From positions 128,001-192,000 of the forward strand of contig CAXXTH010000011.1 in assembly GCA_963668025.2 (NCBI GenBank): DNA of 64,000 bases, in the 5' to 3' direction. Made by a program: the position numbers and the translations under genes. This DNA is from Candidatus Hydrogenedentota bacterium (GTDB taxonomy: Bacteria; Hydrogenedentota; Hydrogenedentia; Hydrogenedentales; SLHB01). The notes beneath the pieces are model-generated. The model saw only the letters and a program-made list of their open reading frames with translations, did not search any database and had not been told where the DNA came from. Each line of letters begins with the position of its first letter. Positions within the stretch are counted from its first letter, which is position 1. Of this stretch, positions 1 through 64,000 are shown piece after piece.

Positions 1-49
1 GGCTAAGCTTGAATTGTTCTAAAGGCGTAAGACCAGCGGACTTAGCAGA

Positions 50-78
50 TTGACTTCACATGCTTTTTGTGTTAGAGT
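50..78 (+). promoter_or_regulatory. Putative sigma70 promoter (TTGACT-N17-TAGAGT)
   Basis: -35/-10-like hexamers with a 17-nt spacer about 40 nt upstream of the ORF at 120. Confidence 0.4.
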
Positions 79-119
79 CAAACGGCATTCACGGGGGTCA
101 ACAAGCATTGGAGTAGCTG

Positions 120-695
120 ATGGACAAGCGGCGTTACGGCAAAAAACAACAGAAAATCATTGACACATTGGATAAGAGCGTTCAGATGTGCCAAGAATTC
201 CTAAATGACTGGTTGATGTTCAATCAAATCCTTATTCAATACCCAAGTCCTGGGGTGAATAAGGCGCAGCTTGAAAATAACTTTTTGAAAATCAAGAGCA
301 AGCTCGCTCGCGAACATCAAGTGCTCCGCGATACATTGGCGGCGGATTATCGCTTTGACCCGAACATGATGAATATCGTATCGGGCGCTACGAATCTCGA
401 GAGCATCTATGCCCAGTCGGAAGTGGCTGTGAAGAAACTCCAAAATGAATGGCATCGCGCATTCATTTCGATCAACGAGACGCTTGGCACCCTGCAAGAC
501 AAAAAAACGCGCGCGGAGATGGGCGAGAAAGTATTTCTCGGCAATCCCGAAACGAGCGTGAAAGCGGGCATGTCGCCCTCCATGAAGAAGAATCTTATTA
601 TAGTGGCGATTATCCTAATTATCGTTGGAATCATCGTATGCGTTCCGCAATTGCAGGCGATCTGGGTGGATGCGTTTAAACAATTGACCAAATAA
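120..695 (+). CDS. Hypothetical helical protein with C-terminal membrane anchor
   Basis: 191-aa ORF with GGAG SD; C-terminal hydrophobic segment LIIVAIILIIVGIIVCV. Confidence 0.75.
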   Translation: MDKRRYGKKQQKIIDTLDKSVQMCQEFLNDWLMFNQILIQYPSPGVNKAQLENNFLKIKSKLAREHQVLRDTLAADYRFDPNMMNIVSGATNLESIYAQSEVAVKKLQNEWHRAFISINETLGTLQDKKTRAEMGEKVFLGNPETSVKAGMSPSMKKNLIIVAIILIIVGIIVCVPQLQAIWVDAFKQLTK

Positions 696-764
696 CCCGA
701 TGATCGATTCAGTGGCTCTCTTTTGTAGTAGTGTTTTTTTCTGTCCAGGCGGGGAGAATGGTAT

Positions 765-1082
765 ATGACGAAGCGGGAACTGGTCATGGAAGTGGCCGAA
801 CGGCTTGGGTATACCCAGAATGAAGTGGCCGATATTGTCCAGACGGCCCTTGATGCGATCACGGAATCTTTGGCGGAAGGGCAGCGCCTCGAACTGCGTA
901 ATTTTGGCGTCTTTGAGGTCAAGAAACGGGACGCCCGCATGGGGCGCAATCCGCGCACAGGGCAAGAAGTGCCCATCACCAGCAAGCGTGTCGCGTCCTT
1001 CAAACCGGGCAAAGCATTGAAAGAATATGTTCAGACGGGCGTAGCCCCTGAGCCGGAACGGGAAGAATCCACCTCACAATAG
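765..1082 (+). CDS. HU/IHF family DNA-binding protein
   Basis: MTKRELV...LRNFGVFEV...GRNPRTGQEVPI...FKPGK signature. Confidence 0.95.
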   Translation: MTKRELVMEVAERLGYTQNEVADIVQTALDAITESLAEGQRLELRNFGVFEVKKRDARMGRNPRTGQEVPITSKRVASFKPGKALKEYVQTGVAPEPEREESTSQ

Positions 1083-1136
1083 ATAGCATGCAGGCAATAG
1101 GCTCTGTCGGCAATCACTCATCTCAAGGAGCTGTTC

Positions 1137-1976
1137 ATGCCCGAAGATGACGCCCGCATGACGCTGGTCGAGCATCTCGCGGAATTACGAAAACGCTTAA
1201 TGTGGTCTCTTGCCGTCATTGGCATTTGCATGGTGGTGTGTTTTGGCTTTTCAAACCAGCTTTTTGCCCTGATCGCCCGCCCGCTGCTTCCGTTACAGGG
1301 CCAACAAGCGGCTATTACCGAGGCGGAATCACCCACTAGCGCTCCCACTGCGGAAACCCCGGAGGCCCAGCCCAAAGAGAAGTCGCTTTGGATCGCTTTG
1401 AGCCCGATGGAAGGATTCACGGTCAGCTTCAAACTAGCGGGATATGGCGGCTTGGTGCTGGCGTTTCCGTTTGTGCTGTATCAGATTTGCGCTTTCGTGT
1501 TTCCCGGCCTCAAACCTAAAGAGCGCCGGGCCGCCCAGTTTTTGATCGCAGGCTCCAGCATCTTGGTGATTGTAGGCGTGTGTGTGGCCTATTTCATGAT
1601 TTTGCCCGTGATTCTCCAGTATTTAGCGGCATACCTTCCCCCTTCCGTCGAACTCAAACTGCGCATGCGCGAGACCATCGGATTAATCCTCGCCATCCTC
1701 ATGGGATTCGCCATTGCATTTCAATTCCCCATGGTGGTGTTGGTGCTGGTCTATCTCGAATTACTAGATCCTGCTTCACTGCGCAAATGGCGCCGCATGG
1801 CGATAGTCGGCATCGCCATCGCCAGTGCGATATTGACACCGCCGGACCCATTCTCCATGATGATGATGATGATACCGTTATTGATTCTATATGAAATGAG
1901 CATTTGGCTGTCCTATTTGATTGTGCGAAAACGGCAGCACCAAGTTAAGGACGCTTTCACGCCTTCGGGCGAATAG
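1137..1976 (+). CDS. tatC: Twin-arginine translocase subunit TatC
   Basis: MTLVEHLAELRKRL, FPGLKPKE and ILTPPDPFS...LYE motifs; multiple TM segments. Confidence 0.95.
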   Translation: MPEDDARMTLVEHLAELRKRLMWSLAVIGICMVVCFGFSNQLFALIARPLLPLQGQQAAITEAESPTSAPTAETPEAQPKEKSLWIALSPMEGFTVSFKLAGYGGLVLAFPFVLYQICAFVFPGLKPKERRAAQFLIAGSSILVIVGVCVAYFMILPVILQYLAAYLPPSVELKLRMRETIGLILAILMGFAIAFQFPMVVLVLVYLELLDPASLRKWRRMAIVGIAIASAILTPPDPFSMMMMMIPLLILYEMSIWLSYLIVRKRQHQVKDAFTPSGE

Positions 1977-2339
1977 GTGGATATGGGCCTGGGTTTTTAT
2001 GAGATCCTCATTATATTGGGAGTCGCCCTGCTGGTGCTTGGGCCGGAGAAATTCCCTGGCTTCGCCAAAATGGCTATCCGCGCGGTTCACGACCTTCGCA
2101 GCTATATGGATGAGATGAAGCGTGATATCGCGGGGGAATTGCGGCCTATGAAGGACGAGATACGCAAGCTTTCGCAGATAGATCCCATGTCGTTTGATGC
2201 GCCTCCGAAACCGGCGCCCGCGCCGTCGGCTCATCCAAACGTCCCAGATACCGAGCCGCCCACGCCTGAAAAGGACGAGAAGGCGCCCGAAGAAAAAGAA
2301 GACGAATCACAAGCGGATCAAAACAGTTCAACTCCGTGA
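1977..2339 (+). CDS. tatB: TatB (TatA/B family) translocase subunit
   Basis: GLGFYEILIILGVALLVLGPEKFP, amphipathic helix and acidic tail; start may be the ATG at 1983. Confidence 0.85.
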   Translation: MDMGLGFYEILIILGVALLVLGPEKFPGFAKMAIRAVHDLRSYMDEMKRDIAGELRPMKDEIRKLSQIDPMSFDAPPKPAPAPSAHPNVPDTEPPTPEKDEKAPEEKEDESQADQNSSTP

Positions 2340-2455
2340 GCACTAACAACCATAATCTTGTTTTCTTGCAAGGATTTTCTGTGTAAACCAATGTATTATA
2401 ATTGGTTAGGATCTACGATTTTTACATAGTATTTTTGTCGGTAAATCCTTTGAAC

Positions 2456-2477
2456 GGTGGAGCAAGCCCCACCCTAC
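2456..2477 (-). repeat. GTAG-type REP (consensus GTAGGGTGGGGCTTGCCCCACC), copy 1
   Basis: One mismatch to the copy at 17815-17836; hairpin preceded by GTAG. Confidence 0.7.
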
Positions 2478-2551
2478 CCATCTGAATTTTAGTGTATTTA
2501 GTGTATTTCGTGGTTTAAAATTCGGCTCTTTGGTTGTGGCTACGTTGCGCT
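2471..2551. repeat. About 80-bp dispersed repeat with 9-bp-periodic TTTAGTGTA units, copy 1
   Basis: Direct repeat of 34782-34861. Confidence 0.75.
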
Positions 2552-2565
2552 AAAAACGTATGCCG

Positions 2566-2587
2566 ATGGGCGTTTCGCCCATGCTAC
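2566..2587 (-). repeat. GTAG-type REP of the CATGGGCG-N3-CGCCCATG family
   Basis: Matches copies at 4439, 10627 and 11164. Confidence 0.65.
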
Positions 2588-3126
2588 TATTTGAGAAGCG
2601 GCAATACCGATTTGAATGCTGGCGTGCCTGCGGCGCGCAGAATTTCGAAGATCGCCATTTCGACCGTCACCACTTCCACGCCATGCTGGCGCATTCGTTC
2701 GAGGCCTGCCTGATGCTCTTCTGGGTCGCGGGAGCTTACGGCGTCGCGCGCCACGAAGACTTCAAATCCCATCTCTTTCGCGCCAAATGCTGTTTGCCAT
2801 ACGCATACATGCGTCTCAACACCCGCCAGTAAAAGCTGCTTGCGTTGAACACCCCGCATGGCCTCCGCGAAAACGGGATCTCCCGTGACACTAAACGATG
2901 TTTTGGGGATGGGATGCAATCCTCCCAGTTCGGAGGCGATGGCCTGTGTTGTTGGCCCTAAGCCTTTAGGATATTGCTCCGCCCACAGAATCGGCAGTTT
3001 TAACTGGCGGGCAAACCGGAGCAATTTCACTGTCCGTTCGAGCACGCGCTCTGCTTCATGGATCTTGGGGAGCAAATTATCTTGTAGATCAATGATAACC
3101 AGTGCCGTTGTCTCTAGATTTAAAAT
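2587..3126 (-). CDS. Isochorismatase-family cysteine hydrolase
   Basis: ALVIIDLQ, EQYPKGLGPT, KTSFS and GVETHVCVWQT motifs; start uncertain (ATT at 3126 behind AGAGGT, or further upstream to 3216). Confidence 0.88.
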   Translation of the reverse strand: MLNLETTALVIIDLQDNLLPKIHEAERVLERTVKLLRFARQLKLPILWAEQYPKGLGPTTQAIASELGGLHPIPKTSFSVTGDPVFAEAMRGVQRKQLLLAGVETHVCVWQTAFGAKEMGFEVFVARDAVSSRDPEEHQAGLERMRQHGVEVVTVEMAIFEILRAAGTPAFKSVLPLLK

Positions 3127-3247
3127 GCCGCACCTCTTTAGTTTTGCCCAAACGACCTCTTCTTGCAGAAATATGGCCAGTACCATATGATGTTTCGGGT
3201 ACACACTGCAAACCATTCCAACGAGGCATCCAAGAGGAGGGAGACTG

Positions 3248-4393
3248 ATGAGAATGACGTTTCATACTCGGCATGCCATAGGGGCGCTGATGCTGGCAAG
3301 CGTGATGGCCTTCACGCTGTCCGCTTCGGGGCAATTGCCCGCATCGACAAATGTAGAAGGATTCGGCCTGAAGATTTTCCGGGTCGAGTCGGGGCTATAC
3401 CCCTTCGTGCAGGTTTATTTCCGCACTTTCGACCAGGATATGCAGCCTCTCGTGAATTTGAATGAGCTTAATATCGGCGTCATGGTCAAGGGCCGCCCCT
3501 ACGATGTGGCGAAACGCCAGTATATGGTCCAGTCCATCCGCAACCGGGAGGAAGCCGTGCGCACGGTCATCGTGCTGGATTGCAGCAAGACCATGGCCGG
3601 AGCGCCATTTGACAACGCGAAACTCGCCACAGCGCGTTTTATCGATAGCAAACGGAACCAAGACCAAGTGGCCATCATCGCCGTGAATGATGCCGAGGGC
3701 GGCTACGAGATCGTATCGAACTTCGAGCGAGATCCGGAAGCGCTGGGGCGGCGGCTGGCGGATATAAAGTGCGACGCCAATACGACCTCGCTTTATGACG
3801 CCATCGGCCGCGCCATGCAGATGTGCGGCATGGTGTCGCAAGGCGGCACCCAAACCACGGATGCGGAATACATCATATCGAACTCTATCGTGGTCTTCTC
3901 GGACGGGAAAGACGAGAACAGCGCGCTGACACGGGAGGAGTTGAATACACGTATTGCAAATCTCAAGACGCCTATTCCCATCTATTCGCTCGCGTACACG
4001 CGCGTCGATCCGGTCCATCTAAAGAATCTCGAAGCCTTGTCGAAAAACTCATTCGGCGTGTATTACCCCATTGGTGAAACGGTTGAACGCATGCAAAAAG
4101 TCGTGGAGAGCATCCAAAATATTCTTCAAAACGATTATGTCGTGACTTTCCGGGCTTATTTGCCCGTGGACGGTGAGACGCATCAGCTCAAGATAGGACT
4201 CGAGTATCCTTCGCGCAGCGGGAAAATGACGTATCAAGGCGCTGAGTTTGAAGCTATTGAGCCGCCGCCCGTGCAGAAAGTTCTAGAAATACAAGCGAAG
4301 TTCAACGCAGCCCTTCAGGCGCTGGCCGACGGCAATCCCTACATGAGCAATCCGAACCTGCCTGCGCCAGCGGAGACGCCCAGCAACCCGTAG
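3248..4393 (+). CDS. Secreted VWA-domain protein
   Basis: Signal peptide; MIDAS-like DCSKTM, TSLYDAI and VFSDGKDE; strong SD GAGGAGG. Confidence 0.85.
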   Translation: MRMTFHTRHAIGALMLASVMAFTLSASGQLPASTNVEGFGLKIFRVESGLYPFVQVYFRTFDQDMQPLVNLNELNIGVMVKGRPYDVAKRQYMVQSIRNREEAVRTVIVLDCSKTMAGAPFDNAKLATARFIDSKRNQDQVAIIAVNDAEGGYEIVSNFERDPEALGRRLADIKCDANTTSLYDAIGRAMQMCGMVSQGGTQTTDAEYIISNSIVVFSDGKDENSALTREELNTRIANLKTPIPIYSLAYTRVDPVHLKNLEALSKNSFGVYYPIGETVERMQKVVESIQNILQNDYVVTFRAYLPVDGETHQLKIGLEYPSRSGKMTYQGAEFEAIEPPPVQKVLEIQAKFNAALQALADGNPYMSNPNLPAPAETPSNP

Positions 4394-4438
4394 GGTGAGA
4401 GCTGGGTCTCGGGGTGTTGAGGGAGATGTGCAAGCCGC

Positions 4439-4487
4439 ATGGCATGGGCGTCCCTGCCCTTGCGCCTGGCTGAGACGGCCATGCCAC
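4439..4487. repeat. Degenerate REP doublet (CATGGGCG/CGGCCATG family)
   Basis: Similar to the REPIN-like doublet at 10627-10674. Confidence 0.6.
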
Positions 4488-4521
4488 GGGAATTGGAGCC
4501 TGGAACTCGACGGAGAAGAGA

Positions 4522-7248
4522 ATGGACGACTCGATGAATGCGGTAGATCGGACATTCATGGCGCTAAGTGCGCGTATTGGTGATGAAGAGACGGCTCAGG
4601 GCGATGTGCAGCACATGCAGGGCGGGTTCCTCATCGCATTAAGCCCCTCATTGAGCCATCGGGAATACGCCCTAAGCTTCAAGCCCGCCACGATAGGGCG
4701 CGATGCGCAGCATTGCGATGTCGTATGCGTGGGCGACACCATCTCCCGGAAACATTGCGTTCTAATCACGGAAGATGGCTCGGCGTACCGCCTGCAAGAC
4801 TTGCATTCCACCAATGGCGTATATGTAAACCAGCGCCGGGTGAATGGCGAAACCGCGCTCACGGATGGCGATCTGATCGGCTTGGGCTCCGAGCACGTTG
4901 TTCATTTGCGTTTCCAGCGTGAAAGCGGGCGCAACCGCCCTTGGACGATTTCGCTTCCAAAGAAAGACGCTTGGGCCATTGGCCGTTCGCCCGCATGCGA
5001 TGTGTCTCTTGCGTTCGAATCCACGGTGTCATCGCGCCATGCCCTTGTGCGGCCCCGGGGCGGGCAGATCGAAGTGGCGGATTTGGGCAGCGTCAATGGC
5101 ACCTGGCTCAACGGACGCCGCGTGAAACGCGCCATTCTCGAGCCTACGGACTCCATCATGATCGGCTCCACGCTGCTGCGCTTCAGCCTTGAAGAGGATG
5201 GGGCGCTTCGGGCCATACGGCGCGATTGCGGCGACGAAATCGCCCTGGAATGCGTGGGGCTCACCCGTGATGTAGCGGGAGGCCGCCGCATTTTAGACCG
5301 TATCAGCCTCGCCATTCGCCCGGGCGAATTCGTGGGATTACTGGGCCCTAGCGGCGCGGGAAAATCGACGCTGCTCCAATCACTCAATGGCTACCATCCC
5401 GCGGCCTACGGCTGCGTGCTATTGAATGAAATGCCGCTATACCCCTGCTTCGACATGTTCCGCAACACGATTGGCTACGTGCCGCAGGACGACATTGTCT
5501 ATCCTGAACTCACCGTGGAAGACAGCTTGGACTATGTAGCGCGTTTGCGGCTGCCGCCCGATATGAGCGCCGGGCAGCGGCGCGATTTGATTCAAACCAC
5601 GCTCGAGACGCTTGGCCTGACGCATGTCCGCACCAGCCGCGTGCAAGAGCTGAGCGGTGGCCAGCGCAAGCGCGTTTCCATCGGGTGCGAATTGATCACG
5701 CGGCCCAGCCTGCTCTTTCTCGATGAACCCACCAGCGGCATGGATCCCAGCACGGAAGAGCGCCTCATGCGCCATTTCCAATCCATGGCGCAGCACGGCA
5801 CGACCGTGCTCATTACAACGCATATTCTGTATAACCTCGGCCTGTTGGACCGCGTGGTAATCTTGGCGCGGGGGCGCTTGGTCTTTTTCGGGACGCCCCA
5901 AGAGGCCATGGGTTTCTTCACTATTGGCGGCCAGCCGGTGGAGCGGCCCACGCAGATCTTCGAGCTTCTGGAAGGCGAGCATATCCATACCCGTACAAAT
6001 GACCAGGCCAGCGCAGGCGATGCAAAAGAAGCCGTGGCGGAAGAATATGCGCAGAAATACCGGGAATCGGACTTGTACAAGAAGCATGTAGGCGGCGAAT
6101 TTTCTGGTATTGCCCGTGAACTGCAAGAGATAAGCGCCCAATCCGGGGGGAAAACCACTTCACCGCGCCCTGGCGAACCATCGCAGCGGGCGGCATACCG
6201 GACACTCCTGGATAAACCCACGGCTGGCGCCCGCAAATCCATTACGTTGAATTGGTTCTCACCCCGCGCTTTGTGGACCCTCACCCGGCGCAACATGGAT
6301 ATCAAATTCGTGCCGCTTCGGCGCGCCCTCTTTTATTTCGCCGTGCCTATTGTGCTGGCGCTGGCCACGCTATCCCTGCGCACATCGTCTTTCCCTGACG
6401 ACGCCGAGGCAACACAACAACGCAGTGAGATTCGCAGTCTGCTGACATATACGATGCCCGGCGGCATGGGCTCCATTCCGCTTGGCGAGCCAATTAAGCG
6501 CCTCCTTGCCCCCGATGGAGCGAAGGATCCCCGTCCCGCCGAGGATGTCGTCTTCGCCCTTAAACACGAGGGCCTTCCGAATTTGCCAACACCGATAAGC
6601 GTGCTGCTCATGTTCGTCATGACCGCCGTATTCATGGGCACGCTGATGTCCTGCCTGGATCTCTCGACGGAACGGCCCATCTATATCCGCGAGCGCATGG
6701 CCAACCAAAAAATCGCGGACTATATCGGGTCGAAGCTGCCCTTTCTCTTGCTGATAACCGCCGCGCAATGCCTGTTGTTCTTGATGCTCTGCCGGCTCAA
6801 GCCTGGCCTGCGCTATTTTGATTTTCCGGCGACGGCCCTTGCCATGGTGGCCATGGCCTGGACCTCCTGCGCCATGGGCCTCTTCTTGAGCGCCATAGAC
6901 CCCAGCCCCGGCCGGTTTTCCGTGATCTTGGCCATTGTGGCGGTGCTGCCGCAATTGGTGCTCTCGGGAGGCCTTGGCCCGGATTTTTACGGGGGCATGC
7001 CGAAAGCGCTGCGCCTGGTTGCCGACGCATTTCCCGCCCGGTGGGGCTTGGAAATGTTGATGACTTCGTTTTACTACCACCCTAGCCGCACCGCGCTTGC
7101 CTGGATCCAGGATTTCACGCCAAACTCCATTGGATTTCGTTTTGGTCCGCAGGTATACTGGAACGGCACGGCAGTCCTGTTTTTACAGGGTGTTTGGTGG
7201 CTTGTGTTGTGCGGGATGGCGCTTAAACGGCTCGACCGGGCCCGATAA
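4522..7248 (+). CDS. FHA-FHA-ABC ATPase-ABC2 permease fusion (Rv1747-like exporter)
   Basis: Two FHA domains (IGR...SRxH...SxNG); Walker A GPSGAGKST, LSGGQ, LFLDEPTSG; C-terminal TM segments. Confidence 0.93.
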   Translation: MDDSMNAVDRTFMALSARIGDEETAQGDVQHMQGGFLIALSPSLSHREYALSFKPATIGRDAQHCDVVCVGDTISRKHCVLITEDGSAYRLQDLHSTNGVYVNQRRVNGETALTDGDLIGLGSEHVVHLRFQRESGRNRPWTISLPKKDAWAIGRSPACDVSLAFESTVSSRHALVRPRGGQIEVADLGSVNGTWLNGRRVKRAILEPTDSIMIGSTLLRFSLEEDGALRAIRRDCGDEIALECVGLTRDVAGGRRILDRISLAIRPGEFVGLLGPSGAGKSTLLQSLNGYHPAAYGCVLLNEMPLYPCFDMFRNTIGYVPQDDIVYPELTVEDSLDYVARLRLPPDMSAGQRRDLIQTTLETLGLTHVRTSRVQELSGGQRKRVSIGCELITRPSLLFLDEPTSGMDPSTEERLMRHFQSMAQHGTTVLITTHILYNLGLLDRVVILARGRLVFFGTPQEAMGFFTIGGQPVERPTQIFELLEGEHIHTRTNDQASAGDAKEAVAEEYAQKYRESDLYKKHVGGEFSGIARELQEISAQSGGKTTSPRPGEPSQRAAYRTLLDKPTAGARKSITLNWFSPRALWTLTRRNMDIKFVPLRRALFYFAVPIVLALATLSLRTSSFPDDAEATQQRSEIRSLLTYTMPGGMGSIPLGEPIKRLLAPDGAKDPRPAEDVVFALKHEGLPNLPTPISVLLMFVMTAVFMGTLMSCLDLSTERPIYIRERMANQKIADYIGSKLPFLLLITAAQCLLFLMLCRLKPGLRYFDFPATALAMVAMAWTSCAMGLFLSAIDPSPGRFSVILAIVAVLPQLVLSGGLGPDFYGGMPKALRLVADAFPARWGLEMLMTSFYYHPSRTALAWIQDFTPNSIGFRFGPQVYWNGTAVLFLQGVWWLVLCGMALKRLDRAR

Positions 7249-7280
7249 GAGAGCCAGCCCATTCATAGCCGCCAGAGGAT

Positions 7281-8945
7281 ATGGGCATGGATGAAGAAGA
7301 CCATATCGAATTGGAGCCGACCCATATAAGCGCAGGCGGAGCCACGTCGCGATTTAGAATCCTGCAATGCCTGGGCTCGGGCGGCATGGGCGATGTCCAT
7401 CTCGCCGAAGATTCCCAGCTTCAACGCCGCGTGGCCATCAAATCCATTCGCGGCGAGCTCTGTAAAGACGATGAAATCCGCAAGCGCATCGAGCGCGAAT
7501 GCCTATTGCACGCCAAAATCGGCTCCCACCCGCATATTGTCACGCTGTATGACCGGGTGGAACAAGAAGGGCGGATCAATCTCATCATGGAGTATGTGGA
7601 GGGTGAAACGCTCCAGCAACTCCTTGAACGGAATGCGAAAGAAGGGCTCCGACTGCCGTGGCGTGAAGGCGTCAAGATCGTGGCCCAAACCCTTGATGCG
7701 CTGGCGCGCATTCACGCGCAAGGGATTGTGCATCGCGATATAAAACCCGGAAATATCCTGCTGAGCCATGACGAAGATGACGGCTACTGTGCGAAACTAA
7801 TGGACTTCGGCATTGCGCGTCCGCGCGATGACGACCAGATGACCGCCCTGACCCGGGAAGGCGCGGGCGGCCCCGGCACGCCGCTGTATATGGCTCCAGA
7901 GCAAATCGATCCGAGGATGTATGGCGAATTGTCTCCTACAACGGATGTATATGCCGTAGGAGTGGTGCTGTATCAAGTGCTTTCAGGCCATCCGCCGTTC
8001 ATGGGCACGCTGACCGAGATTTTCAACGGCCACTTGAACTCGATTCCACCGCCGTTGAGCACCTCAAACAGCGATATGCCCCCCATCTTCATGGATATTC
8101 TCAAGCGGGCGCTGGCGAAACGGCCCGGGGAGCGTTTCCCTTCGGCGCGTATGTTTCGTGAAGAACTGCTGCATGCAGCGGATGCACTGGCGCGGGGCGG
8201 CGAATTCGCTTTGCCGCCGATGACTCCTGCAACATCCTCGGACGCCAGCCGAACGTTGACCGCCGCGGAAGCGGGGGCGTTTTCGGCCGCGCCAGGCTCG
8301 ACCATGCTCGACACCTCCGCCGCGTTGCGCGGGGGCGCGCGTGGCGCATCAAAATCGGCCTTAGGCATTCTGGGGCTGGTGATCATTATTATCGCCGTCG
8401 TGGGCGGATACTTCATGCTGCGGCCAATGCCGGGAACAGAATCCGTTAAAACTACTCCTGATAGCCCGTCCACGGAAACAACACAGCCCGTTACACAGGA
8501 TGATTCAGCGCCGCCAGAACTTGTACCTGCGGCAACTCCACTGACGGAGCCTGCTCCCCAGTCAGACCTTGCCGCACCGGCGCCAACCACGTCTGCGGTG
8601 CAAGCGCCGCCTGTTTCCACGCAAACGACAGAATCCAGCAGCGAGCCTAAATCCTCCGCCATGGATGCTTTGCTCCAAAATTGGAAACCGGGTTCAGAGG
8701 GAACTCCCCCAGAAACAACCTCCGCTCCTGCGGCAAGCACTACACCATCCGAACCGAAAGTAGAGCCAAAGCCGAAACCGAAACCAAAGCCTGAACCAAA
8801 GCCTGAACCTACTCCGGTTCCAGATAAAACTGAAACCGTTACGCCTGAACCCGCCACGGAACCGCCAGCAGCGGAACCATCTACGAATGATGGCGGTCTA
8901 AGTGGTTGGAAAGTAATACGTAAGGAAGATCGCAAGATAGAATAG
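7281..8945 (+). CDS. Hanks-type Ser/Thr protein kinase with TM and Pro/Thr-rich extracellular tail
   Basis: GSGGMGDV, VAIK, HRDIKPGN, DFG and GTPLYMAPE motifs; single TM; PK/PE repeats. Confidence 0.95.
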   Translation: MGMDEEDHIELEPTHISAGGATSRFRILQCLGSGGMGDVHLAEDSQLQRRVAIKSIRGELCKDDEIRKRIERECLLHAKIGSHPHIVTLYDRVEQEGRINLIMEYVEGETLQQLLERNAKEGLRLPWREGVKIVAQTLDALARIHAQGIVHRDIKPGNILLSHDEDDGYCAKLMDFGIARPRDDDQMTALTREGAGGPGTPLYMAPEQIDPRMYGELSPTTDVYAVGVVLYQVLSGHPPFMGTLTEIFNGHLNSIPPPLSTSNSDMPPIFMDILKRALAKRPGERFPSARMFREELLHAADALARGGEFALPPMTPATSSDASRTLTAAEAGAFSAAPGSTMLDTSAALRGGARGASKSALGILGLVIIIIAVVGGYFMLRPMPGTESVKTTPDSPSTETTQPVTQDDSAPPELVPAATPLTEPAPQSDLAAPAPTTSAVQAPPVSTQTTESSSEPKSSAMDALLQNWKPGSEGTPPETTSAPAASTTPSEPKVEPKPKPKPKPEPKPEPTPVPDKTETVTPEPATEPPAAEPSTNDGGLSGWKVIRKEDRKIE

Positions 8946-9030
8946 ATTAACACTGTTCAATGCAAGCCATCAGGTGCGACATCAGCAGCGCCCGGTGGCT
9001 GTGCGGAACGAGAAAGAAAGGAGCACATTG

Positions 9031-9696
9031 ATGCGCCGGAAACAGACTACCATCATCATGGGGCTAATGCTTGCAGTAGCGGTCGCGTTAAGCGGCTGCG
9101 AAACAACGGGCGGCTCAGTCGCTTCAGGGGCCGTTTTGGGCGGCCTTGCGGGAGCGGTTATAGGCAATCAATCGGGCCATGCGGGAGAAGGCGCGGCGAT
9201 CGGCGCGGTGCTGGGCGGCCTTGTCGGGTATGGCGTTCACAAGTATAAGGCCCGGCAGACCCAGACGGCCCAGGAAACGTACAAGGAATACAAATACGAG
9301 CCGGACCAAGGTTTCCAGCTTGATATGAAAGAAGGCAGCATTTCACCAAGCATCGTTAAGCCAGGCCAAACGGTTACGGCCACCATGAAATACGCCGCTT
9401 TGGGAACAGGCGCGGGAATGCCCATCGAAGAAGTCCGCACGTTAAAAAAAGACACCAATGCGACGGACCTGGATAAAGAGACCATCGTGCGCACGGATGG
9501 CACCTATGAGGGCAGGCTCGATTTCCAAGTGCCAGAGAAAAGCCCGGCGGGCGATTATAAGCTCACCCAGCGCATCACTTCGAGCGGCAAATCGGCCCAG
9601 GAAACACTGGCGTTCCAGGTGCAGCCGGTCACAGCCCAGCTCGAGGATGGCACGACGGAACTGCGGTACGAAATCTCGATGATCACCACGAAATAA
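9031..9696 (+). CDS. Glycine-zipper lipoprotein
   Basis: Lipobox LSGC; GAVLGGLAGAVIG...GAAIGAVLGGLVG; SD AGGAG before the ATG at 9031. Confidence 0.85.
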   Translation: MRRKQTTIIMGLMLAVAVALSGCETTGGSVASGAVLGGLAGAVIGNQSGHAGEGAAIGAVLGGLVGYGVHKYKARQTQTAQETYKEYKYEPDQGFQLDMKEGSISPSIVKPGQTVTATMKYAALGTGAGMPIEEVRTLKKDTNATDLDKETIVRTDGTYEGRLDFQVPEKSPAGDYKLTQRITSSGKSAQETLAFQVQPVTAQLEDGTTELRYEISMITTK

Positions 9697-9717
9697 CCAT
9701 TCGCATCCACAAGCATG

Positions 9718-9749
9718 AAGGCAAGGCCATCCGTAAAAGGCCTTGCCTT
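9718..9749. terminator. Hairpin between convergent genes, probable terminator
   Basis: AAGGCAAGGCC-N10-GGCCTTGCCTT. Confidence 0.6.
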
Positions 9750-10497
9750 ATGTTTTTCGCCCCCAAACCGTCGCGCATTCCCAGCACATAAGCGTATCAA
9801 GCTGGCCCTTGGCTTCGATATCCGCCTTCAACCGGGCAAGCCCCTCGGCATATTCATCGGGCGGCATAAGGTCATAGGTTGAGATAAAACGGTTTTCGAT
9901 ACGCTTGTAATATGCCATGTCGATAGACGCGGGCTCTCCCTTATCCCGCACCACGCCTGTTTCCTCGAATCCCAAGGCGCGCATGGCTTGGGTAATCGCT
10001 TCGATGGGCTGGAAGCGTGCAAGATCGATGCGTTCAAAACTGGGGAAATACTGGTTCATGGGATGGCGGCGGATGAAGTCGTGCGGCGAAGTGACAAAGG
10101 CGGCATATCCGCTCTTGAGCACCCGGTGGCATTCGGCTAGAAGCCCGTCCAGGTCCGTGATGTGATGCAGCACCAGCACGGCAAATACAAAATCAAAAGC
10201 GCCATCCTGAAACGGTACGGCCATGGCGTCGCCTTGCACCCAGTTTTTGGCCACACCCTTGTCTTTCGCGCGCTGGAGCATTCCGCTGGAGCGTTCGAGC
10301 CCCGCCAGCGTGCAAGGATGCCGCTCGATGAAGGGGCGAACGTTGTTACCCGTACCCGCGCCCAGTTCGAGGACGCGCCGGGCGCGGCATGTTCCGGCTA
10401 GACGCGCCAGGGTGTTGATATACGGCCCGCCGCCCTTCCGGTGCTGGTCATACCGGGAAGCCGCTTCATCGTAATCATAAGGCAAGATATTTCGCAT
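9748..10497 (-). CDS. Class I SAM-dependent methyltransferase
   Basis: VLELGAGTG, GDAMAVPFQDGAFD and RVLKSG motifs. Confidence 0.9.
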   Translation of the reverse strand: MRNILPYDYDEAASRYDQHRKGGGPYINTLARLAGTCRARRVLELGAGTGNNVRPFIERHPCTLAGLERSSGMLQRAKDKGVAKNWVQGDAMAVPFQDGAFDFVFAVLVLHHITDLDGLLAECHRVLKSGYAAFVTSPHDFIRRHPMNQYFPSFERIDLARFQPIEAITQAMRALGFEETGVVRDKGEPASIDMAYYKRIENRFISTYDLMPPDEYAEGLARLKADIEAKGQLDTLMCWECATVWGRKT

Positions 10498-10626
10498 ACC
10501 CTAAACGCTTTACGTCAATGATGCAAGGGCAAATCCACCCCGGGCAATCGCTTCAAAAATAGTCACAAAACCCACAAGAGATACAAAATGATCCTTGATC
10601 GTTAGATATAAGAGATGTGAGCTCCT

Positions 10627-10674
10627 GTAGCATGGGCGTCTCGCCCATGTGCATGGCCGGGACGGCCATGCTAC
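10627..10674. repeat. REPIN-like inverted REP doublet bounded by GTAG...CTAC
   Basis: GTAG-CATGGGCG-tct-CGCCCATG-tg-CATGGCCG-gga-CGGCCATG-CTAC. Confidence 0.8.
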
Positions 10675-10778
10675 GAGAAGCGGATATCTTCTTTTCTCTT
10701 TTGCATCTTCTGTCTCCTGCGCTTCTTGTGGCCAGTTCTTGGTGCTTTAGTGCGATAGGCCTGCGTATTCCCACGCCC

Positions 10779-10958
10779 TTATGTTTTTGCTGTCTTGTGG
10801 GGATTTGGAATGGACTTCTTGCATTGGGGGCAAGGCCGGGCCTTGTCGTCCCGCCAAAACTCAATCTCCGCACCGCATTCGGGACATGCCGACGAAAAAA
10901 TGTCTTCTGGATGAAAGTCTTTTCTTGAAGGCCCTGGACAACGGATGGCATTGCTCAT
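10779..10958 (-). CDS. Small zinc-ribbon protein (59 aa)
   Basis: SD GAGGAG; CPG...CPECGAEIEFWRDD...CPQCK with two CxxC pairs. Confidence 0.75.
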   Translation of the reverse strand: MSNAIRCPGPSRKDFHPEDIFSSACPECGAEIEFWRDDKARPCPQCKKSIPNPHKTAKT

Positions 10959-11163
10959 GGAAGGCTCCTCCTGTTGCTGGATTCGAAGCAGAGCGCCATG
11001 CTTTTTCTCATGAATATATATTCGCACAACGGCATTGTATGGAGCAATACGACCCTGATCGCTGGATACATGAGATGCGTGCATGCGTGTGTACACAAAT
11101 ATATCCACGCTCATTCATTCCACGGCTCCGTCATTATGCACTTTACCTACTTGGTGAAATTCT

Positions 11164-11190
11164 GTGGCATGGGCGTCTCGCCCATGCTAC
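11164..11190. repeat. Single REP, CATGGGCG family
   Basis: GTGG-CATGGGCG-tct-CGCCCATG-CTAC. Confidence 0.7.
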
Positions 11191-11374
11191 GAAAAGTGCG
11201 TCTCTCTTTTTTCTTGTCCAGCGATTCGGGATACGACACAGGACTTTCACTTCCCGATGGACAGGGCTTTTATGCTAGGATGGCGGGCGATTTGTTCTAT
11301 TCGGAACCGTACAGGGGTTGTACAATCTGTTTCGTGAATAGTTCTAGCGAATCACTGGGAAATCTGGAGCATAG

Positions 11375-12469
11375 ATGATGGGCCAAGGCATGAGTTTGCA
11401 GGCGATGATCCCGTATTTGTGCGGGCTCTTCGGAGGCTCATTCCTTTTTGTCTTGCTGGTGGAGCCCATGGCCATCGCCCTTGCGGAACGCTTCGGATTC
11501 ATAGACGCACCTGGGTGGCGGCGAGTTCATACGAACCAGGTGCCGCGCGCGGGAGGCATCGTTTTCTTCCCTTGCTTAGCATTGGGGCTTGCCGCAGCCG
11601 CAGGTCTATTTCCTGTTCTCTGGCACAGCCGGTATATCGGACTGCTCGGCGCTCTATTGTTGATTAGCCTATGTGGACTGTGGGACGACCGGAATGGGAT
11701 ACGGCCTCGGTATAAGTTTATCGCCCAGTTGGCCACGGGGCTAGTTCTCTTTTTCTCTGGGTACCGGGTGGGCGATTTCAGCATCCCCTTCACCGGCGGA
11801 GCGCCGTATGAATTGCCGGTGCTCGATTTTATCACCACCGTGCTGGGCGTTGCCGCCGTGATCAACGCGGTGAACATGCTGGATGGGCTCGATGGCTTGG
11901 CGGCTGGTTCCGTATTCATCATGTGCATATTCCTGTTTCTGAACAAGCTGACGGTCGGCGCGGCCGATGCGACTGGCGCGCTGGTAATCACGGCGGGGGC
12001 GGCTCTAGGTTTTTTGCGGTATAATTTCCATCCCGCACGGATATTCATGGGAGATACAGGCTCCATGTTTCTAGGGGCCTTGCTGGCGGCGGAGGTGCTC
12101 GATTCCGCGTCGCAGGGAGCGGCCATCACGACGATTATGCTGCCGCTGGTGATCCTGGGCATCCCGATTCTCGATATGGGCCGCACCATCCTGACCCGGT
12201 TCCGCGTATCGGGCAACATCTTCGCCGCGGATAAAAGCCACCTGCACCACCGCTTATTGGGCCTTGGATTAAGCCATCGGGAAACCGTGCTGTTCATTTA
12301 TGGTTTGAATGTGTATATGGGCATCATGGCTATCATTTACAAGCAGGTGGAGCCAGCCACTTATCGTGGCTTATTTCTCTTGGCGTTAGGCATATTCCTG
12401 TTTCTCGCTTCGGTGCTTATCGCCGCAGGCAGTAAAAACAATGGCAGTGGAAACGGAACGGAGCGTTAG
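11375..12469 (+). CDS. WecA/TagO-like undecaprenyl-phosphate HexNAc-1-P transferase (MraY/WecA family)
   Basis: VPRAGG, GLWDD, NAVNMLDGLDGLA, FMGDTGS and ADKSHLHHRL motifs. Confidence 0.93.
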   Translation: MMGQGMSLQAMIPYLCGLFGGSFLFVLLVEPMAIALAERFGFIDAPGWRRVHTNQVPRAGGIVFFPCLALGLAAAAGLFPVLWHSRYIGLLGALLLISLCGLWDDRNGIRPRYKFIAQLATGLVLFFSGYRVGDFSIPFTGGAPYELPVLDFITTVLGVAAVINAVNMLDGLDGLAAGSVFIMCIFLFLNKLTVGAADATGALVITAGAALGFLRYNFHPARIFMGDTGSMFLGALLAAEVLDSASQGAAITTIMLPLVILGIPILDMGRTILTRFRVSGNIFAADKSHLHHRLLGLGLSHRETVLFIYGLNVYMGIMAIIYKQVEPATYRGLFLLALGIFLFLASVLIAAGSKNNGSGNGTER

Positions 12470-12472
12470 CAC

Positions 12473-14743
12473 GTGGCCGTTTTGAAACAAAACAGAGCTG
12501 GCGGCAAGGCCGGGCGCATCCTGCGCATCTGTTTGGCCGTTTTGCTTGCCGTGGCTATCCTCGCCTTGTGCCCTGCCACACAAGACACTACCGGGCCCAT
12601 CAAGGCGTTCATCCTATGCACAGGCGCATGCGGGCTTGCACTGGCCTGGATGGGGCTTTCATGGTTGGGAAAACTGCCCGTTCGACGCCCCGGGATGTTC
12701 TTCTGGCCTTTCGTGGCATTGCTGGCTTGGGAACTGTTCACTGCATTACATGCCAGCCATGTGGGGCCTGCGTGGGTGGAAGTCCGGCGCATGGCCGTGC
12801 TGGCGCTGCTTTACTTTTTAACCGCCCAGCTCTTTCGCACCCCACGCCAGGCCCGGATGCTGCTGGCCATGTTATGCGCCGCCATGTCCATATCCACGCT
12901 GTACGCATTCGGGCAACGCCTGGGCATAGACCCCTTTTCCTGGGCGTATGCGGACCCCGCCATGCGCCATGACATGCCGGGAACGCTGGGGAATCCCAAC
13001 TACGCCGCCCATGCCCTCGGGCCATGCCTGTTGTTTGTGGCCTGGCTGGCCAGCCGCCAGGGCGCACGGTGGTGGGCCTTGCTGGCGATTCCGTTTGCCG
13101 CACATCTCTTTCTGACCGGACAACGCGGGGCGCTGGCGGCGCTGGCGGCCGCACTGGCATTACTGGCGGGCGTGGTTTGGGCGCGCTGGAGGAAATGGAC
13201 GCCAGAAACAGCGCCAGTGCGCGTCTTGGCGCTCACTATGATTTCGCTGCTGGCGTGTGCGAGCCTATGCATTGCCGTTCTATGGATGCGGGCGGGAAGC
13301 ATCCTGACGGTGGATGAAAGCCTGCTGGTCCGTCTGAACGGCTATTCCGGGGCCGTTCAAATGCTCAAGGAACACCCTGTATTCGGCGTTGGACCCGGCA
13401 ATTATGTGATCGCCAATCCCCCCTATTGGACTCCTCTGGAACAACGCCGTTTCGCTGAACTCCATACGATGAATGCGCATGTGCATTGCGAGCCTCTCGA
13501 GTTCGCCGTGGATGGGGGTGTTTTGGCTGGAGCGATATATTGCTTTCTATTGCTGCTGGGCATTACCAACGGCATCTCCATTGCCTGTGTGGAACAGCGC
13601 TCGTTTCGGCGCGGATTCGCGTTGTTGTGTGCCGCCTTTTTTTGCCTGTTCGCCGTGGATGGATGTTTCGGGTTCAACCTGCGCGTGCCGATATCCGCCG
13701 CTTTGTTTTTTGTTCTCGCTGGATTGTTTGATGGCGTATGTATGCGGCCTGCCAGTTTTATGCGGACCAAACGATTTCGGGTTGGACAGATAACTTGGCG
13801 CGCAGGGGCCGCATTGATTCTATCTTGGCTGGTTCTAGCCGATGCCCGTGTTTTTCTGGCCCATGTGCGCCATGCGCAAGGACTTCAAGCAAAAGCGCTC
13901 GGTTTTGAACAGGAAGCCCAAACGTCTTTCGCAAGAGCAGAGCATCTGGCTCCATGGCAATGGACGTATCCCGCGGAACAAGGCGCGCTCGGCCTCGCAA
14001 GCGGGCGATATGGCGAAGCAGCTTCCCATTTCGAACGGGCGCTCACCCAAAATCCTTCCTATCTCTTCGCCCTTACGAGCCTGGCGGAAGCGCAATTGAT
14101 GCAGGCCATTTCAGCCCAGCACATGCCCGAGCAAGACGCCGCCCGAACCCAATTGCTGGAACAAGCGCTGGAAAACGCCAATTGCGCTCAACGGTTATGT
14201 GCTCTAGTTCCGGAAACATTTGCACTAAAGGGCCGCATTCTAGCGGCGCTGGCGGATGAAAAAATACGTGAGGGAAAATCCCAAGAAGCCGCGCAAGTAT
14301 TCCAAGAAGCGGATGCATGCATTGAATCGGCCATAGCACAAGGCGCGCCTGGGATAGGGCGTTTGTATGGCCTGCTGATTCGGCTCCGCCTTCTGCAAGG
14401 CAGCCTGGAGCGTGCGGAAACAGCGGCGGCTGGAGGCACGCAAGCAAATCCGGAAAACGACGCCTTATGGGCATATCGCCTGGAAATAGCCCGCCGAACA
14501 GGACGATATGCGGGTGTCGAAGAAGCGCTCCACTACCGGCTTGCCGTTATGCCAGAAGATGTGCATGCCCGATTAGCTCTTGCCCGCTTACGCGCGCAAC
14601 AAGGGCAAACGGAGCAAGCCGTTATTGAATATGACGCGCTTGCCATTCTTCCGGGCGCATCCACGGAGTACAAGGCCACGGCGAAACGGGAGAGCGACGA
14701 ACTGAAAGATGGGTTAAGCCAGGAGGTGCGCCATGCCGAATAG
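12473..14743 (+). CDS. O-antigen ligase-family membrane protein with C-terminal TPRs
   Basis: GTLGNPN, HPVFGVGPGNY and HVHCEPLE motifs; many TMs followed by TPR-like helices. Confidence 0.85.
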   Translation: MAVLKQNRAGGKAGRILRICLAVLLAVAILALCPATQDTTGPIKAFILCTGACGLALAWMGLSWLGKLPVRRPGMFFWPFVALLAWELFTALHASHVGPAWVEVRRMAVLALLYFLTAQLFRTPRQARMLLAMLCAAMSISTLYAFGQRLGIDPFSWAYADPAMRHDMPGTLGNPNYAAHALGPCLLFVAWLASRQGARWWALLAIPFAAHLFLTGQRGALAALAAALALLAGVVWARWRKWTPETAPVRVLALTMISLLACASLCIAVLWMRAGSILTVDESLLVRLNGYSGAVQMLKEHPVFGVGPGNYVIANPPYWTPLEQRRFAELHTMNAHVHCEPLEFAVDGGVLAGAIYCFLLLLGITNGISIACVEQRSFRRGFALLCAAFFCLFAVDGCFGFNLRVPISAALFFVLAGLFDGVCMRPASFMRTKRFRVGQITWRAGAALILSWLVLADARVFLAHVRHAQGLQAKALGFEQEAQTSFARAEHLAPWQWTYPAEQGALGLASGRYGEAASHFERALTQNPSYLFALTSLAEAQLMQAISAQHMPEQDAARTQLLEQALENANCAQRLCALVPETFALKGRILAALADEKIREGKSQEAAQVFQEADACIESAIAQGAPGIGRLYGLLIRLRLLQGSLERAETAAAGGTQANPENDALWAYRLEIARRTGRYAGVEEALHYRLAVMPEDVHARLALARLRAQQGQTEQAVIEYDALAILPGASTEYKATAKRESDELKDGLSQEVRHAE

Positions 14744-16400
14744 GCGCGCCCAATTCGCACTGCCCATTGCCGTGGTTTTGTGGGCTGGCCTTCTGATTAG
14801 GCTGCTCATGCTGCTGTTTCCACAGGTATTTGAGCCCATCACGCTGGATTTTCCACATGATTACCGCGCCGCCGTTGAACAGGCGCGCGCGCGGGGCAAT
14901 GGGCGTGCGGCGGAGCATCTCGCGCGCGCCGCAGCGCGGAGCCTGGCGTATGCTCCTGACGCATATGCGCTTTGGGGACAGGTTTTGCTGGAAAACGGCA
15001 ATGTGGCGGATGCATGGGCCGCGTTCACGGAAGCGTGCCATCAAACAGCGGACCCGCTCGACTTCCACACGACCAACCGGCCCTATTACCACGGCATCGC
15101 CCGGCTCGAGATGGGCCGGATCGCCATGCGCCGGGGCGATATGCCGGAAGCGCTTGCGCAGTTTGAACTGGCCCGAAGCGGCGCGGCTCTTTCGTCGGCG
15201 GATTACGCCGGGTATCATGCTTCGCTATATGCCCTATATGCCGGATTTGGGCTATGGGATCGCGCTATCGAATATCGTACGCCGTATGCTGAAACGCTGC
15301 CCACGCTTTCAACCGCCAGCTTGCGCACATTGGGCATGGCCAGCGTAGCTACTCAAAACTGGGAGGAAACTCGTGTATCAGGATATGCCTTGCTCCGGCG
15401 CGCCGATGCGTATGCGGACGCCCTTTACTTGCTAGGCCGCGCCGATTTGGCCCAGCAGCGCCTCGAAAAAGCGCTTGTGCAACTGCATGCGGCATCAGAA
15501 ATAGGACATCCCGATGCGCCTTTCTTCGAGGGAATAGCGCTCGAAACACTGGGACGCGCCGCATACGCCGCTGAACGTTATCTTTTGACGGCTCCATCGA
15601 GCCTCCTGAGGCCTTTCGCAATAGCAAAAGCCGCTGAGAACAGGAAAGAGAACAATCCTGCACTAGGCGAAGAAATCACGCGCTGGCTCGAGCAGGCGCT
15701 GGCGGTGAACCTCGATGGACGGCCAGGCACGTTTCGTGATGACCAGGCCGCGCCGTCATCCATGGATCTTTCCCAAGTGCGCGCAGGCTGGTTTCCGGTC
15801 GTGGTCCGGTGGAATACGCCGAGGTCTCCCTATGCGCCAGTCCATTTGCATGCGGATGGTTCCATCACCTTCACCCGAAACGGATGCATCATCCAGTATC
15901 AGTGGGCGCGCAACCAGATCCCCTTGGCGGCGCTCCAATCGGAAGAACAATTCCCGCTAGTATTGCCAGGATTTATTGATCCGGATACGGCATGGGGCGC
16001 TCCCCTGCCAGAGGCTTCCGCGAAAATAGAGCCGGATGATGCGGGAGAGCAGCATCTTGTAATCGAGAGCAGCAATCCGGAACAGTTTCCTCGGAGAACC
16101 AGCGCGCCGATTGCAATCCAGCCGGGCGCTATGTACATCATGGCGGGGCGGCGTTATTCCCCCTCGGTGCAGAGTTGTCTAGGATGGGAATTTCTGGGAC
16201 GGGACTATTATCCGGTAACTGCCCAGCATTATGCCCTTGGCGCGGCGGATGATTGGACATGGACGGCATGCTACGCCACGCCGCAGTATGAATGGACGGC
16301 TATCCAATTGGTGGCGGGAGTGAAGAAATCGAAAGGGAAAGCGGAATTTGACCGCCTTGTGCTGATGCGTATCCAGCCGCCCGAGAGCGAACTCAAGTGA
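14733..16400 (+). CDS. Membrane-anchored TPR protein with C-terminal carbohydrate-binding-like beta domain
   Basis: N-terminal TM, TPR-like repeats, C-terminal IQPGAMY...GKAEFDRLVL jelly-roll-like pattern; overlaps upstream stop. Confidence 0.7.
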   Translation: MPNRRAQFALPIAVVLWAGLLIRLLMLLFPQVFEPITLDFPHDYRAAVEQARARGNGRAAEHLARAAARSLAYAPDAYALWGQVLLENGNVADAWAAFTEACHQTADPLDFHTTNRPYYHGIARLEMGRIAMRRGDMPEALAQFELARSGAALSSADYAGYHASLYALYAGFGLWDRAIEYRTPYAETLPTLSTASLRTLGMASVATQNWEETRVSGYALLRRADAYADALYLLGRADLAQQRLEKALVQLHAASEIGHPDAPFFEGIALETLGRAAYAAERYLLTAPSSLLRPFAIAKAAENRKENNPALGEEITRWLEQALAVNLDGRPGTFRDDQAAPSSMDLSQVRAGWFPVVVRWNTPRSPYAPVHLHADGSITFTRNGCIIQYQWARNQIPLAALQSEEQFPLVLPGFIDPDTAWGAPLPEASAKIEPDDAGEQHLVIESSNPEQFPRRTSAPIAIQPGAMYIMAGRRYSPSVQSCLGWEFLGRDYYPVTAQHYALGAADDWTWTACYATPQYEWTAIQLVAGVKKSKGKAEFDRLVLMRIQPPESELK

Positions 16401-16887
16401 TTTCGCGCAAATCGCAGAAAATATCCCGGTCTTCTTCCCGCTCAATAATGGAAAGCACCGTAGCGATATTTTTCGCCGCGAGCAGAGATTCGCAGGCGGA
16501 TTTGCTGCCTAACAAATGGGCAATCCCCGCAAGCGTGCGGACATGCCCTTGATAGTTATTACGCGGCAGCACCAAAAGAATAATAATCTTGGCGGGCAGG
16601 CCATCGAGAGAATCAAAGGGAATTCCTTTCGGAGCGATCCCCAAGACTCCGATAATGTCTTTTATGCGATCCGTCGCGCCGTGGGGAAGGGCAATCCCAT
16701 TTTCCATCCCAGTGCTCATGGACTGCTCGCGCTGCATCACCATATCCACGATGTGTTCGCGCATGGATAAGGGAATCTCGTGGGCCTCCACGAGGACATC
16801 CACGAGTTCTTCGATGGCCTCATGCTTGTCGATGGCTTCCATACGCAGCTTCACGACGCCTTGATGCAGTATTTCACCCAGCAGCAT
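16393..16887 (-). CDS. PTS EIIA (fructose/Ntr-like) domain protein
   Basis: QREQSMSTGMENGIALPHG (phospho-His motif) and FDSLDGLP. Confidence 0.9.
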   Translation of the reverse strand: MLLGEILHQGVVKLRMEAIDKHEAIEELVDVLVEAHEIPLSMREHIVDMVMQREQSMSTGMENGIALPHGATDRIKDIIGVLGIAPKGIPFDSLDGLPAKIIILLVLPRNNYQGHVRTLAGIAHLLGSKSACESLLAAKNIATVLSIIEREEDRDIFCDLREIT

Positions 16888-16906
16888 CGCCTATTCCTCG
16901 ATAGGT

Positions 16907-17545
16907 TCAATCATTCCGTTCGGCGGCCTTGCGCTTATACCGCTTCATGCGAAACACATCTTCCCGCTGGCGTTCCTCGATGACGCGGGAGATGGCCCGC
17001 ACATCTTCTCGAAGGCGCGGCAGGAGCTGTTCTTCGAGTGCATTAATACGGCGGCTTACTTTCTTAATCTCCTCGCCCAGCAAGCGCAGATTGGCTTCCG
17101 CCGGGGCGCATTCGATCAATTGTTCGAGCATGGATTCCGCGCTGCTCATGGATTCAAGAAGATGGGCGGAGGTGTTGAGTTCGCCCAGATTGCGTTCGCT
17201 GGGTTCGCGCAGCACGCCCTCTTGTTCCGCATCCACCATGCGCAGGCCCCACACCTTTTCCGTCGTAAGCAATACGCGCAATTCACGCTTGCCCGCCAAA
17301 GACGCCGAACGGACCGCAGGCGTGCTTTCCACCGCGCGCGCGAAGGTTAGGGCCGTTGAAGCGGTTCGCCCGCGCCGTTCCAACTCACGCCTTAGGGTGA
17401 GCAGTTCCCGTGCGCGCGCGAGCAATTCCTTGAGCAGCGCTTCCCGCTTGCCTTGCAATAATTGCGCGCCATCGGCGGCCAGCTTGATTTGCGAGCGCCG
17501 CGCGATCAAGTTCATGCGGGTGGGCGATGTGGTTTCCAGGCTCAT
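16907..17545 (-). CDS. atpD: V/A-type ATP synthase subunit D
   Basis: SPTRMNL, LLQGKREAL and KKVSRRINALEE motifs. Confidence 0.93.
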   Translation of the reverse strand: MSLETTSPTRMNLIARRSQIKLAADGAQLLQGKREALLKELLARARELLTLRRELERRGRTASTALTFARAVESTPAVRSASLAGKRELRVLLTTEKVWGLRMVDAEQEGVLREPSERNLGELNTSAHLLESMSSAESMLEQLIECAPAEANLRLLGEEIKKVSRRINALEEQLLPRLREDVRAISRVIEERQREDVFRMKRYKRKAAERND

Positions 17546-17814
17546 GCGCTTCTCCAGATTTCGTGGTGGTACAAGATCTTTTGCTCCACGGATGACACGG
17601 ATTTATAAAGATATAGTTTTGTCATTAACGCTCCATTCGCCTTTTAATACCATCTGTTGTATAAAACCCAATAATCTACCTCGGTGTCATCACAGCTTTC
17701 GCGTTGATGACAGATAGGTGGTTTTACGTTATTTCTACAGTACATACGCATGATACATTCTTCCAGGAGCAGTAATAGCAGAATTGCGCCTTTTATAAAC
17801 GTATCACCTTGAAT

Positions 17815-17836
17815 GGTGGGGCAAGCCCCACCCTAC
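17815..17836 (-). repeat. GTAG-type REP (GTAGGGTGGGGCTTGCCCCACC), copy 2
   Basis: Perfect hairpin; matches 2456-2477. Confidence 0.7.
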
Positions 17837-17841
17837 AAATT

Positions 17842-19260
17842 TCATATGAACGGAGAAGGAACGCCGTCCTCCATGATCTCCGAGTAATACCGGTTGATCA
17901 AGTCTTTATTGATGCGCGTCAATTCCTCTTTTGGAATGATGGACAATAACTTCCAGCCCAAATCAAGGGTATCCTCGATGGAGCGCCTGGAGGAGCCTTG
18001 GCCTATCATTTGCCTCTCGAAGCCTTCCGCGAACCGGAGGTATTTGCGGTCCAGTTCACTGAGGGCATCTTCACCCACGATGGACATAAGCTTGCGAATA
18101 TCGCGGCCTTGGGCGTAGGCGGCATATAATTGGTTGGCCAAAGCGCGATGGTCTTCACGCGTGAGGCCTTTGCCAATACCGTTGTTCATGAGGCGCGACA
18201 AGCTGGGCAAAATGTCCACGGGCGGGAAGACCCCTTGCCGGTGCAATGCGCGGCTGAGCACGATCTGGCCTTCGGTGATATAGCCCGTCAAATCTGGTAT
18301 CGGGTGCGTGATGTCGTCGTCGGGCATGCTGAGCATGGGGATTTGTGTGACTGAGCCTTTCCGGCCCCGGATGCGGCCCGCGCGTTCATATAACGAAGAA
18401 AGGTCGGTATACATATAGCCGGGATAGCCCCGGCGTCCGGGAATTTCCTCGCGGGCGCTTGATATCTGGCGCAAGGCGTCGCAGTAATTCGTCATATCCG
18501 TGAGCACCACGAGCACCTGGAAATCCAGCTCGAAGGCGAGATATTCGGCCACGGTAAGGGCGCAGCGCGGGGTGAACAGGCACTCGATGACGGGATCGTC
18601 CGCCTTGTTGATGAAGGCGATGACGCGCCCGCCGCCGCCGTTTTCCTCGAAGGAGCGCAGAAAGTATCCCGCCTCACGTTCCGTGATGCCCATCGCGCCG
18701 AACACGACCACGAACTCCTCCGCGTCGCTCTTGGTCGAGGCCTGTTGAACGATGAGGCTCGCGAGTTCATTGGCGGGCAGGCCTGCGCCGAAAAAGATCG
18801 GCAGTTTCTGCCCGCGCACCAAGGTGTTGAAGCCGTCGATGGACGAGACGCCGGTCTCGATGAAATCCTGGGGCTTGTTGCGGGAGACCGGATTGATGGC
18901 CATGCCGATAATATCGAGTTCTTTCTCGGGAAAAGGTGCGGGGAGGCCGTCAATCGGCTGGCCAGCGCCGTTGAACCGGCGGCCAATCAGTTCCTTGGAA
19001 ACCGGGATGCGCGCCGCATCATTTTTAAGGGAGACAGAGGTGCGCTTGGTGTCAAGGCCATGGGTGCCTTGGAGGATCTGCACGATGGCGTGTTTGGTGC
19101 TCACCTCGAGCACCTGGCCCTGGCGTATTTCGCCATCTTCGAGGCGCAGATCGAGAATGCTGCCGGGAGCAAACCGCCCGCCATTTCCTAGGAAGATTAG
19201 CGGGCCGGATATATAGGTTACATCCCTAAATTCCGTCCGGACCAATTCGCCTGGTTTCAT
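17842..19260 (-). CDS. atpB: V/A-type ATP synthase subunit B
   Basis: GQKLPIF, REEIPGRRGYPGYMYTDL and PDLTGYITEGQI motifs; ATG at 19260 overlaps the subunit A stop. Confidence 0.96.
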   Translation of the reverse strand: MKPGELVRTEFRDVTYISGPLIFLGNGGRFAPGSILDLRLEDGEIRQGQVLEVSTKHAIVQILQGTHGLDTKRTSVSLKNDAARIPVSKELIGRRFNGAGQPIDGLPAPFPEKELDIIGMAINPVSRNKPQDFIETGVSSIDGFNTLVRGQKLPIFFGAGLPANELASLIVQQASTKSDAEEFVVVFGAMGITEREAGYFLRSFEENGGGGRVIAFINKADDPVIECLFTPRCALTVAEYLAFELDFQVLVVLTDMTNYCDALRQISSAREEIPGRRGYPGYMYTDLSSLYERAGRIRGRKGSVTQIPMLSMPDDDITHPIPDLTGYITEGQIVLSRALHRQGVFPPVDILPSLSRLMNNGIGKGLTREDHRALANQLYAAYAQGRDIRKLMSIVGEDALSELDRKYLRFAEGFERQMIGQGSSRRSIEDTLDLGWKLLSIIPKEELTRINKDLINRYYSEIMEDGVPSPFI

Positions 19261-21035
19261 GCCGCACCTTCTTTCCCGCTCACGGCCAAAGCGGCCAGCG
19301 CTTCCTTTGTCGAGGTGATAACGGCTTGGCATTTTTCCATGAAATTCTCCGAAGGCTCGTCACGCAAGCGCGCCAAATCCTCACGCACCGGCAGCGCCAG
19401 CAGCTCATTTAGTGTTACTTCTTGCTTGAGAAGGGCTTGGCAGTCTTCGTGAAAGGCAAGCAGCGCGGCCAAAAGGCCTGCCGTCTTATCGATGGAGCTA
19501 AAGGCGTCGGCCTCCGAGTAGGCGTTTTGCTGGAGAAACACCTCGCGAATCAACTTGGCGGTCTCGAGGATCAAGCGCTCCGCGTCTTGCATGGCGTCGG
19601 GGCCTACCAGTTGCACTACTTCCTGGAGTTCCGCGTCTTTCTGCAAGAGCGCCGATGCGCGCTGCCGGTTCTCGCACCAGCCCGCAGGCGCGTTCACATC
19701 GAACCATTCGCGCAATTCTGGCCAGTAGAGCGAATAGCTCTTGTTCCAGTTCACGGCGGGGTAATGCCTGCGGTAGGCGAGGGCGGGATCAAGCGCCCAG
19801 AATCCGCCCGCCACGCGAAGGGAGGCTTGAGTCACCGGTTCGGAGAAATCGCCACCTGCTGGCGATACGGCTCCGACGATGGTCAGCGAGCCTACACGGG
19901 TGTCATCGCTTCCCGCACAGGCCACACGGCCCGCGCGCTCGTAATATTGGGAGATGCGCCCGGCTAGATAGGTGGGATAACCTTCCTCGCCAGGCATTTC
20001 TTCGAGGCGCGACGAAATCTCGCGCAAGGCCTCGGCCCAGCGCGACGTGCTATCGGCCATCAACGCGACACTGTATCCCTGGTCCCGGTAATATTCGGCC
20101 AGGGTGATGCCGGTATATACCGAGGCGTCACGCGCGGCGACGGGCATGTTCGAGGTATTCACCACGAGAATGGTGCGGCTCATGAGGGATTGGCCCGTGC
20201 GCGGATCCGTGAGTTCGGGGAATTCGGAGAGCACGTCCGCCATTTCGTTGCCACGCTCGCCGCAGCCGACATAGACGATGACATCGGCGTTGCAGTATTT
20301 CGAGAGCGTTTGCTCGACGACGGTTTTTCCTGTGCCAAAGCTGCCGGGCACGATGGCCGCGCCTCCCAAGGCAATGGGAAACAGGCAATCGAGCACGCGC
20401 TGGCCAGTCAGGAATGGCTGGGTGCAAGGCAGTTTGCGGCCGCATGGGCGCGGGCGCTTGACGGGCCAGCGATGGGCCATCTTGAGTTTCGCGCCGTCTT
20501 CAAACGTGGCGATGGCGTCCTCGATGGTATATTCGCCTGGCGGGACAATCGTGGCGACTCGCCCATGCATGCGCGGGGGAACAAGGATGCGATGCTCGAT
20601 AGCGGGCGTTTCCTGGACCGCGCCCAGGATATCGCCACCCAACAGCTCCTGTCCCACGGCGGCGGACGGAGTAAATGTCCAGCGCTTCGTGCGGTCCAGG
20701 GCCTCGGCGGTATGGCCGCGCCCGATGAAATCGCCGGACTGGTCCCGCAGCCCCGCCAGCGAGCGCAGAATGCCATCGTAGGTGTTGCCCATGAGGCCGG
20801 GGCCTAATTCCACCGACAACGGGGAGCCGGTGGCGCGCACGGGTTCGCCGAGTTTGATGCCTTGGGTTTCCTCGAAGACTTGCGCATAAATGGAATCACG
20901 ATCCACGCGGATGACTTCTCCGAGGAGGCCCGCTTCGCCCACGTAGACGATCTCGCCCATGGTGGCCCCAGGCATGCCTTCCGCTACGATCATGGGCCCC
21001 GCGATGCGGGTTAGTTTTCCGACAGGCAGTTCCAC
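19257..21035 (-). CDS. atpA: V/A-type ATP synthase subunit A (catalytic)
   Basis: P-loop GSFGTGKT, GCGERGNEM, NTSNMPVAAR and EMPGEEGYP motifs. Confidence 0.96.
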   Translation of the reverse strand: MELPVGKLTRIAGPMIVAEGMPGATMGEIVYVGEAGLLGEVIRVDRDSIYAQVFEETQGIKLGEPVRATGSPLSVELGPGLMGNTYDGILRSLAGLRDQSGDFIGRGHTAEALDRTKRWTFTPSAAVGQELLGGDILGAVQETPAIEHRILVPPRMHGRVATIVPPGEYTIEDAIATFEDGAKLKMAHRWPVKRPRPCGRKLPCTQPFLTGQRVLDCLFPIALGGAAIVPGSFGTGKTVVEQTLSKYCNADVIVYVGCGERGNEMADVLSEFPELTDPRTGQSLMSRTILVVNTSNMPVAARDASVYTGITLAEYYRDQGYSVALMADSTSRWAEALREISSRLEEMPGEEGYPTYLAGRISQYYERAGRVACAGSDDTRVGSLTIVGAVSPAGGDFSEPVTQASLRVAGGFWALDPALAYRRHYPAVNWNKSYSLYWPELREWFDVNAPAGWCENRQRASALLQKDAELQEVVQLVGPDAMQDAERLILETAKLIREVFLQQNAYSEADAFSSIDKTAGLLAALLAFHEDCQALLKQEVTLNELLALPVREDLARLRDEPSENFMEKCQAVITSTKEALAALAVSGKEGAA

Positions 21036-21154
21036 GATACTACCGCTCCAATCTCTGTATATTAAGTTTAAATCTTATACAATAGGTGCGCCATTCTCCG
21101 AACGCTTACGTTCATTGCCTTCGCTGTCATGACGCCTGCTTGAACAAAATCCAC

Positions 21155-21310
21155 ACGCCCAAAGCGGCAGCAAGCTGCCGCACTCCATACTGTTGCCGAG
21201 GAAAAAGTTATAGCACATGTGGAGTGCGGTAGCTTGCTACCGCTTTCTTGTTCTCTAGCGTGTATTTCACAATCACTTCCTTACTTTGACCCGCCAACTC
21301 CATTTTTGAA
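21155..21310 (-). repeat. About 155-bp dispersed element with paired TGGAGTGCGG-N-CCGCTTT hairpins, copy 1
   Basis: Reverse complement aligns along its length with 36890-37046. Confidence 0.75.
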
Positions 21311-21346
21311 AATCCCCTTGCACGGGGAAGACCATATAGCGGATAG

Positions 21347-21712
21347 TTAGTCCAGCCGGATCTCGTAACCAATCGCGGGCCGGATAACTTCCGCGATATA
21401 GCTGTCCATGTCCTGCGTTTCGGAATCGAAGCTGGGGCAATACAGCAAAATAGGCAAGCCTTTGCGCCGAGCGAGGCGTTCCTTAAAGCGTTCTGAAAAC
21501 CGCTCCTGGTAGTCTTCCTGCACGATAATGATGCCCACCTTCCGTTCGCATAGGGCCTCGATGCACGCTTCGGCGTCGCGCATGTCCTTGGGCTGGTCCA
21601 CATGAATGCCTGTTTGGCCTAGCAACAGGGCAAGCGGTTCATCCGCCACCGCGGTAACCACTACGCCAGCCTCTGATTTTTGGATATGTCCGTTTGCCAT
21701 GGTGTATTCCAT
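21347..21712 (-). CDS. atpF: V/A-type ATP synthase subunit F
   Basis: Operon position; VGIIIVQE...IRPAIGYEI. Confidence 0.85.
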   Translation of the reverse strand: MEYTMANGHIQKSEAGVVVTAVADEPLALLLGQTGIHVDQPKDMRDAEACIEALCERKVGIIIVQEDYQERFSERFKERLARRKGLPILLYCPSFDSETQDMDSYIAEVIRPAIGYEIRLD

Positions 21713-21734
21713 TTATAGGCCTGTCATGCAACGC

Positions 21735-22817
21735 TTAATGCCTAGCGCCCACCGTCTGTTCATATACCAATTCTTCCCGTAGCCGGCCCCGAGGGAGATG
21801 CTGGGCTTGGCCGTGCGTGAGAAGGCGTAAATTGATCACTTCGTTATATTTCGCCCAGGCATAGTATAAAAACGAGGCGAAACTCACCGGTTGCACGGAA
21901 GCCAAACGATGGAAACGCCGAAGAATGAGGAGATCTAGCAGGCGTTCGATGGGTGCAAAACGTCTCGCGGATAGGAATTCGTACAGGCGTTCCACAATAT
22001 CCCGGTACATAGTCGGCCCCAAGACTTCCACGGCATCGGCCACGGAGGGGGCTTCGGCAAACCGCCGCAACAGCAATTTGGACAGTGAGCCGCCAGGGAG
22101 CAAGCGTGATACGCGCGCTTCCGGTTCCAGAGCGCTTTGGCTCAACCGGAACAGCATCCGGAGATTAATACGGTCGATTTCCATCTGGAGCGCCGTGCGC
22201 AGGCATTGGGCCGCCTCATGAGCGTCTTGGCGCAAATCCAGTACGCCGGAAACATAGTATGCGCGATCCAGGGCTTCTTGCAGCATGCCCAAATTGTTAT
22301 CTTGCTTGTAGGCGTTCAACTGTTTCAGCAAGCAGCCACAAAGCTCGGGATTCCACAGCGCAAGCGCTTGAGTGAGCGATTCCATGCTGTCCCGGCTGGA
22401 AAGCTCCCGCAACAGCGGTACGGCTAAGGTGGGGCCAGGCATCAGCATTGCTTGCGCATCCTCGTCGCTCATGCCTAGATGGCGGCAGCGCAACAGCGAC
22501 TTGACCGCGATTAGATCCCATTGCAGCAGGTAAAATTCCACATATGGTTTCAACTCGCCATTTGCCATGGCCCTTAATTTCTGGAACGTAGCCGAAAAAT
22601 GCCTGGTGACAGCGTCCTCGACGGCTTTTGCGCCCTGAAACCGGGCCAGGGCTTCGGACATGGCCTCGGCGTAGGGTGAATGCAGCAATACTTCAATCAC
22701 CACCTGCACATCGTTGGCATCGAGAAGCTCCTCCATGCTTGCGGGCGATATAAGCTGGCTTTTCATCGCCCGGATGCGCGCCGCATAATAGATTATATCC
22801 GCGCTCCATGCCTTCAT
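21735..22817 (-). CDS. atpC: V/A-type ATP synthase subunit C (d)
   Basis: YYAARIRAMKSQL, EIDRINLR and KYNEVINLR motifs. Confidence 0.9.
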   Translation of the reverse strand: MKAWSADIIYYAARIRAMKSQLISPASMEELLDANDVQVVIEVLLHSPYAEAMSEALARFQGAKAVEDAVTRHFSATFQKLRAMANGELKPYVEFYLLQWDLIAVKSLLRCRHLGMSDEDAQAMLMPGPTLAVPLLRELSSRDSMESLTQALALWNPELCGCLLKQLNAYKQDNNLGMLQEALDRAYYVSGVLDLRQDAHEAAQCLRTALQMEIDRINLRMLFRLSQSALEPEARVSRLLPGGSLSKLLLRRFAEAPSVADAVEVLGPTMYRDIVERLYEFLSARRFAPIERLLDLLILRRFHRLASVQPVSFASFLYYAWAKYNEVINLRLLTHGQAQHLPRGRLREELVYEQTVGARH

Positions 22818-22820
22818 GCG

Positions 22821-23474
22821 TCACGCCTCCTGGCCGAATAAGGCAAGGACGCATCGTTTGCGGAGTTCCGGTTCGAGCATAGCGAACCTCTCCCCAAGCG
22901 TATTCGTTACGCGAACCGCGCAAGCATGATCTTGAACCGCCACGCCATCAAGCAACCGAGGCTCCGCCTGCACTTCTGCTGGACGGCCATGAAGCGCCCG
23001 CGCGCCATGTATGCGCACCCATTCGCGGCAAACATCAGAGAATTGCGGTGGTATGAGAATGATTACATTACAGCCGGGAGATGCGTCTCTGTCGAATGCT
23101 TCCAGGGCTTCTTGCAGCAGCGCGAGTAAAATGGATTCAAAGTCAGACTCTTCAGCGAGCGCTTCGAGCCGCCGCTTTAGGGCAGACAGCACTTCATCAA
23201 CGGCCTTATATTGCTCGGCGGTTCGTAAACGCTCTGCTTCCACATACGCTTGTTCACGCGCGGCTTGCGTCAATGCTTCCCGTTCTTTATGTAACGCCTC
23301 CATGCTCTCGACGCGGCGCGCTTCGGCCATATCGAGGGCAGCCTTCCGGATTTCCTCCGCTTGGACGCATGCGGCGGCCAGAATCTCATCCGCCCTCATT
23401 TTCACCTGCTGTGTGAGCGTATCGAAAAGAGGAGGACGCGCGGCATGTGTATCGATATCTGGCGGATGGCCCAT
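22821..23474 (-). CDS. atpE: V/A-type ATP synthase subunit E
   Basis: N-terminal coiled coil; GVAV...VTNTLGERF...ALF C-terminus; operon position. Confidence 0.8.
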   Translation of the reverse strand: MGHPPDIDTHAARPPLFDTLTQQVKMRADEILAAACVQAEEIRKAALDMAEARRVESMEALHKEREALTQAAREQAYVEAERLRTAEQYKAVDEVLSALKRRLEALAEESDFESILLALLQEALEAFDRDASPGCNVIILIPPQFSDVCREWVRIHGARALHGRPAEVQAEPRLLDGVAVQDHACAVRVTNTLGERFAMLEPELRKRCVLALFGQEA

Positions 23475-23487
23475 GGATGCTTAATGC

Positions 23488-23856
23488 CTATGCGAGTTGG
23501 AGAATCAAGATAGCAATCACAAAACCTAGGACCACAATGGTCTCAGGAATAGCGTACAAGATTAATATGCTGGCAAAGAGCTCTGGTTTTTCCGCCAAGG
23601 CGCCAGTTCCCCCCGCGCCTACCGCTGCTTGGACACGAGCCGTGCCAAGCCCCGCCAGGCCAATCGCCAGCGCCGCGGCAATCGTCACCCCAAGAATGCG
23701 AATGCCCGTGCCGACACTGTCATTGCCGGTGATAGGGGGATGGGCAGCCACGCTTTCTTCTTCTTGCGCGGATACCGTATTGGGAATCAACACACAGGTT
23801 AGCGCTAATAGTAGGATGAACACCGGGGAGAAGTGGGTGCAAACGCGAACGGTCAT
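23488..23856 (-). CDS. atpK: V/A-type ATP synthase proteolipid subunit K (single hairpin)
   Basis: GLAGLGTARVQAAVG...AEKPE...PETIVVLGF with ion-binding Glu; N-terminal signal-like segment. Confidence 0.92.
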   Translation of the reverse strand: MTVRVCTHFSPVFILLLALTCVLIPNTVSAQEEESVAAHPPITGNDSVGTGIRILGVTIAAALAIGLAGLGTARVQAAVGAGGTGALAEKPELFASILILYAIPETIVVLGFVIAILILQLA

Positions 23857-25781
23857 TTTAGAGCCTCCTTTTTAAATGGTTGGTACGCTATACCGGCCGG
23901 TGTATAGAACTTTGTCATGGATTCCACATAATTCAAACGAAGCGAATGCAAGGCCGGGCTGAATATGCCGATACACACATTAAGCAGGTGGATGGTTACG
24001 GCAACCGGTATCCCCACCCACAGGCTGTCCTGGCCCAAGCCTAATTCATTGGCGACTTCCGCTAACGCGACCGAAGCAAGCCCTAAGGCCATGAGACGGC
24101 TGTATGACAAGATATTTGTCACCAGTGAAACGACTTCCATCATTTGCACGGAGGCCATTACGCCAAGGGCTTTAAATAACAAGAACACACATACAACGCC
24201 TAATGCCGCCGCTAACAGAATCGCGGGCAGTGTGTTGAATGGCCAGCGGCCCGCCATCGCTCCGGCGGCGAGGCCAACGGCCACTAGCCCGCATAACAGG
24301 CCTGTTTTCTCCATGGCGTGAAGCGTATCGTGATGGCGCAGGCTCTCGCGGATGCCGAAGAGCTGGCTCAACACCACATGCACTCCACCAACCCCTACAG
24401 CGATGAATAGGAGACGGATAGGTTCATGCCCTCGGTGAAACCAGAGCGGCTTCATGCCAAATAGCTGATGGCCCAGATCACCCAAGAATTCGCCAAAAAG
24501 CACGCCGAAGATGGTCGCGGAAACACCCGCATAAATGCCTATCATTCCAGCGGAGCGGAGCGCGGGACGCCACCGGCCATACCGCCAGCGCAGGAGGCCA
24601 AAAAGCCCCACAATAATCAGCCCATAAGCGGCATCGCCCAGTATGAATCCATAGAAAAGCACAAAAAACACGCCCACTAGCACGCTCGGGTCGAAAGCGC
24701 CGTAAGCAGGCGGGCGGAAAATGGACAACAGCAATTCAAACGGCTTGAAGATAGGGTGGTTGCGCAACAGAATTGGAATGCGCTCCCGGTCGTCATGGAC
24801 CACGTTTAAGCGTCCGGCATGCACCTGGGCGGGAAAACGGGCGTCGAGCTGCTTCTTGAGTGCTTGTGTTGCGTCACGAGGGAGCCAGCCATGTATCACG
24901 CCCATCAGTTCGCTTTGGGCGCAGAAATGAACCGCCCGGATTTGGGCGGCTTCATCGGCAACCACGAGGCTAGCCGCCGCGATCAGCGCGCCATGCTCCG
25001 CCAGGAATGCCTGAAGCTCTTCCTCACACGCCGCTAAGCTCTCTTTCTGGTTGGTTATATCCTTGCGGGTGCGTTCGATAATCTCATGCAGCGTTCCCCC
25101 GGCGCTTCCGTGAGATTGCATATCCACGGAGACGATATGGTGTGAATGGAGAATTTCCTCAATGATTTCATTGTAATTTTCAGGATACAAGATTACGCCA
25201 ACGGCGCTATGCCGTCCTGTCTTGCGATGGGCAAGCGTGCATGCAGCGCCTGCTTTTTCGCGGAGATGATCCGCCAAATCTTGCAACGTAATCGATAGGC
25301 TACCTTGCAGCACAAACGCTCGCGCTGTCCGGCCTAAAATGGCGTCGTGTCCGCCGAGGAGGGGCTCGACAGCGCGCAAGGTGCGTACATATCCTTCTAA
25401 TACTTCGAGGTTGTCGCGCACGTTGGCCTTGCGCCGGACAATAGAACGTAAATCGCGGGAGCACCGCCGGATTTCTTTGCGCCAATGCGGAAGATCGGCC
25501 ATGCTGAGCTGCGCTACGGTCTCTTGAACCGCCTCTTCGCTGGGACTCGAGGGCATAAGAGGCATCATTTCACCCAGCATCTGCTCGAGCTGTTCGAGCA
25601 TTTCCAGCCGGGCCTGGGTAGCATCATCTAGATGGACGCGATGAAGGAACTGCGGCGTTTGCTCGACAGCCAGCGGCACTTCCTCGAGGTGCAGCACGCC
25701 TTCCACCTGAAGCACGGCGAGCACTTCCGGCAGAATCGCGCGCACGCAGATAATTTCGATATTATCCATATCCGCGATCAT
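23853..25781 (-). CDS. atpI: V/A-type ATP synthase subunit I (a)
   Basis: GDAAYG, NILSYSRLMALGLA and HSLRLNYVE motifs. Confidence 0.95.
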   Translation of the reverse strand: MIADMDNIEIICVRAILPEVLAVLQVEGVLHLEEVPLAVEQTPQFLHRVHLDDATQARLEMLEQLEQMLGEMMPLMPSSPSEEAVQETVAQLSMADLPHWRKEIRRCSRDLRSIVRRKANVRDNLEVLEGYVRTLRAVEPLLGGHDAILGRTARAFVLQGSLSITLQDLADHLREKAGAACTLAHRKTGRHSAVGVILYPENYNEIIEEILHSHHIVSVDMQSHGSAGGTLHEIIERTRKDITNQKESLAACEEELQAFLAEHGALIAAASLVVADEAAQIRAVHFCAQSELMGVIHGWLPRDATQALKKQLDARFPAQVHAGRLNVVHDDRERIPILLRNHPIFKPFELLLSIFRPPAYGAFDPSVLVGVFFVLFYGFILGDAAYGLIIVGLFGLLRWRYGRWRPALRSAGMIGIYAGVSATIFGVLFGEFLGDLGHQLFGMKPLWFHRGHEPIRLLFIAVGVGGVHVVLSQLFGIRESLRHHDTLHAMEKTGLLCGLVAVGLAAGAMAGRWPFNTLPAILLAAALGVVCVFLLFKALGVMASVQMMEVVSLVTNILSYSRLMALGLASVALAEVANELGLGQDSLWVGIPVAVTIHLLNVCIGIFSPALHSLRLNYVESMTKFYTPAGIAYQPFKKEALK

Positions 25782-26134
25782 GAACGGCCGCCTTGCACAT
25801 GGCCAGAGGGCAATACTACAACCGACAATTCCTCGACAAGACTGCTTATGTTGCGGCGCACGATGTCTTGAATATCGGCGAATCCGCCATTGACTTCATC
25901 CAGGATAGCGCGCCGGGCCGCCGCACAGGTTTCGTCTGTTTTCTGGCGCTGTTCGGATCTTTTACGCGCTATTTCTTCTTCTGTCCGGGAAAGAATCTCT
26001 TGCGCTTCAATGCGGGATTGCTGGACAAGAAGGCCTGCGGCTATTTGAGCGCGCTGGACAGCTTCGAGCAATTCTTGTTCATGCCGGGCCAGTGCCCCCA
26101 GGATGGAGATATCGGTTACTTCTAGTGTTTCCAC
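25778..26134 (-). CDS. V/A-type ATP synthase subunit G/H (stator)
   Basis: Short coiled-coil protein, first in operon, ending VVLP; coupled to the subunit I start. Confidence 0.7.
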   Translation of the reverse strand: METLEVTDISILGALARHEQELLEAVQRAQIAAGLLVQQSRIEAQEILSRTEEEIARKRSEQRQKTDETCAAARRAILDEVNGGFADIQDIVRRNISSLVEELSVVVLPSGHVQGGRS

Positions 26135-26341
26135 TTCGATTATTCTTACCCCTGCCTGGCCTGGAAGAATCCCTTGTCATTCAACCATGATATGAATGAA
26201 CTGGCGGATAGCATCCCGCTACATGCATCCTGCCATAGGCATTCTGGTTATTCAAGCCATGCACTGTTTCTCATGGACGCCAAAGATAACGCCGAATCAA
26301 CGAGATTCATTTCCCGAATGTGGCCAGCATGCACCGTGCGC

Positions 26342-27733
26342 CTATTTAATAGCTTCGGAGGGCAAAACAGCGTCCTTCTCCCTGTTTTCTCTCCCTTTTT
26401 GATCCAGCCGGTATAAAGTTGGAATGAATAGTCCCGCCGTGACCACCGCAGATAGGATGTCGGCAGTAGCAAAAGACAGCCAAACTCCGAGAATGCCAAA
26501 AAACCAAGGCAGCACAAACACCAGGGGCAATAAAAAAAGAATCTGGCGCGACATGGACAGCACATGCGTGGGGAGCGCTTTGCCAAGGGCTTCAAACATG
26601 CTCGAACCTACGATCTGGAATCCCACCAAAGGAAGACCTATGGATAAAATACGGATGATATTGCTTCCCTCTTCGATCAAAAAGGGGTCGTTGCCAAATA
26701 GGCCCACGATGCGTTCTGGAAACAGTTCCAGCAGGAGGAAGCCCAAAATGGATACGGCGCTGGCGGCCAATACCGCCTTGATTACGGTTTCCCGCACGCG
26801 ATGCCAGTTTTTCGCCCCATAGTTGAATCCAACAATGGGCTGCATGCCTTGCACTAATCCGATCAATGGCATGAACAGGAAAGTGAACAGGCGATTGGCC
26901 ACGCCCAGCACCGCGAGATGCAGGTCTTGGCCGTAATGGATGATGGTCGTATTGATGGCAATGGCGACCAGGCTTCCAGCGGCTACGCGTGTAAATGAGG
27001 CGCTGCCAATACGAAGCACTTCGGGCAATATATCGAAACTGGGCTTCAAATTGGCAAATGTGATGTGCAGCATGCTTTTGCCGTGCATGAAGAAATGGAG
27101 GAGATACATGGCGGAACCGATGTTCGCGATGACCGTGGCGACGGCGGCCCCCCATACTCCCCATTTGAATCCAAAAATGAAGATGGGATCCAAGATGGTA
27201 TTCGTGATGCCGCCAATGAGCATGCTGACCATGGCGGCTTTGGTGTTTCCTTCCGAACGGACGAGACAATTAGCGGAAACCGCGAAAGTAAAGAAAATGC
27301 TGCCCATGAAAATGACGGACATGTACTCGTATGCATAGGGCATAATGGCTTCCGTCGCGCCGAAACACCGAAGAAGCGGCCTTAGAAACATCAATCCCAG
27401 CACGGTCAGGAATATGCTCAATACGGCCACATAAAGGAATGAACTGCCCGCTGTCCGGTCGGCCCGGCGCGTATCGCCCGCGCCCAAACTCCTGGATATA
27501 ACGGACGCGGAGCCAATGCCAATCACATGCGCGGTGGCCAGCGTGATCATTTGAATCGGGAACGCCACGGCGAGACCCGCCAGCGCCATTGGCCCCACAC
27601 CCTGCCCCACGAAAATGGCGTCCACCAGATTGTAGAGGGAATTCACACACATGGCGACAATCGCCGGCGTGGAATAGCGTATTAATAAACGGCCCACATG
27701 CTCGTGGCCAAGCTCATATCTGCGTTCTTCCAT
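26342..27733 (-). CDS. MATE family efflux transporter (MepA-like)
   Basis: LYNLVDAIFVG, NTILDPIFIF and QPIVGFNYGA motifs; polytopic membrane protein. Confidence 0.93.
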   Translation of the reverse strand: MEERRYELGHEHVGRLLIRYSTPAIVAMCVNSLYNLVDAIFVGQGVGPMALAGLAVAFPIQMITLATAHVIGIGSASVISRSLGAGDTRRADRTAGSSFLYVAVLSIFLTVLGLMFLRPLLRCFGATEAIMPYAYEYMSVIFMGSIFFTFAVSANCLVRSEGNTKAAMVSMLIGGITNTILDPIFIFGFKWGVWGAAVATVIANIGSAMYLLHFFMHGKSMLHITFANLKPSFDILPEVLRIGSASFTRVAAGSLVAIAINTTIIHYGQDLHLAVLGVANRLFTFLFMPLIGLVQGMQPIVGFNYGAKNWHRVRETVIKAVLAASAVSILGFLLLELFPERIVGLFGNDPFLIEEGSNIIRILSIGLPLVGFQIVGSSMFEALGKALPTHVLSMSRQILFLLPLVFVLPWFFGILGVWLSFATADILSAVVTAGLFIPTLYRLDQKGRENREKDAVLPSEAIK

Positions 27734-27928
27734 TCTGATTCTCTCGCTGGTCCAAACGAGATATTGTTTGAGTCCAACTTTGTATTAACGGCAACAGAAC
27801 TGATATCTGCACATCTTTGGCCTATTCCTGGATGAATGGCGTGCAGGACATTTTACTTACATTGCATACATACACACAAAACCCGCTCTGAAATATCCTA
27901 TGAGTCTCGGCTTTTAGCTCGTTTCACC

Positions 27929-29356
27929 TTAAAAAGTTAATTTTGCCTCTGTGGCCTGGTGCGGCTGGACGGTAACCATGATCTCATTCGCATCTGGAGG
28001 CTGTCCCTCAAAAATATCTCTGCTGGAAAACCGATAACGTCCGGACGGTATCTCTTTGAATTCACAAACGCCGTTAGTGTCCGCCGTACTTTCACCATTC
28101 CAGCAACCAGCGCCGAAACGATCCGCTTCTTGGATATAGATCCGGATTTTCTTGGAGTCTTGGATTGTGACAGGATTGCCTTGCACATTCACGAGTTGGA
28201 TTCGTACCGTTCCCGTCGGCGTCATTCTTAAAACACATTCGGAACCGTCAGGTAAGCCCTCTTTGCGGATTTCTAAGGGCTCTTTGGGATCCCATCGATA
28301 TTTATAACCCGCGATATCACATTGTAGTAGTAATTTACCTACTGGTACTCCAGAAAGCTCAAAATGGCCTTGGTCATCGGTCATAGCAGTTAGCTTTTCC
28401 GTCATGGAGTACATGGGATAACCTAATCCGTCAGGTCCCTTAAAACCTAGCGGCCAGACCTTCACATTACCCAAAGGATGGCCATTTTCATCCACCACGG
28501 TACCCGCCAGCGAGACTTCCGGAGCCAAGCGGCCTACAAATACTAGATAATCATTGACACTGCAAGATGAGTATCCAAGGAAACGCGGTGCATAACCGGG
28601 TGCTGTTGCGAAGACGTGATACGAGCCGGCCTGAACTCCGGTGGCAATTGCTTCGCCTTGGGATTCTACAGTCACCTCCATATGCACTTGGCTATCATCG
28701 CCAGTAGCCATAATCCGCAAAGTAGAGCCTGGGATAGGTTTCCCCTGGTAATCCGTTATAGTTGCTCGAATCACGGAACCGCTTCCAGGCGGAAAACCGT
28801 TAGATGTCGCCCGCTGATCTCGGACCGACATATTCGCCGGGACTTCGATCTTCGACCAATCGGGACCATCTTCCCATAACCAGACCTCCATCCGTGGAGC
28901 AGGAACGGGACCATCCATATCGAAACTATCCGGATCGAAACTATCCGGATTATTATAAAGATGCTCCCATTTTTCCGGCACCCAAACATCGAAAGACCAA
29001 TCGTAACCATTAAGCTCGATGATCGAGTTTTTACCACGACCCTCATGAAGCACCACTTCGAGATGTTCAGCGTTGATGGTGGAAAAGGCATTGAGCGCAT
29101 TCTGAAACTTGGCAGTATCACCACAATAGTAGAACGTCCAATCTCCGCCTCCAAAAGGCGGCCCTTCTTCCCAGCCCACACGCGTTTCAAGATTGGCTAC
29201 TGCCAAGGCACCCGCAGGCCATCCTGGATCATGGACAGGCTCGTTGCCTTTACCAGTAGTGATCATTCCTTGAGCCGGATGTGGCGCTCCCAAAAACGCT
29301 ACAACAATCAAGACTGAAACAAAACGAGCGCTTTTTAGTGTGCTGCGTATGAACAT
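27929..29356 (-). CDS. Secreted protein with carboxypeptidase-regulatory-like (transthyretin-like) repeats
   Basis: Signal peptide; repeated GTVVDENGHPL...TDDQGHFELSGVPVG-type modules. Confidence 0.75.
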   Translation of the reverse strand: MFIRSTLKSARFVSVLIVVAFLGAPHPAQGMITTGKGNEPVHDPGWPAGALAVANLETRVGWEEGPPFGGGDWTFYYCGDTAKFQNALNAFSTINAEHLEVVLHEGRGKNSIIELNGYDWSFDVWVPEKWEHLYNNPDSFDPDSFDMDGPVPAPRMEVWLWEDGPDWSKIEVPANMSVRDQRATSNGFPPGSGSVIRATITDYQGKPIPGSTLRIMATGDDSQVHMEVTVESQGEAIATGVQAGSYHVFATAPGYAPRFLGYSSCSVNDYLVFVGRLAPEVSLAGTVVDENGHPLGNVKVWPLGFKGPDGLGYPMYSMTEKLTAMTDDQGHFELSGVPVGKLLLQCDIAGYKYRWDPKEPLEIRKEGLPDGSECVLRMTPTGTVRIQLVNVQGNPVTIQDSKKIRIYIQEADRFGAGCWNGESTADTNGVCEFKEIPSGRYRFSSRDIFEGQPPDANEIMVTVQPHQATEAKLTF

Positions 29357-29428
29357 TTCACCCTTCCTTTCTGTGTTGCGCGATCTTTGAACACTTCAGC
29401 TCTACTCAGCGCCAGGGAACAGCATACA

Positions 29429-30418
29429 TTAAGATGCTAGCCAAGCCGCCGCCTCTTTCGCCCAATAGGTAATGATGATGCGAGCGCCTGCCCGGCGAAT
29501 GGCCGTGAGCATTTCGAGCGCGGTGCGCTTCTCATCGAGCCAGCCCCGTTCCGCCGCCGCTTTGACCATGGCACATTCGCCGGAGACCTGGTAGGCGGCG
29601 ATGGGGACATCAAAACGGTCCGACGCCGCGCGCACGATATCGAGATACGCAAGTGCGGGTTTCACCATGACGATATCCGCCCCTTCTTCGATATCGAGGG
29701 CGATTTCGCGCATGGCCTCCCGTGCATTGGGCGGATCCATCTGATAGGTGGTGCGGTCGCCGAATTGCGGGGGCGACTCGGCGGCTTCCCGGAAGGGGCC
29801 ATAAAAAGCGGAAGCATATTTCGCACTATACGCCATAATAGCCACATCTTGGAGGCCCGCGTTATCCAGGCATGCCCGAATAGCCCCTACGCGCCCGTCC
29901 ATCATGTCGGACGGAGCCACCACATCGGCTCCCGCTTGCGCATGGGCCAGGGCTTCACGCACAAGCAATTCAAGGCTCGCGTCGTTGTCCACATATGGCG
30001 CGCCGGAGCGGCCGGTCCGCACGACTCCGCAATGGCCATGGTCCATATATTCGCAGAGGCACACATCCGTCATCACACATAGGGAAGGACACTGTTTTTT
30101 AAGCGCCTCGACGGCCCGGCACACGATAGCGCCTTCCGCATACGCCCCTGAAGCTGCGGCGTCTTTGTGTTCTGGAATGCCGAAGAGCAACACGGATTTG
30201 ACGCCTGCGTCTGCTGCCGCTTTTGCTTCTTCCACCAGCATATCCACCGATAATTGGGCATGCCCAGGCATGGAAGTGATGGGCCTGCGCACTCCCTCGC
30301 CAGGCCGGACGAAAAACGGCAGCACGAGCGAGCCGGGCTCCACCTGGGTCTCGCGCACCATGCCTCGCAACACCGGATTCACCCGTAAACGCCGCATTCG
30401 CGTGATTGGATACCCCAC
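29429..30418 (-). CDS. hemB: Porphobilinogen synthase (Zn-type)
   Basis: DVCLCEYMDHGHCG, SDMMDGR, FYGPFREAA, MVKP and AYQVSGE motifs. Confidence 0.97.
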   Translation of the reverse strand: MGYPITRMRRLRVNPVLRGMVRETQVEPGSLVLPFFVRPGEGVRRPITSMPGHAQLSVDMLVEEAKAAADAGVKSVLLFGIPEHKDAAASGAYAEGAIVCRAVEALKKQCPSLCVMTDVCLCEYMDHGHCGVVRTGRSGAPYVDNDASLELLVREALAHAQAGADVVAPSDMMDGRVGAIRACLDNAGLQDVAIMAYSAKYASAFYGPFREAAESPPQFGDRTTYQMDPPNAREAMREIALDIEEGADIVMVKPALAYLDIVRAASDRFDVPIAAYQVSGECAMVKAAAERGWLDEKRTALEMLTAIRRAGARIIITYWAKEAAAWLAS

Positions 30419-30527
30419 AACGAAATCTCCTTATAAATCTCAATACACTAGCATGCAGTATAGCACGCCTTCATGCGCATACACTCATCCTGTCTTCAGG
30501 GTAATTGCATTGTAAGCAATCCTGAAT

Positions 30528-30596
30528 TGGCCTCAAGAGGCACAAAAGACGCAAGAATGAATTCATTTTTGCGTCTTTTGCGTCTTTTGTGGCTCA
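30528..30596. repeat. Imperfect palindrome with 9-bp-periodic arms
   Basis: CAAGAGGCACAAAAGACGCAAG-AATGAATTCATT-TTTGCGTCTTTTGCGTCTTTTGTGGC. Confidence 0.65.
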
Positions 30597-30826
30597 TTCT
30601 CTGAAAATGGGGGAGAGGCGTTTCAGATATGTTTGGACAAACTAACACAAATACTCTGATCAGAAGGAAAAACATAGTTTTTCTATGCGAAGATCCTGAA
30701 GGCCTGCGTAGTTGACCCTTTGATGGGCAATTGTTAGGATTAAGGTCTAGGATACGGCGATGACGCTGCAATCTGGCGGACGGAAGTGTGGTGCAGTCTG
30801 TCGCCTCGTGGCGTAAGGATTTTATA

Positions 30827-31432
30827 TTGAATACGATTACCGATAGCGATGAAGTTCGGTCGCCGGATTTTGAAAAGCTGGTGCTGGAACATCTCGATAT
30901 GTTGTATGCGGTAGCATTGCGCCTGACCCGCAATGCAGCGGATGCGCAAGATCTTACTCAAAATACGGTCGTCAAAGCGTTGCGATTCCATGCGAAATTT
31001 GAGCAAGGAACCTATATAAAAGCGTGGCTGTTGACGATTCTGCGCAATACCTTCATCAATGAATACCGCCGCAAATCGAGGAGGCCCGCCTTTGTCGAGC
31101 TTTCAGGCACGGAGGCCGCGGAGAATCCCTCTCCTGATCCAGAAGTGGGGTATTCCACTACCAAGGGTGGTTCCGAAGAACTGCTTGAGCTCCTGGATGA
31201 TGAAGTAAAACACGCTGTCGAGTCGCTGCCAGGAGATTTCAGGGATGCCGTGGTGATGGCGGATCTCGAGGACATGTCGTATAAAGAGATCGCGGAAGCC
31301 ATGAATTGCCCCTTGGGAACCGTTATGTCGCGCTTGTATCGCGGACGGAAGCTGCTTCGTGAGATTCTACTTGATTACGCCACGGAACGGCGGCTCGTGC
31401 CGAAGCATGAAAAGGCGGTTGCAAAGGTATAA
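30827..31432 (+). CDS. ECF RNA polymerase sigma factor (SigH/SigR-like)
   Basis: ALRLTRNAADAQDL, KAWLLTILRNTFIN and SYKEIAEAMNCPLGTVMSRLYRGR; probable TTG start at 30827 (ORF open from 30788). Confidence 0.92.
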   Translation: MNTITDSDEVRSPDFEKLVLEHLDMLYAVALRLTRNAADAQDLTQNTVVKALRFHAKFEQGTYIKAWLLTILRNTFINEYRRKSRRPAFVELSGTEAAENPSPDPEVGYSTTKGGSEELLELLDDEVKHAVESLPGDFRDAVVMADLEDMSYKEIAEAMNCPLGTVMSRLYRGRKLLREILLDYATERRLVPKHEKAVAKV

Positions 31433-31484
31433 TGCGGCCGGTATGTCTCCGCATTTCATAAAAATGATCGTTCGATATGGCCTA

Positions 31485-32722
31485 GTACCCCGTAAGTCCT
31501 AAAAGGCTGAATAAAAAAGTGTATCTTGCCGATATATCCAGAGGGAGGAATGGGTCTTTCCTTTGGAGGATAACGGCAATGCCCACAAAGCGATACGTAG
31601 TTCGGTTGACAGAAGAGGAGCGCCAGCAACTCCATGGCTTGGTAAGCAAGGGCAAGGCGGCGGCATACAAAATCAGGCACGCCAACATCCTGCTCAAGGC
31701 AGATTGCGACGGGCCGAATTGGAAGGACGAACAGATAGCCGAAGCCTTTGGCTGCCACCGCACCACGGTGGAAGAGGTGCGCAAACGGCTGGTCACGCAA
31801 GGCATCGAATCCGCCCTGGGCCGCAAGAAGCGGGAAACGCCGCCGACCCCGCGCCGACTCGACGGCGACGCCGAAGCCCGGCTGGTTGCCATCGCTTGCG
31901 GAAAAGCTCCGGAAGGCCGGGCGAAATGGACCATGCGGCTCTTGGCGGACAAACTGGTGGAATTGGGGATCGTGGATTCGGTCTCGCACACGACCGTCTG
32001 GGAGACGCTTAAAAAAACGAACTCAAGCCGCACTTGCGGAAATGCTGGGTGATACCGCCGAAGCAGGATGGCGAGTTCGTGGCGGCGATGGAAGACGTAC
32101 TTGAAGTCTATAAGCGCGGCCGGAACCGAGAGTATCCGCTGGTGTGCATGGACGAACAACCGACGCAGCTCTTGAAGGAGACGCGAACGCCCTTGCCCGC
32201 CGAACCTGGGGAACCGGCGAAACACGACTACGAATACGAGCGCAATGGCACAGCGGCGAACTTCATGTTCACCGCGCCATTGGAAAACTGGCGGCGGGTG
32301 AGTGTGCGGGAGCGCAAGACGAAAATCGATTGGGCACAGGAAATCCGCCAGCTTGTCGATACGGATTTTCCCGAGGCGTCAAAGATCGTGCTGGTGATGG
32401 ACAACCTGAACACGCACACGCCGGGGGCGCTATACGAGGCGTTTGCGCCGCAAGAGGCGCGCCGAATTCTGGAGCGGCGGGAGATTCATTACACGCCGAA
32501 GCACGGGAGTTGGCTGAACATGGCGGAGATCGAGTTGAGCGTGTTCACGCGACAGTGCCTGGACCGGCGCATGCCGGATCTGGCGACGTTGCGTTCGGAG
32601 GCGGTTGCGTGGAACGCGAGCCGGAACGATTCGGGGATAGGTGTGGATTGGCACTTCACAACCTCCAACGCCCGGGTAAAACTAAAACGGCTTTATCCCT
32701 TAATTAAGGGCTGACAAGGTAC
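31485..32722 (+). mobile_element. IS630-family insertion sequence
   Basis: Imperfect terminal IRs GTACCCCGTAAG / CTGACAAGGTAC, each flanked by TA (31483-84, 32723-24) in a CTAG context; transposase inside. Confidence 0.92.
31579..32714 (+). CDS. IS630 transposase encoded by two ORFs joined by a -1 frameshift at A7C (32011-32018)
   Basis: HTH N-terminal ORF with SD GGAGG; -1 frame gives LKKNELKPHLRKCW; DDE motifs CMDE, VMDNLNTH and WLNMAEIE. Confidence 0.9.
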
Positions 32723-32872
32723 TAGAGTCTTTTAAAATTTGCCGTAGTGGTATATTTCTTCCTATTTTAATAATTGCCTGGCGTTCTGGAAATCTCATAT
32801 AAGCTAGGCAAAACGCCTGATCTTCAAATGCTGATAAAACAAGCCACTACATGGTAGTCTCCCCCCAAAAGG

Positions 32873-33241
32873 GTGTCCCAAAGGGACAACCCATCACAGC
32901 CCAGGGCCGACCGCCGCCCGAAGGGCAAGGGAGCCGCCCCTGGGTATAAGCACCCCCTAATTGTCCTGAAGGGACATCCCAAGAGTCATTCTTTTCACGC
33001 TATCAATGTGTTGTAGATCATCGCGGAGGCGTTGAGGACGCGGAGTTTCGCGGAGGAAATGTCTGCTTCGCGAAACTCCACGCCCTTGCGTTAAAGAAGC
33101 TCCGCCGCTAGATACATCCAGGTAGCAATTGGGTGAAATGGCTCGCTTTTTGGGCGCCCTTTCCGGGCACATGGTAGCTTGCTCCCAGGGGCTCCCTTGC
33201 CCTTCGAACGGCGGTCGGTGCGGGATGTCCCTTCGGGACAC
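32873..33241. repeat. Composite inverted-repeat element (CCCGAAGGG/CCCTGGG-rich arms) enclosing a 9-bp-periodic palindrome
   Basis: 32873 to about 32985 aligns with the reverse complement of about 33150-33241. Confidence 0.7.
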
Positions 33242-33328
33242 GCTTACATTACCGGCATGATTCAACATATACACCCGCACGATTCGGCATATACAAAAAT
33301 CAAATGAAATAAAATGAACCAGTAGCGC

Positions 33329-34633
33329 TCAAAGCCGTAGATTCACACCTGCTTTCGAGAGCAGCTTCACCAGCCCAATGAGCAGCAACGCGAGCACCAG
33401 CGACCGTGTGATCCCCACGTAGCCCGCATTCAAATGCTCCTGTAAAAAATCTATACCCAAAACCAATAACAGCGAATAGAAGAGATGCGGCATGAAATAA
33501 GCCAGAAGTGGCTGCCGTCCCGCAGGCATGGCGAAACGCGCCCATGCCGAACGCCCCTTCAGATCGACCAGCCAGTATAGAAAGGCAAACACCGCCACAC
33601 AGATGGCTGATGACAGCAAACACCACGCGGGGGTCTCCGCCAATTTCGATATGCCATAGGGCGGGCGCAGCAAAATACCCGCAACAAAAAGCGCCAGCGC
33701 AAACCCCAGCAGCCAGCGTATCCGCTCCCGCGCTGGCCGCGTTTTCCAATCACTCATAAATAACATGCCCGCCACCGCGCCCGCCGCCGTAATGGAGCCC
33801 AATCCCCCGAGTATGCCTCCAGTGGAAAAATAGGGCCGGATCGGCTCGAGAAACGGCAGCGCCCCTGTCCGCTCCGCGATGTTAAGCACCGTAAGCAGCG
33901 CAACCACCCCAACCATCGCGGCATGGTCCCGATGCAAGAACAGATATGCAAGCGACACCACGAAATACGCCATGCCGATCACCGTAAGGATGCCCCACCA
34001 GCTCGTGCGCATCCACGTAACCCCATCGCCATCCGTTCCCCGGTAGATCACCGCTAATGCCAAGAGCATTAGCACACCTAAAAAACGCAATCCCATGAAT
34101 AACGCCGGTGTGCGGCCATCCCGCTTCGGATACCGGTTCCATACAAGGATAGCACTGACGAAAAACAATAGCTCCCACAAGCCAGGACTAATGGGCATGG
34201 CGCTCGGATGAAAACGATACGTATTCACCATGCCAAGCCCAATAATGATCAGGCCCAAACTGCGGATCAACACATGCAACACCGCCTTGGGAATCGAGCC
34301 GCCCTGCTGAAGACGCTTCTGAAACGCCAACGGGATGCATAAACCCACGCTGAATAAAAACGCAGGCATGATCACATCCACAAATGTCATCGCATCCACA
34401 TTTCCAGGCGCGTGTTCCATCCATACCGGCACTCCGGATACATGTCCCAAGTCCGGATCATTCATATCATTGACGAATAACATCAAAAACATCGTCAGGC
34501 CACGGAACACATCAATGGACCCCACTCGATCTCGATCGGCTTTTTCTGCGGCATTTTCCACGTTCAATGGCACGACACTCACACCTCCCCCAATGTTTTC
34601 GCTGGAAACGAGTATCCTATCTATTCCTTTCAT
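33329..34633 (-). CDS. DUF5009/NagX-like (heparan-alpha-glucosaminide N-acetyltransferase-like) membrane protein
   Basis: RVGSIDVFRGLTMFLMLFVND, TFVDVIMPAFLF and ISKLAETP motifs. Confidence 0.85.
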   Translation of the reverse strand: MKGIDRILVSSENIGGGVSVVPLNVENAAEKADRDRVGSIDVFRGLTMFLMLFVNDMNDPDLGHVSGVPVWMEHAPGNVDAMTFVDVIMPAFLFSVGLCIPLAFQKRLQQGGSIPKAVLHVLIRSLGLIIIGLGMVNTYRFHPSAMPISPGLWELLFFVSAILVWNRYPKRDGRTPALFMGLRFLGVLMLLALAVIYRGTDGDGVTWMRTSWWGILTVIGMAYFVVSLAYLFLHRDHAAMVGVVALLTVLNIAERTGALPFLEPIRPYFSTGGILGGLGSITAAGAVAGMLFMSDWKTRPARERIRWLLGFALALFVAGILLRPPYGISKLAETPAWCLLSSAICVAVFAFLYWLVDLKGRSAWARFAMPAGRQPLLAYFMPHLFYSLLLVLGIDFLQEHLNAGYVGITRSLVLALLLIGLVKLLSKAGVNLRL

Positions 34634-34781
34634 TTTTCAAATGAGGCCGTTTCAGTTGGCTAAAACGTTATAAGCATATTATACACAGTAACATGTCATA
34701 TATTATCATATTAATTACTATATATATATTATAATTAATAGTTTATTGTTATGTTTTAACAAAATATAAAGATTATAGATT

Positions 34782-34905
34782 ACCCTACCGCTTTAGTTTT
34801 TAGTGTATTTAGTGTATTTCGTGGTCCAAAATCCGGCCCTTTGGTTGCTGCTACGCCGCGCCGTGTTCATTCGCGTCTATTAGCGTCTATTCGCGGTTCA
34901 AAAAT
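34782..34905. repeat. About 80-bp dispersed repeat, copy 2, plus a second 9-bp-periodic block (ATTCGCGTC/ATTAGCGTC)
   Basis: Direct repeat of 2471-2551. Confidence 0.75.
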
Positions 34906-35059
34906 CGGTCCAATGCTTTTACTCCGGATGGCTAAAGTGTGACCATTTACAAAAAATGGACATCTGGCCCACTGTGGGCTACAGTAGATGCCGTGGTTGG
35001 CGCATGTATACGGATAGGCGGGCCATCGCGGCCCGGTTCTAGCGGGAAAGGGCATAAGC

Positions 35060-36262
35060 ATGAAACCCTTAAAGATTGCGCTAGCGGGTATCGGCGGTTT
35101 TGGGGCCGTGCATGTATCAGCGGTGCGGCAGCTCGAAGCGGACGGGCTGGCTAAGGCCATTGCTTTTGCCGAGCCTAACGCCAATGCGGATGGGGCTTCA
35201 AAGCTTCAAGCACAAGGCTTGCGCGCATACACGGATTATTTCCAAATGCTCGCCCAAGAACCGGAGCTTGACCTCGTATGCATCGCCACGCCAATTCACT
35301 GGCATTATCCCATGGCGATGGCGGCCTTCGAGCGGGGCCTTCACGTATTTCTCGAAAAGCCCCCCGTGGTCCGCATACAAGACTTGCGCCATCTCATCAC
35401 CCTCGCGGAGCAGCATGGATGTTTTTGCGCCATCGGCTTCCACGATATCGCGCGCGCCAACATCATCACGCTCAAACACCGGTTGTGCGGAGGCGCATTG
35501 GGCCGCATTTCATCCGTGCATGCCCACTGTTGCTGGCAGCGTGACAGCGCCTACTACAGCCGCTCCAACTGGTCCGGCAAGACGCGGTTTGACGGTGCGC
35601 TGATTCTCGACGGCCCCATGAACAATTCTTGCTCCCATGTGCTCAACATGGCGGCATATCTAGCGGGTTCCGAACCGTATGAATTCGCGAGGCCGGTGCA
35701 AGTCCAGGCCGAATTATACCGGGCGGGAAACATCGAAGGTGAAGACACCAATTGCCTGCGCGCCTCCATGGAAAACGGTGCGGAATTGTGCATTCACTTA
35801 ACCCAATGCGCTTCTGAAAACCATGCCCGCAAATGGACGGTTATGGGCGAATTGGGCATGGCCGAATTCCGTGATGGCGGTTATATCCGCCTGCTGGACG
35901 AAGAATTGCCTTGCGCCGAACAAGATAACCTGAGCTGTCTACTGCTCCGCCGCCTGGTGGAAGTCGTGCAGGGAAGCGATGAGCCTTTGCTGATGCCTTT
36001 GGCCGAATCGGAGGCCTTTGTGCTGTTATCCAACGGCGCGTACGAATCCGCCCGGCGCATTGTTCCTGTTCCCCGGGAATTCGTCGCTGAGGTCCAAACG
36101 CCCACTGGCGTGGCATGGGTGATTCCTGGCGTGGACAGCTTGATGGCGAAAGCCGCCTCCAACGGGCAATTATTATCGGAATGCGGAATCCCATGGGCCC
36201 TGGCCACGGAGCCGTTTGACCTGCAAAGCTATGAAGTTTTTCCCACCCGCTGGTCGGGTTGA
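35060..36262 (+). CDS. Gfo/Idh/MocA family oxidoreductase
   Basis: GIGGFG, IATPIHWH and VFLEKP motifs. Confidence 0.9.
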   Translation: MKPLKIALAGIGGFGAVHVSAVRQLEADGLAKAIAFAEPNANADGASKLQAQGLRAYTDYFQMLAQEPELDLVCIATPIHWHYPMAMAAFERGLHVFLEKPPVVRIQDLRHLITLAEQHGCFCAIGFHDIARANIITLKHRLCGGALGRISSVHAHCCWQRDSAYYSRSNWSGKTRFDGALILDGPMNNSCSHVLNMAAYLAGSEPYEFARPVQVQAELYRAGNIEGEDTNCLRASMENGAELCIHLTQCASENHARKWTVMGELGMAEFRDGGYIRLLDEELPCAEQDNLSCLLLRRLVEVVQGSDEPLLMPLAESEAFVLLSNGAYESARRIVPVPREFVAEVQTPTGVAWVIPGVDSLMAKAASNGQLLSECGIPWALATEPFDLQSYEVFPTRWSG

Positions 36263-36792
36263 ACCGTTGCAGCCGGCCCGCCAGGGCCATATTTGCGCCT
36301 CCGATAATAGATTATGCCTCGTTTCATCAGCAAATATCCGAGCGCCGCGCCAAAAAGCCCTAACACCAAGCTACCCAATAGCATTTCCACAATGACATCG
36401 GACAATATGCCCCAGTATGTGCTCATGACGCCATCCCATCCCCCCGTTGCATGAATGGCTTGGCGGATGAGAGGCTCTATCGGATGGGCCTTGCTTCCCA
36501 TCAAAAATGCGCCTATGCCATACGCCATGGTGCTGATAGGTATAAAGGTCAGCGGATTATTGATCCACATGCACGCAAGGGCGGCGGGTATATTCGCGCC
36601 CAGCAACGGCGCTAACGCCAGCACAAGAATCGTGTGCAATCCATATGCCGGTGAAATCCCGACAAACAATCCCAGGGCGCAGCCCAGCGCAATACCATGC
36701 GGCGTGTCATGGACACCAAGAATGGAATCAAAAAAGAACTGACGAATGCTCCGCCCACGAGTCAGGCGTAAATAATTCATGGGCTGCCTCAT
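36229..36792 (-). CDS. DUF2062-family membrane protein
   Basis: DTPHGIALGCALGLFVGISP...WINNPLT; likely start MRQPM at 36792. Confidence 0.85.
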   Translation of the reverse strand: MRQPMNYLRLTRGRSIRQFFFDSILGVHDTPHGIALGCALGLFVGISPAYGLHTILVLALAPLLGANIPAALACMWINNPLTFIPISTMAYGIGAFLMGSKAHPIEPLIRQAIHATGGWDGVMSTYWGILSDVIVEMLLGSLVLGLFGAALGYLLMKRGIIYYRRRKYGPGGPAATVQPDQRVGKTS

Positions 36793-36889
36793 TGTTATAC
36801 CGTCTGGCCGCCAACATAGGCCGTATGCACAAGATGATACAACATGATGAGGCAAGATGCACCTTCTTCCCGTTTGTGCGTTTAGGCCC

Positions 36890-37046
36890 TCCAAAAAATG
36901 GAGCAGGCAAGCCAAAACAAGGAAATGCCCGTGAAATACACCTAAGAGAACAAGAAAGCGGTAGTAGCAAGCTATCGCTCCATATGCGCTCTAAGTCTTT
37001 TTGTGAAACTACTTGGAGTGCGGCAGCTCGCTGCCGCTTTGGGGTG
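36890..37046 (+). repeat. About 155-bp dispersed element, copy 2
   Basis: Homologous to the reverse complement of 21155-21310. Confidence 0.75.
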
Positions 37047-37231
37047 CGGATTTCTTTTGTATATCCATTTTCGGTTTTATGGCGATGTAGATTCACACGG
37101 AGGAACATTTTTGGAAGGCCCTGTTTGGAAACGCCTCCCGCATCCAGTATACAATTGCCCTTTCGCCCGCGCACGGTATTTTAACGGAATTGCGCTGGCG
37201 GCAAATGAGTTAAGCACCTACAGGAGGATAT

Positions 37232-38056
37232 ATGAGCCAAAACCTATTACAAGGAAAACGCGGCCTCGTGTTTGGCGTGGCCAATGAGAAATCCATCGCA
37301 TGGGCCTGCGCGCAAGCATGCGCCGCCCAAGGCGCGGAACTGGCCTTCAGCTATGTGGGAGAACCTCTTGAAAAACGCGTACGAAAGCTGTTGGAATCCG
37401 ACATGCCGGACGCCTCCATGTTTCCTTGCGACGTGTCCAAAGACGCGGACATCACGGCGTTTTTCGAGGCTGTTCATGCCAAATGGGATTCCATCGATTT
37501 CGTGATTCACTCTGTCGCTTTTACCCATCGGGAGGATTTGAGCAATCCTTTTGTCGCGACTCCGCGCTCCCATTTCGCACTTGCCCTGGATATCTCGGCC
37601 TATTCGCTTGTGGCCATCGCACGCGAGGCCGCGAAGCTCATGTCCAGCGGCGGCAGCATCATGACCATGACGTATTATGGTTCCGAGAAGGTCATCCCAA
37701 ACTACAACGTCATGGGCGTGGCGAAGGCCGCCCTCGAGGCCTCGGCGCGCTATCTCGCGGCGGATCTTGGCCCCAGCGGCATCCGGGTGAATTGCATTAG
37801 CGCCGGGCCCGTCCGCACCTTAGCCGCATCCGCCATCGCTGGGATGCGCGACATGCTGGATGTGACCGAACAATGCGCGCCGCTTCGGCGCAATGTGCAT
37901 CTCGATGATGTGGCGGGAACCGCCGTGTATTTGGCGTCAAGCCTTTCGGCGGGAGTCACTGGCGAAGTGCTGCATGTGGACTGCGGCTACAATGTCCTTG
38001 GCATGTATGCCGTCATGCCCGAACGCAGAACACAAGGCGCGGAAACAGGCGAATAA
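37232..38056 (+). CDS. fabI: Enoyl-ACP reductase FabI
   Basis: GVANEKSIAW, YNVMGVAKAALE and ISAGPVRTLA motifs; SD AGGAGG. Confidence 0.96.
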   Translation: MSQNLLQGKRGLVFGVANEKSIAWACAQACAAQGAELAFSYVGEPLEKRVRKLLESDMPDASMFPCDVSKDADITAFFEAVHAKWDSIDFVIHSVAFTHREDLSNPFVATPRSHFALALDISAYSLVAIAREAAKLMSSGGSIMTMTYYGSEKVIPNYNVMGVAKAALEASARYLAADLGPSGIRVNCISAGPVRTLAASAIAGMRDMLDVTEQCAPLRRNVHLDDVAGTAVYLASSLSAGVTGEVLHVDCGYNVLGMYAVMPERRTQGAETGE

Positions 38057-38160
38057 CGCCAGGGGGGTTTCCGCGCTCAGCCGCATGAACTTGAAACGGC
38101 GGCTTGCCAGGCCTCTGGCAAGCCGCCGCGCGGCAATCAGACGATAAAAATGGCGCAAAA

Positions 38161-39045
38161 CTACGCTACCGGATTGCGCAACGCGCCGATCTGCGGGATC
38201 GCCACCTCGACCACATCTCCAGGATGGATAGGCGAAATGCCTTCCGGCGTGCCCGTAGCAATAACATCGCCAGGCGCAAGCGTCATATAGCGCGTAATAA
38301 AAGCGATCAACGCGGGAATATTGTATAGAAACATCCGCGTATTGCTCTTTTGGCGGGTCTGGCCGTTCACCTTCACCTCGATATCAACTTCCACCGGCCA
38401 CGGCATTTCATCGGGCAGCGCCACTACCGGCCCCATGGGGCAAAACGTATCGAAACTCTTCGAGCGAAACCAAGGCCACCCTCTGGCTATATCCGCCTTT
38501 TGCAGATCGCGCGCCGTCACATCGTTCACCAGCGTATATCCCGCGATATACTCTTGCGCTTCTTCGGGCAACACATCCTTCGCGTTCCGGCCAATGATCA
38601 CGCCCAATTCGCCCTCATGGTCCACGCGCCCATCTTCCGGGCGCACCAAAATCGGCTCGCCATCAGCGATGCACGCCGTCGTGGCCTTCGAGAAGATAAT
38701 CGGCTCCTCGGGCGGCGTAGCGCCGGTTTCTTTCGCGTGGGCGGCGTAATTCCGTCCTATGCACACGATCTTGCCGGGCCTCAACGGCAACAAGAATTGG
38801 CTGGGCGGCGCATCGAGCGCATGCGCTTCTAGCGAACCGCCAAGAGCATCCACAACGCTATTCAAAAAAACCGGGGCGGCCCAGCCTTCCGACAGCAAGG
38901 ATTCGACTGAAGTGACCGGCGGGCGGCCTGTTTCTCCCTTCAGTGTTTGCCAAGCTCCTAATGCAGAAGTCAGATTATACCACCGGCTGGCCGTTTCCAG
39001 CCCCAAAAACACGCCGTTATTGCCTGATATGACTCCGAGTTTCAT
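38161..39045 (-). CDS. Fumarylacetoacetate hydrolase family protein
   Basis: CIGRNYAAH, DHEGEL, NDVTARD, KSFDTFCPMGP and GDVIATGTP motifs. Confidence 0.93.
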   Translation of the reverse strand: MKLGVISGNNGVFLGLETASRWYNLTSALGAWQTLKGETGRPPVTSVESLLSEGWAAPVFLNSVVDALGGSLEAHALDAPPSQFLLPLRPGKIVCIGRNYAAHAKETGATPPEEPIIFSKATTACIADGEPILVRPEDGRVDHEGELGVIIGRNAKDVLPEEAQEYIAGYTLVNDVTARDLQKADIARGWPWFRSKSFDTFCPMGPVVALPDEMPWPVEVDIEVKVNGQTRQKSNTRMFLYNIPALIAFITRYMTLAPGDVIATGTPEGISPIHPGDVVEVAIPQIGALRNPVA

Positions 39046-39273
39046 GCAATTGCCTCCTTATGGTTTATACGGCGCGAGTATACCAAACCCAAGCCTAAAA
39101 TCCATATGGCTATTCCGCTTAAAAGCATCTTTTTTTATCCTGCCCAAATACGAACCTCTTTCTCTTTTTGGTGTCAAATAGTATGATCTACCGGAACACC
39201 AAGTTCACTGCGCATGCCCCGAAAGGCTAAAGCGGCGTTCCCTGGCATACGCGTACGGGAAGGAGCGTTACAT

Positions 39274-40686
39274 ATGTGCAGGCATGTAATTGCGGCGGCG
39301 GTATTGGTGTTGGCCATAACGGCCGGAGCCCAGCCGCCTGTACTCGAAACCACCATTGGCCAGCAAACTGATATCGCCGTGACGGCCTACAACAACGGCA
39401 TTGCCCTGGTGCGCGATATACGCACGCTGCAAATGCCCACGGGCGAACTCGAACTCAAGTTCTCGGATGTGGCCCAGCAGATTCGCCCGGAGACCGTCGG
39501 CCTGCGTTCGCTGGCCCAGGAAGGCTCCGTGGGTATTCTTGAACAGAACTATGAGTATGATCTCATCAGCCCGGACAAGCTGATGGAAAAGTATGTGGGC
39601 AAACAAGTCACGTTGAAGAATTTTAGTACGGAAATCAACATGGACTCCGTGCAAGCGGAATTGCTCAGTGTCAATGGCGGTCCCGTTTACAAAGCCGCCG
39701 ATGGGCAAATCTATATCGGCCACCCCGGCCAGGTGGTGTTGCCTGCCATTCCCGATAATCTCATCTCCAAGCCATCGTTGATTTGGCAATTAAACAACGG
39801 CGTCCCCGCACAGACCCTCGAAGCCACCTATTTGACAAACGGCATCTCGTGGAACGCCGACTACGTCCTCACCTTAGCCAAGATCGACGCCTCTCTCGAC
39901 ATCGCCGGTTGGGTGACGCTCAACAACCAAAGCGGCGCGACTTACACCAACGCCCAGCTCAAGCTCGTGGCGGGACAAGTCAATATCGCCCCTCCTATGA
40001 ACGAAAAAGGCTTGAGTAATGTATCTTTAGGAGCTGCAATAAGAATTCGTGCCGACATGCCGCGCGAGGAAGCCTTCGCCGAATACCACCTCTACACCAT
40101 CCCGCGCCGCACGACCATCAAGGAGAACCAATCCAAGCAAGTGGCGCTCCTGAGCGGCGCGGGCGTGGCTTGTGGCAAACGCTACGAATACCGGGGCCAG
40201 GAGTATTTCTACTCCCAGCAGATACCGCCCATGCCCGAAGAAAAAGTCGATGTCTTCCTCGAATTTCAGAACAAGGAAGACAATCATCTAGGCATTCCGC
40301 TGCCCGAGGGCGTGATGCGGATCTACCAGGAAGACAGCGACGGCATGCTCCAGTTCGCGGGCGAGGACCGCATCAAACATACACCCAAAGACGAAAAGGT
40401 GAAACTCCGCATGGGCAAGGCCTTTGATGTCGTGGCGGAGCGCGTCCAGACGGACTACAAGGTCATCGCGCCGAATGTGTGGGAATCGGCCTACGCCATC
40501 ACGCTGCGAAATCATAAGGAAAGCGACATCTCGGTGGATGTGGTGGAGCCCATGCCCGGCGATTGGCGTATCTTCGAGAATTCCCAAGACTTCGTGAAAA
40601 AAGACGCCCGCACGGCCGTGTTCACGGTATCCGTGCCCAAGGATGGAGAAGTCAAAGTCGCATACCGTGTGCAAGTAACGCAATAA
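39274..40686 (+). CDS. DUF4139-domain secreted protein, copy 1
   Basis: Signal peptide; VTAYNNGIALVRD, EQNYEYDL, GWVTLNNQSG and EYHLY motifs; SD AAGGAG. Confidence 0.85.
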   Translation: MCRHVIAAAVLVLAITAGAQPPVLETTIGQQTDIAVTAYNNGIALVRDIRTLQMPTGELELKFSDVAQQIRPETVGLRSLAQEGSVGILEQNYEYDLISPDKLMEKYVGKQVTLKNFSTEINMDSVQAELLSVNGGPVYKAADGQIYIGHPGQVVLPAIPDNLISKPSLIWQLNNGVPAQTLEATYLTNGISWNADYVLTLAKIDASLDIAGWVTLNNQSGATYTNAQLKLVAGQVNIAPPMNEKGLSNVSLGAAIRIRADMPREEAFAEYHLYTIPRRTTIKENQSKQVALLSGAGVACGKRYEYRGQEYFYSQQIPPMPEEKVDVFLEFQNKEDNHLGIPLPEGVMRIYQEDSDGMLQFAGEDRIKHTPKDEKVKLRMGKAFDVVAERVQTDYKVIAPNVWESAYAITLRNHKESDISVDVVEPMPGDWRIFENSQDFVKKDARTAVFTVSVPKDGEVKVAYRVQVTQ

Positions 40687-40741
40687 ACGATATCTAGGGT
40701 CCACGAGTTTAAAAATACGCAACTATGAAGGAGTTAGGGAA

Positions 40742-42232
40742 ATGATGAAGTATATGCTTGCAGCAATAGTATCGGCGTTGGGCATTTCGGCGTTGGCCCA
40801 GCCTCCGACACTAGAAACGACTATCGGTCAGCAGACGGATATCGCCGTGACGGCCTACAACAACGGCATCGCCCTCGTGCGGGATGTACGGACCCTTCAA
40901 ATGCCCACGGGGGAACTCCAACTGAAATTCTCGGACGTGGCCCAGCAGATTCGCCCTGAGACCGTCGGCCTGCGTTCCCTAGCCCAGGAAGGTTCCGTGG
41001 GTATTCTCGAACAGAACTACGAGTACGACCTGATCAGCCCAGAGAAACTGATGGAAAAGTATGTAGGTAAACAAGTCACGTTGAAGAACTTCAGCACGGA
41101 GGTCAATATGGACTCCATGCAGGCCGAACTGCTCAGCGTCAACGGCGGGCCGGTCTACAAAGGCGCGGATGGGCAAATATACATCGGGCACCCTGGCCAG
41201 GTCGTTTTGCCTGCCATTCCCGATAACCTTATCTCCAAGCCATCGTTAATCTGGCAGTTGAACAACGCCGCCGCCGCGCAGACCCTTGAAGCCACCTACC
41301 TGACCAACGGCGTCTCGTGGAGCGCCGATTACGTGCTCACCTTGGCCAAAACAGACGCCTCGCTCGATATCGCCGGGTGGGTGACGCTCAACAACCAAAG
41401 CGGCGCAACCTACAAAAACGCCCAGCTCAAGCTCGTGGCGGGCCAAGTCAATGTAGCTCCGCAGGTGGAAGCAGCAAGAGATATGGGAATGGTAGGCATG
41501 GGAGGCGGTATGGCTATGGCCGCGCCGATGCCGAAAGAAGAGGCTTTTGCGGAATACCATCTCTACACGATCCCGCGCCGCACGACCATCAAGGAGAACC
41601 AATCCAAGCAAGTGGCGCTCTTGAGCGGAGCAGGCGTGGCCTGCGGCAAACGCTATGAATACCGGGGCCAGGAGTATTTCTACTCCCAGCAGATTCCGCC
41701 CATGCCCGAAGAAAAAGTCGATGTTTTCCTCGAATTCCAGAACAAGGAAGACAATCATCTGGGCATCCCACTGCCCGAAGGCGTGATGCGGATTTACCAG
41801 GAGGACAGTGACGGCATGCTCCAGTTCGCGGGCGAGGACCGTATTAAGCATACGCCCAAGGACGAAAAAGTGAAGCTCCGCATGGGCCAAGCCTTCGATG
41901 TGGTGGCGGAGCGCGTCCAGACGGACTATAAAGTCATCGCACCGAATGTGTGGGAATCGGCCTACGCCATCACGTTGCGCAACCACAAGGAAAGCGATGT
42001 TACGGTGGACGTGGTGGAGCCCATGCCCGGCGACTGGCGCATCATCGAGAAATCCCAAGATTTCGTGAAGAAAGACGCCCGCACCGCCATATTCACTGTG
42101 CTTGTCCCAAAAGATGGGGAAGTAAAGATCACCTATCGCGTGCAGGTATCCACCGCGAATGCATTTCCAATGCCAGTAGACGCATCAGGCTCCATGGATA
42201 TGAGTGTATCTGAAGCTCCGGCGATTAACTAA
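40742..42232 (+). CDS. DUF4139-domain secreted protein, copy 2 (tandem paralogue)
   Basis: Near-identical to the upstream protein. Confidence 0.85.
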   Translation: MMKYMLAAIVSALGISALAQPPTLETTIGQQTDIAVTAYNNGIALVRDVRTLQMPTGELQLKFSDVAQQIRPETVGLRSLAQEGSVGILEQNYEYDLISPEKLMEKYVGKQVTLKNFSTEVNMDSMQAELLSVNGGPVYKGADGQIYIGHPGQVVLPAIPDNLISKPSLIWQLNNAAAAQTLEATYLTNGVSWSADYVLTLAKTDASLDIAGWVTLNNQSGATYKNAQLKLVAGQVNVAPQVEAARDMGMVGMGGGMAMAAPMPKEEAFAEYHLYTIPRRTTIKENQSKQVALLSGAGVACGKRYEYRGQEYFYSQQIPPMPEEKVDVFLEFQNKEDNHLGIPLPEGVMRIYQEDSDGMLQFAGEDRIKHTPKDEKVKLRMGQAFDVVAERVQTDYKVIAPNVWESAYAITLRNHKESDVTVDVVEPMPGDWRIIEKSQDFVKKDARTAIFTVLVPKDGEVKITYRVQVSTANAFPMPVDASGSMDMSVSEAPAIN

Positions 42233-42242
42233 AAACCGCTTC

Positions 42243-42277
42243 CCGTTCTGGCGGCTTCATGGAAGCCGCCAGAACGG
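42243..42277 (+). terminator. Perfect 16-bp stem hairpin after DUF4139 copy 2
   Basis: CCGTTCTGGCGGCTTC-ATG-GAAGCCGCCAGAACGG; no clear U-tract on +, so it could be REP-like. Confidence 0.6.
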
Positions 42278-42354
42278 CCCAAAAACTGTATACATACGCA
42301 GCAAGCCAAAGAGTCCATGATAATTCTAAAATTTATCACTCTGCGCATTTTTTG

Positions 42355-42383
42355 TTGACATGCAATTGATTAGGTGATAGGCT
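42355..42383 (+). promoter_or_regulatory. Sigma70-type promoter TTGACA-N17-TAGGCT
   Basis: Perfect -35, 17-nt spacer, TAnnnT -10, upstream of the small ORF at 42448. Confidence 0.6.
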
Positions 42384-42447
42384 ACTACACATACGGAAGC
42401 CGAGATTGGATGATGAGTTGTGCCAACAAGGGAAGGAGCGTAGCGCG

Positions 42448-42597
42448 ATGAAGCATCTGAGCATGAGGAAGAGCGCCCGGCCAGCCTTGGCTGGAGATTG
42501 GTGCAACGATTGCTTTTTATGCTGGTGCATCACCAATCCAGGCAGTTCCTTTTGGGAATGCTTCTTGGCGAATATATCCGAAAAAAAATCCGTTTAA
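42448..42597 (+). CDS. 49-aa Cys/Trp-rich peptide with leader-like N-terminus
   Basis: SD AAGGAG before ATG, upstream promoter, fills an otherwise empty gap; MKHLSMRKSARPALA-GDWCNDCFLCWCITNPGSSFWECFLANISEKKSV. Confidence 0.65.
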   Translation: MKHLSMRKSARPALAGDWCNDCFLCWCITNPGSSFWECFLANISEKKSV

Positions 42598-42629
42598 GCA
42601 GAAGCAGCGCCGCATCCGCTGGCTCGCGT

Positions 42630-43469
42630 TTACGATTTCTTTTCCACAAGCGTGATCACGAAGAGGGTGGGCCAGTACTTTCCGGTGATGAGCAAACGCC
42701 CGGTTGCCGGATCATAGGTGATCCCATTCAACACATCCGCGTTGCGGGCCTCTTCACTCGAAAGAAGCCCGGATAAATCGATCCATCCGGTAACAGCGCC
42801 GGTTTGCGGGGAAATACGTGCAATGCGGTCGAGCTGCCACACATTCGCATAGATTTCGCCATTGATGTATTCCAACTCATTCAATCGCTTGACAGGGCCT
42901 ACACTATCCGAGATATCCAACGTTTTAATCGTTTTGAACGTATCCGGATCGAGAAAACGCAGCGTCGCCGTTCCATCGCTCATGATGAGATGCGTTCCAT
43001 CATACGTAATTCCCCAGCCCTCGCCGGAATAGCTCCAGCGCTGTTTCTCTTCAAAAGTGCCTTTGTCATATACAAAACCGATCCCATCTTGCCAAGTAAG
43101 CTGGAAGATGCGCCCATCTATAGCTGTTATGCCCTCCGCGAACCATTCGCTATCCAGGGCGTGCGATTGGAGCACCTTGCCCGTGGCGAGATCGACCCGC
43201 CGCAAGCTGCTGCTTCCTTTCAGCCCCGTGCTCTCATAAAGGACGCCATCCTGATATATCAGCCCTTGCGTCCATGCGGTGGAATCATGGGGATATCGGT
43301 CCATCACTTCATACGTATAAATTGGCACATCCGAAGGAAGCGGAGGCGGGCACGCACAGATAAGCGATACAAAACAAAAGGCCAGCCCCACGGCAGCCAA
43401 AACCGCTATGCGGGCAATCCACCGGCGGACAGGTTTTTTTTCACGAGATGCGGCTTGTTTGTTATTCAT
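42630..43469 (-). CDS. Glutaminyl-peptide cyclotransferase
   Basis: YPHDSTAWTQGL, ESTG, FAEG, QLTW, EGWG, LNELE and VLNGI motifs; start MNNKQ with SD GAGG. Confidence 0.93.
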   Translation of the reverse strand: MNNKQAASREKKPVRRWIARIAVLAAVGLAFCFVSLICACPPPLPSDVPIYTYEVMDRYPHDSTAWTQGLIYQDGVLYESTGLKGSSSLRRVDLATGKVLQSHALDSEWFAEGITAIDGRIFQLTWQDGIGFVYDKGTFEEKQRWSYSGEGWGITYDGTHLIMSDGTATLRFLDPDTFKTIKTLDISDSVGPVKRLNELEYINGEIYANVWQLDRIARISPQTGAVTGWIDLSGLLSSEEARNADVLNGITYDPATGRLLITGKYWPTLFVITLVEKKS

Positions 43470-43758
43470 TCGATAATCCTCTATCAGATCAATCACACGC
43501 ATTAAGAATACCCCAGCGAGGCTTTGATGCTCCAGTTCCATTTTGACAGGATGGCCCAATATCCAGTAAAGCACAATCCTTAAAAAATGGCGGCGCTTCG
43601 TTCAAAAAAACGGCGATGTTATTGAATCGTCCACCTCTTAAAATGCGCCATAAAATTTGCTTTTACATGTCTTTTGCATTTTTAGAGTTATTAAGGTATC
43701 ATGAAGTAAAGGGGGCGAAGAGTTTTATCCAGAAAAATTTTTGGATAGGAAGCGAGCC

Positions 43759-44217
43759 GTGCCCTTAAAATTGCGAATACCGCCTCATCATTTCAACATC
43801 CGGAACCAGGATGGCGTCACGCTTGTTGAAATCGTCATTGCCTCGCTTATCCTTACCGTAGGCCTTGTCGCACTGCTAAGCGCAACGGTAGACGTGGGCA
43901 AAAGCCGGGCCTTAATAGAACAAGAGGAAATGGCCTCTTCCGTGCTGGCGAGCACGGCGGAAGTGTTGCGGGGAGCGGATCTCGAACAGGCCGCTCGGGG
44001 CAACTTAATAATCCCTCAATTGTTGGGAGATTCCCAATCCATCTCATTCGCTTACCTCAATTCCGCCGGAATGCGAGTGCCTTTAGCCGCCGCGGCAGGC
44101 GAAACGTTTTCTGCACAAAACTTCCCTAATCCATTAAATGTAGAAATCATTCTTTCGTGGAGAGATGTGAGCAGCCGTCCATTAAGCCGGCGCCTCACCG
44201 TTCTTTTAGGAAGGTAG
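43759..44217 (+). CDS. Type IV pilin-like protein (PilV-like)
   Basis: Class III signal G|VTLVEIVIA; GTG start with AGGA SD (ORF open from 43741). Confidence 0.8.
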   Translation: MPLKLRIPPHHFNIRNQDGVTLVEIVIASLILTVGLVALLSATVDVGKSRALIEQEEMASSVLASTAEVLRGADLEQAARGNLIIPQLLGDSQSISFAYLNSAGMRVPLAAAAGETFSAQNFPNPLNVEIILSWRDVSSRPLSRRLTVLLGR

Positions 44218-44221
44218 CACC

Positions 44222-44791
44222 ATGAAAAAAAATGGCTTCTCCCTAGTCGAGTTAACCGTATCGATTAGCATTATGCTGATTATTTCGGCTGCCCTTTTTG
44301 GTTTTTCCATAGCGGTGGGCCAAGCTACCCGCTCCCAGCAAGCGAAAGTCACCGCCACGGACGATGCGCGCCAAGCGATATTAGTAGCGATAAGGGAAAT
44401 CCGCCAATCCGCTTTTTCTTCCATTAATTGGGGTTCGCTTCCGGCAAACACCGTGCAATACCGCATAGCGCTAGATGCCGATAACAATGGCCTTGCGGTC
44501 GATTCCCAGGTGAGGCTCGAATTGAGCGCAGTTCGGACGATAAGCCCAGATTTTGAAGATATTAACAACGATGGCATCACCGCCCGCCAGCTCATTATGA
44601 CCGATGGGCTCCAGACGCAAGTATTGTGCAACACCCTTCGCGTTTCAACAAGCGGAGCTGCCGAAGATGAAGGCGTCTGGTTTGAACAAAATGGCGCTGG
44701 ACTTCGCATCACCGTGCAAACAGAAAGCGGCAGCGTGAATGATATCCCGATGCCTTGCAGGCTGGTTGAATTCGTAATCCCGAGGAACTAA
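44222..44791 (+). CDS. Type IV pilin-like protein (PilW-like)
   Basis: MKKNG|FSLVELTVS N-methylation motif. Confidence 0.85.
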   Translation: MKKNGFSLVELTVSISIMLIISAALFGFSIAVGQATRSQQAKVTATDDARQAILVAIREIRQSAFSSINWGSLPANTVQYRIALDADNNGLAVDSQVRLELSAVRTISPDFEDINNDGITARQLIMTDGLQTQVLCNTLRVSTSGAAEDEGVWFEQNGAGLRITVQTESGSVNDIPMPCRLVEFVIPRN

Positions 44792-44794
44792 AAC

Positions 44795-46463
44795 ATGCGC
44801 CGATCTCGCCAATCCAATCAAGGAAGCGCGCTGCTGCTCGCCACCCTCTTTCTGTTTGTCGCCATTCTACTAATGAGCGCCATTGCGATGCGTGTGGTGC
44901 GTCATAAGCGGCATGTCGATGCCTATGAAGAATTCACGGAATGCTTTACGGGAGCGGAGGCAGGCATTTCCGCTGCGAAGCTGTCCATCGAGACAGGTGG
45001 CGATGGAGCAATTGGATTAGGTTCATGGACCCCCGCCGATGCGGGAGAGACGCCTTTCCCCGATCTCAATGATGAGCGGCTCACGCCTAGTGAAATTGGC
45101 CTTCCACCTATTACCCGGTATGCGGCGTACACGATTAATTGGTCGGATGATGATGTGGATAATAATGGCGATGGTGTGATTGACGGGGCAAACGAGCAAT
45201 GGACATACACCATTTATTCCGTGGCGAACTGTGGAGCCACTACGCGATGGCTGGAAACCATCTACCGCGGCATGAATGTGAACGTCTGGCAGAATGCTAT
45301 CTTTGGCGGAACCGGCCAGATAGGCGGGCTTATCAATGGCAATGTCAGCATCCATGGCTCTGTTCATTTATTAGGCAACAATATCCTCGAAGGCGGCGTA
45401 GCTGTGACGGCCCTAGACCTGAGCGGAACCAGCCTTATTCACAACAATTATACGGGCATGCCCGCTGCTCTGGCTAGCCGGGTGCCCGCCCTCCCAACAG
45501 CGTCATTTGGAGGAAAAAACGTTTATACGCTGGAAGCAAAGCTGCGCGTTAAAAATGGATTGGTGGGCCTTTCGGGCAATTCCGAAATTGGAGAGCCGGA
45601 TTCCGCCCTGAATACGATTAAAGAAACGATGGATGGCACCTATGTAAACGACGGATGGACCGGCACCGCCGTAGTGGATGATGGAAACCGGGGCGATCCA
45701 AAGTCCGTCTATAGCGATAACGGATGGGATGAAGTATACGATCTGGGAGATCGCGTTCCTTTTCCCATTCTTGATGATGACTGGCGGGATCCCGTGACAG
45801 GCGCCGGGGTGCTTTATACCACTGGCACTCGAAATTACCAGCATGATGAATACTTTACTGAAAAATTGGCTGGTGCCGCCTACACCGGAAATATGACCAT
45901 CGACACATCAACAAATTTTTACTATAACGCCACGCGCCCAGCCGACGCCGATCCCACGCACCGCACATCCACGGATGATTATGTTTACTTCAATGCCAGC
46001 ACGAATAAGATGGAGATTAATGGACAGATAGTAATCAATGGCGACCTTGAAATGAAAGGCAAGGGCAATGACACCACCATCTATTATACGGGGCGGGCCG
46101 CCTTTCTAGTGAATGGCAATGTCTCACTCGACACGAATCTGCTCACAGTGAACAGCGATGGAAGCACAGCCAACAGTTTCCCCGTGAAAAACATTATTGG
46201 AATCATGGCCCGGAATTCCATGGTGGTAGGCTCCACGGCGCAGCTCACCTTGATGGGCGCTTTTTATGCCCAAAACACGGTCAAAAGCACGAAGCAAACG
46301 ATCACGATAGGAACATTTGTATCAAATTACTTCGATATGGGCACCAACGTACCAGAGATTTATCAAGTTCCCGAATTAGCGGATAACTTGCCGCTTGGAA
46401 TGATTGGGGGACTATCCGATTCTCTGCCTTGACCAGCTCTCCTGGCGGGAAATGGGAATATGA
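44795..46463 (+). CDS. Large PilX-like minor pilin; as read it stops at 46432 because of a +1 G in the run at 46406-46410
   Basis: QG|SALLLATL (no Glu5) and AEAG motif; removing one G gives ...GDYPILCLDQLSWREMGI* with ATGA overlap to the next gene. Confidence 0.82.
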
Positions 46464-46996
46464 ACCGAAGATTTTTGTTCGAGTTTTTGCATGATAACTG
46501 GTATCTGGCTGCCGCATTTGTGGTGTGTGTCGTATTGGTGGTCTATAAAGCCGCCACCCCGAATCCAGAGCAGCCTCCTGCCCTTGTCGCAACACGGCAA
46601 GCCGTTTCCAACACGCGTACTTCTTCCCAAACTGAAAACACCTACGAAAACCAGATCAAAAAGGACGCGCTACAAACCATTAATGCACACCGCAAACGCC
46701 TCGACGCACAAACGAATCCAGAAGAAGCGCCTGTTCTTTTAGCTGCCATGGGAAATCTATATCGGAATAAATTGAGTGATTACAGGCAAGCCGCTTTTTG
46801 TTACGAGCGCATCATTCAAGACTATCCAGAATCTCCCCAGTGTACGGATGCCTTTCTCGGATTGGCGACATGCTATGAACAAATGGGGGAAGTCCTCAAA
46901 TGCAATGAAACCCTCTGGAAAATGATGAAAGCCTACCCAGAAACCTCTCAAGAATATGCCTATGCAAGGGCAAAACTGGAGGGCCGAACACCATAG
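46460..46996 (+). CDS. Membrane-anchored TPR protein
   Basis: N-terminal TM; TPRs AMGNLY...YERIIQDYPES...LGLATCYE. Confidence 0.8.
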   Translation: MNRRFLFEFLHDNWYLAAAFVVCVVLVVYKAATPNPEQPPALVATRQAVSNTRTSSQTENTYENQIKKDALQTINAHRKRLDAQTNPEEAPVLLAAMGNLYRNKLSDYRQAAFCYERIIQDYPESPQCTDAFLGLATCYEQMGEVLKCNETLWKMMKAYPETSQEYAYARAKLEGRTP

Positions 46997-47050
46997 TCTC
47001 TAAACTCGAGTAGATGCCCCCAAGATTCTTGACCCAAAACCCTAAACCGC

Positions 47051-47079
47051 TTGACATCTGCTTAAATTTTCAGTATACT
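47051..47079 (+). promoter_or_regulatory. Near-consensus sigma70 promoter TTGACA-N17-TATACT
   Basis: Read directly; SD AAGGAGG and ATG 47108 follow. Confidence 0.75.
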
Positions 47080-47107
47080 CCTTTTGGTAATCAAAAGGAG
47101 GCGAACC

Positions 47108-49717
47108 ATGAAGATGGCGGAATTGCTGCGGTTTGGGGCGGCCCCCGAGATCATCAGCCTCTGGCAGGAACGCGAAAGCGAACACTTGCTGCCCCTGCAG
47201 GAAATGGCGGTGCGGCAGCATGGGCTTTTCGAACGCAAGAACCTGCTCATCCAAGCCCCCACGACATCCGGGAAGACCTTCATCGGCGAAATGGCGGCGC
47301 TTCACACGGCGCTCAAGCGCAAGAAAGTGGTTTACCTCCTCCCGCTCAAGGCCCTGGCGGCGGAAAAATGGGCCGGTTTCCAAGAAAAGTACGCCGCCTA
47401 TGGCATCAAAACCATCATCTCCACCCGGGATCACCGGGAATTTGACGAGGATTTGGAGAAGGGGAATTTCTCCATCGCCGTGGTCGTGTATGAAAAACTG
47501 GCGCAGCTTTTGGTGCGGAGGCCGGAGCGGATCAACGAGCTCGAACTGGTGATCGCCGATGAGCTCGAAATTCTGTCGGACCCCGAGCGCGGGGCCATGG
47601 CGGAATTGCTGCTGACCCGGCTGCTGCTGGCGGGCGTGCGCTTGATTGGATTGTCGGCGGTCATCGGCGGCACGGAACGCCTAGCGCGATGGATGAACGC
47701 CGAAGCGGTGCTTTTTGAACGGCGGCCCATCGAATTGCGTTATGGCGTCCTGCATGAAGGCGTCTTCCGTTTCCGCACCTACAATGAATATGCGGAAGCG
47801 GAGGAAAAGCTGGCGGACTGCGAATCGGAATCGCCGTGGGAGATCCTTTCGGAAAACCTGCACGCCTTCGTCAAGGCGGGCGAGCCATGCATCATCTTCG
47901 TGAAAGACCGCTACGAATCGCGCCGGGGCGCGGCCTTGCTGGCCCATCGGCTTGATTTGCCGCCCGCCACAACTGCTATCGAGGCGCTCCGCCGCCTCGA
48001 CGCGACCCATGCCCGCGATGAGCTCTCCGAATTACTGAACCTCGGCGTGGCCTTTCATAACGCTGATTTGTCGCCCGAGGAGCGCCAGGTGATTGAAACG
48101 GCGTTCCGGTCCGAGGAACTCAAGGTGCTCGTCTCCACCAGCACCCTCGCCGCAGGCATGAATTTGCCCGCGCAAAATGTCTTCATTACCGCCGACAAAT
48201 GGCAATACGACACCCGCTTCGGCATGCCCTGGAAAACGCCCATCTTGCGGGCGGAATACGAAAACATGGGCGGGCGCGCGGGACGGTATGGCTCGGGAAA
48301 GCCCTTCGGGCGCTCGATCCTCGTGGCGGCGACGCCTTTCGACCACGAGACCCTCTGGCGGCGCTACGTCGAGGGCGAACGGGAGGCCATCGAGCCGCGC
48401 CTGGGCCAGGGGCCTCTCGAGGACCACGTCCTCCGGCTCGTAGCCTCAAGCGCATGCCGCACGGAGGAGGAATTAGTCCGCTTTTTCAATCACACACCCA
48501 CAGGGATGTGGGTATGGGCGGAATCCCTTTCACCGCAGGAAATCGAAGTGCGCGTGCGGACCGCCATCAACCGCGCCACGGATGCGGGGCTGCTCGCACC
48601 TGCCAATGAACAAGGCCATATTGAAGCCACGCCTTTCGGGTGGGCGGCGGCGTCCAAGGGGGTGTCGCTGGCCACGGCGCGCGAACTCGCGTCCTGGGTC
48701 CGCGAGTCGGAAACGCGCCTGTGGGGCGACATCGACCTCCTGCTCGCCGCCGCCCTGACGCCCGATGGCCGCATGGTGCAAGTCTCCCTTACGACGCGGG
48801 AATATGACCATGCCGATTATCCAGAACAATTGCGGCAGGGAACGCGCAACGAGGAGCTTTCTTCCGATGTGCCCCTCAACCGCCTGCGCAATTGCACCCT
48901 CATGCCCTTCTTCAATGAAGTGCGCGCCATCAAGATAGCCCTCTTTCTCCAGGATTGGCTCAACGAAGAATCGATTTACGATATCGAAGAGCGCTATCAG
49001 ACCCTCTTGGGCCAAATTCGCGGCGCGGCGGACCAACTAAGCTGGCTCGTGGACGCCACGGCAGCCATCGCGCGGGCTTTCGGCGCGCATGAAGCATTTA
49101 TCAGGCGCATCGAACTCCTGGCCGAACGCACCGCGCGAGGACTGCGGGCGGAAACCTTGCCGCTGGCGCGGCTCGCGGGGCCTATTCTGTCCCGCGCAGC
49201 CCTCGTGTCCATGGCCTCCGCCGGGCTTCACACCGCCGAAACCCTTGCGCAGACGCCGCCGGAGCGCCTAAAACACTGGATGCCTTTAAGCGCCGCCCGG
49301 CGCATTGCGGCGTGGGCGCTCGAATCCACTGGGCTGAAACCGGAAACCGCCATGCCCATTCCTCGGGATGAACCGGTGTTGATTGTCGATGGCCGCAGGC
49401 CCTGCCAGATCGAGTTCGAGGGGAAAGTGGTGCCTCTGCAGGATAAACAATACCGAATGATGGAACTATTGGCGGCGCATCCGGGCGAATGCGTGTTCTA
49501 CGAGGCCCTGCAAGACGCCCTGTGGGGCGAAACCGCCGTGGAGCCAAACCAGATCCACGTCCAGAAACGCAGGCTTCTCGAACGCATTCACGAGTCCGCT
49601 CCCGAATACGCCCGCTATATCCGCACCATTCCCCGGCGCGGCCTCTTGTTGGACCTCACGCCTGAACAAGTCCGCTTCACCGCATCACGGCAAATCCTGT
49701 GCGCCGCCGTGGGATGA
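47108..49717 (+). CDS. Ski2/Hel308-like SF2 helicase fused to a C-terminal OmpR/PhoB-type winged helix
   Basis: APTTSGKT, PLKALA, DELE, LSAV, TSTLAAGMNLPA and MGGRAGR motifs; C-terminal LQDKQYRMMELLAAHPGE...LWG...IRTIPRRG. Confidence 0.88.
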   Translation: MKMAELLRFGAAPEIISLWQERESEHLLPLQEMAVRQHGLFERKNLLIQAPTTSGKTFIGEMAALHTALKRKKVVYLLPLKALAAEKWAGFQEKYAAYGIKTIISTRDHREFDEDLEKGNFSIAVVVYEKLAQLLVRRPERINELELVIADELEILSDPERGAMAELLLTRLLLAGVRLIGLSAVIGGTERLARWMNAEAVLFERRPIELRYGVLHEGVFRFRTYNEYAEAEEKLADCESESPWEILSENLHAFVKAGEPCIIFVKDRYESRRGAALLAHRLDLPPATTAIEALRRLDATHARDELSELLNLGVAFHNADLSPEERQVIETAFRSEELKVLVSTSTLAAGMNLPAQNVFITADKWQYDTRFGMPWKTPILRAEYENMGGRAGRYGSGKPFGRSILVAATPFDHETLWRRYVEGEREAIEPRLGQGPLEDHVLRLVASSACRTEEELVRFFNHTPTGMWVWAESLSPQEIEVRVRTAINRATDAGLLAPANEQGHIEATPFGWAAASKGVSLATARELASWVRESETRLWGDIDLLLAAALTPDGRMVQVSLTTREYDHADYPEQLRQGTRNEELSSDVPLNRLRNCTLMPFFNEVRAIKIALFLQDWLNEESIYDIEERYQTLLGQIRGAADQLSWLVDATAAIARAFGAHEAFIRRIELLAERTARGLRAETLPLARLAGPILSRAALVSMASAGLHTAETLAQTPPERLKHWMPLSAARRIAAWALESTGLKPETAMPIPRDEPVLIVDGRRPCQIEFEGKVVPLQDKQYRMMELLAAHPGECVFYEALQDALWGETAVEPNQIHVQKRRLLERIHESAPEYARYIRTIPRRGLLLDLTPEQVRFTASRQILCAAVG

Positions 49718-49724
49718 GTTTCAT

Positions 49725-50168
49725 TCAAAACTGCTCCAACTGTTCGCTTAATTTTTCGGCGGTGGAGAGTAAACGGTTGATTTTCTGGATGCGTTCCATA
49801 TTATCCGCTTCTTCCGCTTCGCTAAGCGCCGTATCGAGCGCTTTTATCATAAGAGCCAGTTGCTCGCGCATCTGGCTGCCGATTTCATGGCGTCCCGGCA
49901 TGCGTTCCGCCAGCGCAACCCGTGTTCCGGCGGGCACCCCCATCAGTTCTAACATGCGTGCGTGCGCGGGATCTTGCGCAAGCCCCACGGGTTCAATCAC
50001 CCGGATCAAGGCATGGTGGCGGACAAAGTGCATAAACTCGCCCTCATCGATACCCTCACACGCCTTATCCTGGCGAATGTACGATAGTAATGAATCAAAA
50101 GACACTAACGGATTCGATATTTGCCCCAGATAACGAAGGCACCGCTGTTCCGCCGCTTCCAGTATCAT
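49725..50168 (-). CDS. Hypothetical protein
   Basis: ATG at 50168 with GAAAGGTG SD; 147 aa, helical C-terminus. Confidence 0.65.
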   Translation of the reverse strand: MILEAAEQRCLRYLGQISNPLVSFDSLLSYIRQDKACEGIDEGEFMHFVRHHALIRVIEPVGLAQDPAHARMLELMGVPAGTRVALAERMPGRHEIGSQMREQLALMIKALDTALSEAEEADNMERIQKINRLLSTAEKLSEQLEQF

Positions 50169-50202
50169 AAACCAACACCTTTCCATTACATGATTAACCG
50201 CG

Positions 50203-51946
50203 TCATTGTACATTACTTGCCTGTTCCGTATGGAATTCGTCCAACTTCGCATAATCTTGGAGCGATAACCAAGGGCGCGCCCGCTCCCGCAGGGCTTCCC
50301 AAGAATCTGGCGGTGAAACGCGCGCCAGCCGCACCCATGCTTCGACCATGCCAGGCGTACGAAAAACGGAGGCTTCCAAGCATTCGCGGGCTTCCTCGTT
50401 TGCGCCACGGGCCTGGGCCAGCGCTCCAATCAACAAATACAGCGGACCCGTATCGAGCCCATGCAACGCCATGCGCGCCTGCGCCTCCGCTTCATCATAT
50501 TGCTTCGCCCGCGCCAGCGCGATAGCATAGTTATGCCGGCCCAAGGCGGAAGGCCAAAGGTGGTCCATTGCTCGGATATACGAAGGCAGAGACGGCCCGC
50601 CCATCCAAAAACTCGATATCCGCCGACCGCAATAAAAAACTAGGCCAAATGCCCGCCCACGCCATGAACGCGGCAAGCGCTATCGTTGCGCCAGGAATCA
50701 TGATAGCCGCCTTTCGTGATTCGGCGCGAACCGGAGCATCACGCGCCAGCAACATCCCAGCAAACAGCACCCCCGCCAAAGCATGTGGCGCGCTATGGAA
50801 AGGGAAATTGGCCAAAGAGAAAATCAGCAGCACCAGCAGCACCAGCCATTCCGGCCCGCGCCGTCGCGACAGCCGCGCCAGCATCCAACACGCACACAGG
50901 ACACCCAGAACACCCGCCTCGGCGGCAAGTTCAAGCGGGTCCGAATGGGCATGCTGGACATGGCGGTCCGTCCAATACGGGTTTGTTCCATCCTCGTCAT
51001 GCAGCGCCTCGCCCATATACAAGGGGCTCCAGTATAAATAATTCCCCAAACCTACGCCCGCCGCCGGATGCGCCGCTATCATCCGCAACGTTCCATCCCA
51101 CATCCACAATCGTGCACGGACTCCCGTGCTTTCCAATGTGGCCGCCCCTTTCACCCGCTCCATGAAACGCGCAGGCTGCAGGGCCACCAGCCCAGTTATC
51201 ACACCCGCCAGTAATAAAACCAACAAGCCCGCACGGCGCATGGAAATGGGCCGGGGGAAAGCGGCGGCCCCCAAGCCCACGCTCGCCGCGATCCAGGCCG
51301 AACGGCATTCAGATAACGCCACCGCCGCCGCCATAAGCAATACGCCCGCGGCTGCAATCACGCTGAGCCGCTGGCCGCGTAAAAAACGATATACGAAAAG
51401 GGGTAGAGCCATGGCCGCATAGCCGCCAAGCAGATCCGCATTCCCAAAAACGGAATACATGCCTGGCGCAAGCGAGGGCCTATCGGGAAATAGAGGGGAG
51501 GCAAGCCCCGCGCGCTGCAACAGAAAAAGCAGTGACACCAGGACAGCGGAAATCAAAAAAGCATTTGTAAATCGATACCGCCAGCACGCATCCCGAAGCA
51601 GATCAAACGCAAGCGCCCCAGCCAAAAGCAACAGCGCGCCGCGCGCCAAGCTTTCCGCCGCATAGGTGCGAACCGTTGCGCCTCCCGCCAAGAGATGGAA
51701 TACCAGCACCCACAGGAGAAACAGCCAAACCGGGCCAAACGCCCAAATGCCCTGCCACCGCATGCGCCCGCGCAGAAGCGCCATCGTAGAGGCCATTGCC
51801 AAGGCGAAGTAAAGGACGGCTTCTTTGGCGTGCAGAAACGACAACAAATGAAAAGAATAGGGCACGGCGCACAATGCGGCACCCACGCACAACACATGTC
51901 CGCGCGCATATTCCAGTCTTTCCCATTCTATTCGTTTCACACACAA
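50203..51946 (-). pseudogene. O-antigen ligase-family protein with TPR tail, split by a +1 frameshift near 50590-50605 (possibly a sequencing error)
   Basis: SVFGN, HPAAGVGLGNY and HAHSDPLE in 50531-51946; TPR part in the second frame (50203-50676); removing one base gives LDGRPSLPSYIRA. Confidence 0.75.
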
Positions 51947-52045
51947 TCCCTATGCAGAGAAAACCATACTCCGTTTGTTCACCCCTGAGTACGCGATCAT
52001 GCTAGAATCCAGCCCATGATCGCAACCTATTTGGGATAAATCCGC

Positions 52046-55000
52046 ATGCACAAAAAGCTGCTTTCCGGGCTGATGCCCATTTTGCTGGCCGCCTCCATCG
52101 CCAGCGCACAAGAACCGTTGATCAACATGGTTGACCGGGGTTATGTCGCCGACTGGGTTTTCTGCGGCCCCTTCACGGCCGATGCCGATGGCGGCATCAT
52201 AACGGCGCTTGAACAAAGCGCCTCGCCATTAGGCGCTCGCGATTACCTCGAATCCATGGGAGGCGTAAGCCGCGCCCGTCCTCGAGCAGGCAGCGCCGTT
52301 ACCGGACCAGATGGCGCTTTCACCTGGAACGCCCTGCAGGCGGACAGCGAATTGCTCGACCTTACAGAAACCTTCAAAGACCAGCGCGAAGGCGTCATGT
52401 ATTTCGCTTTCTCCTGCTATAATCCGCTGCAAGCAACGGTCTATATCGATTTGCAGACCCCTCTTGGCGCACGAATGTGGATCAATGGCTTCCCTGCCGT
52501 GGATATACAACCCGCTTCTTTCGAGAATGCAGGCGTCAACCGCTTTCTTGCGCGCGTCCGCAGCGGTGAAAACTGGATCATCATTGAAGCCCCATTCGCA
52601 TCATTTCCCGCTCTCGCCCAAGCCACCGGGATCCCAGAAGACCGTTTGCGCGCACGCGGATTCCCGAACCGCCCCCTGCTGCCCGCCAATAGCAGCTTCG
52701 AAATCGCCATGCGGATACTGCCCGTGCGGGCTATCGGTGATGTCGCTTACATTCCTATACTCGAGCCCCAGCGCTCCTTCAGCGACGAAAATGGCGTTTT
52801 AAAGCAAGGCGCACTGCTCACGTTTTTCAATCCGGGCAAAGAAGCTTCATTCCCCATTTCCATCCAGACCACGGTGCAAGGCCAATCCCCTTCGCCGGAA
52901 CAGGTGGTCCTGCCGATTCCCCCACAGACTCAATATGAAGCCTTATTGGCTATCCCATTGGGAAGCGCCGCGCCCGGCCAGACCCTGGATATAAAGGTGC
53001 TGCTTACCACCAAACGGAACCAAGAAGAGTTCACGGCTCCCCTGGCCGCGGGCCAGCCGCCCACGAAGGGGCACGTATATGTCGTGCCCGGCGCTACCTA
53101 TCATCCGGGGTATCCAGAAGAACAACGCGAAGCCATGGCGCGCCGCCTTGCGGAGCTGGATCAACAGATGGCGCTGGCGGGCGCGGAACGTGATTATGGC
53201 TTTTATCTGGGGGATCTGCCGTATTGGAAGAGCTATCTCGCCACGCGCGAAACGGCCCGCGAGGCGCTCCCTGCTTTGGCCGCTGCCGGCCGTAGCGCGC
53301 CCCAAGCGGGATATGGCATGCTGGACGAACGAATCGTCGGAGGCGAACTGCTGGCGCGCAATTGGGCGTATGGCCGCATTGCCGCCGAACGCCTGCTCGG
53401 TTCTGGCGGCGGCTGTTACTACGCATGGGACGTCCCCGCGATTTGCCCACAAACGCCTCAATTGCTGGCCAAGAGCAATATTAGCGGCATTTTGACGGAT
53501 TTGCCAGTGCAAGGCGTTGCACCACTGTTTTGGCAGGTCTCGCCAGATAAAACGCGCTTGCTGATGCGCCGGAAACAACCGGCCCCTGGGCCGGGCTCCG
53601 TGGACACCTTGCGCCAAATGGCCGATGTGCAGCGCCGGCAGCTCCTGCAAATGGGGCTTGATACCGATGTCTTCGCCCCTATCAGCTCGGAACCGCCTCC
53701 CGAACCGTATTATCTCGGCGCTTGCCATCCATTGCGGATCGGCGTGCCCTCCATCACTGTTGAAGGCTCTGGCGGTGCGGCTTTCTTTGAGGAGACGCTT
53801 GCGGCGGTGCGGCGCGGCGGCGTGCATCTGCCTTATTCCGGCCGAATGCTCAACACCAGCCAGCCTGGCGCGCTTCTTTCGCAGCCCGCGCTCAAGCGCG
53901 CCCATGGACTCGTCGAAAACAAGGTCATTACAGCGGAAAAACTCGCCACACTCGCGGCGCTGGTGGGCGCGCCGTATCCAGAAACCCAGCTTGATCACGC
54001 TTGGCGGCAATTACTGTATACCGGCTCACCGGACCGGCTCGGTTTCCCCGGCGCTCCGCGCATTTATTGCGACGCCCTATCGTCCTACCGGCGCGCCGCC
54101 GCTGATGCGCACCGCGCCGCCGCAAACGCAATGGACTATATCGCCCAACGCATTAACACCCAATCTTCCGCGCCCAAAGAACCCAAACCCAGCCAGGCCC
54201 TAGTCGTGTTCAACCCCTGTTCGTGGATGCGGACCGATGTGTGCCGCGCCGCCGTGGCTATTGACGCCAACGCGGGCCTTATTTTGATGGACGAGAATGC
54301 AAATACCGTCCCGTATGCCATTGCGGAAGCGCCCGAACCGCCCAGTACGATGGCGCTGATCGAGTTTGTTGCCAGCGATGTGCCGCCTTTAGGTTACCGA
54401 ACCTATTACGCCGCTCCCGCGGGAGCGCTGCCTCCCAATACCGAAGCTTCTGGCGCTTCCATTGAGAACGAATCGCTGCGCGTCCTCCTCAATCCCGAAG
54501 AGGGGGGAGGAGCCATCAGCCTGCTGTATAAACCCACCGGCCGTGAATTCGCCAGCAAGCTCATGAACGATGTCGCCGCAATCGAAGAAGATCCGCAACG
54601 CACCAATGGCGGACGCGACTTATGGACAACCTCTCGCATTACACGCACCAGTGACGTCCCAGGCGATATTACGGTCATGAAGAATGAGATTTTTGAAAGG
54701 GCTACCATTTCCGCGCCTTTGGCGGGGGGCGTGGCCATACGCGAGATGACCCTATATAAAGGCGTGCCTCGCGTGGATTGCACGCTGCGGTGTTCCGGGA
54801 TATCCGTGCAAAATGCCCTGCTGGCCATTCTGTCGGGATGCTTTTCCGTCGGAGATGTAGCGGTATTCGGCGAACGATATGGCGCGTCCGTAGGCCGAAA
54901 GAGCGCGTCCATCATGGATTTGCGCACCGCTGGCGCGGATAACCCTTCCGCAACCGCCGCCCAGCCGGCATATGAATGGTCTGCCTTGACTCCAGGCGAT

Positions 55001-56806
55001 TATCTCCGGTTCAGTGAAGAAATCGCCGTGCCTTTTGGCCCGGCGGATATCATATACGGGGAAGGTGAAGCATTTGTTCGTTCGGCCGAAATGCTCGTCG
55101 AGGCCCTGGCGAGCCGGGGCATTCCGTCAGCCATCCTGCCCGAGTCCGGACCACAGAAAAGCGCCGTGTGGAGCGATTCCACCGAGTTTGAAAATTTAGA
55201 TGATGATCTGCGCTATGGCGCTGCATTCCGCATTGTCTTGGGCAATGGCGGCGACACCAAACTATGCGCCCGGCTTGTCGCCACACTGCCCGAGAGCGTG
55301 GCGCGCGATTTCAACCAGCATGCCCCCGAAGGTGCGCTATTGCTGCTGCAAGACCCGCAAGTGCCGGAAGGCATTCCTCCTGTCCCCACGCTGTTGCTAT
55401 CCGGCTCCACGCCCGCCGTTACCCAAAAACTAGCGGAAACAGTGGCTACGGCGCTGAAGGCTTCTGGATGGGTTCCTGGCTCGAAATGGGAGTATGCCGG
55501 TTCAAACAACGCCCCGCTGGCGGATGGCGGCATTGCAATGCTTCATGCGGGCTCCGCTTTGCATAATATCTCTCAAAACGGTGTGATGATGCTTGGCCTG
55601 GCGCATGGAAGCACATGGGAAAACGCCGCGGATGCACTCGATCTCGATCCAGCCGCTGACTTTACTTTTAACTATTCCATTTATCCTTTCCTTGGAGATT
55701 GGCGCAAGGGAGGCGTCGTACGGCAAGCCCAAGCGTTCAACGAACCGCTTCTCGCTGCCGTCACAGGCATCCATCCGGGTACGTTGCCGCTGCGCCAGGC
55801 CTTCCTGTCCGTTTCCGGCCAAGAATTCATCATTACCGCAGTGAAACCATCCGGATATCCCTCCGCCCGCATGAGCGTGCATCCCTTACCGCCCCGGGCA
55901 GGTTTCACCATCCGTGGATATGAGACGACCGGGCAAGACTGGACGGGCACGTTGCAAGCATTGTCGCCCATCACCCGCGCGGCGCAACGCAGCCTGCTCG
56001 AAGACGGCGGGCAAAGCCTGGCGCCGAATGGGCGCGATTTGACCTTTACCGCACGGGGATTCTCCATAGAAACGCTCACCATCGCATTGGAAGGCTTGCC
56101 AGTTGCGCCCGGCTCGTCATCCATGCCGCCTGAGAAACCGCAGCCGCCGGTATATTCACGCTATTGGCTGCACAACACCGGCGCTGCCCCGGAAGGATTT
56201 GAAGATATCAGCATTTTGCTCGAAGGAGATTTATCCAAAGCAGGAAGCCCTGTCTCGATTATGGTGGCCAATAATACGACAGACGCTTCTATTGACGGCT
56301 CCGTTTCTCTCTCTGCTTCAACCGGTTGGACCATATCGCCAGAACTGTTCAGTTATCATCTCGAACCTGGCGGCGTCACCACCCAAAAACTGGTCGTATT
56401 GCGTTCCACTGGTGAAGACACCCAAAGCGGAGGCATTATAGCGGAAACTTCCTATGCGGGTAGAACATACCGGGATGTGCTTGAACTCAATCCGCGCGAG
56501 TGCATTCTTTTCGCGGCATTGGAGGGAGATACGGTTAATGCCACGGTATCCAATCCGGGCGTATTGCCTGCGGAAGGTTCTATTGAATTAATCGTGCCGC
56601 CCGAGTGGTGGCCGGAACTATCGGGCAAAGGCCCCAGCGAACCCGTGCAAACCCGGGTCAAAGTCGCGCCTCAAGGAACCCAATCCATCCCCTTTTCGCT
56701 GCCGCCTGGCGATGCGCCTCCCTGGATCATCGTCAAACTTGCCGCCAACGGCCATGTGGCGTATACAAAAGTCGAGCCCTTCCCAGGACTCCTCCCACTG
56801 GAATGA
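52046..56806 (+). CDS. Large secreted GH38 alpha-mannosidase-like protein lacking Zn ligands, with accessory beta domains
   Basis: Signal peptide; GH38-like blocks DERIVGGELLARN, PQTPQLL, AWRQLL, VVFNP, VPPLGYRTY and IENE; Ig/NEW3-like C-terminus. Confidence 0.8.
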   Translation: MHKKLLSGLMPILLAASIASAQEPLINMVDRGYVADWVFCGPFTADADGGIITALEQSASPLGARDYLESMGGVSRARPRAGSAVTGPDGAFTWNALQADSELLDLTETFKDQREGVMYFAFSCYNPLQATVYIDLQTPLGARMWINGFPAVDIQPASFENAGVNRFLARVRSGENWIIIEAPFASFPALAQATGIPEDRLRARGFPNRPLLPANSSFEIAMRILPVRAIGDVAYIPILEPQRSFSDENGVLKQGALLTFFNPGKEASFPISIQTTVQGQSPSPEQVVLPIPPQTQYEALLAIPLGSAAPGQTLDIKVLLTTKRNQEEFTAPLAAGQPPTKGHVYVVPGATYHPGYPEEQREAMARRLAELDQQMALAGAERDYGFYLGDLPYWKSYLATRETAREALPALAAAGRSAPQAGYGMLDERIVGGELLARNWAYGRIAAERLLGSGGGCYYAWDVPAICPQTPQLLAKSNISGILTDLPVQGVAPLFWQVSPDKTRLLMRRKQPAPGPGSVDTLRQMADVQRRQLLQMGLDTDVFAPISSEPPPEPYYLGACHPLRIGVPSITVEGSGGAAFFEETLAAVRRGGVHLPYSGRMLNTSQPGALLSQPALKRAHGLVENKVITAEKLATLAALVGAPYPETQLDHAWRQLLYTGSPDRLGFPGAPRIYCDALSSYRRAAADAHRAAANAMDYIAQRINTQSSAPKEPKPSQALVVFNPCSWMRTDVCRAAVAIDANAGLILMDENANTVPYAIAEAPEPPSTMALIEFVASDVPPLGYRTYYAAPAGALPPNTEASGASIENESLRVLLNPEEGGGAISLLYKPTGREFASKLMNDVAAIEEDPQRTNGGRDLWTTSRITRTSDVPGDITVMKNEIFERATISAPLAGGVAIREMTLYKGVPRVDCTLRCSGISVQNALLAILSGCFSVGDVAVFGERYGASVGRKSASIMDLRTAGADNPSATAAQPAYEWSALTPGDYLRFSEEIAVPFGPADIIYGEGEAFVRSAEMLVEALASRGIPSAILPESGPQKSAVWSDSTEFENLDDDLRYGAAFRIVLGNGGDTKLCARLVATLPESVARDFNQHAPEGALLLLQDPQVPEGIPPVPTLLLSGSTPAVTQKLAETVATALKASGWVPGSKWEYAGSNNAPLADGGIAMLHAGSALHNISQNGVMMLGLAHGSTWENAADALDLDPAADFTFNYSIYPFLGDWRKGGVVRQAQAFNEPLLAAVTGIHPGTLPLRQAFLSVSGQEFIITAVKPSGYPSARMSVHPLPPRAGFTIRGYETTGQDWTGTLQALSPITRAAQRSLLEDGGQSLAPNGRDLTFTARGFSIETLTIALEGLPVAPGSSSMPPEKPQPPVYSRYWLHNTGAAPEGFEDISILLEGDLSKAGSPVSIMVANNTTDASIDGSVSLSASTGWTISPELFSYHLEPGGVTTQKLVVLRSTGEDTQSGGIIAETSYAGRTYRDVLELNPRECILFAALEGDTVNATVSNPGVLPAEGSIELIVPPEWWPELSGKGPSEPVQTRVKVAPQGTQSIPFSLPPGDAPPWIIVKLAANGHVAYTKVEPFPGLLPLE

Positions 56807-56836
56807 ACCGCGCTTTTTAAAAAGGGTTATATTATT

Positions 56837-59077
56837 TCAATGGCGAAGCCAATACTGATCATGCAGGTCCAGCATTTCCTGGAGCTTCCTGCGCCATAAA
56901 TTCACCCGGTCTGTATAGCGGCTGGATACATCTTGCATGACACCATACCGTCCGGCTCGGTCCAAATCATACAGTTCAATGGATTCGGCTCCATTTGGCG
57001 CGCCAGACTCAAACGGCGTCCGCCCGGTATTCCAATACAACCGCCAGCGCTCATTGCGCATGGTCATGGCTAAGGGCGCGCTTTCCATCGACACCGGCAT
57101 GACGCCGTTTGGGCCTTTCACAAAATCCTGGCCATCCACAGGTTCTGCGAACGGGGTATCCGCTTGCGCCAGCAGTGAAGGCGCAATATCTTCCAAGCTT
57201 ACAAAATCCGTACGCTGCTCATTTCCAAGCCACTGGGCATACAGGATAAGCGGCACATGCAGGCATGCCTCTGAAAGGCCTATTTTCGGCGGGCCATTAA
57301 GAGAAAAATCATAGCCATACGGCGATGTGACCACGATAATCGTATTTTTCCGGGTCTCATAATCCCGCACATGCTTGATGAATGCGCCCGCCTGCCTATC
57401 GAGATACGCCAATATCGTGTCATGAATATCTAGAGGCGAAGGTTCGACGCTTCCAGATGCGCTCGAGACCGCGCCGAATGGCGCGCCATATCGAGGCTGA
57501 AGTTGCTGGTCCGTCAACTCGCTCAGCCGGATAAACAACATGAAGTGCAGATTATTGTGGCTGTCAAGCCATTCTTGGGCATTATTCAACGTAAGGCGGG
57601 AGCCTGCGGGCTGGGCGGAAGGCTCGGGACGCTCTTCAGCCTCCGGCTCTGCTGCCGCCTCCATTTCCGGTTCTTCGCTGGGCAGCTCGAAGGCATCTTC
57701 TTCTTCCTCTGAAGGCTCCACAGGCGGAGCAGGAACTGCGGCAGGCGCATTCGGCTTGTCGGGCTGGTAGGAAGCATCAAACACCTCGAAACCTCGCTCA
57801 AAGCCGCTGCCATATGTCAAGTCGCCATGCGAATCGCCCTCTGTAAAGGCCGCAGTGGCATATCCTTTATTGCGGCATACTTCCGCTAATGTCGCAAAAG
57901 GCTCCGGAAGCGGGCTGGAATGGCCTCCTAAACGTCCATGCCGCAACGGATTAAGGCCTGTCGCCATACTCCAATAAGCCGCTGCTCCTTCTGGCGCTAC
58001 CGTATAGGCATTGCTGAAAAACAAGCTTGACCAGGCAAGTTTATCCAGATTGGGCGTCACCACCCGTTTATACCCCCCGCGTCCCATCTGCCCATAACTC
58101 AGCCCATCCAAGGCGATGATCACTATATTCGGATTGGCATGGTCTTCCGGATCGGTGCGCACCGTATGGACATATGGACCCGAAAGCAGGATCGAGCGGG
58201 TGCTCTGGACAACAGGGCGCAATCCGATTATCGAGCGCCACTTTGGCAGCTTCTCCGCCGTCCATGTCACTAGGCAATGCCCGACTCCTTGAGGGGCGTT
58301 GCTGGTGTCTATCTGCAGAGCAGCCCACCCCGAAGGGCGCATCGCCACCGCATACTGGTAAGATTTCTTTTTTATGCCGCGCAACGTGACGGTGACAAAG
58401 ATGCGCTTCAGGGGCTCGGGCGTATTCGGCGGATTGGCCCATCGCAAGGTAATGCCCGCGCCAGGGCATCCCGCCACCTCGGTTTCCACCACGGAGCCTT
58501 CCGGCATGGCGCGCGCGGAGGCGTATTCATTGCCCACCCGAACAGCTTCAATAGTTTCCGGCGCATTCGGGCGCGCCAACTCGAGGGCTTCCGACCAGCG
58601 GCTAAAACCTAGCATGCCGCAATAGCCCGACATGGCCGCACAGGCCGCCCATAACAGCGCTTTCGAATGGTTTCCAGGCGCGCTTTGCAACGCCGTGAAA
58701 AAAGAAAACAGCTTAAGCGCGGCATGAACGGCCAAAAATACGGCCAAATACGCCAGCGGTTCCGCTTTAGCCAGTTCCGGGATCGGCCACTTTACGTGTA
58801 CATGAAATAAATAAGGCAGCAGCGCCAAAGCCGCTAACTGCGACGCTCCATCGGCCGCCAAAAAGCTCTTTCCCTGCGCGGGCTTGTACAGGGAGGCCAT
58901 TGTCATATATACAAACTGAAGCGCGGCATATCCCGAGCCAGCCCCCACCGCCAGCGCCACCCCCATATCGTACCCAACTACATAGCCTTGGCCCGCCATG
59001 ACCTGTTGGACAAAAAGCCCCACAAGCCCAGAAGCGGCGGTGACAATCGCAAGATAAAATAAGTGGAGGACGATCAT
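56837..59077 (-). CDS. Membrane-anchored sulfatase-fold protein with degenerate active site
   Basis: N-terminal TMs; NIVIIALD, TPNLDKLA...FSNAY...TGLNPLRHG, HVPLIL and DIAPSL motifs; SD AAGGAG. Confidence 0.82.
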   Translation of the reverse strand: MIVLHLFYLAIVTAASGLVGLFVQQVMAGQGYVVGYDMGVALAVGAGSGYAALQFVYMTMASLYKPAQGKSFLAADGASQLAALALLPYLFHVHVKWPIPELAKAEPLAYLAVFLAVHAALKLFSFFTALQSAPGNHSKALLWAACAAMSGYCGMLGFSRWSEALELARPNAPETIEAVRVGNEYASARAMPEGSVVETEVAGCPGAGITLRWANPPNTPEPLKRIFVTVTLRGIKKKSYQYAVAMRPSGWAALQIDTSNAPQGVGHCLVTWTAEKLPKWRSIIGLRPVVQSTRSILLSGPYVHTVRTDPEDHANPNIVIIALDGLSYGQMGRGGYKRVVTPNLDKLAWSSLFFSNAYTVAPEGAAAYWSMATGLNPLRHGRLGGHSSPLPEPFATLAEVCRNKGYATAAFTEGDSHGDLTYGSGFERGFEVFDASYQPDKPNAPAAVPAPPVEPSEEEEDAFELPSEEPEMEAAAEPEAEERPEPSAQPAGSRLTLNNAQEWLDSHNNLHFMLFIRLSELTDQQLQPRYGAPFGAVSSASGSVEPSPLDIHDTILAYLDRQAGAFIKHVRDYETRKNTIIVVTSPYGYDFSLNGPPKIGLSEACLHVPLILYAQWLGNEQRTDFVSLEDIAPSLLAQADTPFAEPVDGQDFVKGPNGVMPVSMESAPLAMTMRNERWRLYWNTGRTPFESGAPNGAESIELYDLDRAGRYGVMQDVSSRYTDRVNLWRRKLQEMLDLHDQYWLRH

Positions 59078-59262
59078 GCCTTCTCCTTGATGAATACGCC
59101 CAACGCCGAATAAATGCTCCCCCATATCAAAACCTTCAGGAGTCTATGTCACAAGCAGAGGGAATGCAAACAAACCGGGCACGGAAAACCCATTTGGGCG
59201 TAAAAGCGCCGCCGTGGTATGCTTGGCCATTATCAAACAATTCATTTCCCAAGGAGAGAGCC

Positions 59263-60195
59263 ATGATGTCCGTAAACAACCTGCCCGGCCCGCCCCGGGT
59301 GCAGATTCAAACCCAGGCGGGGTGCAATGGCCGGTGCGTTTTCTGTCCGAACGATGCCGTGCTGAAAACGAAATTGCCCCATGGCAAAATGACGCCGGAG
59401 GTTTTCCGCAAAATAATCGATGAGCTCGCGGAAACACCGCCCCGGCGTGTCAGCTTGTATCTGATGAACGAGCCTTTGAGTGATAAACGCATGCCCGAAT
59501 TCGTGCGCTACACGGCGGAACGCATCCCCTCGGCAACCACGCTGATTACCTCCAACGGCACCAAGCTCTCCGAAGAATGCACGGAAGCGCTTATCACCGC
59601 TGGCCTAAAACGATTGAAAGTAAGCCTGCAATCTATCGATCCGGAAACGAATAAAGCCATCATGGGCTATTCGAGCGAACGGGTCATCGAGAATGTTTTA
59701 GGCGCACAGCGCGTGATCAAGCGCATGAAGGCCAAGCATTTCGACTTCCGCGTCTCCATGGTCGTCACATCGAAGACATTACATGAAGTCGACCGCGCCC
59801 GCGCATTCTGGAAAAAACACGGCATCCGCCTCGTCACGTCATCCTTGGAAAACCGGGGGGGCAACATCGGTATCGCGGAAGAACTCAACGGCGGTGAAAT
59901 GAAACAGCGGAGCCGCTGCATCCGCCCTTCCCGGGAGATGTGCATTCTCTACAATGGGGACGCCGTACTGTGCTGCGTGGATTGGTACCGTACCGTTGTG
60001 TTGGGCAATGTCGCCCAACAATCCGTCCAGGAAGTCTGGAACAGCCCCCGTTTGCAGGAGATCCGGGAAGCTTTCAGCATAGATGCATTCGACCGGCTGC
60101 CGGATATTTGCGTCCAATGTACGGAAAGCGCTTCGCCGGATAAACACCGGCGCGGCTTGCGCGCATGGTTCCACAAACTTGTAGCGGCCCGATAA
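59263..60195 (+). CDS. Radical SAM protein with SPASM/twitch domain
   Basis: CNGRCVFC; CIRP...GDAVLCCVDW...LGN...CVQC; SD AAGGAG. Confidence 0.9.
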   Translation: MMSVNNLPGPPRVQIQTQAGCNGRCVFCPNDAVLKTKLPHGKMTPEVFRKIIDELAETPPRRVSLYLMNEPLSDKRMPEFVRYTAERIPSATTLITSNGTKLSEECTEALITAGLKRLKVSLQSIDPETNKAIMGYSSERVIENVLGAQRVIKRMKAKHFDFRVSMVVTSKTLHEVDRARAFWKKHGIRLVTSSLENRGGNIGIAEELNGGEMKQRSRCIRPSREMCILYNGDAVLCCVDWYRTVVLGNVAQQSVQEVWNSPRLQEIREAFSIDAFDRLPDICVQCTESASPDKHRRGLRAWFHKLVAAR

Positions 60196-60223
60196 AAACG
60201 GATGCCTGCCGGGCTGAAAAAGG

Positions 60224-60823
60224 ATGAACATGCACCCAATAACAGAAGATAACGGTATTGCGGCGGCGCACCGCTTGATGCGGGAGCAAGATCCTGAACC
60301 ATCGCATGCGGAACAAGTCTGCCGGACAAGCCTCTCGCTATTCGACCAAACCAAAGAAATACATGGGCTGGGCGCGGAAGAACGCCGGTTGCTCGAAGCC
60401 GGTGCATTGCTACACGATATTGGATACGCGAAAGGCGCCGCCGGACATCACAAGGCTTCCCGTGATGCGATTCTCGTGGCGCGCCTCGAAGGCTTTACTG
60501 CCGTTGAATTGCGCATAATTGCATGCCTTGCCCGGTACCACCGGAAAGCGGACCCTAAGCCCAGCCATAAAGTATACTGCGACCTGCCTGAATCGCTCCG
60601 CAGCGTGGTATGCAAATTGGCCGCTCTCCTCCGCATCGCCGATGGACTCGACCGTTCCCATGACGCCTCCGCTCAAGCGTTACGGGTCGAGCGGGAGGGA
60701 AAGAAGGTCCGTATTTGGGTGAGCCAAGAACCGGTCAATGAATTGGACATATGGGGAGCCGAACGTAAACGGGGCCTTTTTGAATCAGTTTATGGATGCT
60801 CTGTACGCATTCGCGGCGAATAA
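60224..60823 (+). CDS. Stand-alone HD-domain protein resembling the Ppx/GppA C-terminal domain
   Basis: SHAEQV, LLHDIG, HHKAS, ARYHRK and LRIADGLDRSH motifs. Confidence 0.85.
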   Translation: MNMHPITEDNGIAAAHRLMREQDPEPSHAEQVCRTSLSLFDQTKEIHGLGAEERRLLEAGALLHDIGYAKGAAGHHKASRDAILVARLEGFTAVELRIIACLARYHRKADPKPSHKVYCDLPESLRSVVCKLAALLRIADGLDRSHDASAQALRVEREGKKVRIWVSQEPVNELDIWGAERKRGLFESVYGCSVRIRGE

Positions 60824-60894
60824 ATCCATGCCGTTGCGGCCTTGGCGGCTTTGCGTGAATATATTACTATACTACGAGCCGCGAACGGTATATA

Positions 60895-61620
60895 TCAGTT
60901 TGAGCCGGTTGAGCCGGTTTGTTCGGCGTTAGGCTGGACTGGCGGATTCGGCGAATCCTTTCCTGCCAGTGTAATGTCGGGGTAGTTCGCCATGATCTGC
61001 GTCAGGAGCTCGGGCGCAACCAGTTGGTGATTCGGCTTATTCTTGAACTGTACGGCTCGGGGAAATCCGTATTTCGCATCAACCGAGACCAACTCGTGAC
61101 CTGTCAGATGCCAACACCGGTAGACCCAGTAATTATGACCTTCGCACATAACGAGAACGCAGGTGATGATTTCCTTCTGCCCGTCTTTATCCAAATCGCA
61201 GATGTCGTCAGAAGTGAACCGGTCGGAAGGAACAGTAATCACCGAAAACTTGCCCGGAGCGTACTGCGAGAAGAGCATCAAATCACAGCCAAGACCGAGG
61301 CCCTGCGTCCCGTGGTATACCTCCTTGACCACGTCCTCCAGCCCATCTTTGTTGAGATCGGCAATCACTGTCTTCGTCATTTGGGACCAATTGTCAGTGG
61401 GTTGCACCAGCACATTTGCACCTCCAACGGCAATCCGGAACTCACCGTCGCATTCCTCGCTTCGAACGAACGAAGTGGCAACGTTCTGTCCGGTTTCGGA
61501 TTCCGTGCGTGTGGCGGCGACGCGTGACATCTCCTTCACAGTAAACGGGGAATAATCCTTATCCAGAGCAAACGCCGCCGATGCCCAAGTCGCTATGGCC
61601 AATAAGATGATGGCTTTCAT
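60895..61620 (-). CDS. Secreted hypothetical protein with two FG-GAP/VCBS-like DxDxDG loops
   Basis: Signal peptide; ADLNKDGLEDVV and CDLDKDGQKEII; SD GGAG. Confidence 0.75.
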   Translation of the reverse strand: MKAIILLAIATWASAAFALDKDYSPFTVKEMSRVAATRTESETGQNVATSFVRSEECDGEFRIAVGGANVLVQPTDNWSQMTKTVIADLNKDGLEDVVKEVYHGTQGLGLGCDLMLFSQYAPGKFSVITVPSDRFTSDDICDLDKDGQKEIITCVLVMCEGHNYWVYRCWHLTGHELVSVDAKYGFPRAVQFKNKPNHQLVAPELLTQIMANYPDITLAGKDSPNPPVQPNAEQTGSTGSN

Positions 61621-61790
61621 CTTCGTTCTCCCGCTAAAAGGCCCATTGCCAACACACTCTTGCTACCTGGTTTATACCATGAATACAAGACAAATCCCAT
61701 CTGACATACTGGCGCATTTGCTCATAAAAGCAGGCGTCATTGTCGTGTAACATGGAATGCGCAGGCTCACTTGCCTGGTGGAGTTGAGCC

Positions 61791-61937
61791 ATTTCAACGC
61801 CGAAGCGCGAAGTACGCAGAGTATCCCTTTCTTCTCTTTTTCACTAATGTAGTTCATTCTCGAATGTACGAAGAAATTGCTTGAGAATAATTTTTTCTAC
61901 TTTGCGGACCTCCGCGTTCTTCGCGCCTGCGTTGAAC
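61791..61937. repeat. Imperfect inverted-repeat element with 9-bp-periodic arms
   Basis: TTCAACGCCGAAGCGCGAAGTACGCAGAG ... CTTTGCGGACCTCCGCGTTCTTCGCGCCTGCGTTGAA. Confidence 0.6.
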
Positions 61938-62032
61938 AATGATCGTCTAGATTGATTTTTATTAATATATAATGGTTTTATTCATACGGCAAATATATTA
62001 CTCAAATATAAAAATATATAAATATTACAAAA

Positions 62033-64000
62033 TTATTCAGATAGGGGAAACGTTGGCGGCGCATCTACTGAATCAAGCACGATCATGGCCTTTTGCCCCG
62101 CCATGACGCGTTCTCCGCCCGCGACGCGTTTAGACTGCTCCACGCCGCAAATATCATAAGGTGAGGTGCGGGCCGTATTGAGCCTAATGCGCCATTCACC
62201 AGGCGGTATGATGAAGGTGACTGGCTCAGTGGTAGGATTAAAGAGCATATACAGCGCCACGCCAATATTTTCGCTCCCATCGATGCGGCAGGCGATGGCC
62301 AATTCCCCCGAGGCCCAATCTACATCCTTTCCCGCGGCGCTATACCAAAGCAAATCGGGATTCTGTCCGGTTTTCTTTGGCTGGCCCGTAAAAAAGGCCG
62401 TTCTCGAAAACACCGGATTGGCTTTCCGAAATCGGATGGTTTCTTTGCAGAAGCGGAACAGATCCGCATTCTTCTCAACCAGCCGCCAGTCTAGCCACGA
62501 GAGCTCGTTATCCTGGCAATAGGCGTTATTATTACCTAGCTTCGTGCGGTTAAATTCATCGCCGCTCAGCAACATAGGCACGCCCAGTGAACAGAACAGC
62601 GTGGCGATATAGCTTTTCTGAAGCCGCAGCCGAAGCGCTTGGATGATGGGGTCATCGGTCTCACCTTCCTCACCGCAGTTCCAGGAGTAGTTTTCATCCG
62701 CCCCATCACGGTTGTTTTCGCCATTCGCTTCATTATGTTTGCGGTTATAGGACACGAGATCATGCAAAGTGAACCCATCATGGGCCGTGATGAAGTTAAT
62801 GCTGTGCTGGGGCGTACGGCCATTATGCTGATATAAATCAGGGCTTCCTGTTATGCGCCGGGCAAAATCGCCTTTCGCCCCTGCATCGCCCCGCCAAAAA
62901 CGCCGCATGTCGTCGCGGTATCGTCCATTCCATTCCGCCCAGCGGCCGCGCCCAAATCCGCCTACTTGATATCCCCCCGCCAAATCCCATGGTTCTGCGA
63001 TGATCTTCACATTGCGAAGCAGCGGGTCTTCCTCGATCCGCTGCACCAGCGGCGAATCCGCACTCAAAAGGCCATCGCGGTCCCGGTTCAGAATACACGC
63101 CAAATCAAAACGGAACCCGTCCACATCGAACTCCGCCACCCAATACCGCAGGCAATCCAGTATCAAATCGCTCATAACCGGATGGCTGCATTGCAGCGTA
63201 TTGCCGCAGCCCGTCATATCGCGGTATTTGCCATCCGCCCCGACATAATAATAGATAAGGTTGTCGATGCCGCGAAAGGATAGCGCAGGCTCCTTTTCCC
63301 CTTGTTCCGCTGAATGGTTAAAAACCACATCGAGAATCACTTCGATGCCCGCTTCATGAAAAGCATCGATCATCTCGCGAAATTCCGTGATCTGTGAACC
63401 GGGGCCGTCACCAACGGCATACCAGGCGTCCGGCGCGAAAAAACCAATGGGCTGGTATCCCCAATAATTGACCAAAGGCTTGCCCGTGAGGGGATCCTTC
63501 CGTTTGGGCATTTCGCGCTCGCCGCAATAATGAACCGGAAGCAATTCCACCGTGGTAACACCTAAGTCCAACAAATAAGGGATTTTTTCCCGGGCGGAAC
63601 GAAATGTGCCCCCGAATGTGGCGTTTGAACTCGGATGGGCGGTCAGACCTTTTACATGAACTTCATACACAACTGTATCTTGAGGAGCCACCCGCATCCG
63701 GGAGACACGCGGCCTATCCAGGCGTTCGACTACCACGCAACGCATTTGGACGCTTCCCGCATTTCCCTCGATGGCCCGGGGCATAGGGATCAACCAGGTA
63801 ACGTGAAGCATCATAAAAATGCCCGAATTGAGGCGATTTTGGCCCATCCATCCGATACATGTACAGAGCAGATGGCGCTAATCCTTTAACGAAAACCGTC
63901 CAGATGTCGCCCAAGCGGTGGATATCCGGCTCCAGCGCATATTCAATGGATGGTTTCTCTGCGCCAGGTTCGAAGAGAGCCAGCCACACCGCCGTGGCAT
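62033..64000 (-). pseudogene. glgX: Glycogen debranching enzyme GlgX (GH13); 5' end outside window; +1 frameshift at the run 63778-63781 (possibly a sequencing error)
   Basis: YEVHVKG, NYWGY, DVVFNH, DGFRFDL, AEPWD and AHDGFTL motifs; upstream frame GDIW...LVDPYA rejoins as DPYARAIEG after removing one base. Confidence 0.9.

Follow-up and report, generated by a model that had tools for sequence, protein, structure and literature searches.

The peptide gene described here lies in a window of 64,000 nucleotides (the whole stretch of DNA that was analysed) from a Hydrogenedentota genome. Its reading frame encodes a short leader and a variable core, is preceded by a ribosome-binding site and a promoter-like site, and has a hairpin on either side (Table 1); in the list of open reading frames, a longer version of the same frame, started at a TTG, spans 42406-42597. 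The upstream hairpin, the promoter-like and Shine-Dalgarno sites, the 49-codon frame and the composition of the core (5 Cys, 3 Trp, 3 Phe and a DCFL/ECFL echo) had all been listed in a preliminary description of the locus, and all are present in the letters.

Table 1. Features of the peptide locus, in window coordinates.
Feature	Position	Strand	Remarks
Hairpin, perfect, 16 bp	42243..42277	+	-31.9 kcal/mol, z = -7.1, 0/200 shuffles as stable
Promoter-like site	42355..42383	+	TTGACA (42355-42360), 17-nt spacer, TAGGCT (42378-42383); read from the letters
Shine-Dalgarno sequence, GGAAGGAG	42431..42438	+	9 nt before ATG 42448
Open reading frame, 49 codons	42448..42597	+	ATG 42448, stop 42595-42597; 49 aa and stop
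Leader, 15 aa, MKHLSMRKSARPALA	42448..42492	+	family leader with a one-residue deletion relative to its commonest form
Core, 34 aa and stop	42493..42597	+	core of the two-Cys subfamily with three extra Cys
Short hairpin	42605..42621		in the 32-nt gap between the stops of the peptide and of the convergent cyclase; terminator-like on the - strand

The promoter-like site also shows an extended -10 form, TGATAGGCT at 42375-42383, in which TG stands one base 5' of TAGGCT. It is absent from the output of a generic promoter scan because TAGGCT agrees with TATAAT at only three of six positions. Among 129 upstream regions of the peptide family presented below, extended -10 motifs occur in 25 (shuffled regions: 9.2 ± 3.1, maximum 17) and TTGAC-N16-19-TAnnnT in 14 (shuffled regions: 1.5 ± 1.3, maximum 6; reverse-complement control: 0). 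The upstream hairpin begins 11 nt 3' of the stop of the preceding DUF4139 gene, and is therefore most simply read as the terminator or insulator of that gene, likely separating it from the peptide gene; no U-run follows it on the + strand. The short downstream hairpin, folded as the + strand, is no better than its shuffles (z 0.16). The gene that converges on the peptide gene encodes a glutamine cyclotransferase (PF05096, E 1.2e-98) and is followed by pseudopilin-type genes. A look-up of RNA runs listed none, and contigs of four runs placed at 80% likeness do not extend over 42392-42678, an observation to which we attach no conclusion.

Other parts of the window deserve a brief mention. Directly 5' of the peptide gene, two tandem DUF4139/DUF4140 paralogues (39214-40686 and 40742-42232) are near-identical over most of their length, and a V/A-type ATPase operon with A, B, C/AC39 and I subunits occupies 17845-25781. 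A sulfatase gene and a divergent radical-SAM/SPASM gene stand side by side at 56840-60192. The latter (59146-60192) was considered as a peptide maturase and set aside; since it adjoins the sulfatase, it is likely an anaerobic sulfatase maturase, unrelated to the peptide.

A family of MKH-leader peptides in Hydrogenedentota

Single-sequence searches with the window peptide gave no convincing match in 60 relatives (best E 0.006), and a word-index search retrieved no relative, nor the peptide itself. The entry point to the family was a weak match in one relative (G008), consisting of two tandem ORFs of 44-45 aa with the same kind of leader and ribosome-binding site as the window gene and a SSFWNC/STFKEC motif. 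The family leader reads M-[KRSN]-H-hydrophobic-..-[ST]-[KR]-..-P-x-x-A, where P-x-x-A falls at residues 10-18 and His3 is invariant in every member. At least 16 small genes with an MKH-leader are dispersed in the genome of the window: a census by regular expression and ribosome site counted 15, against 0 in the reversed genome, and the window ORF is the 16th. When the leader was turned into a degenerate DNA pattern and run on the order's 133 genomes, 58 matches were obtained; the same pattern reversed gave 5. All matches that we translated are ORFs of 27-71 aa, except one of 145 aa, with a GGAG-type site 5-10 nt 5', these sites having been read in members selected by the pattern prior to any Shine-Dalgarno filter. 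The window gene, 49 aa long with GGAAGGAG 9 nt 5' of its start, fits this layout. The 145-aa member (L109 702-1139, on contig C668 of G033) carries an MKH leader, a short Lys/Pro-rich stretch like that of the short family peptides and about 100 further residues.

A stricter version of the pattern, run on one genome each for 185,579 species, retrieved 14 stretches, 11 of them labelled Hydrogenedentota. The remaining three are labelled Nitrospiraceae, but they have the same lengths and match positions as three contigs of a single genome (G122, same family, genus g6). At the level of this strict DNA pattern and of these species genomes, the survey shows the leader to be restricted to Hydrogenedentota. 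Taking 55 non-redundant members together, leaders measure 13-18 aa and cores 11-56 aa, the latter being hydrophobic and Gly-rich, Cys-paired, or Lys/Pro-rich. Pfam and NCBIfam models gave no match to any family member. One subfamily, P1, comprises 78 clusters in the public protein collection, mostly from Hydrogenedentota metagenome-assembled genomes; every name given is 'hypothetical protein', and none of the clusters has a Pfam domain.

Family members are under purifying selection. We compared 18 orthologue pairs, two of which had no synonymous change; pN/pS was computable for the other 16, and was at most 0.33 in 15 of them and 0.53 in one. In one example pair, 13 differences were synonymous and one was non-synonymous. 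These figures concern other members of the family, the window peptide being without a close orthologue.

A subset of the family, the two-Cys subfamily, is characterized by two invariant Cys around a loop of 15-24 residues, the second lying in (S/T/G)-(F/L)-x-(E/D/N)-C. A profile search of 1.84 billion proteins yielded 42 representatives at E ≤ 1e-3. Among the 32 retrieved, 26 are 41-60 aa long; the remaining six, of 68-176 aa, are longer calls with extra upstream residues and the peptide at their C-terminal end. Several of the retrieved representatives have 4-6 Cys and, therefore, Cys-rich variants like the window peptide are normal in this subfamily.

The window peptide was placed with a profile built from 13 related peptides of other genomes, itself left out. 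This profile ranked the window ORF first among the 140,482 stop-to-stop ORFs of its genome, with a modest E-value of 0.0012 (runner-up 0.56). In an alignment of 18 peptides, its M1, H3, P12, A13, A15, C22 and C38 occupy invariant columns, C22 and C38 aligning with the invariant Cys of the 17 relatives; its SSFWEC matches the SSFWNC and STFKEC of relatives, and its EKK tail is common among them. The leader departs from the family at positions 5-9 through the one-residue deletion. These residues and its rank place the window peptide in the two-Cys subfamily, as a divergent member, and the 49-codon ORF looks like a real gene for a precursor-type peptide.

The first 15 residues of the window peptide have a polar, basic character, contain neither a hydrophobic run, which in a Sec signal would be about 10 residues or longer, nor the RR motif of Tat signals, and end in PALA-G, without GG or GA at -2/-1. 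The earlier view that the leader is of none of the Sec, Tat or double-glycine types agrees with this lack of any such character and with the failure to find a C39-ABC transporter in the genome, where the only C39-like matches are a stand-alone protein of 121 aa and a sub-threshold stretch in an AAA/PG-binding protein. Likewise, the leader-core reading of the preliminary description holds, as leaders are shared and cores vary among the 55 non-redundant members, and the family of small ORFs that it predicted, with an M-K/R-x-(I/L)...P-x-x-A leader and variable cores, was found in the genomic census. What does not stand is the idea of a stand-alone novelty: the gene is one of the orphans of a system that spans the phylum. 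By our pattern and profile searches, this system includes a large, previously undescribed family of small peptides with a leader and a variable core, present in Hydrogenedentota only.

Three further observations concern the cores. The number of Cys is even in 15 of the 19 Cys-containing cores among the 55 members, which is a hint of export; the window peptide, with its 5 Cys, is an exception. Two Cys-rich small ORFs (at least 6 Cys) lie 1.3 kb apart at L164 10105-10269 and 11441-11596 (contig C24 of the window's genome), with an MKH/MRH start, a longer leader ending in LP-x-LA and no enzyme gene between them; one of them has a weak match to the Pfam PSI (plexin repeat) model (E 3.8e-4). Finally, Gln follows P-x-x-A in 9 of the 55 members (Gln or Glu in 13), Gln making up 4.9% of cores overall, and the glutamine cyclotransferase that adjoins the window peptide gene (42630-43574) is membrane-anchored. 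An N-terminal pyroglutamate is conceivable on some family members, though not on the window peptide, whose core would start with Gly. An action of the cyclase on the window peptide was set aside for this reason and because the two genes adjoin only here, in agreement with the weakness that the preliminary description had already seen in this link.

A cassette in trans and an ECF sigma operon

The surroundings of the orphan genes are mostly housekeeping. A Pfam search of 257 ORFs around 26 peptide loci detected no maturase beside orphans, and all-against-all clustering of 665 neighbouring ORFs revealed no maturase, peptidase or transporter recurrent beside them, the only informative recurrence being a sigma/anti-sigma pair. 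Two single neighbourhoods can be noted in the window's genome. In one (L130 6233-7625; contig C17, ~872-874 kb), an orphan MKH peptide lies directly 5' of, and on the same strand as, an ABC ATPase and an ABC-2/auxiliary permease; this is a single case. In the other (L127 1532-2992; contig C3), the gene found about 0.5 kb away from a different orphan MKH peptide encodes a group II intron reverse transcriptase/maturase.

A candidate processing locus is encoded on a contig other than that of the window gene, namely C17 (580-589 kb, minus strand), where a TIGR03974 search matched a frame of 648 aa. It comprises, in order, two peptides with MKH/VKH leaders, a GNAT-type protein of 186 aa, a GNAT protein (PF13302), a CPBP/Rce1-like intramembrane protease (PF02517), an ABC ATPase, a permease and a 642-aa protein. 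We examined 13 such loci, which come from five families of the order; all have this gene order and start with 2-5 peptides bearing the same leader. The preliminary description had proposed enzymes encoded in trans, and this cassette, in its predicted role, would supply them. It had also suggested looking for peptidase, transporter or radical-SAM genes beside the small ORFs; none recurs beside the orphans in the 26 loci, and it is at the cassette that a protease and an exporter accompany leader peptides.

Compared with the PDB, the 642-aa protein has CteB as its sole match (5wgg, E 3.1e-18; residues 6-173 and 340-429). The alignment shows it to be a homologue of CteB, the SCIFF maturase, with an N-terminal region that aligns to the part of CteB holding the RRE. 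PMC8326336 describes this N-terminal domain of CteB as an RRE, on which the CteA leader is bound as a β-strand. The CX3CX2C motif of CteB aligns to a Cys-free sequence in the 642-aa protein, and no CxxxCxxC was found in the aligned region of any of 15 homologues. Across these homologues, 31% of the first 100 positions are invariant, compared with 8.5% in the stretch 101-300, and four Cys are invariant in the SPASM-aligned region; residues 480-642 of the protein form a GNAT-like C-terminal domain. One copy of the CteB-like protein is encoded in each of 123 of the order's 133 genomes, and in 82 of the 84 that are of high quality. Its RRE-like domain contains a C-F-C-F-E-C stretch (residues 24-29 of L172:9989-11914:-) that the aligned CteB sequence does not have and that could be a metal site; all 15 homologues have Cys24 and Cys26, and 14 of them also Cys29.

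Genome-wide searches for other machinery were largely negative. No SCIFF-type maturase reaches the TIGR03974 cut-off in the genome (best 76 bits against 425), and the best-scoring match starts at profile position 102, thus without the N-terminal part. A stand-alone RRE of the PqqD type (PF05402), as used by lasso peptide and other systems, has 0 matches at E ≤ 0.01 in this genome, which is 93.75% complete. Seven SPASM-domain proteins are encoded, together with many sulfatases. The leader-core architecture, together with a genome-encoded CteB-like protein whose N-terminal domain is RRE-aligned, is in keeping with a RiPP precursor. As the window gene and the cassette are on different contigs, the only link between them is the shared leader. 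Through this leader, the window peptide would probably be handled by the conserved cassette encoded elsewhere in its genome.

The recurrent sigma/anti-sigma pair has a defined arrangement. In 16 of 30 loci, genes for an ECF sigma factor and an anti-sigma protein of 510-590 aa are followed directly by 2-4 leader peptides (P1, P2, P3); the other 14 loci are without peptides, and in five of them the available sequence ends less than 600 nt downstream. Of the 133 genomes, 115 have the anti-sigma gene; its product spans the membrane once, and the TPR-like C-terminal part that follows this span should therefore be outside the cytoplasm. In the window's genome, this operon (L126 7071-11464; contig C23, ~300-304 kb) comprises the ECF sigma, a 542-aa TPR-like anti-sigma, four MKH-leader peptides and a single-span membrane protein of 240 aa; a membrane protein of about 250 aa 3' of the peptides is found in this genome and in G015. 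The ECF sigma at L126 7071-7711 is split into two frames, with region 2 in 7071-7367 and region 4 in 7379-7711, which could be a frameshift or an assembly error.

Proposed processing and competing explanations

Our preferred reading, to which we give a probability of about 0.6, is that the ORF is a real gene of the family and that its peptide would be processed in trans by the CteB-like/GNAT/CPBP/ABC cassette, without radical chemistry. As deduced from the sequences, the window leader would dock on the RRE domain of the CteB-like protein. The peptide could then be acylated or otherwise tailored by non-radical means, with the GNAT domains as candidates, and the leader might be removed near P-A-L-A, with the CPBP protease as candidate, although CPBP proteins can be immunity proteins instead of leader peptidases. 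The 34-aa core would be exported by the ABC transporter of the cassette and, outside the cytoplasm, C22 and C38, perhaps with further Cys, may form disulfides stapling a hairpin. The product might serve as a signal, an antagonist or an envelope factor. The thioether or aromatic cross-links envisaged in the preliminary description are unlikely, since the genome has no active SCIFF-type maturase at the TIGR03974 cut-off and the CteB relative is devoid of the radical-SAM motif; GNAT acyl transfer together with disulfides seems more likely.

A wider scheme, which we offer as a tentative and rather doubtful extension, would see the SCIFF-type leader/RRE pair turned into a general platform, in which a radical-SAM maturase deprived of its catalytic cluster acts as a docking scaffold and presents dozens of scattered and rapidly evolving precursors, the window peptide included, to GNATs, a CPBP protease and an ABC exporter; some of the exported peptides, P1-P3, would feed back on the extracytoplasmic TPR part of the nearly universal ECF anti-sigma. 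It would amount to a new class of acylated peptides with a peptide-sensing circuit.

Other explanations account for part of these data. The peptide could be exported or membrane-active without modification, like a class II bacteriocin or a signal, its leader being an export or sorting tag that is independent of the cassette and cleaved at an A-x-A-like site. The hydrophobic/Gly-rich, Cys-paired or Lys/Pro-rich cores are as in unmodified bacteriocins, the neighbours of most orphans are housekeeping genes and one orphan lies directly 5' of an ABC-2 exporter (L130). Signal peptidase I follows a -3/-1 rule, with A-x-A-like cleavage sites, and P-A-x-A resembles it; nevertheless, the leader has no hydrophobic h-region and the genome lacks a detectable C39-ABC transporter, while the same leader heads the cassette in 13/13 loci and a cassette protein keeps the domain aligned to the leader-binding part of CteB, which makes this explanation unlikely. 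Slightly less probable still is an uncleaved small protein, cytoplasmic or membrane-associated, whose N-terminus would be a functional module, either an X-X-His metal site or a tag for a partner such as the TPR anti-sigma. M-X-H is a type of N-terminal Cu/Ni-binding motif, into which the invariant His3 fits, and the peptides directly 3' of the anti-sigma gene in 16/30 loci could be its partners. However, the variable spacer before the conserved P-x-x-A, the hypervariable C-termini, the even Cys counts and the cassette exporter fit a cleaved leader better, and the anti-sigma is expected to hold its TPR part outside the cytoplasm.

We regard two further explanations as quite improbable. In one, the peptide would be a true ranthipeptide or sactipeptide-like product with Cys cross-linked by an active radical-SAM/SPASM enzyme encoded elsewhere in the genome, as could be expected from the seven SPASM-domain proteins, the Cys-rich core and the SCIFF-like leader. 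Against it stand the sub-threshold TIGR03974 score with its late start in the profile, the sulfatase adjoining the SPASM gene of the window and the many sulfatases in the genome, and the lack of a radical-SAM motif in the RRE-bearing CteB homologue. In the other, equally improbable, there would be no gene at all, and the frame would have stayed open by accident, either between genes or in the 3' untranslated region of an adjacent one: the ORF is short, a search by word index was empty even for the peptide itself, GC by codon position over the ORF is not decisive, and Rfam gave no match over 40-45 kb of the window at E ≤ 5. Nevertheless, the ORF is the top match of an independent family profile, its Shine-Dalgarno sequence and start are placed as in its relatives, and both invariant Cys are kept along with the invariant residues of the leader.

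The preferred reading, processing in trans by the cassette, would have several consequences if true. An uncultured phylum would make a large leader-guided peptide repertoire, with at least 16 genes in this genome and 42 representatives in public data for one subfamily. Its machinery would descend from a radical-SAM peptide maturase with loss of the radical chemistry, providing a clear example in which the recognition module of a RiPP system survives its catalytic partner and finds new use with acyltransferases, and the layout of one cassette and many orphans would be found outside cyanobacteria. Many of these short genes escape gene callers, so that such repertoires are under-counted in genome mining. 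A literature search at the level of listings found nothing joining Hydrogenedentota with RiPPs, ranthipeptides, SCIFF or bacteriocins; the dispersed layer of orphans, the two-Cys subfamily and the operon of sigma, anti-sigma and peptide genes are new elements.

Relationship to SCIFF and other known systems

The likeness of the leader to SCIFF was assessed with a set collected by a pattern from two short motifs, in which residues 1-5 are fixed by the pattern and residues 6-8 are free. This pattern gave at least 118 stretches, nearly all from Clostridia and other Bacillota, and as a positive control the 12 clostridial ORFs that were translated all matched PF13165 (SCIFF) at 65-90 bits and start with MKHIK[TVS][LVI][NST]. 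The Hydrogenedentota consensus, MKH[IVL][KR]x[LVIM][ST], agrees with SCIFF at the free residues 6-8; the window peptide itself shares only MKH-L with the start of the SCIFF leader. The SCIFF models (PF13165/TIGR03973) matched neither the window peptide nor the 54 other non-redundant members, a six-frame search of the genome with the SCIFF HMM at E ≤ 10 gave no match, and no active ScfB/CteB radical-SAM maturase is adjacent to the window gene. Without a match to the SCIFF models and with unrelated cores, this is therefore a derived system and not SCIFF, and we read it as a leader-guided ribosomal peptide system apparently derived from SCIFF.

In common with the SCIFF/ranthipeptide systems of Clostridia (CteB/ScfB, 5WGG), it has precursors of 45-50 aa and, as partner, a CteB homologue that aligns over the RRE-holding N-terminal and SPASM regions; the first eight residues look alike in type, the first five of them being fixed by the pattern on the SCIFF side. 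In contrast, the Hydrogenedentota leader ends in P-x-x-A, whereas that of SCIFF ends in GG followed by CGEC; the cores are hypervariable instead of being one conserved core with six Cys; the CteB homologue is without CX3CX2C and carries a GNAT-like domain; and many dispersed orphan genes are present per genome, in a different phylum.

With regard to organization, the closest parallel is found in the prochlorosins, where one ProcM enzyme serves many dispersed ProcA precursors with a shared leader. The leader family, enzyme chemistry and taxon of the Hydrogenedentota system are unrelated to those of prochlorosins, and any modification of its peptides is putative; nevertheless, both have one processing locus per genome, scattered precursors with a shared leader, and hypervariable cores. 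The double-glycine bacteriocins and microcins resemble it in their non-hydrophobic leader of 13-18 aa, in their hydrophobic, Gly-rich or Cys-paired cores and in the use of an ABC exporter, whereas here there is no GG/GA site and no C39-ABC in the genome, and the cassette has a CPBP-family protease instead. Finally, peptide natural products can be under the control of an ECF sigma/anti-sigma pair, such as MibX/MibW of microbisporicin. The operon found here differs in consisting of small peptides and a membrane protein of ~250 aa, with no biosynthetic enzymes, and its regulation is putative; as in MibX/MibW, the genes of the ECF sigma and of the membrane anti-sigma stand directly beside precursor-type peptide genes.

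Follow-up and report, generated by a model that had tools for sequence, protein, structure and literature searches.

A Hel308-type helicase with a C-terminal OmpR/PhoB-type winged helix in Hydrogenedentota and a putative LexA operator in its promoter

What might a bacterial cell do with a helicase of the Hel308 type whose motor motifs depart from the usual ones and whose C-terminus resembles the DNA-binding domain of a transcription factor? The question is raised by one gene in a 64,000-nucleotide stretch of a Candidatus Hydrogenedentota genome, referred to here as the window. The original prediction had left three options for this protein, namely a site-targeted translocase, a transcription factor, or a defence or repair protein. 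It was also stated there that the proposal would be refuted by an architecture that is already characterised, by a C-terminus that is not Trans_reg_C-like, or by motif changes that are private to this genome and reflect decay. The open reading frame lies on the forward strand at 47084–49717, and the coding sequence (P0001) occupies 47108–49717, which gives 869 amino acids plus a stop codon. A ribosome-binding site, AAGGAGG, can be read from the sequence at 47095–47101, 6 nt 5' of the ATG at 47108. The gene is monocistronic, since the preceding gene ends at 46996 and the following gene is convergent.

The fold of the protein is that of Hel308. The AF2 model of the 869 residues is confident (pLDDT 93.9, pTM 0.86), and its best Foldseek matches are Hjm 2zj8 (E 1.3e-41) and Hel308 9b15, 2va8 and 2p6r, with target-normalised TM scores of 0.87–0.91. 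At the sequence level, phmmer aligns residues 15–721 to 2zj2 (E 2.2e-72), and Pfam matches are found for DEAD (31–186), Helicase_C (304–395), Helicase_dom4_arc (564–678) and Trans_reg_C (772–845). The model, Foldseek and Pfam together give the five-domain architecture of RecA1, RecA2, winged helix, ratchet and helix-hairpin-helix, so the full Hel308-like layout that was first proposed is confirmed. The two RecA motor domains span approximately residues 1–410 (47108–48337; Pfam DEAD and Helicase_C with the Hjm/Hel308 alignment), and winged-helix domain 3 with ratchet domain 4 spans approximately residues 411–680 (48338–49147; Helicase_dom4_arc and Foldseek). Among 72 family members, Q31, G55, K56, R390 and R393 never vary, and conservation reaches at least 90% for D151 and E152 and for G635 and W646 of the ratchet domain. 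Domain 5, the helix-hairpin-helix of about residues 681–745 (49148–49342; Hjm alignment), is the least conserved part, with a mean pairwise identity of 37.7% among 120 orthologues. The accessible part of a Pol theta preprint (10.1101/2023.01.20.524915) names an RAR motif in domain 5 of Hel308. Here it is reduced to LSRAALV (49187–49207), aligned to RRRARAL of Hjm, so that RAR becomes R-A-A: the first arginine, R696, is retained (at least 90% in A1), and the second is lost. The brake motif had been described as apparently absent, which is slightly too strong.

The motor motifs were compared residue by residue with those of P. furiosus Hjm and S. solfataricus Hel308. Motif I reads APTTSGKT (47255–47278). 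Motif II, DELE (47558–47569), lies within ADELEIL and aligns to ADEIHLI and LDELHYL, respectively; motif III, SAV (47654–47662), lies within LSAV, opposite LSAT in both; and motif VI, ENMGGRAGR (48260–48286), lies within EYENMGGRAGR, opposite EVHQMLGRAGR and EYKQMSGRAGR. The three unusual motifs were thus read correctly from the letters; the altered positions are E154 in motif II, V185 in motif III and N386 in motif VI. In other SF2 helicases, hydrolysis is coupled to unwinding by H-T-Q in motifs II, III and VI, and we know of no characterised helicase with DExE. The changes are shared by the 120 close homologues, of which all have DE[LV]E, 119 have SAV, and 111 have N and 9 have S in motif VI. 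A private oddity of this genome is ruled out by the recurrence of the gene and its motif changes across related genomes, and decay to a pseudogene by the conservation of motif II in all 120.

The original prediction had taken the E/N pair as a compensatory third solution to the contact between motifs II and VI. The wider family does not bear this out. The fourth residue of motif II is Q in 129 of 151 rows and motif VI has N in 132 of 151; this asparagine is paired mostly with Q, and also with H, E and D. An acidic fourth residue (E or D) arose later, within a single clade of 11 rows. All 18 archaeal Hel308 controls have H/T/Q, and one single transition from H/Q to x/N separates the archaea from the bacterial family. 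In these alignments, the motif VI asparagine and SAV are marks of a large bacterial family that is mostly DExQ, and an acidic fourth residue characterises only a sub-clade.

The appended domain begins after a linker of about residues 746–765 (49343–49402), where pLDDT falls below 50 at 748–752 in a model that is otherwise confident. The OmpR/PhoB-type winged helix-turn-helix spans about residues 766–858 (49403–49681). Pfam Trans_reg_C scores 33.1 bits against a curated cut-off of 26.2, with residues 772–845 (49421–49642) covering profile positions 1–74 of 77. When the C-terminal 120 residues were compared alone with solved structures, ToxR was the best match (5e-5), followed by response regulators, CadC and OmpR; all 22 solved sequences with E below 0.01 are of the OmpR/PhoB type (ToxR, CadC, OmpR, VicR, WalR, PcoR). 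DSSP on the model gives strands at 758–776, helices at 779–790, 798–806 and 814–830, and a hairpin at 838–848, i.e., a beta-sheet, three helices and a beta-hairpin. The predicted appended domain is therefore genuine, and the C-terminus is Trans_reg_C-like. No match to the phospho-receiver family Response_reg was found with Pfam, and the N-terminus is the helicase. Among the 120 orthologues, the winged helix shows a mean identity of 58.3% against 37.7% for domain 5, and conservation reaches at least 90% in the recognition-helix segment VE.NQ.HFQK. In two single relatives, the place of the winged helix is taken by another signalling module, namely a sigma-54 AAA+ domain in P0139 and HATPase_c in P0147. 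Both are singletons on one contig each and could be artefacts of assembly or gene calling. The unexplained C-terminal extension of another relative (P0130) gives a modest hhalign match to the winged helix (probability 43%, E 2.5e-4), and its best score in the atlas search, 0.86, is below the meaningful level of 0.9.

A promoter scan found the -35 hexamer TTGACA at 47051–47056 and the -10 hexamer TATACT at 47074–47079, separated by 17 nt, so that 11 of 12 consensus positions are matched; the earlier claim of a monocistronic gene with its own strong promoter is upheld. The spacer is filled by a 16-bp CTG-N10-CAG palindrome, CTGCTTAAATTTTCAG (47058–47073), which is a putative LexA operator. The composite TTGACA-n-CTG-N10-CAG-TATACT is exact in 29 of 30 orthologous helicase loci (30 of 30 with one mismatch allowed), where the -35 consensus is cTTGACA, and in 10 of 11 further loci, giving 39 of 41 overall, and coding identity across the loci that share it is only 52–65%. 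The bare palindrome is not rare: there are 15 occurrences in the window against 13.3 expected, and 1077 genome-wide. For this reason, the case for an operator rests on position and conservation. A box of the same type lies directly 3' of the lexA -10 hexamer in 26 of 31 genomes of the order. In this genome, where lexA occupies C14:87945–88550, the lexA box is CTGAAAATGAATTCAG (C14:87884), as compared with CTGCTTAAATTTTCAG at the helicase, and a weight matrix built from the helicase boxes finds a site of 17.5 bits upstream of lexA and one of 18.2 bits before a Y-family polymerase ORF. Several of its top matches are located upstream of glycosidases and are probably due to chance. At recA in this genome, the only box is an imperfect one, CTGAATAAACATTCAT, which overlaps the first ATG. 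LexA is inferred to bind CTGCTTAAATTTTCAG, and the helicase gene appears to be under SOS control. The remainder of the promoter contains no second conserved element in the 30 orthologous loci, so that nothing in it points to another operator through which the gene might regulate itself.

Helicase relatives in two other phyla have their own lexA-type box, GAAC-N4-GTTC. CGAAC-N4-GTT[CA] is present at both the helicase gene and lexA in an Armatimonadia genome, and TAGAAC-N4-GTTCTA at both in a Sumerlaeota genome. With two patterns that were not derived from the LexA motifs of the phyla concerned, no box was recognised in 160 nt upstream of the Myxococcales (L080) and Zixibacteriota (L087) relatives, nor was an operator recognised upstream of those from Coatesbacteria (L082) and Smithellaceae (L084). 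The Myxococcales lexA gene carries CTCGCCACATGTTCAG.

The gene itself is widespread. It is present, mostly as a single copy, in 38 of 41 genomes of the order and in 74 of 81 genomes of the phylum sample, and the family extends across many phyla, including Myxococcota, Armatimonadota, Zixibacteriota, Sumerlaeota and Bacteroidota. No neighbouring gene is conserved, the most-shared one occurring in 4 of 30 loci. The helicase gene is near-core and housekeeping rather than mobile. Concerning the possibility that the architecture was already characterised, a literature search found no description of this family or architecture; supplementary files, which perhaps contain helicase censuses, were outside its coverage.

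These observations are best explained, with a probability we place slightly above even, by a LexA-repressed Hel308-type DNA motor that is induced by DNA damage, as judged from sequence and model. In uninduced cells, a LexA dimer on the 16-bp palindrome would block the near-consensus sigma-70 promoter; after damage, LexA cleavage would free strong transcription of the single helicase gene. Fold and conserved residues suggest that the protein keeps its ATP-binding and hydrolysis residues, the region of the strand-separating hairpin and the ratchet helix, so that it would be expected to load at gaps or stalled forks, where DNA is single-stranded, and to move in the 3' to 5' direction. Where archaeal Hel308 has H-T-Q in motifs II, III and VI, E-V-N stands here, and the motor may have lost the ability to unwind. 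The OmpR-type winged helix, held on a flexible linker after the weakly conserved domain 5, may be not a classical regulator but a tethered handle for duplex DNA, which positions the motor on its substrate or keeps it there. This is the least certain step: the strongly conserved recognition helix leads one to expect sequence-specific binding, which is more in keeping with a regulator than with an unspecific handle. Of the three options originally left open, repair is strengthened most, by the conserved putative LexA-type operator in the promoter.

A second reading is a damage-gated transcription factor. The Hel308 core would be an ATP-dependent sensor of single-stranded DNA or damage, the winged helix would be a sequence-specific output controlling second-tier SOS genes, and E-V-N would turn a processive motor into a switch. 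In its favour, the tail is a bona fide Trans_reg_C domain that is better kept than domain 5 (58.3% against 37.7%), and its recognition helix is at least 90% conserved. The three coupling positions are non-canonical family-wide against H/T/Q in 18 of 18 archaeal controls, and P0139 (sigma-54 AAA+) and P0147 (HATPase_c) would be relatives with other signalling outputs. However, those two are singletons that may be artefacts, the 30 loci show no conserved second promoter element and no conserved neighbours, and the motor residues, including W646 of the ratchet helix, are conserved, which a mere sensor would not need. We consider this reading rather unlikely. Its more elaborate form, which appears more doubtful again, is a second-tier SOS transcription factor. 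Through the family-wide H-T-Q to Q/E-V-N swap and the weakened domain-5 brake, a core that was once a processive repair motor would have become an ATP-driven sensor for single-stranded or damaged DNA, gating a sequence-specific OmpR-type output. If true, the protein would be a one-component regulator with a helicase as its input domain, and the sigma-54 AAA+ and histidine-kinase fusions would be variations on that theme.

Two further roles were weighed. OmpR/PhoB domains contact RNA polymerase, and a Ski2-like RNA helicase could act in RNA decay or R-loop removal with its winged helix touching the polymerase or nearby DNA; Brr2, Mtr4 and Ski2 of the Ski2-like family do appear as weaker matches. 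Nevertheless, by sequence and by fold the protein matches DNA helicases best (Hel308/Hjm and the helicase domain of Pol theta) and not RNA helicases, and the putative LexA-type operator indicates DNA-damage biology, so this role seems very unlikely. An antiphage helicase activated by DNA damage, of the Hachiman (HamB) kind or related to it, is suggested by PADLOC HamB models that match the protein (best 121 bits) and by HamB 8vx9 in the PDB (E 8.8e-15), and HamB is described in the accessible part of PMC12278908 as functionally like Hel308 and responsive to DNA damage. The HamB matches, however, cover only the RecA domains (e.g., 26–217 of 869), whereas Hel308 models cover 13–733 with 357 bits. 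No profile match of full HamB length is seen, the two flanking ORFs have no defence-family match in PADLOC, and no partner is conserved in the 30 loci. The gene is also near-core and mostly single-copy in the phylum sample, unlike patchy defence genes, which makes a defence role highly improbable. A damage-induced repair motor is the most likely reading.

These findings are significant for several reasons. In a bacterial phylum, a Hel308-type protein with all five domains is encoded by a near-core gene, and its apparent SOS control offers a testable handle on how motors of this type work at damaged DNA in bacteria. The new element is the 16-bp CTG-N10-CAG palindrome within the near-consensus helicase promoter, which is kept in 39 of the 41 orthologous loci. 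The conserved replacement of three coupling residues, with a natural E/Q/H/D series at one of the positions, offers a ready-made test of how ATP hydrolysis is linked to strand separation in SF2 helicases. The fused transcription-factor domain, finally, makes one ask whether a module that reads sequence could target a helicase or allow it to signal.

Among known systems, archaeal Hel308/Hjm (2zj2/2zj8, 2va8, 2p6r, 9b15) is the closest. At 25–28% identity, the five-domain ring, motifs I, Ia and V, the arginines of motif VI and the ratchet tryptophan are common to both. The archaeal proteins have DExH, SAT, Q in motif VI and RAR, whereas here DELE, SAV, N and R-A-A are found in a bacterial protein with an extra OmpR-type tail and a putative LexA-type operator. 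The NCBIfam Hel308 equivalogs also score far under their cut-offs (PRK02362, 356.9 against 887; helicase_Hel308, 275.3 against 1200). HELQ and the helicase-like domain of DNA polymerase theta belong to the same fold class (5aga, E 1.4e-34, target-normalised TM 0.74) and are likewise motors related to DNA damage, but they occur in eukaryotes, retain DExH/Q, lack the winged-helix tail and have different modules at the N- or C-terminus. Hachiman HamB is also a bacterial Ski2-like helicase; only its RecA domains match, and it works with an adjacently encoded HamA nuclease, whereas no neighbour is conserved in the 30 loci here.

Mycobacterial Lhr is described in the accessible part of PMC5758891 as a DNA-damage-inducible SF2 3'-to-5' translocase with Hel308-like RecA and winged-helix domains, a C-domain unrelated to that of Hel308, and no beta-hairpin. 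In contrast to Lhr, the protein studied here has Hel308 domain 4, and the NCBIfam model for ligase-associated DEXH helicases gives only 73.8 bits. ToxR and CadC likewise have an OmpR/PhoB domain without a phospho-receiver, but it is fused to a membrane sensor there and to a helicase here. In the wider SF2 family, Suv3 and Mfd are active motors of the DExQ type. They have a fourth motif II residue other than histidine, as in the wider family to which this helicase belongs, but their architecture and biology differ, and Pfam DEXQc_Suv3 gives only a weak match (24.2 bits against a cut-off of 27). By analogy with these motors, a non-histidine residue at this position would be compatible with an active motor.

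P0001, the product of the gene at 47108-49717 (+), has the architecture and fold of a Hel308-type helicase and carries an OmpR/PhoB-type winged helix at its C-terminus. The frame spans 47084..49717 (+) in the window's ORF listing; the start ATG at 47108 follows an AAGGAGG that ends 6 nt before it, and the product has 869 aa. Pfam places DEAD at residues 31-186, Helicase_C at 304-395, the archaeal helicase domain 4 at 564-678 and Trans_reg_C at 772-845 (33.1 bits vs. a cut-off of 26.2). The top solved relative by sequence is P. furiosus Hjm (2zj2; E 2.2e-72, residues 15-721), and S. solfataricus Hel308 (2va8) and A. fulgidus Hel308 (2p6r) are also among the leading ones. AlphaFold2, given a 72-sequence alignment, models the protein with confidence (mean pLDDT 93.9, pTM 0.86); pLDDT drops below 50 only at residues 748-752, where domain 5 meets the tail, and in the final six residues. 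Foldseek matched this model to Hjm and Hel308 (E values of roughly 1e-41 to 1e-38, target-normalised TM 0.87-0.91) and, after them, to the helicase domain of DNA polymerase theta.

The gene is near-core and stand-alone. Whole-genome searches found it, mostly as one copy, in 38 of the 41 genomes of the order and in 74 of 81 in the phylum sample (62/68 among those of good quality). G009, counted among the three misses in the order, does have a helicase fragment, which lies at a contig end and came up in the phylum-sample search. In the relative G002, 100% complete by markers, neither helicase nor lexA was detected with the queries used here, which may be a joint loss. Of 7999 candidates scored in a word-indexed search, 821 proteins had E ≤0.001; the best 120 of these, P0001 counted in, share 56-64% identity and span 835-931 aa, and their named sources are Hydrogenedentes/Hydrogenedentota, plus one labelled Nitrospiraceae. 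Searched exhaustively with HMMER, 1.84 billion cluster representatives contained 12,627 matches at E ≤0.001, of which 1,128 reached E ≤1e-30. Among the matches listed in a separate scan of genomes, those with named records assign bacterial relatives to Hydrogenedentota, Myxococcales/Myxococcia, Coatesbacteria, Smithellaceae, Armatimonadia, Zixibacteriota, Sumerlaeota, Hymenobacter, Gammaproteobacteria, Dehalococcoidia and others, and archaeal Hel308 follows at 27-33% identity. Five loci (L089, L093 from Hymenobacter, L095, L126 and L149) form a shorter subfamily, mostly of 740-801 aa (L149: 508 aa), with motif II read as DE[AV]Q in three of the five. An intergenic promoter is absent from these loci, as the reading frame upstream runs into the helicase start; this hints at an operon shared with another protein and at a different biology.

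The final 120 residues of P0001 match solved OmpR/PhoB-type DNA-binding domains, ToxR best (5e-5) and then response regulators, CadC, WalR and OmpR, and the model shows a beta-sheet, three helices and a beta-hairpin. Together with the Pfam match above cut-off, this bears out the OmpR-type C-terminus named in the original prediction. A precomputed Trans_reg_C match is present in 114 of the 120 best homologues, and the recognition-helix segment VE.NQ.HFQK is at least 90% conserved. Mean pairwise identity across these 120 orthologues is 72.9% in RecA1, 68.7% in RecA2, 60.2% in the internal winged helix (domain 3), 59.3% in the ratchet (domain 4), 58.3% in the C-terminal winged helix and 37.7% in domain 5. 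For the wider family, the best 150 of the 12,627 HMMER matches (29-57% identical) were aligned with the query, giving 151 rows, and a Hydrogenedentota tail profile detects the tail in 76 of them; the winged-helix tail is a hallmark of the helicase family. Another 56 long rows lack a profile-detected tail, and none of the 53 covered by the Pfam scan has Trans_reg_C at E ≤0.001. Their extensions fall into clusters of 35, 14 and 4 and three singles. The 35-row cluster is likely a divergent winged helix, as its hhalign match to the winged helix covers 87 columns with the same strand/helix pattern, at a modest probability of 43% (E 2.5e-4). Where the winged helix would be expected, P0139 (1067 aa) has a sigma-54 AAA+ activator domain (832-990) and P0147 (1068 aa) a histidine-kinase ATPase domain (972-1068); both occur as singletons, on one contig apiece, so either could be a real fusion or an artefact.

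The unusual helicase motifs were called correctly in the original prediction, since alignments to solved Hjm/Hel308 relatives show the same replacements: ADELEIL in motif II stands opposite ADEIHLI and LDELHYL, LSAV in motif III opposite LSAT, and EYENMGGRAGR in motif VI opposite EVHQMLGRAGR and EYKQMSGRAGR. The domain-5 RAR motif, described there as apparently absent, is indeed reduced, but one arginine is retained (LSRAALV opposite RRRARAL). Decay or a private oddity of this genome is excluded by conservation across the 120 close homologues, which have DE[LV]E in 120/120, SAV in 119/120 and N (111) or S (9) as the first residue of motif VI. The ATP-site residues Q31, G55, K56, D151, E152, R390 and R393 show little or no variation among 72 family members from several phyla, and the same holds for W646 in the segment aligned to the ratchet helix; P0001 is expected to be an active NTPase.

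The three positions in motifs II, III and VI interact in other SF2 helicases. In the 151 rows, residue 4 of motif II is Q in 129, H in 7, E in 6, D in 4 and another residue in 2, with 3 gaps; motif III is SAV in 106 and SAT in 7, and motif VI begins with N in 132 and Q in 2. All 18 archaeal Hel308 controls, translated from the loci found, have H/T/Q. In a FastTree phylogeny with 162 rows and archaeal Hel308 as the root, P0001 lies within an 11-row clade (local support 98; eight E/N, two E/S, one D/N) nested amid 107 Q/N rows. Given this nesting and the state counts, the simplest order would start from H-T-Q, pass to Q-V-N in the ancestor of the bacterial family and end with the gain of an acidic motif II position 4 within the Hydrogenedentota-type clade. 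The suggestion that E/N is a compensatory third solution holds only in part, since N accepts any of Q, E, D and H as its partner residue.

The unit at this locus is the helicase gene with its own promoter-operator, in line with the predicted monocistronic arrangement; within 1.5-kb flanks, the most shared neighbour recurs in only 4 of 30 orthologous loci. Upstream, a gene for a small TPR protein ends at 46996, and two ORFs bearing the prepilin N-terminal methylation motif and, after them, a 545-aa ORF that matches no family (43741-46432, +) resemble a gene set for a pilus or pseudopilus. Downstream lie a convergent 234-aa ORF without family matches, a Wzy_C (O-antigen ligase-like) membrane protein (50531-51946, -) and a 1586-aa glycosidase-like protein (52046-56806, +) with weak GH38 alpha-mannosidase-like matches below Pfam cut-offs.

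The helicase promoter, TTGACA-17-TATACT (47051-47079), agrees with the consensus at 11 of 12 positions, and its spacer is occupied by the putative LexA operator CTGCTTAAATTTTCAG (47058-47073). Both CTG-N10-CAG and GAAC-N4-GTTC are known LexA box types. The bare CTG-N10-CAG pattern is common (15 in the window vs. 13.3 expected; 1077 in the genome, 37 with an A+T-rich centre), so the informative features are its position and conservation. The exact palindrome is present in 29 of the 30 orthologous loci of the order, with one mismatch in the 30th; the box-anchored consensus is cTTGACAnCTGAanAtaTnTTCAGTATAcT, and no other conserved element was found from 25 nt upstream to 45 nt downstream of the box. 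The same promoter-box composite recurs in 10 of 11 further loci of the phylum sample. An Armatimonadia relative has TTGACAAT-CGAACACGTGTTCG-ATATACT at its helicase promoter and CGAACAGGTGTTAC between TTGACA and TACAAT at lexA, and a Sumerlaeota relative has TAGAACATGTGTTCTAG and TAGAACACCAGTTCTA at the two genes, respectively; judged from these promoters, both are independent support for putative SOS control, via a different operator type. The 160 nt examined upstream of the Myxococcales, Zixibacteriota, Coatesbacteria and Smithellaceae relatives contained no recognisable box.

The conserved composite resembles the operator of lexA itself. In this genome (G000), lexA (C14:87945-88550) has CTGAAAATGAATTCAG two bases past its -10. 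Of 31 lexA loci from the order, 27 carry CTG-N10-CAG in the 200 nt upstream; in 26 it takes the CTG-A/T-rich-TTCAG form directly after the -10, and two of the remaining loci have GTGAAAA...TTCAG. Three loci (L047, L049, L074) with a differing promoter (TTGACTTTCGG...) and no CTG-N10-CAG look like second lexA copies. A weight matrix from 29 helicase boxes gave 50 genome matches at the cut-off of 12 bits or above, and the helicase's own box (21.2 bits) and the lexA site (17.5 bits) are among the best intergenic ones, as are the next four sites named here. The top LexA-type box, CTGAATAGATTTTCAG (23.3 bits), lies 40 nt ahead of a 171-aa ORF without a Pfam family (C5:1286-1801, -) on a 3.6-kb contig. 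A Y-family polymerase (IMS) ORF (C10:1318826-1319431, +) has TTGAAAATATGTTCAG at its start (18.2 bits), and its length of only 201 aa points to a gene that is split or called from the wrong start. A reverse transcriptase of 530 aa (RVT_1; C12:25469-27064, -) has the near-box TTGAAAAAATGTTCAG 178 nt upstream (17.4 bits) and may be a damage-controlled retroelement. A DHH/DHHA1 protein has a site of 20.2 bits, but it is 238 nt distant. recA (L002, C8:138583), just downstream of a sequence resembling a tRNA gene, has only an imperfect box, CTGAATAAACATTCAT (15.8 bits), over the first ATG of its ORF. Several matches ahead of glycosidases are probably due to chance.

From this promoter pattern, we infer that LexA would bind the putative operator and that the helicase gene would therefore be damage-induced. 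The reading of P0001 as a damage-induced repair motor with its tail as a DNA handle is somewhat favoured; P0001 would then be an active 3'-to-5' DNA motor whose winged-helix tail would bind duplex DNA. That the protein serves instead as a damage-gated transcription factor is rather improbable. What probability remains falls to defence or RNA-related roles. HamB models of PADLOC do match P0001 (best 121 bits), but they reach its RecA domains only, and defence matches are absent from both flanking ORFs, which speaks against a defence role.

In the main text of openly searchable papers, no description was found of a bacterial family of Hel308 type, of its fusion to a winged helix or of its putative SOS control. 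A 2026 review on HELQ/Hel308 places Ski2-like helicases across bacteria, archaea and eukaryotes and describes domain 5 as a brake (PMC13623763), and the Hachiman paper presents bacteria as lacking Hel308 (PMC12278908). In contrast to the H/T/Q of archaeal Hel308, P0001 has E-V-N at motifs II, III and VI, and only one arginine is left of the RAR motif of Hjm. Its likeness to HamB of Hachiman is confined to the RecA domains, the helicase domain of DNA polymerase theta shares its fold at a lower rank than Hjm and Hel308, and its tail is akin in sequence to the DNA-binding domains of ToxR, CadC, WalR and OmpR.
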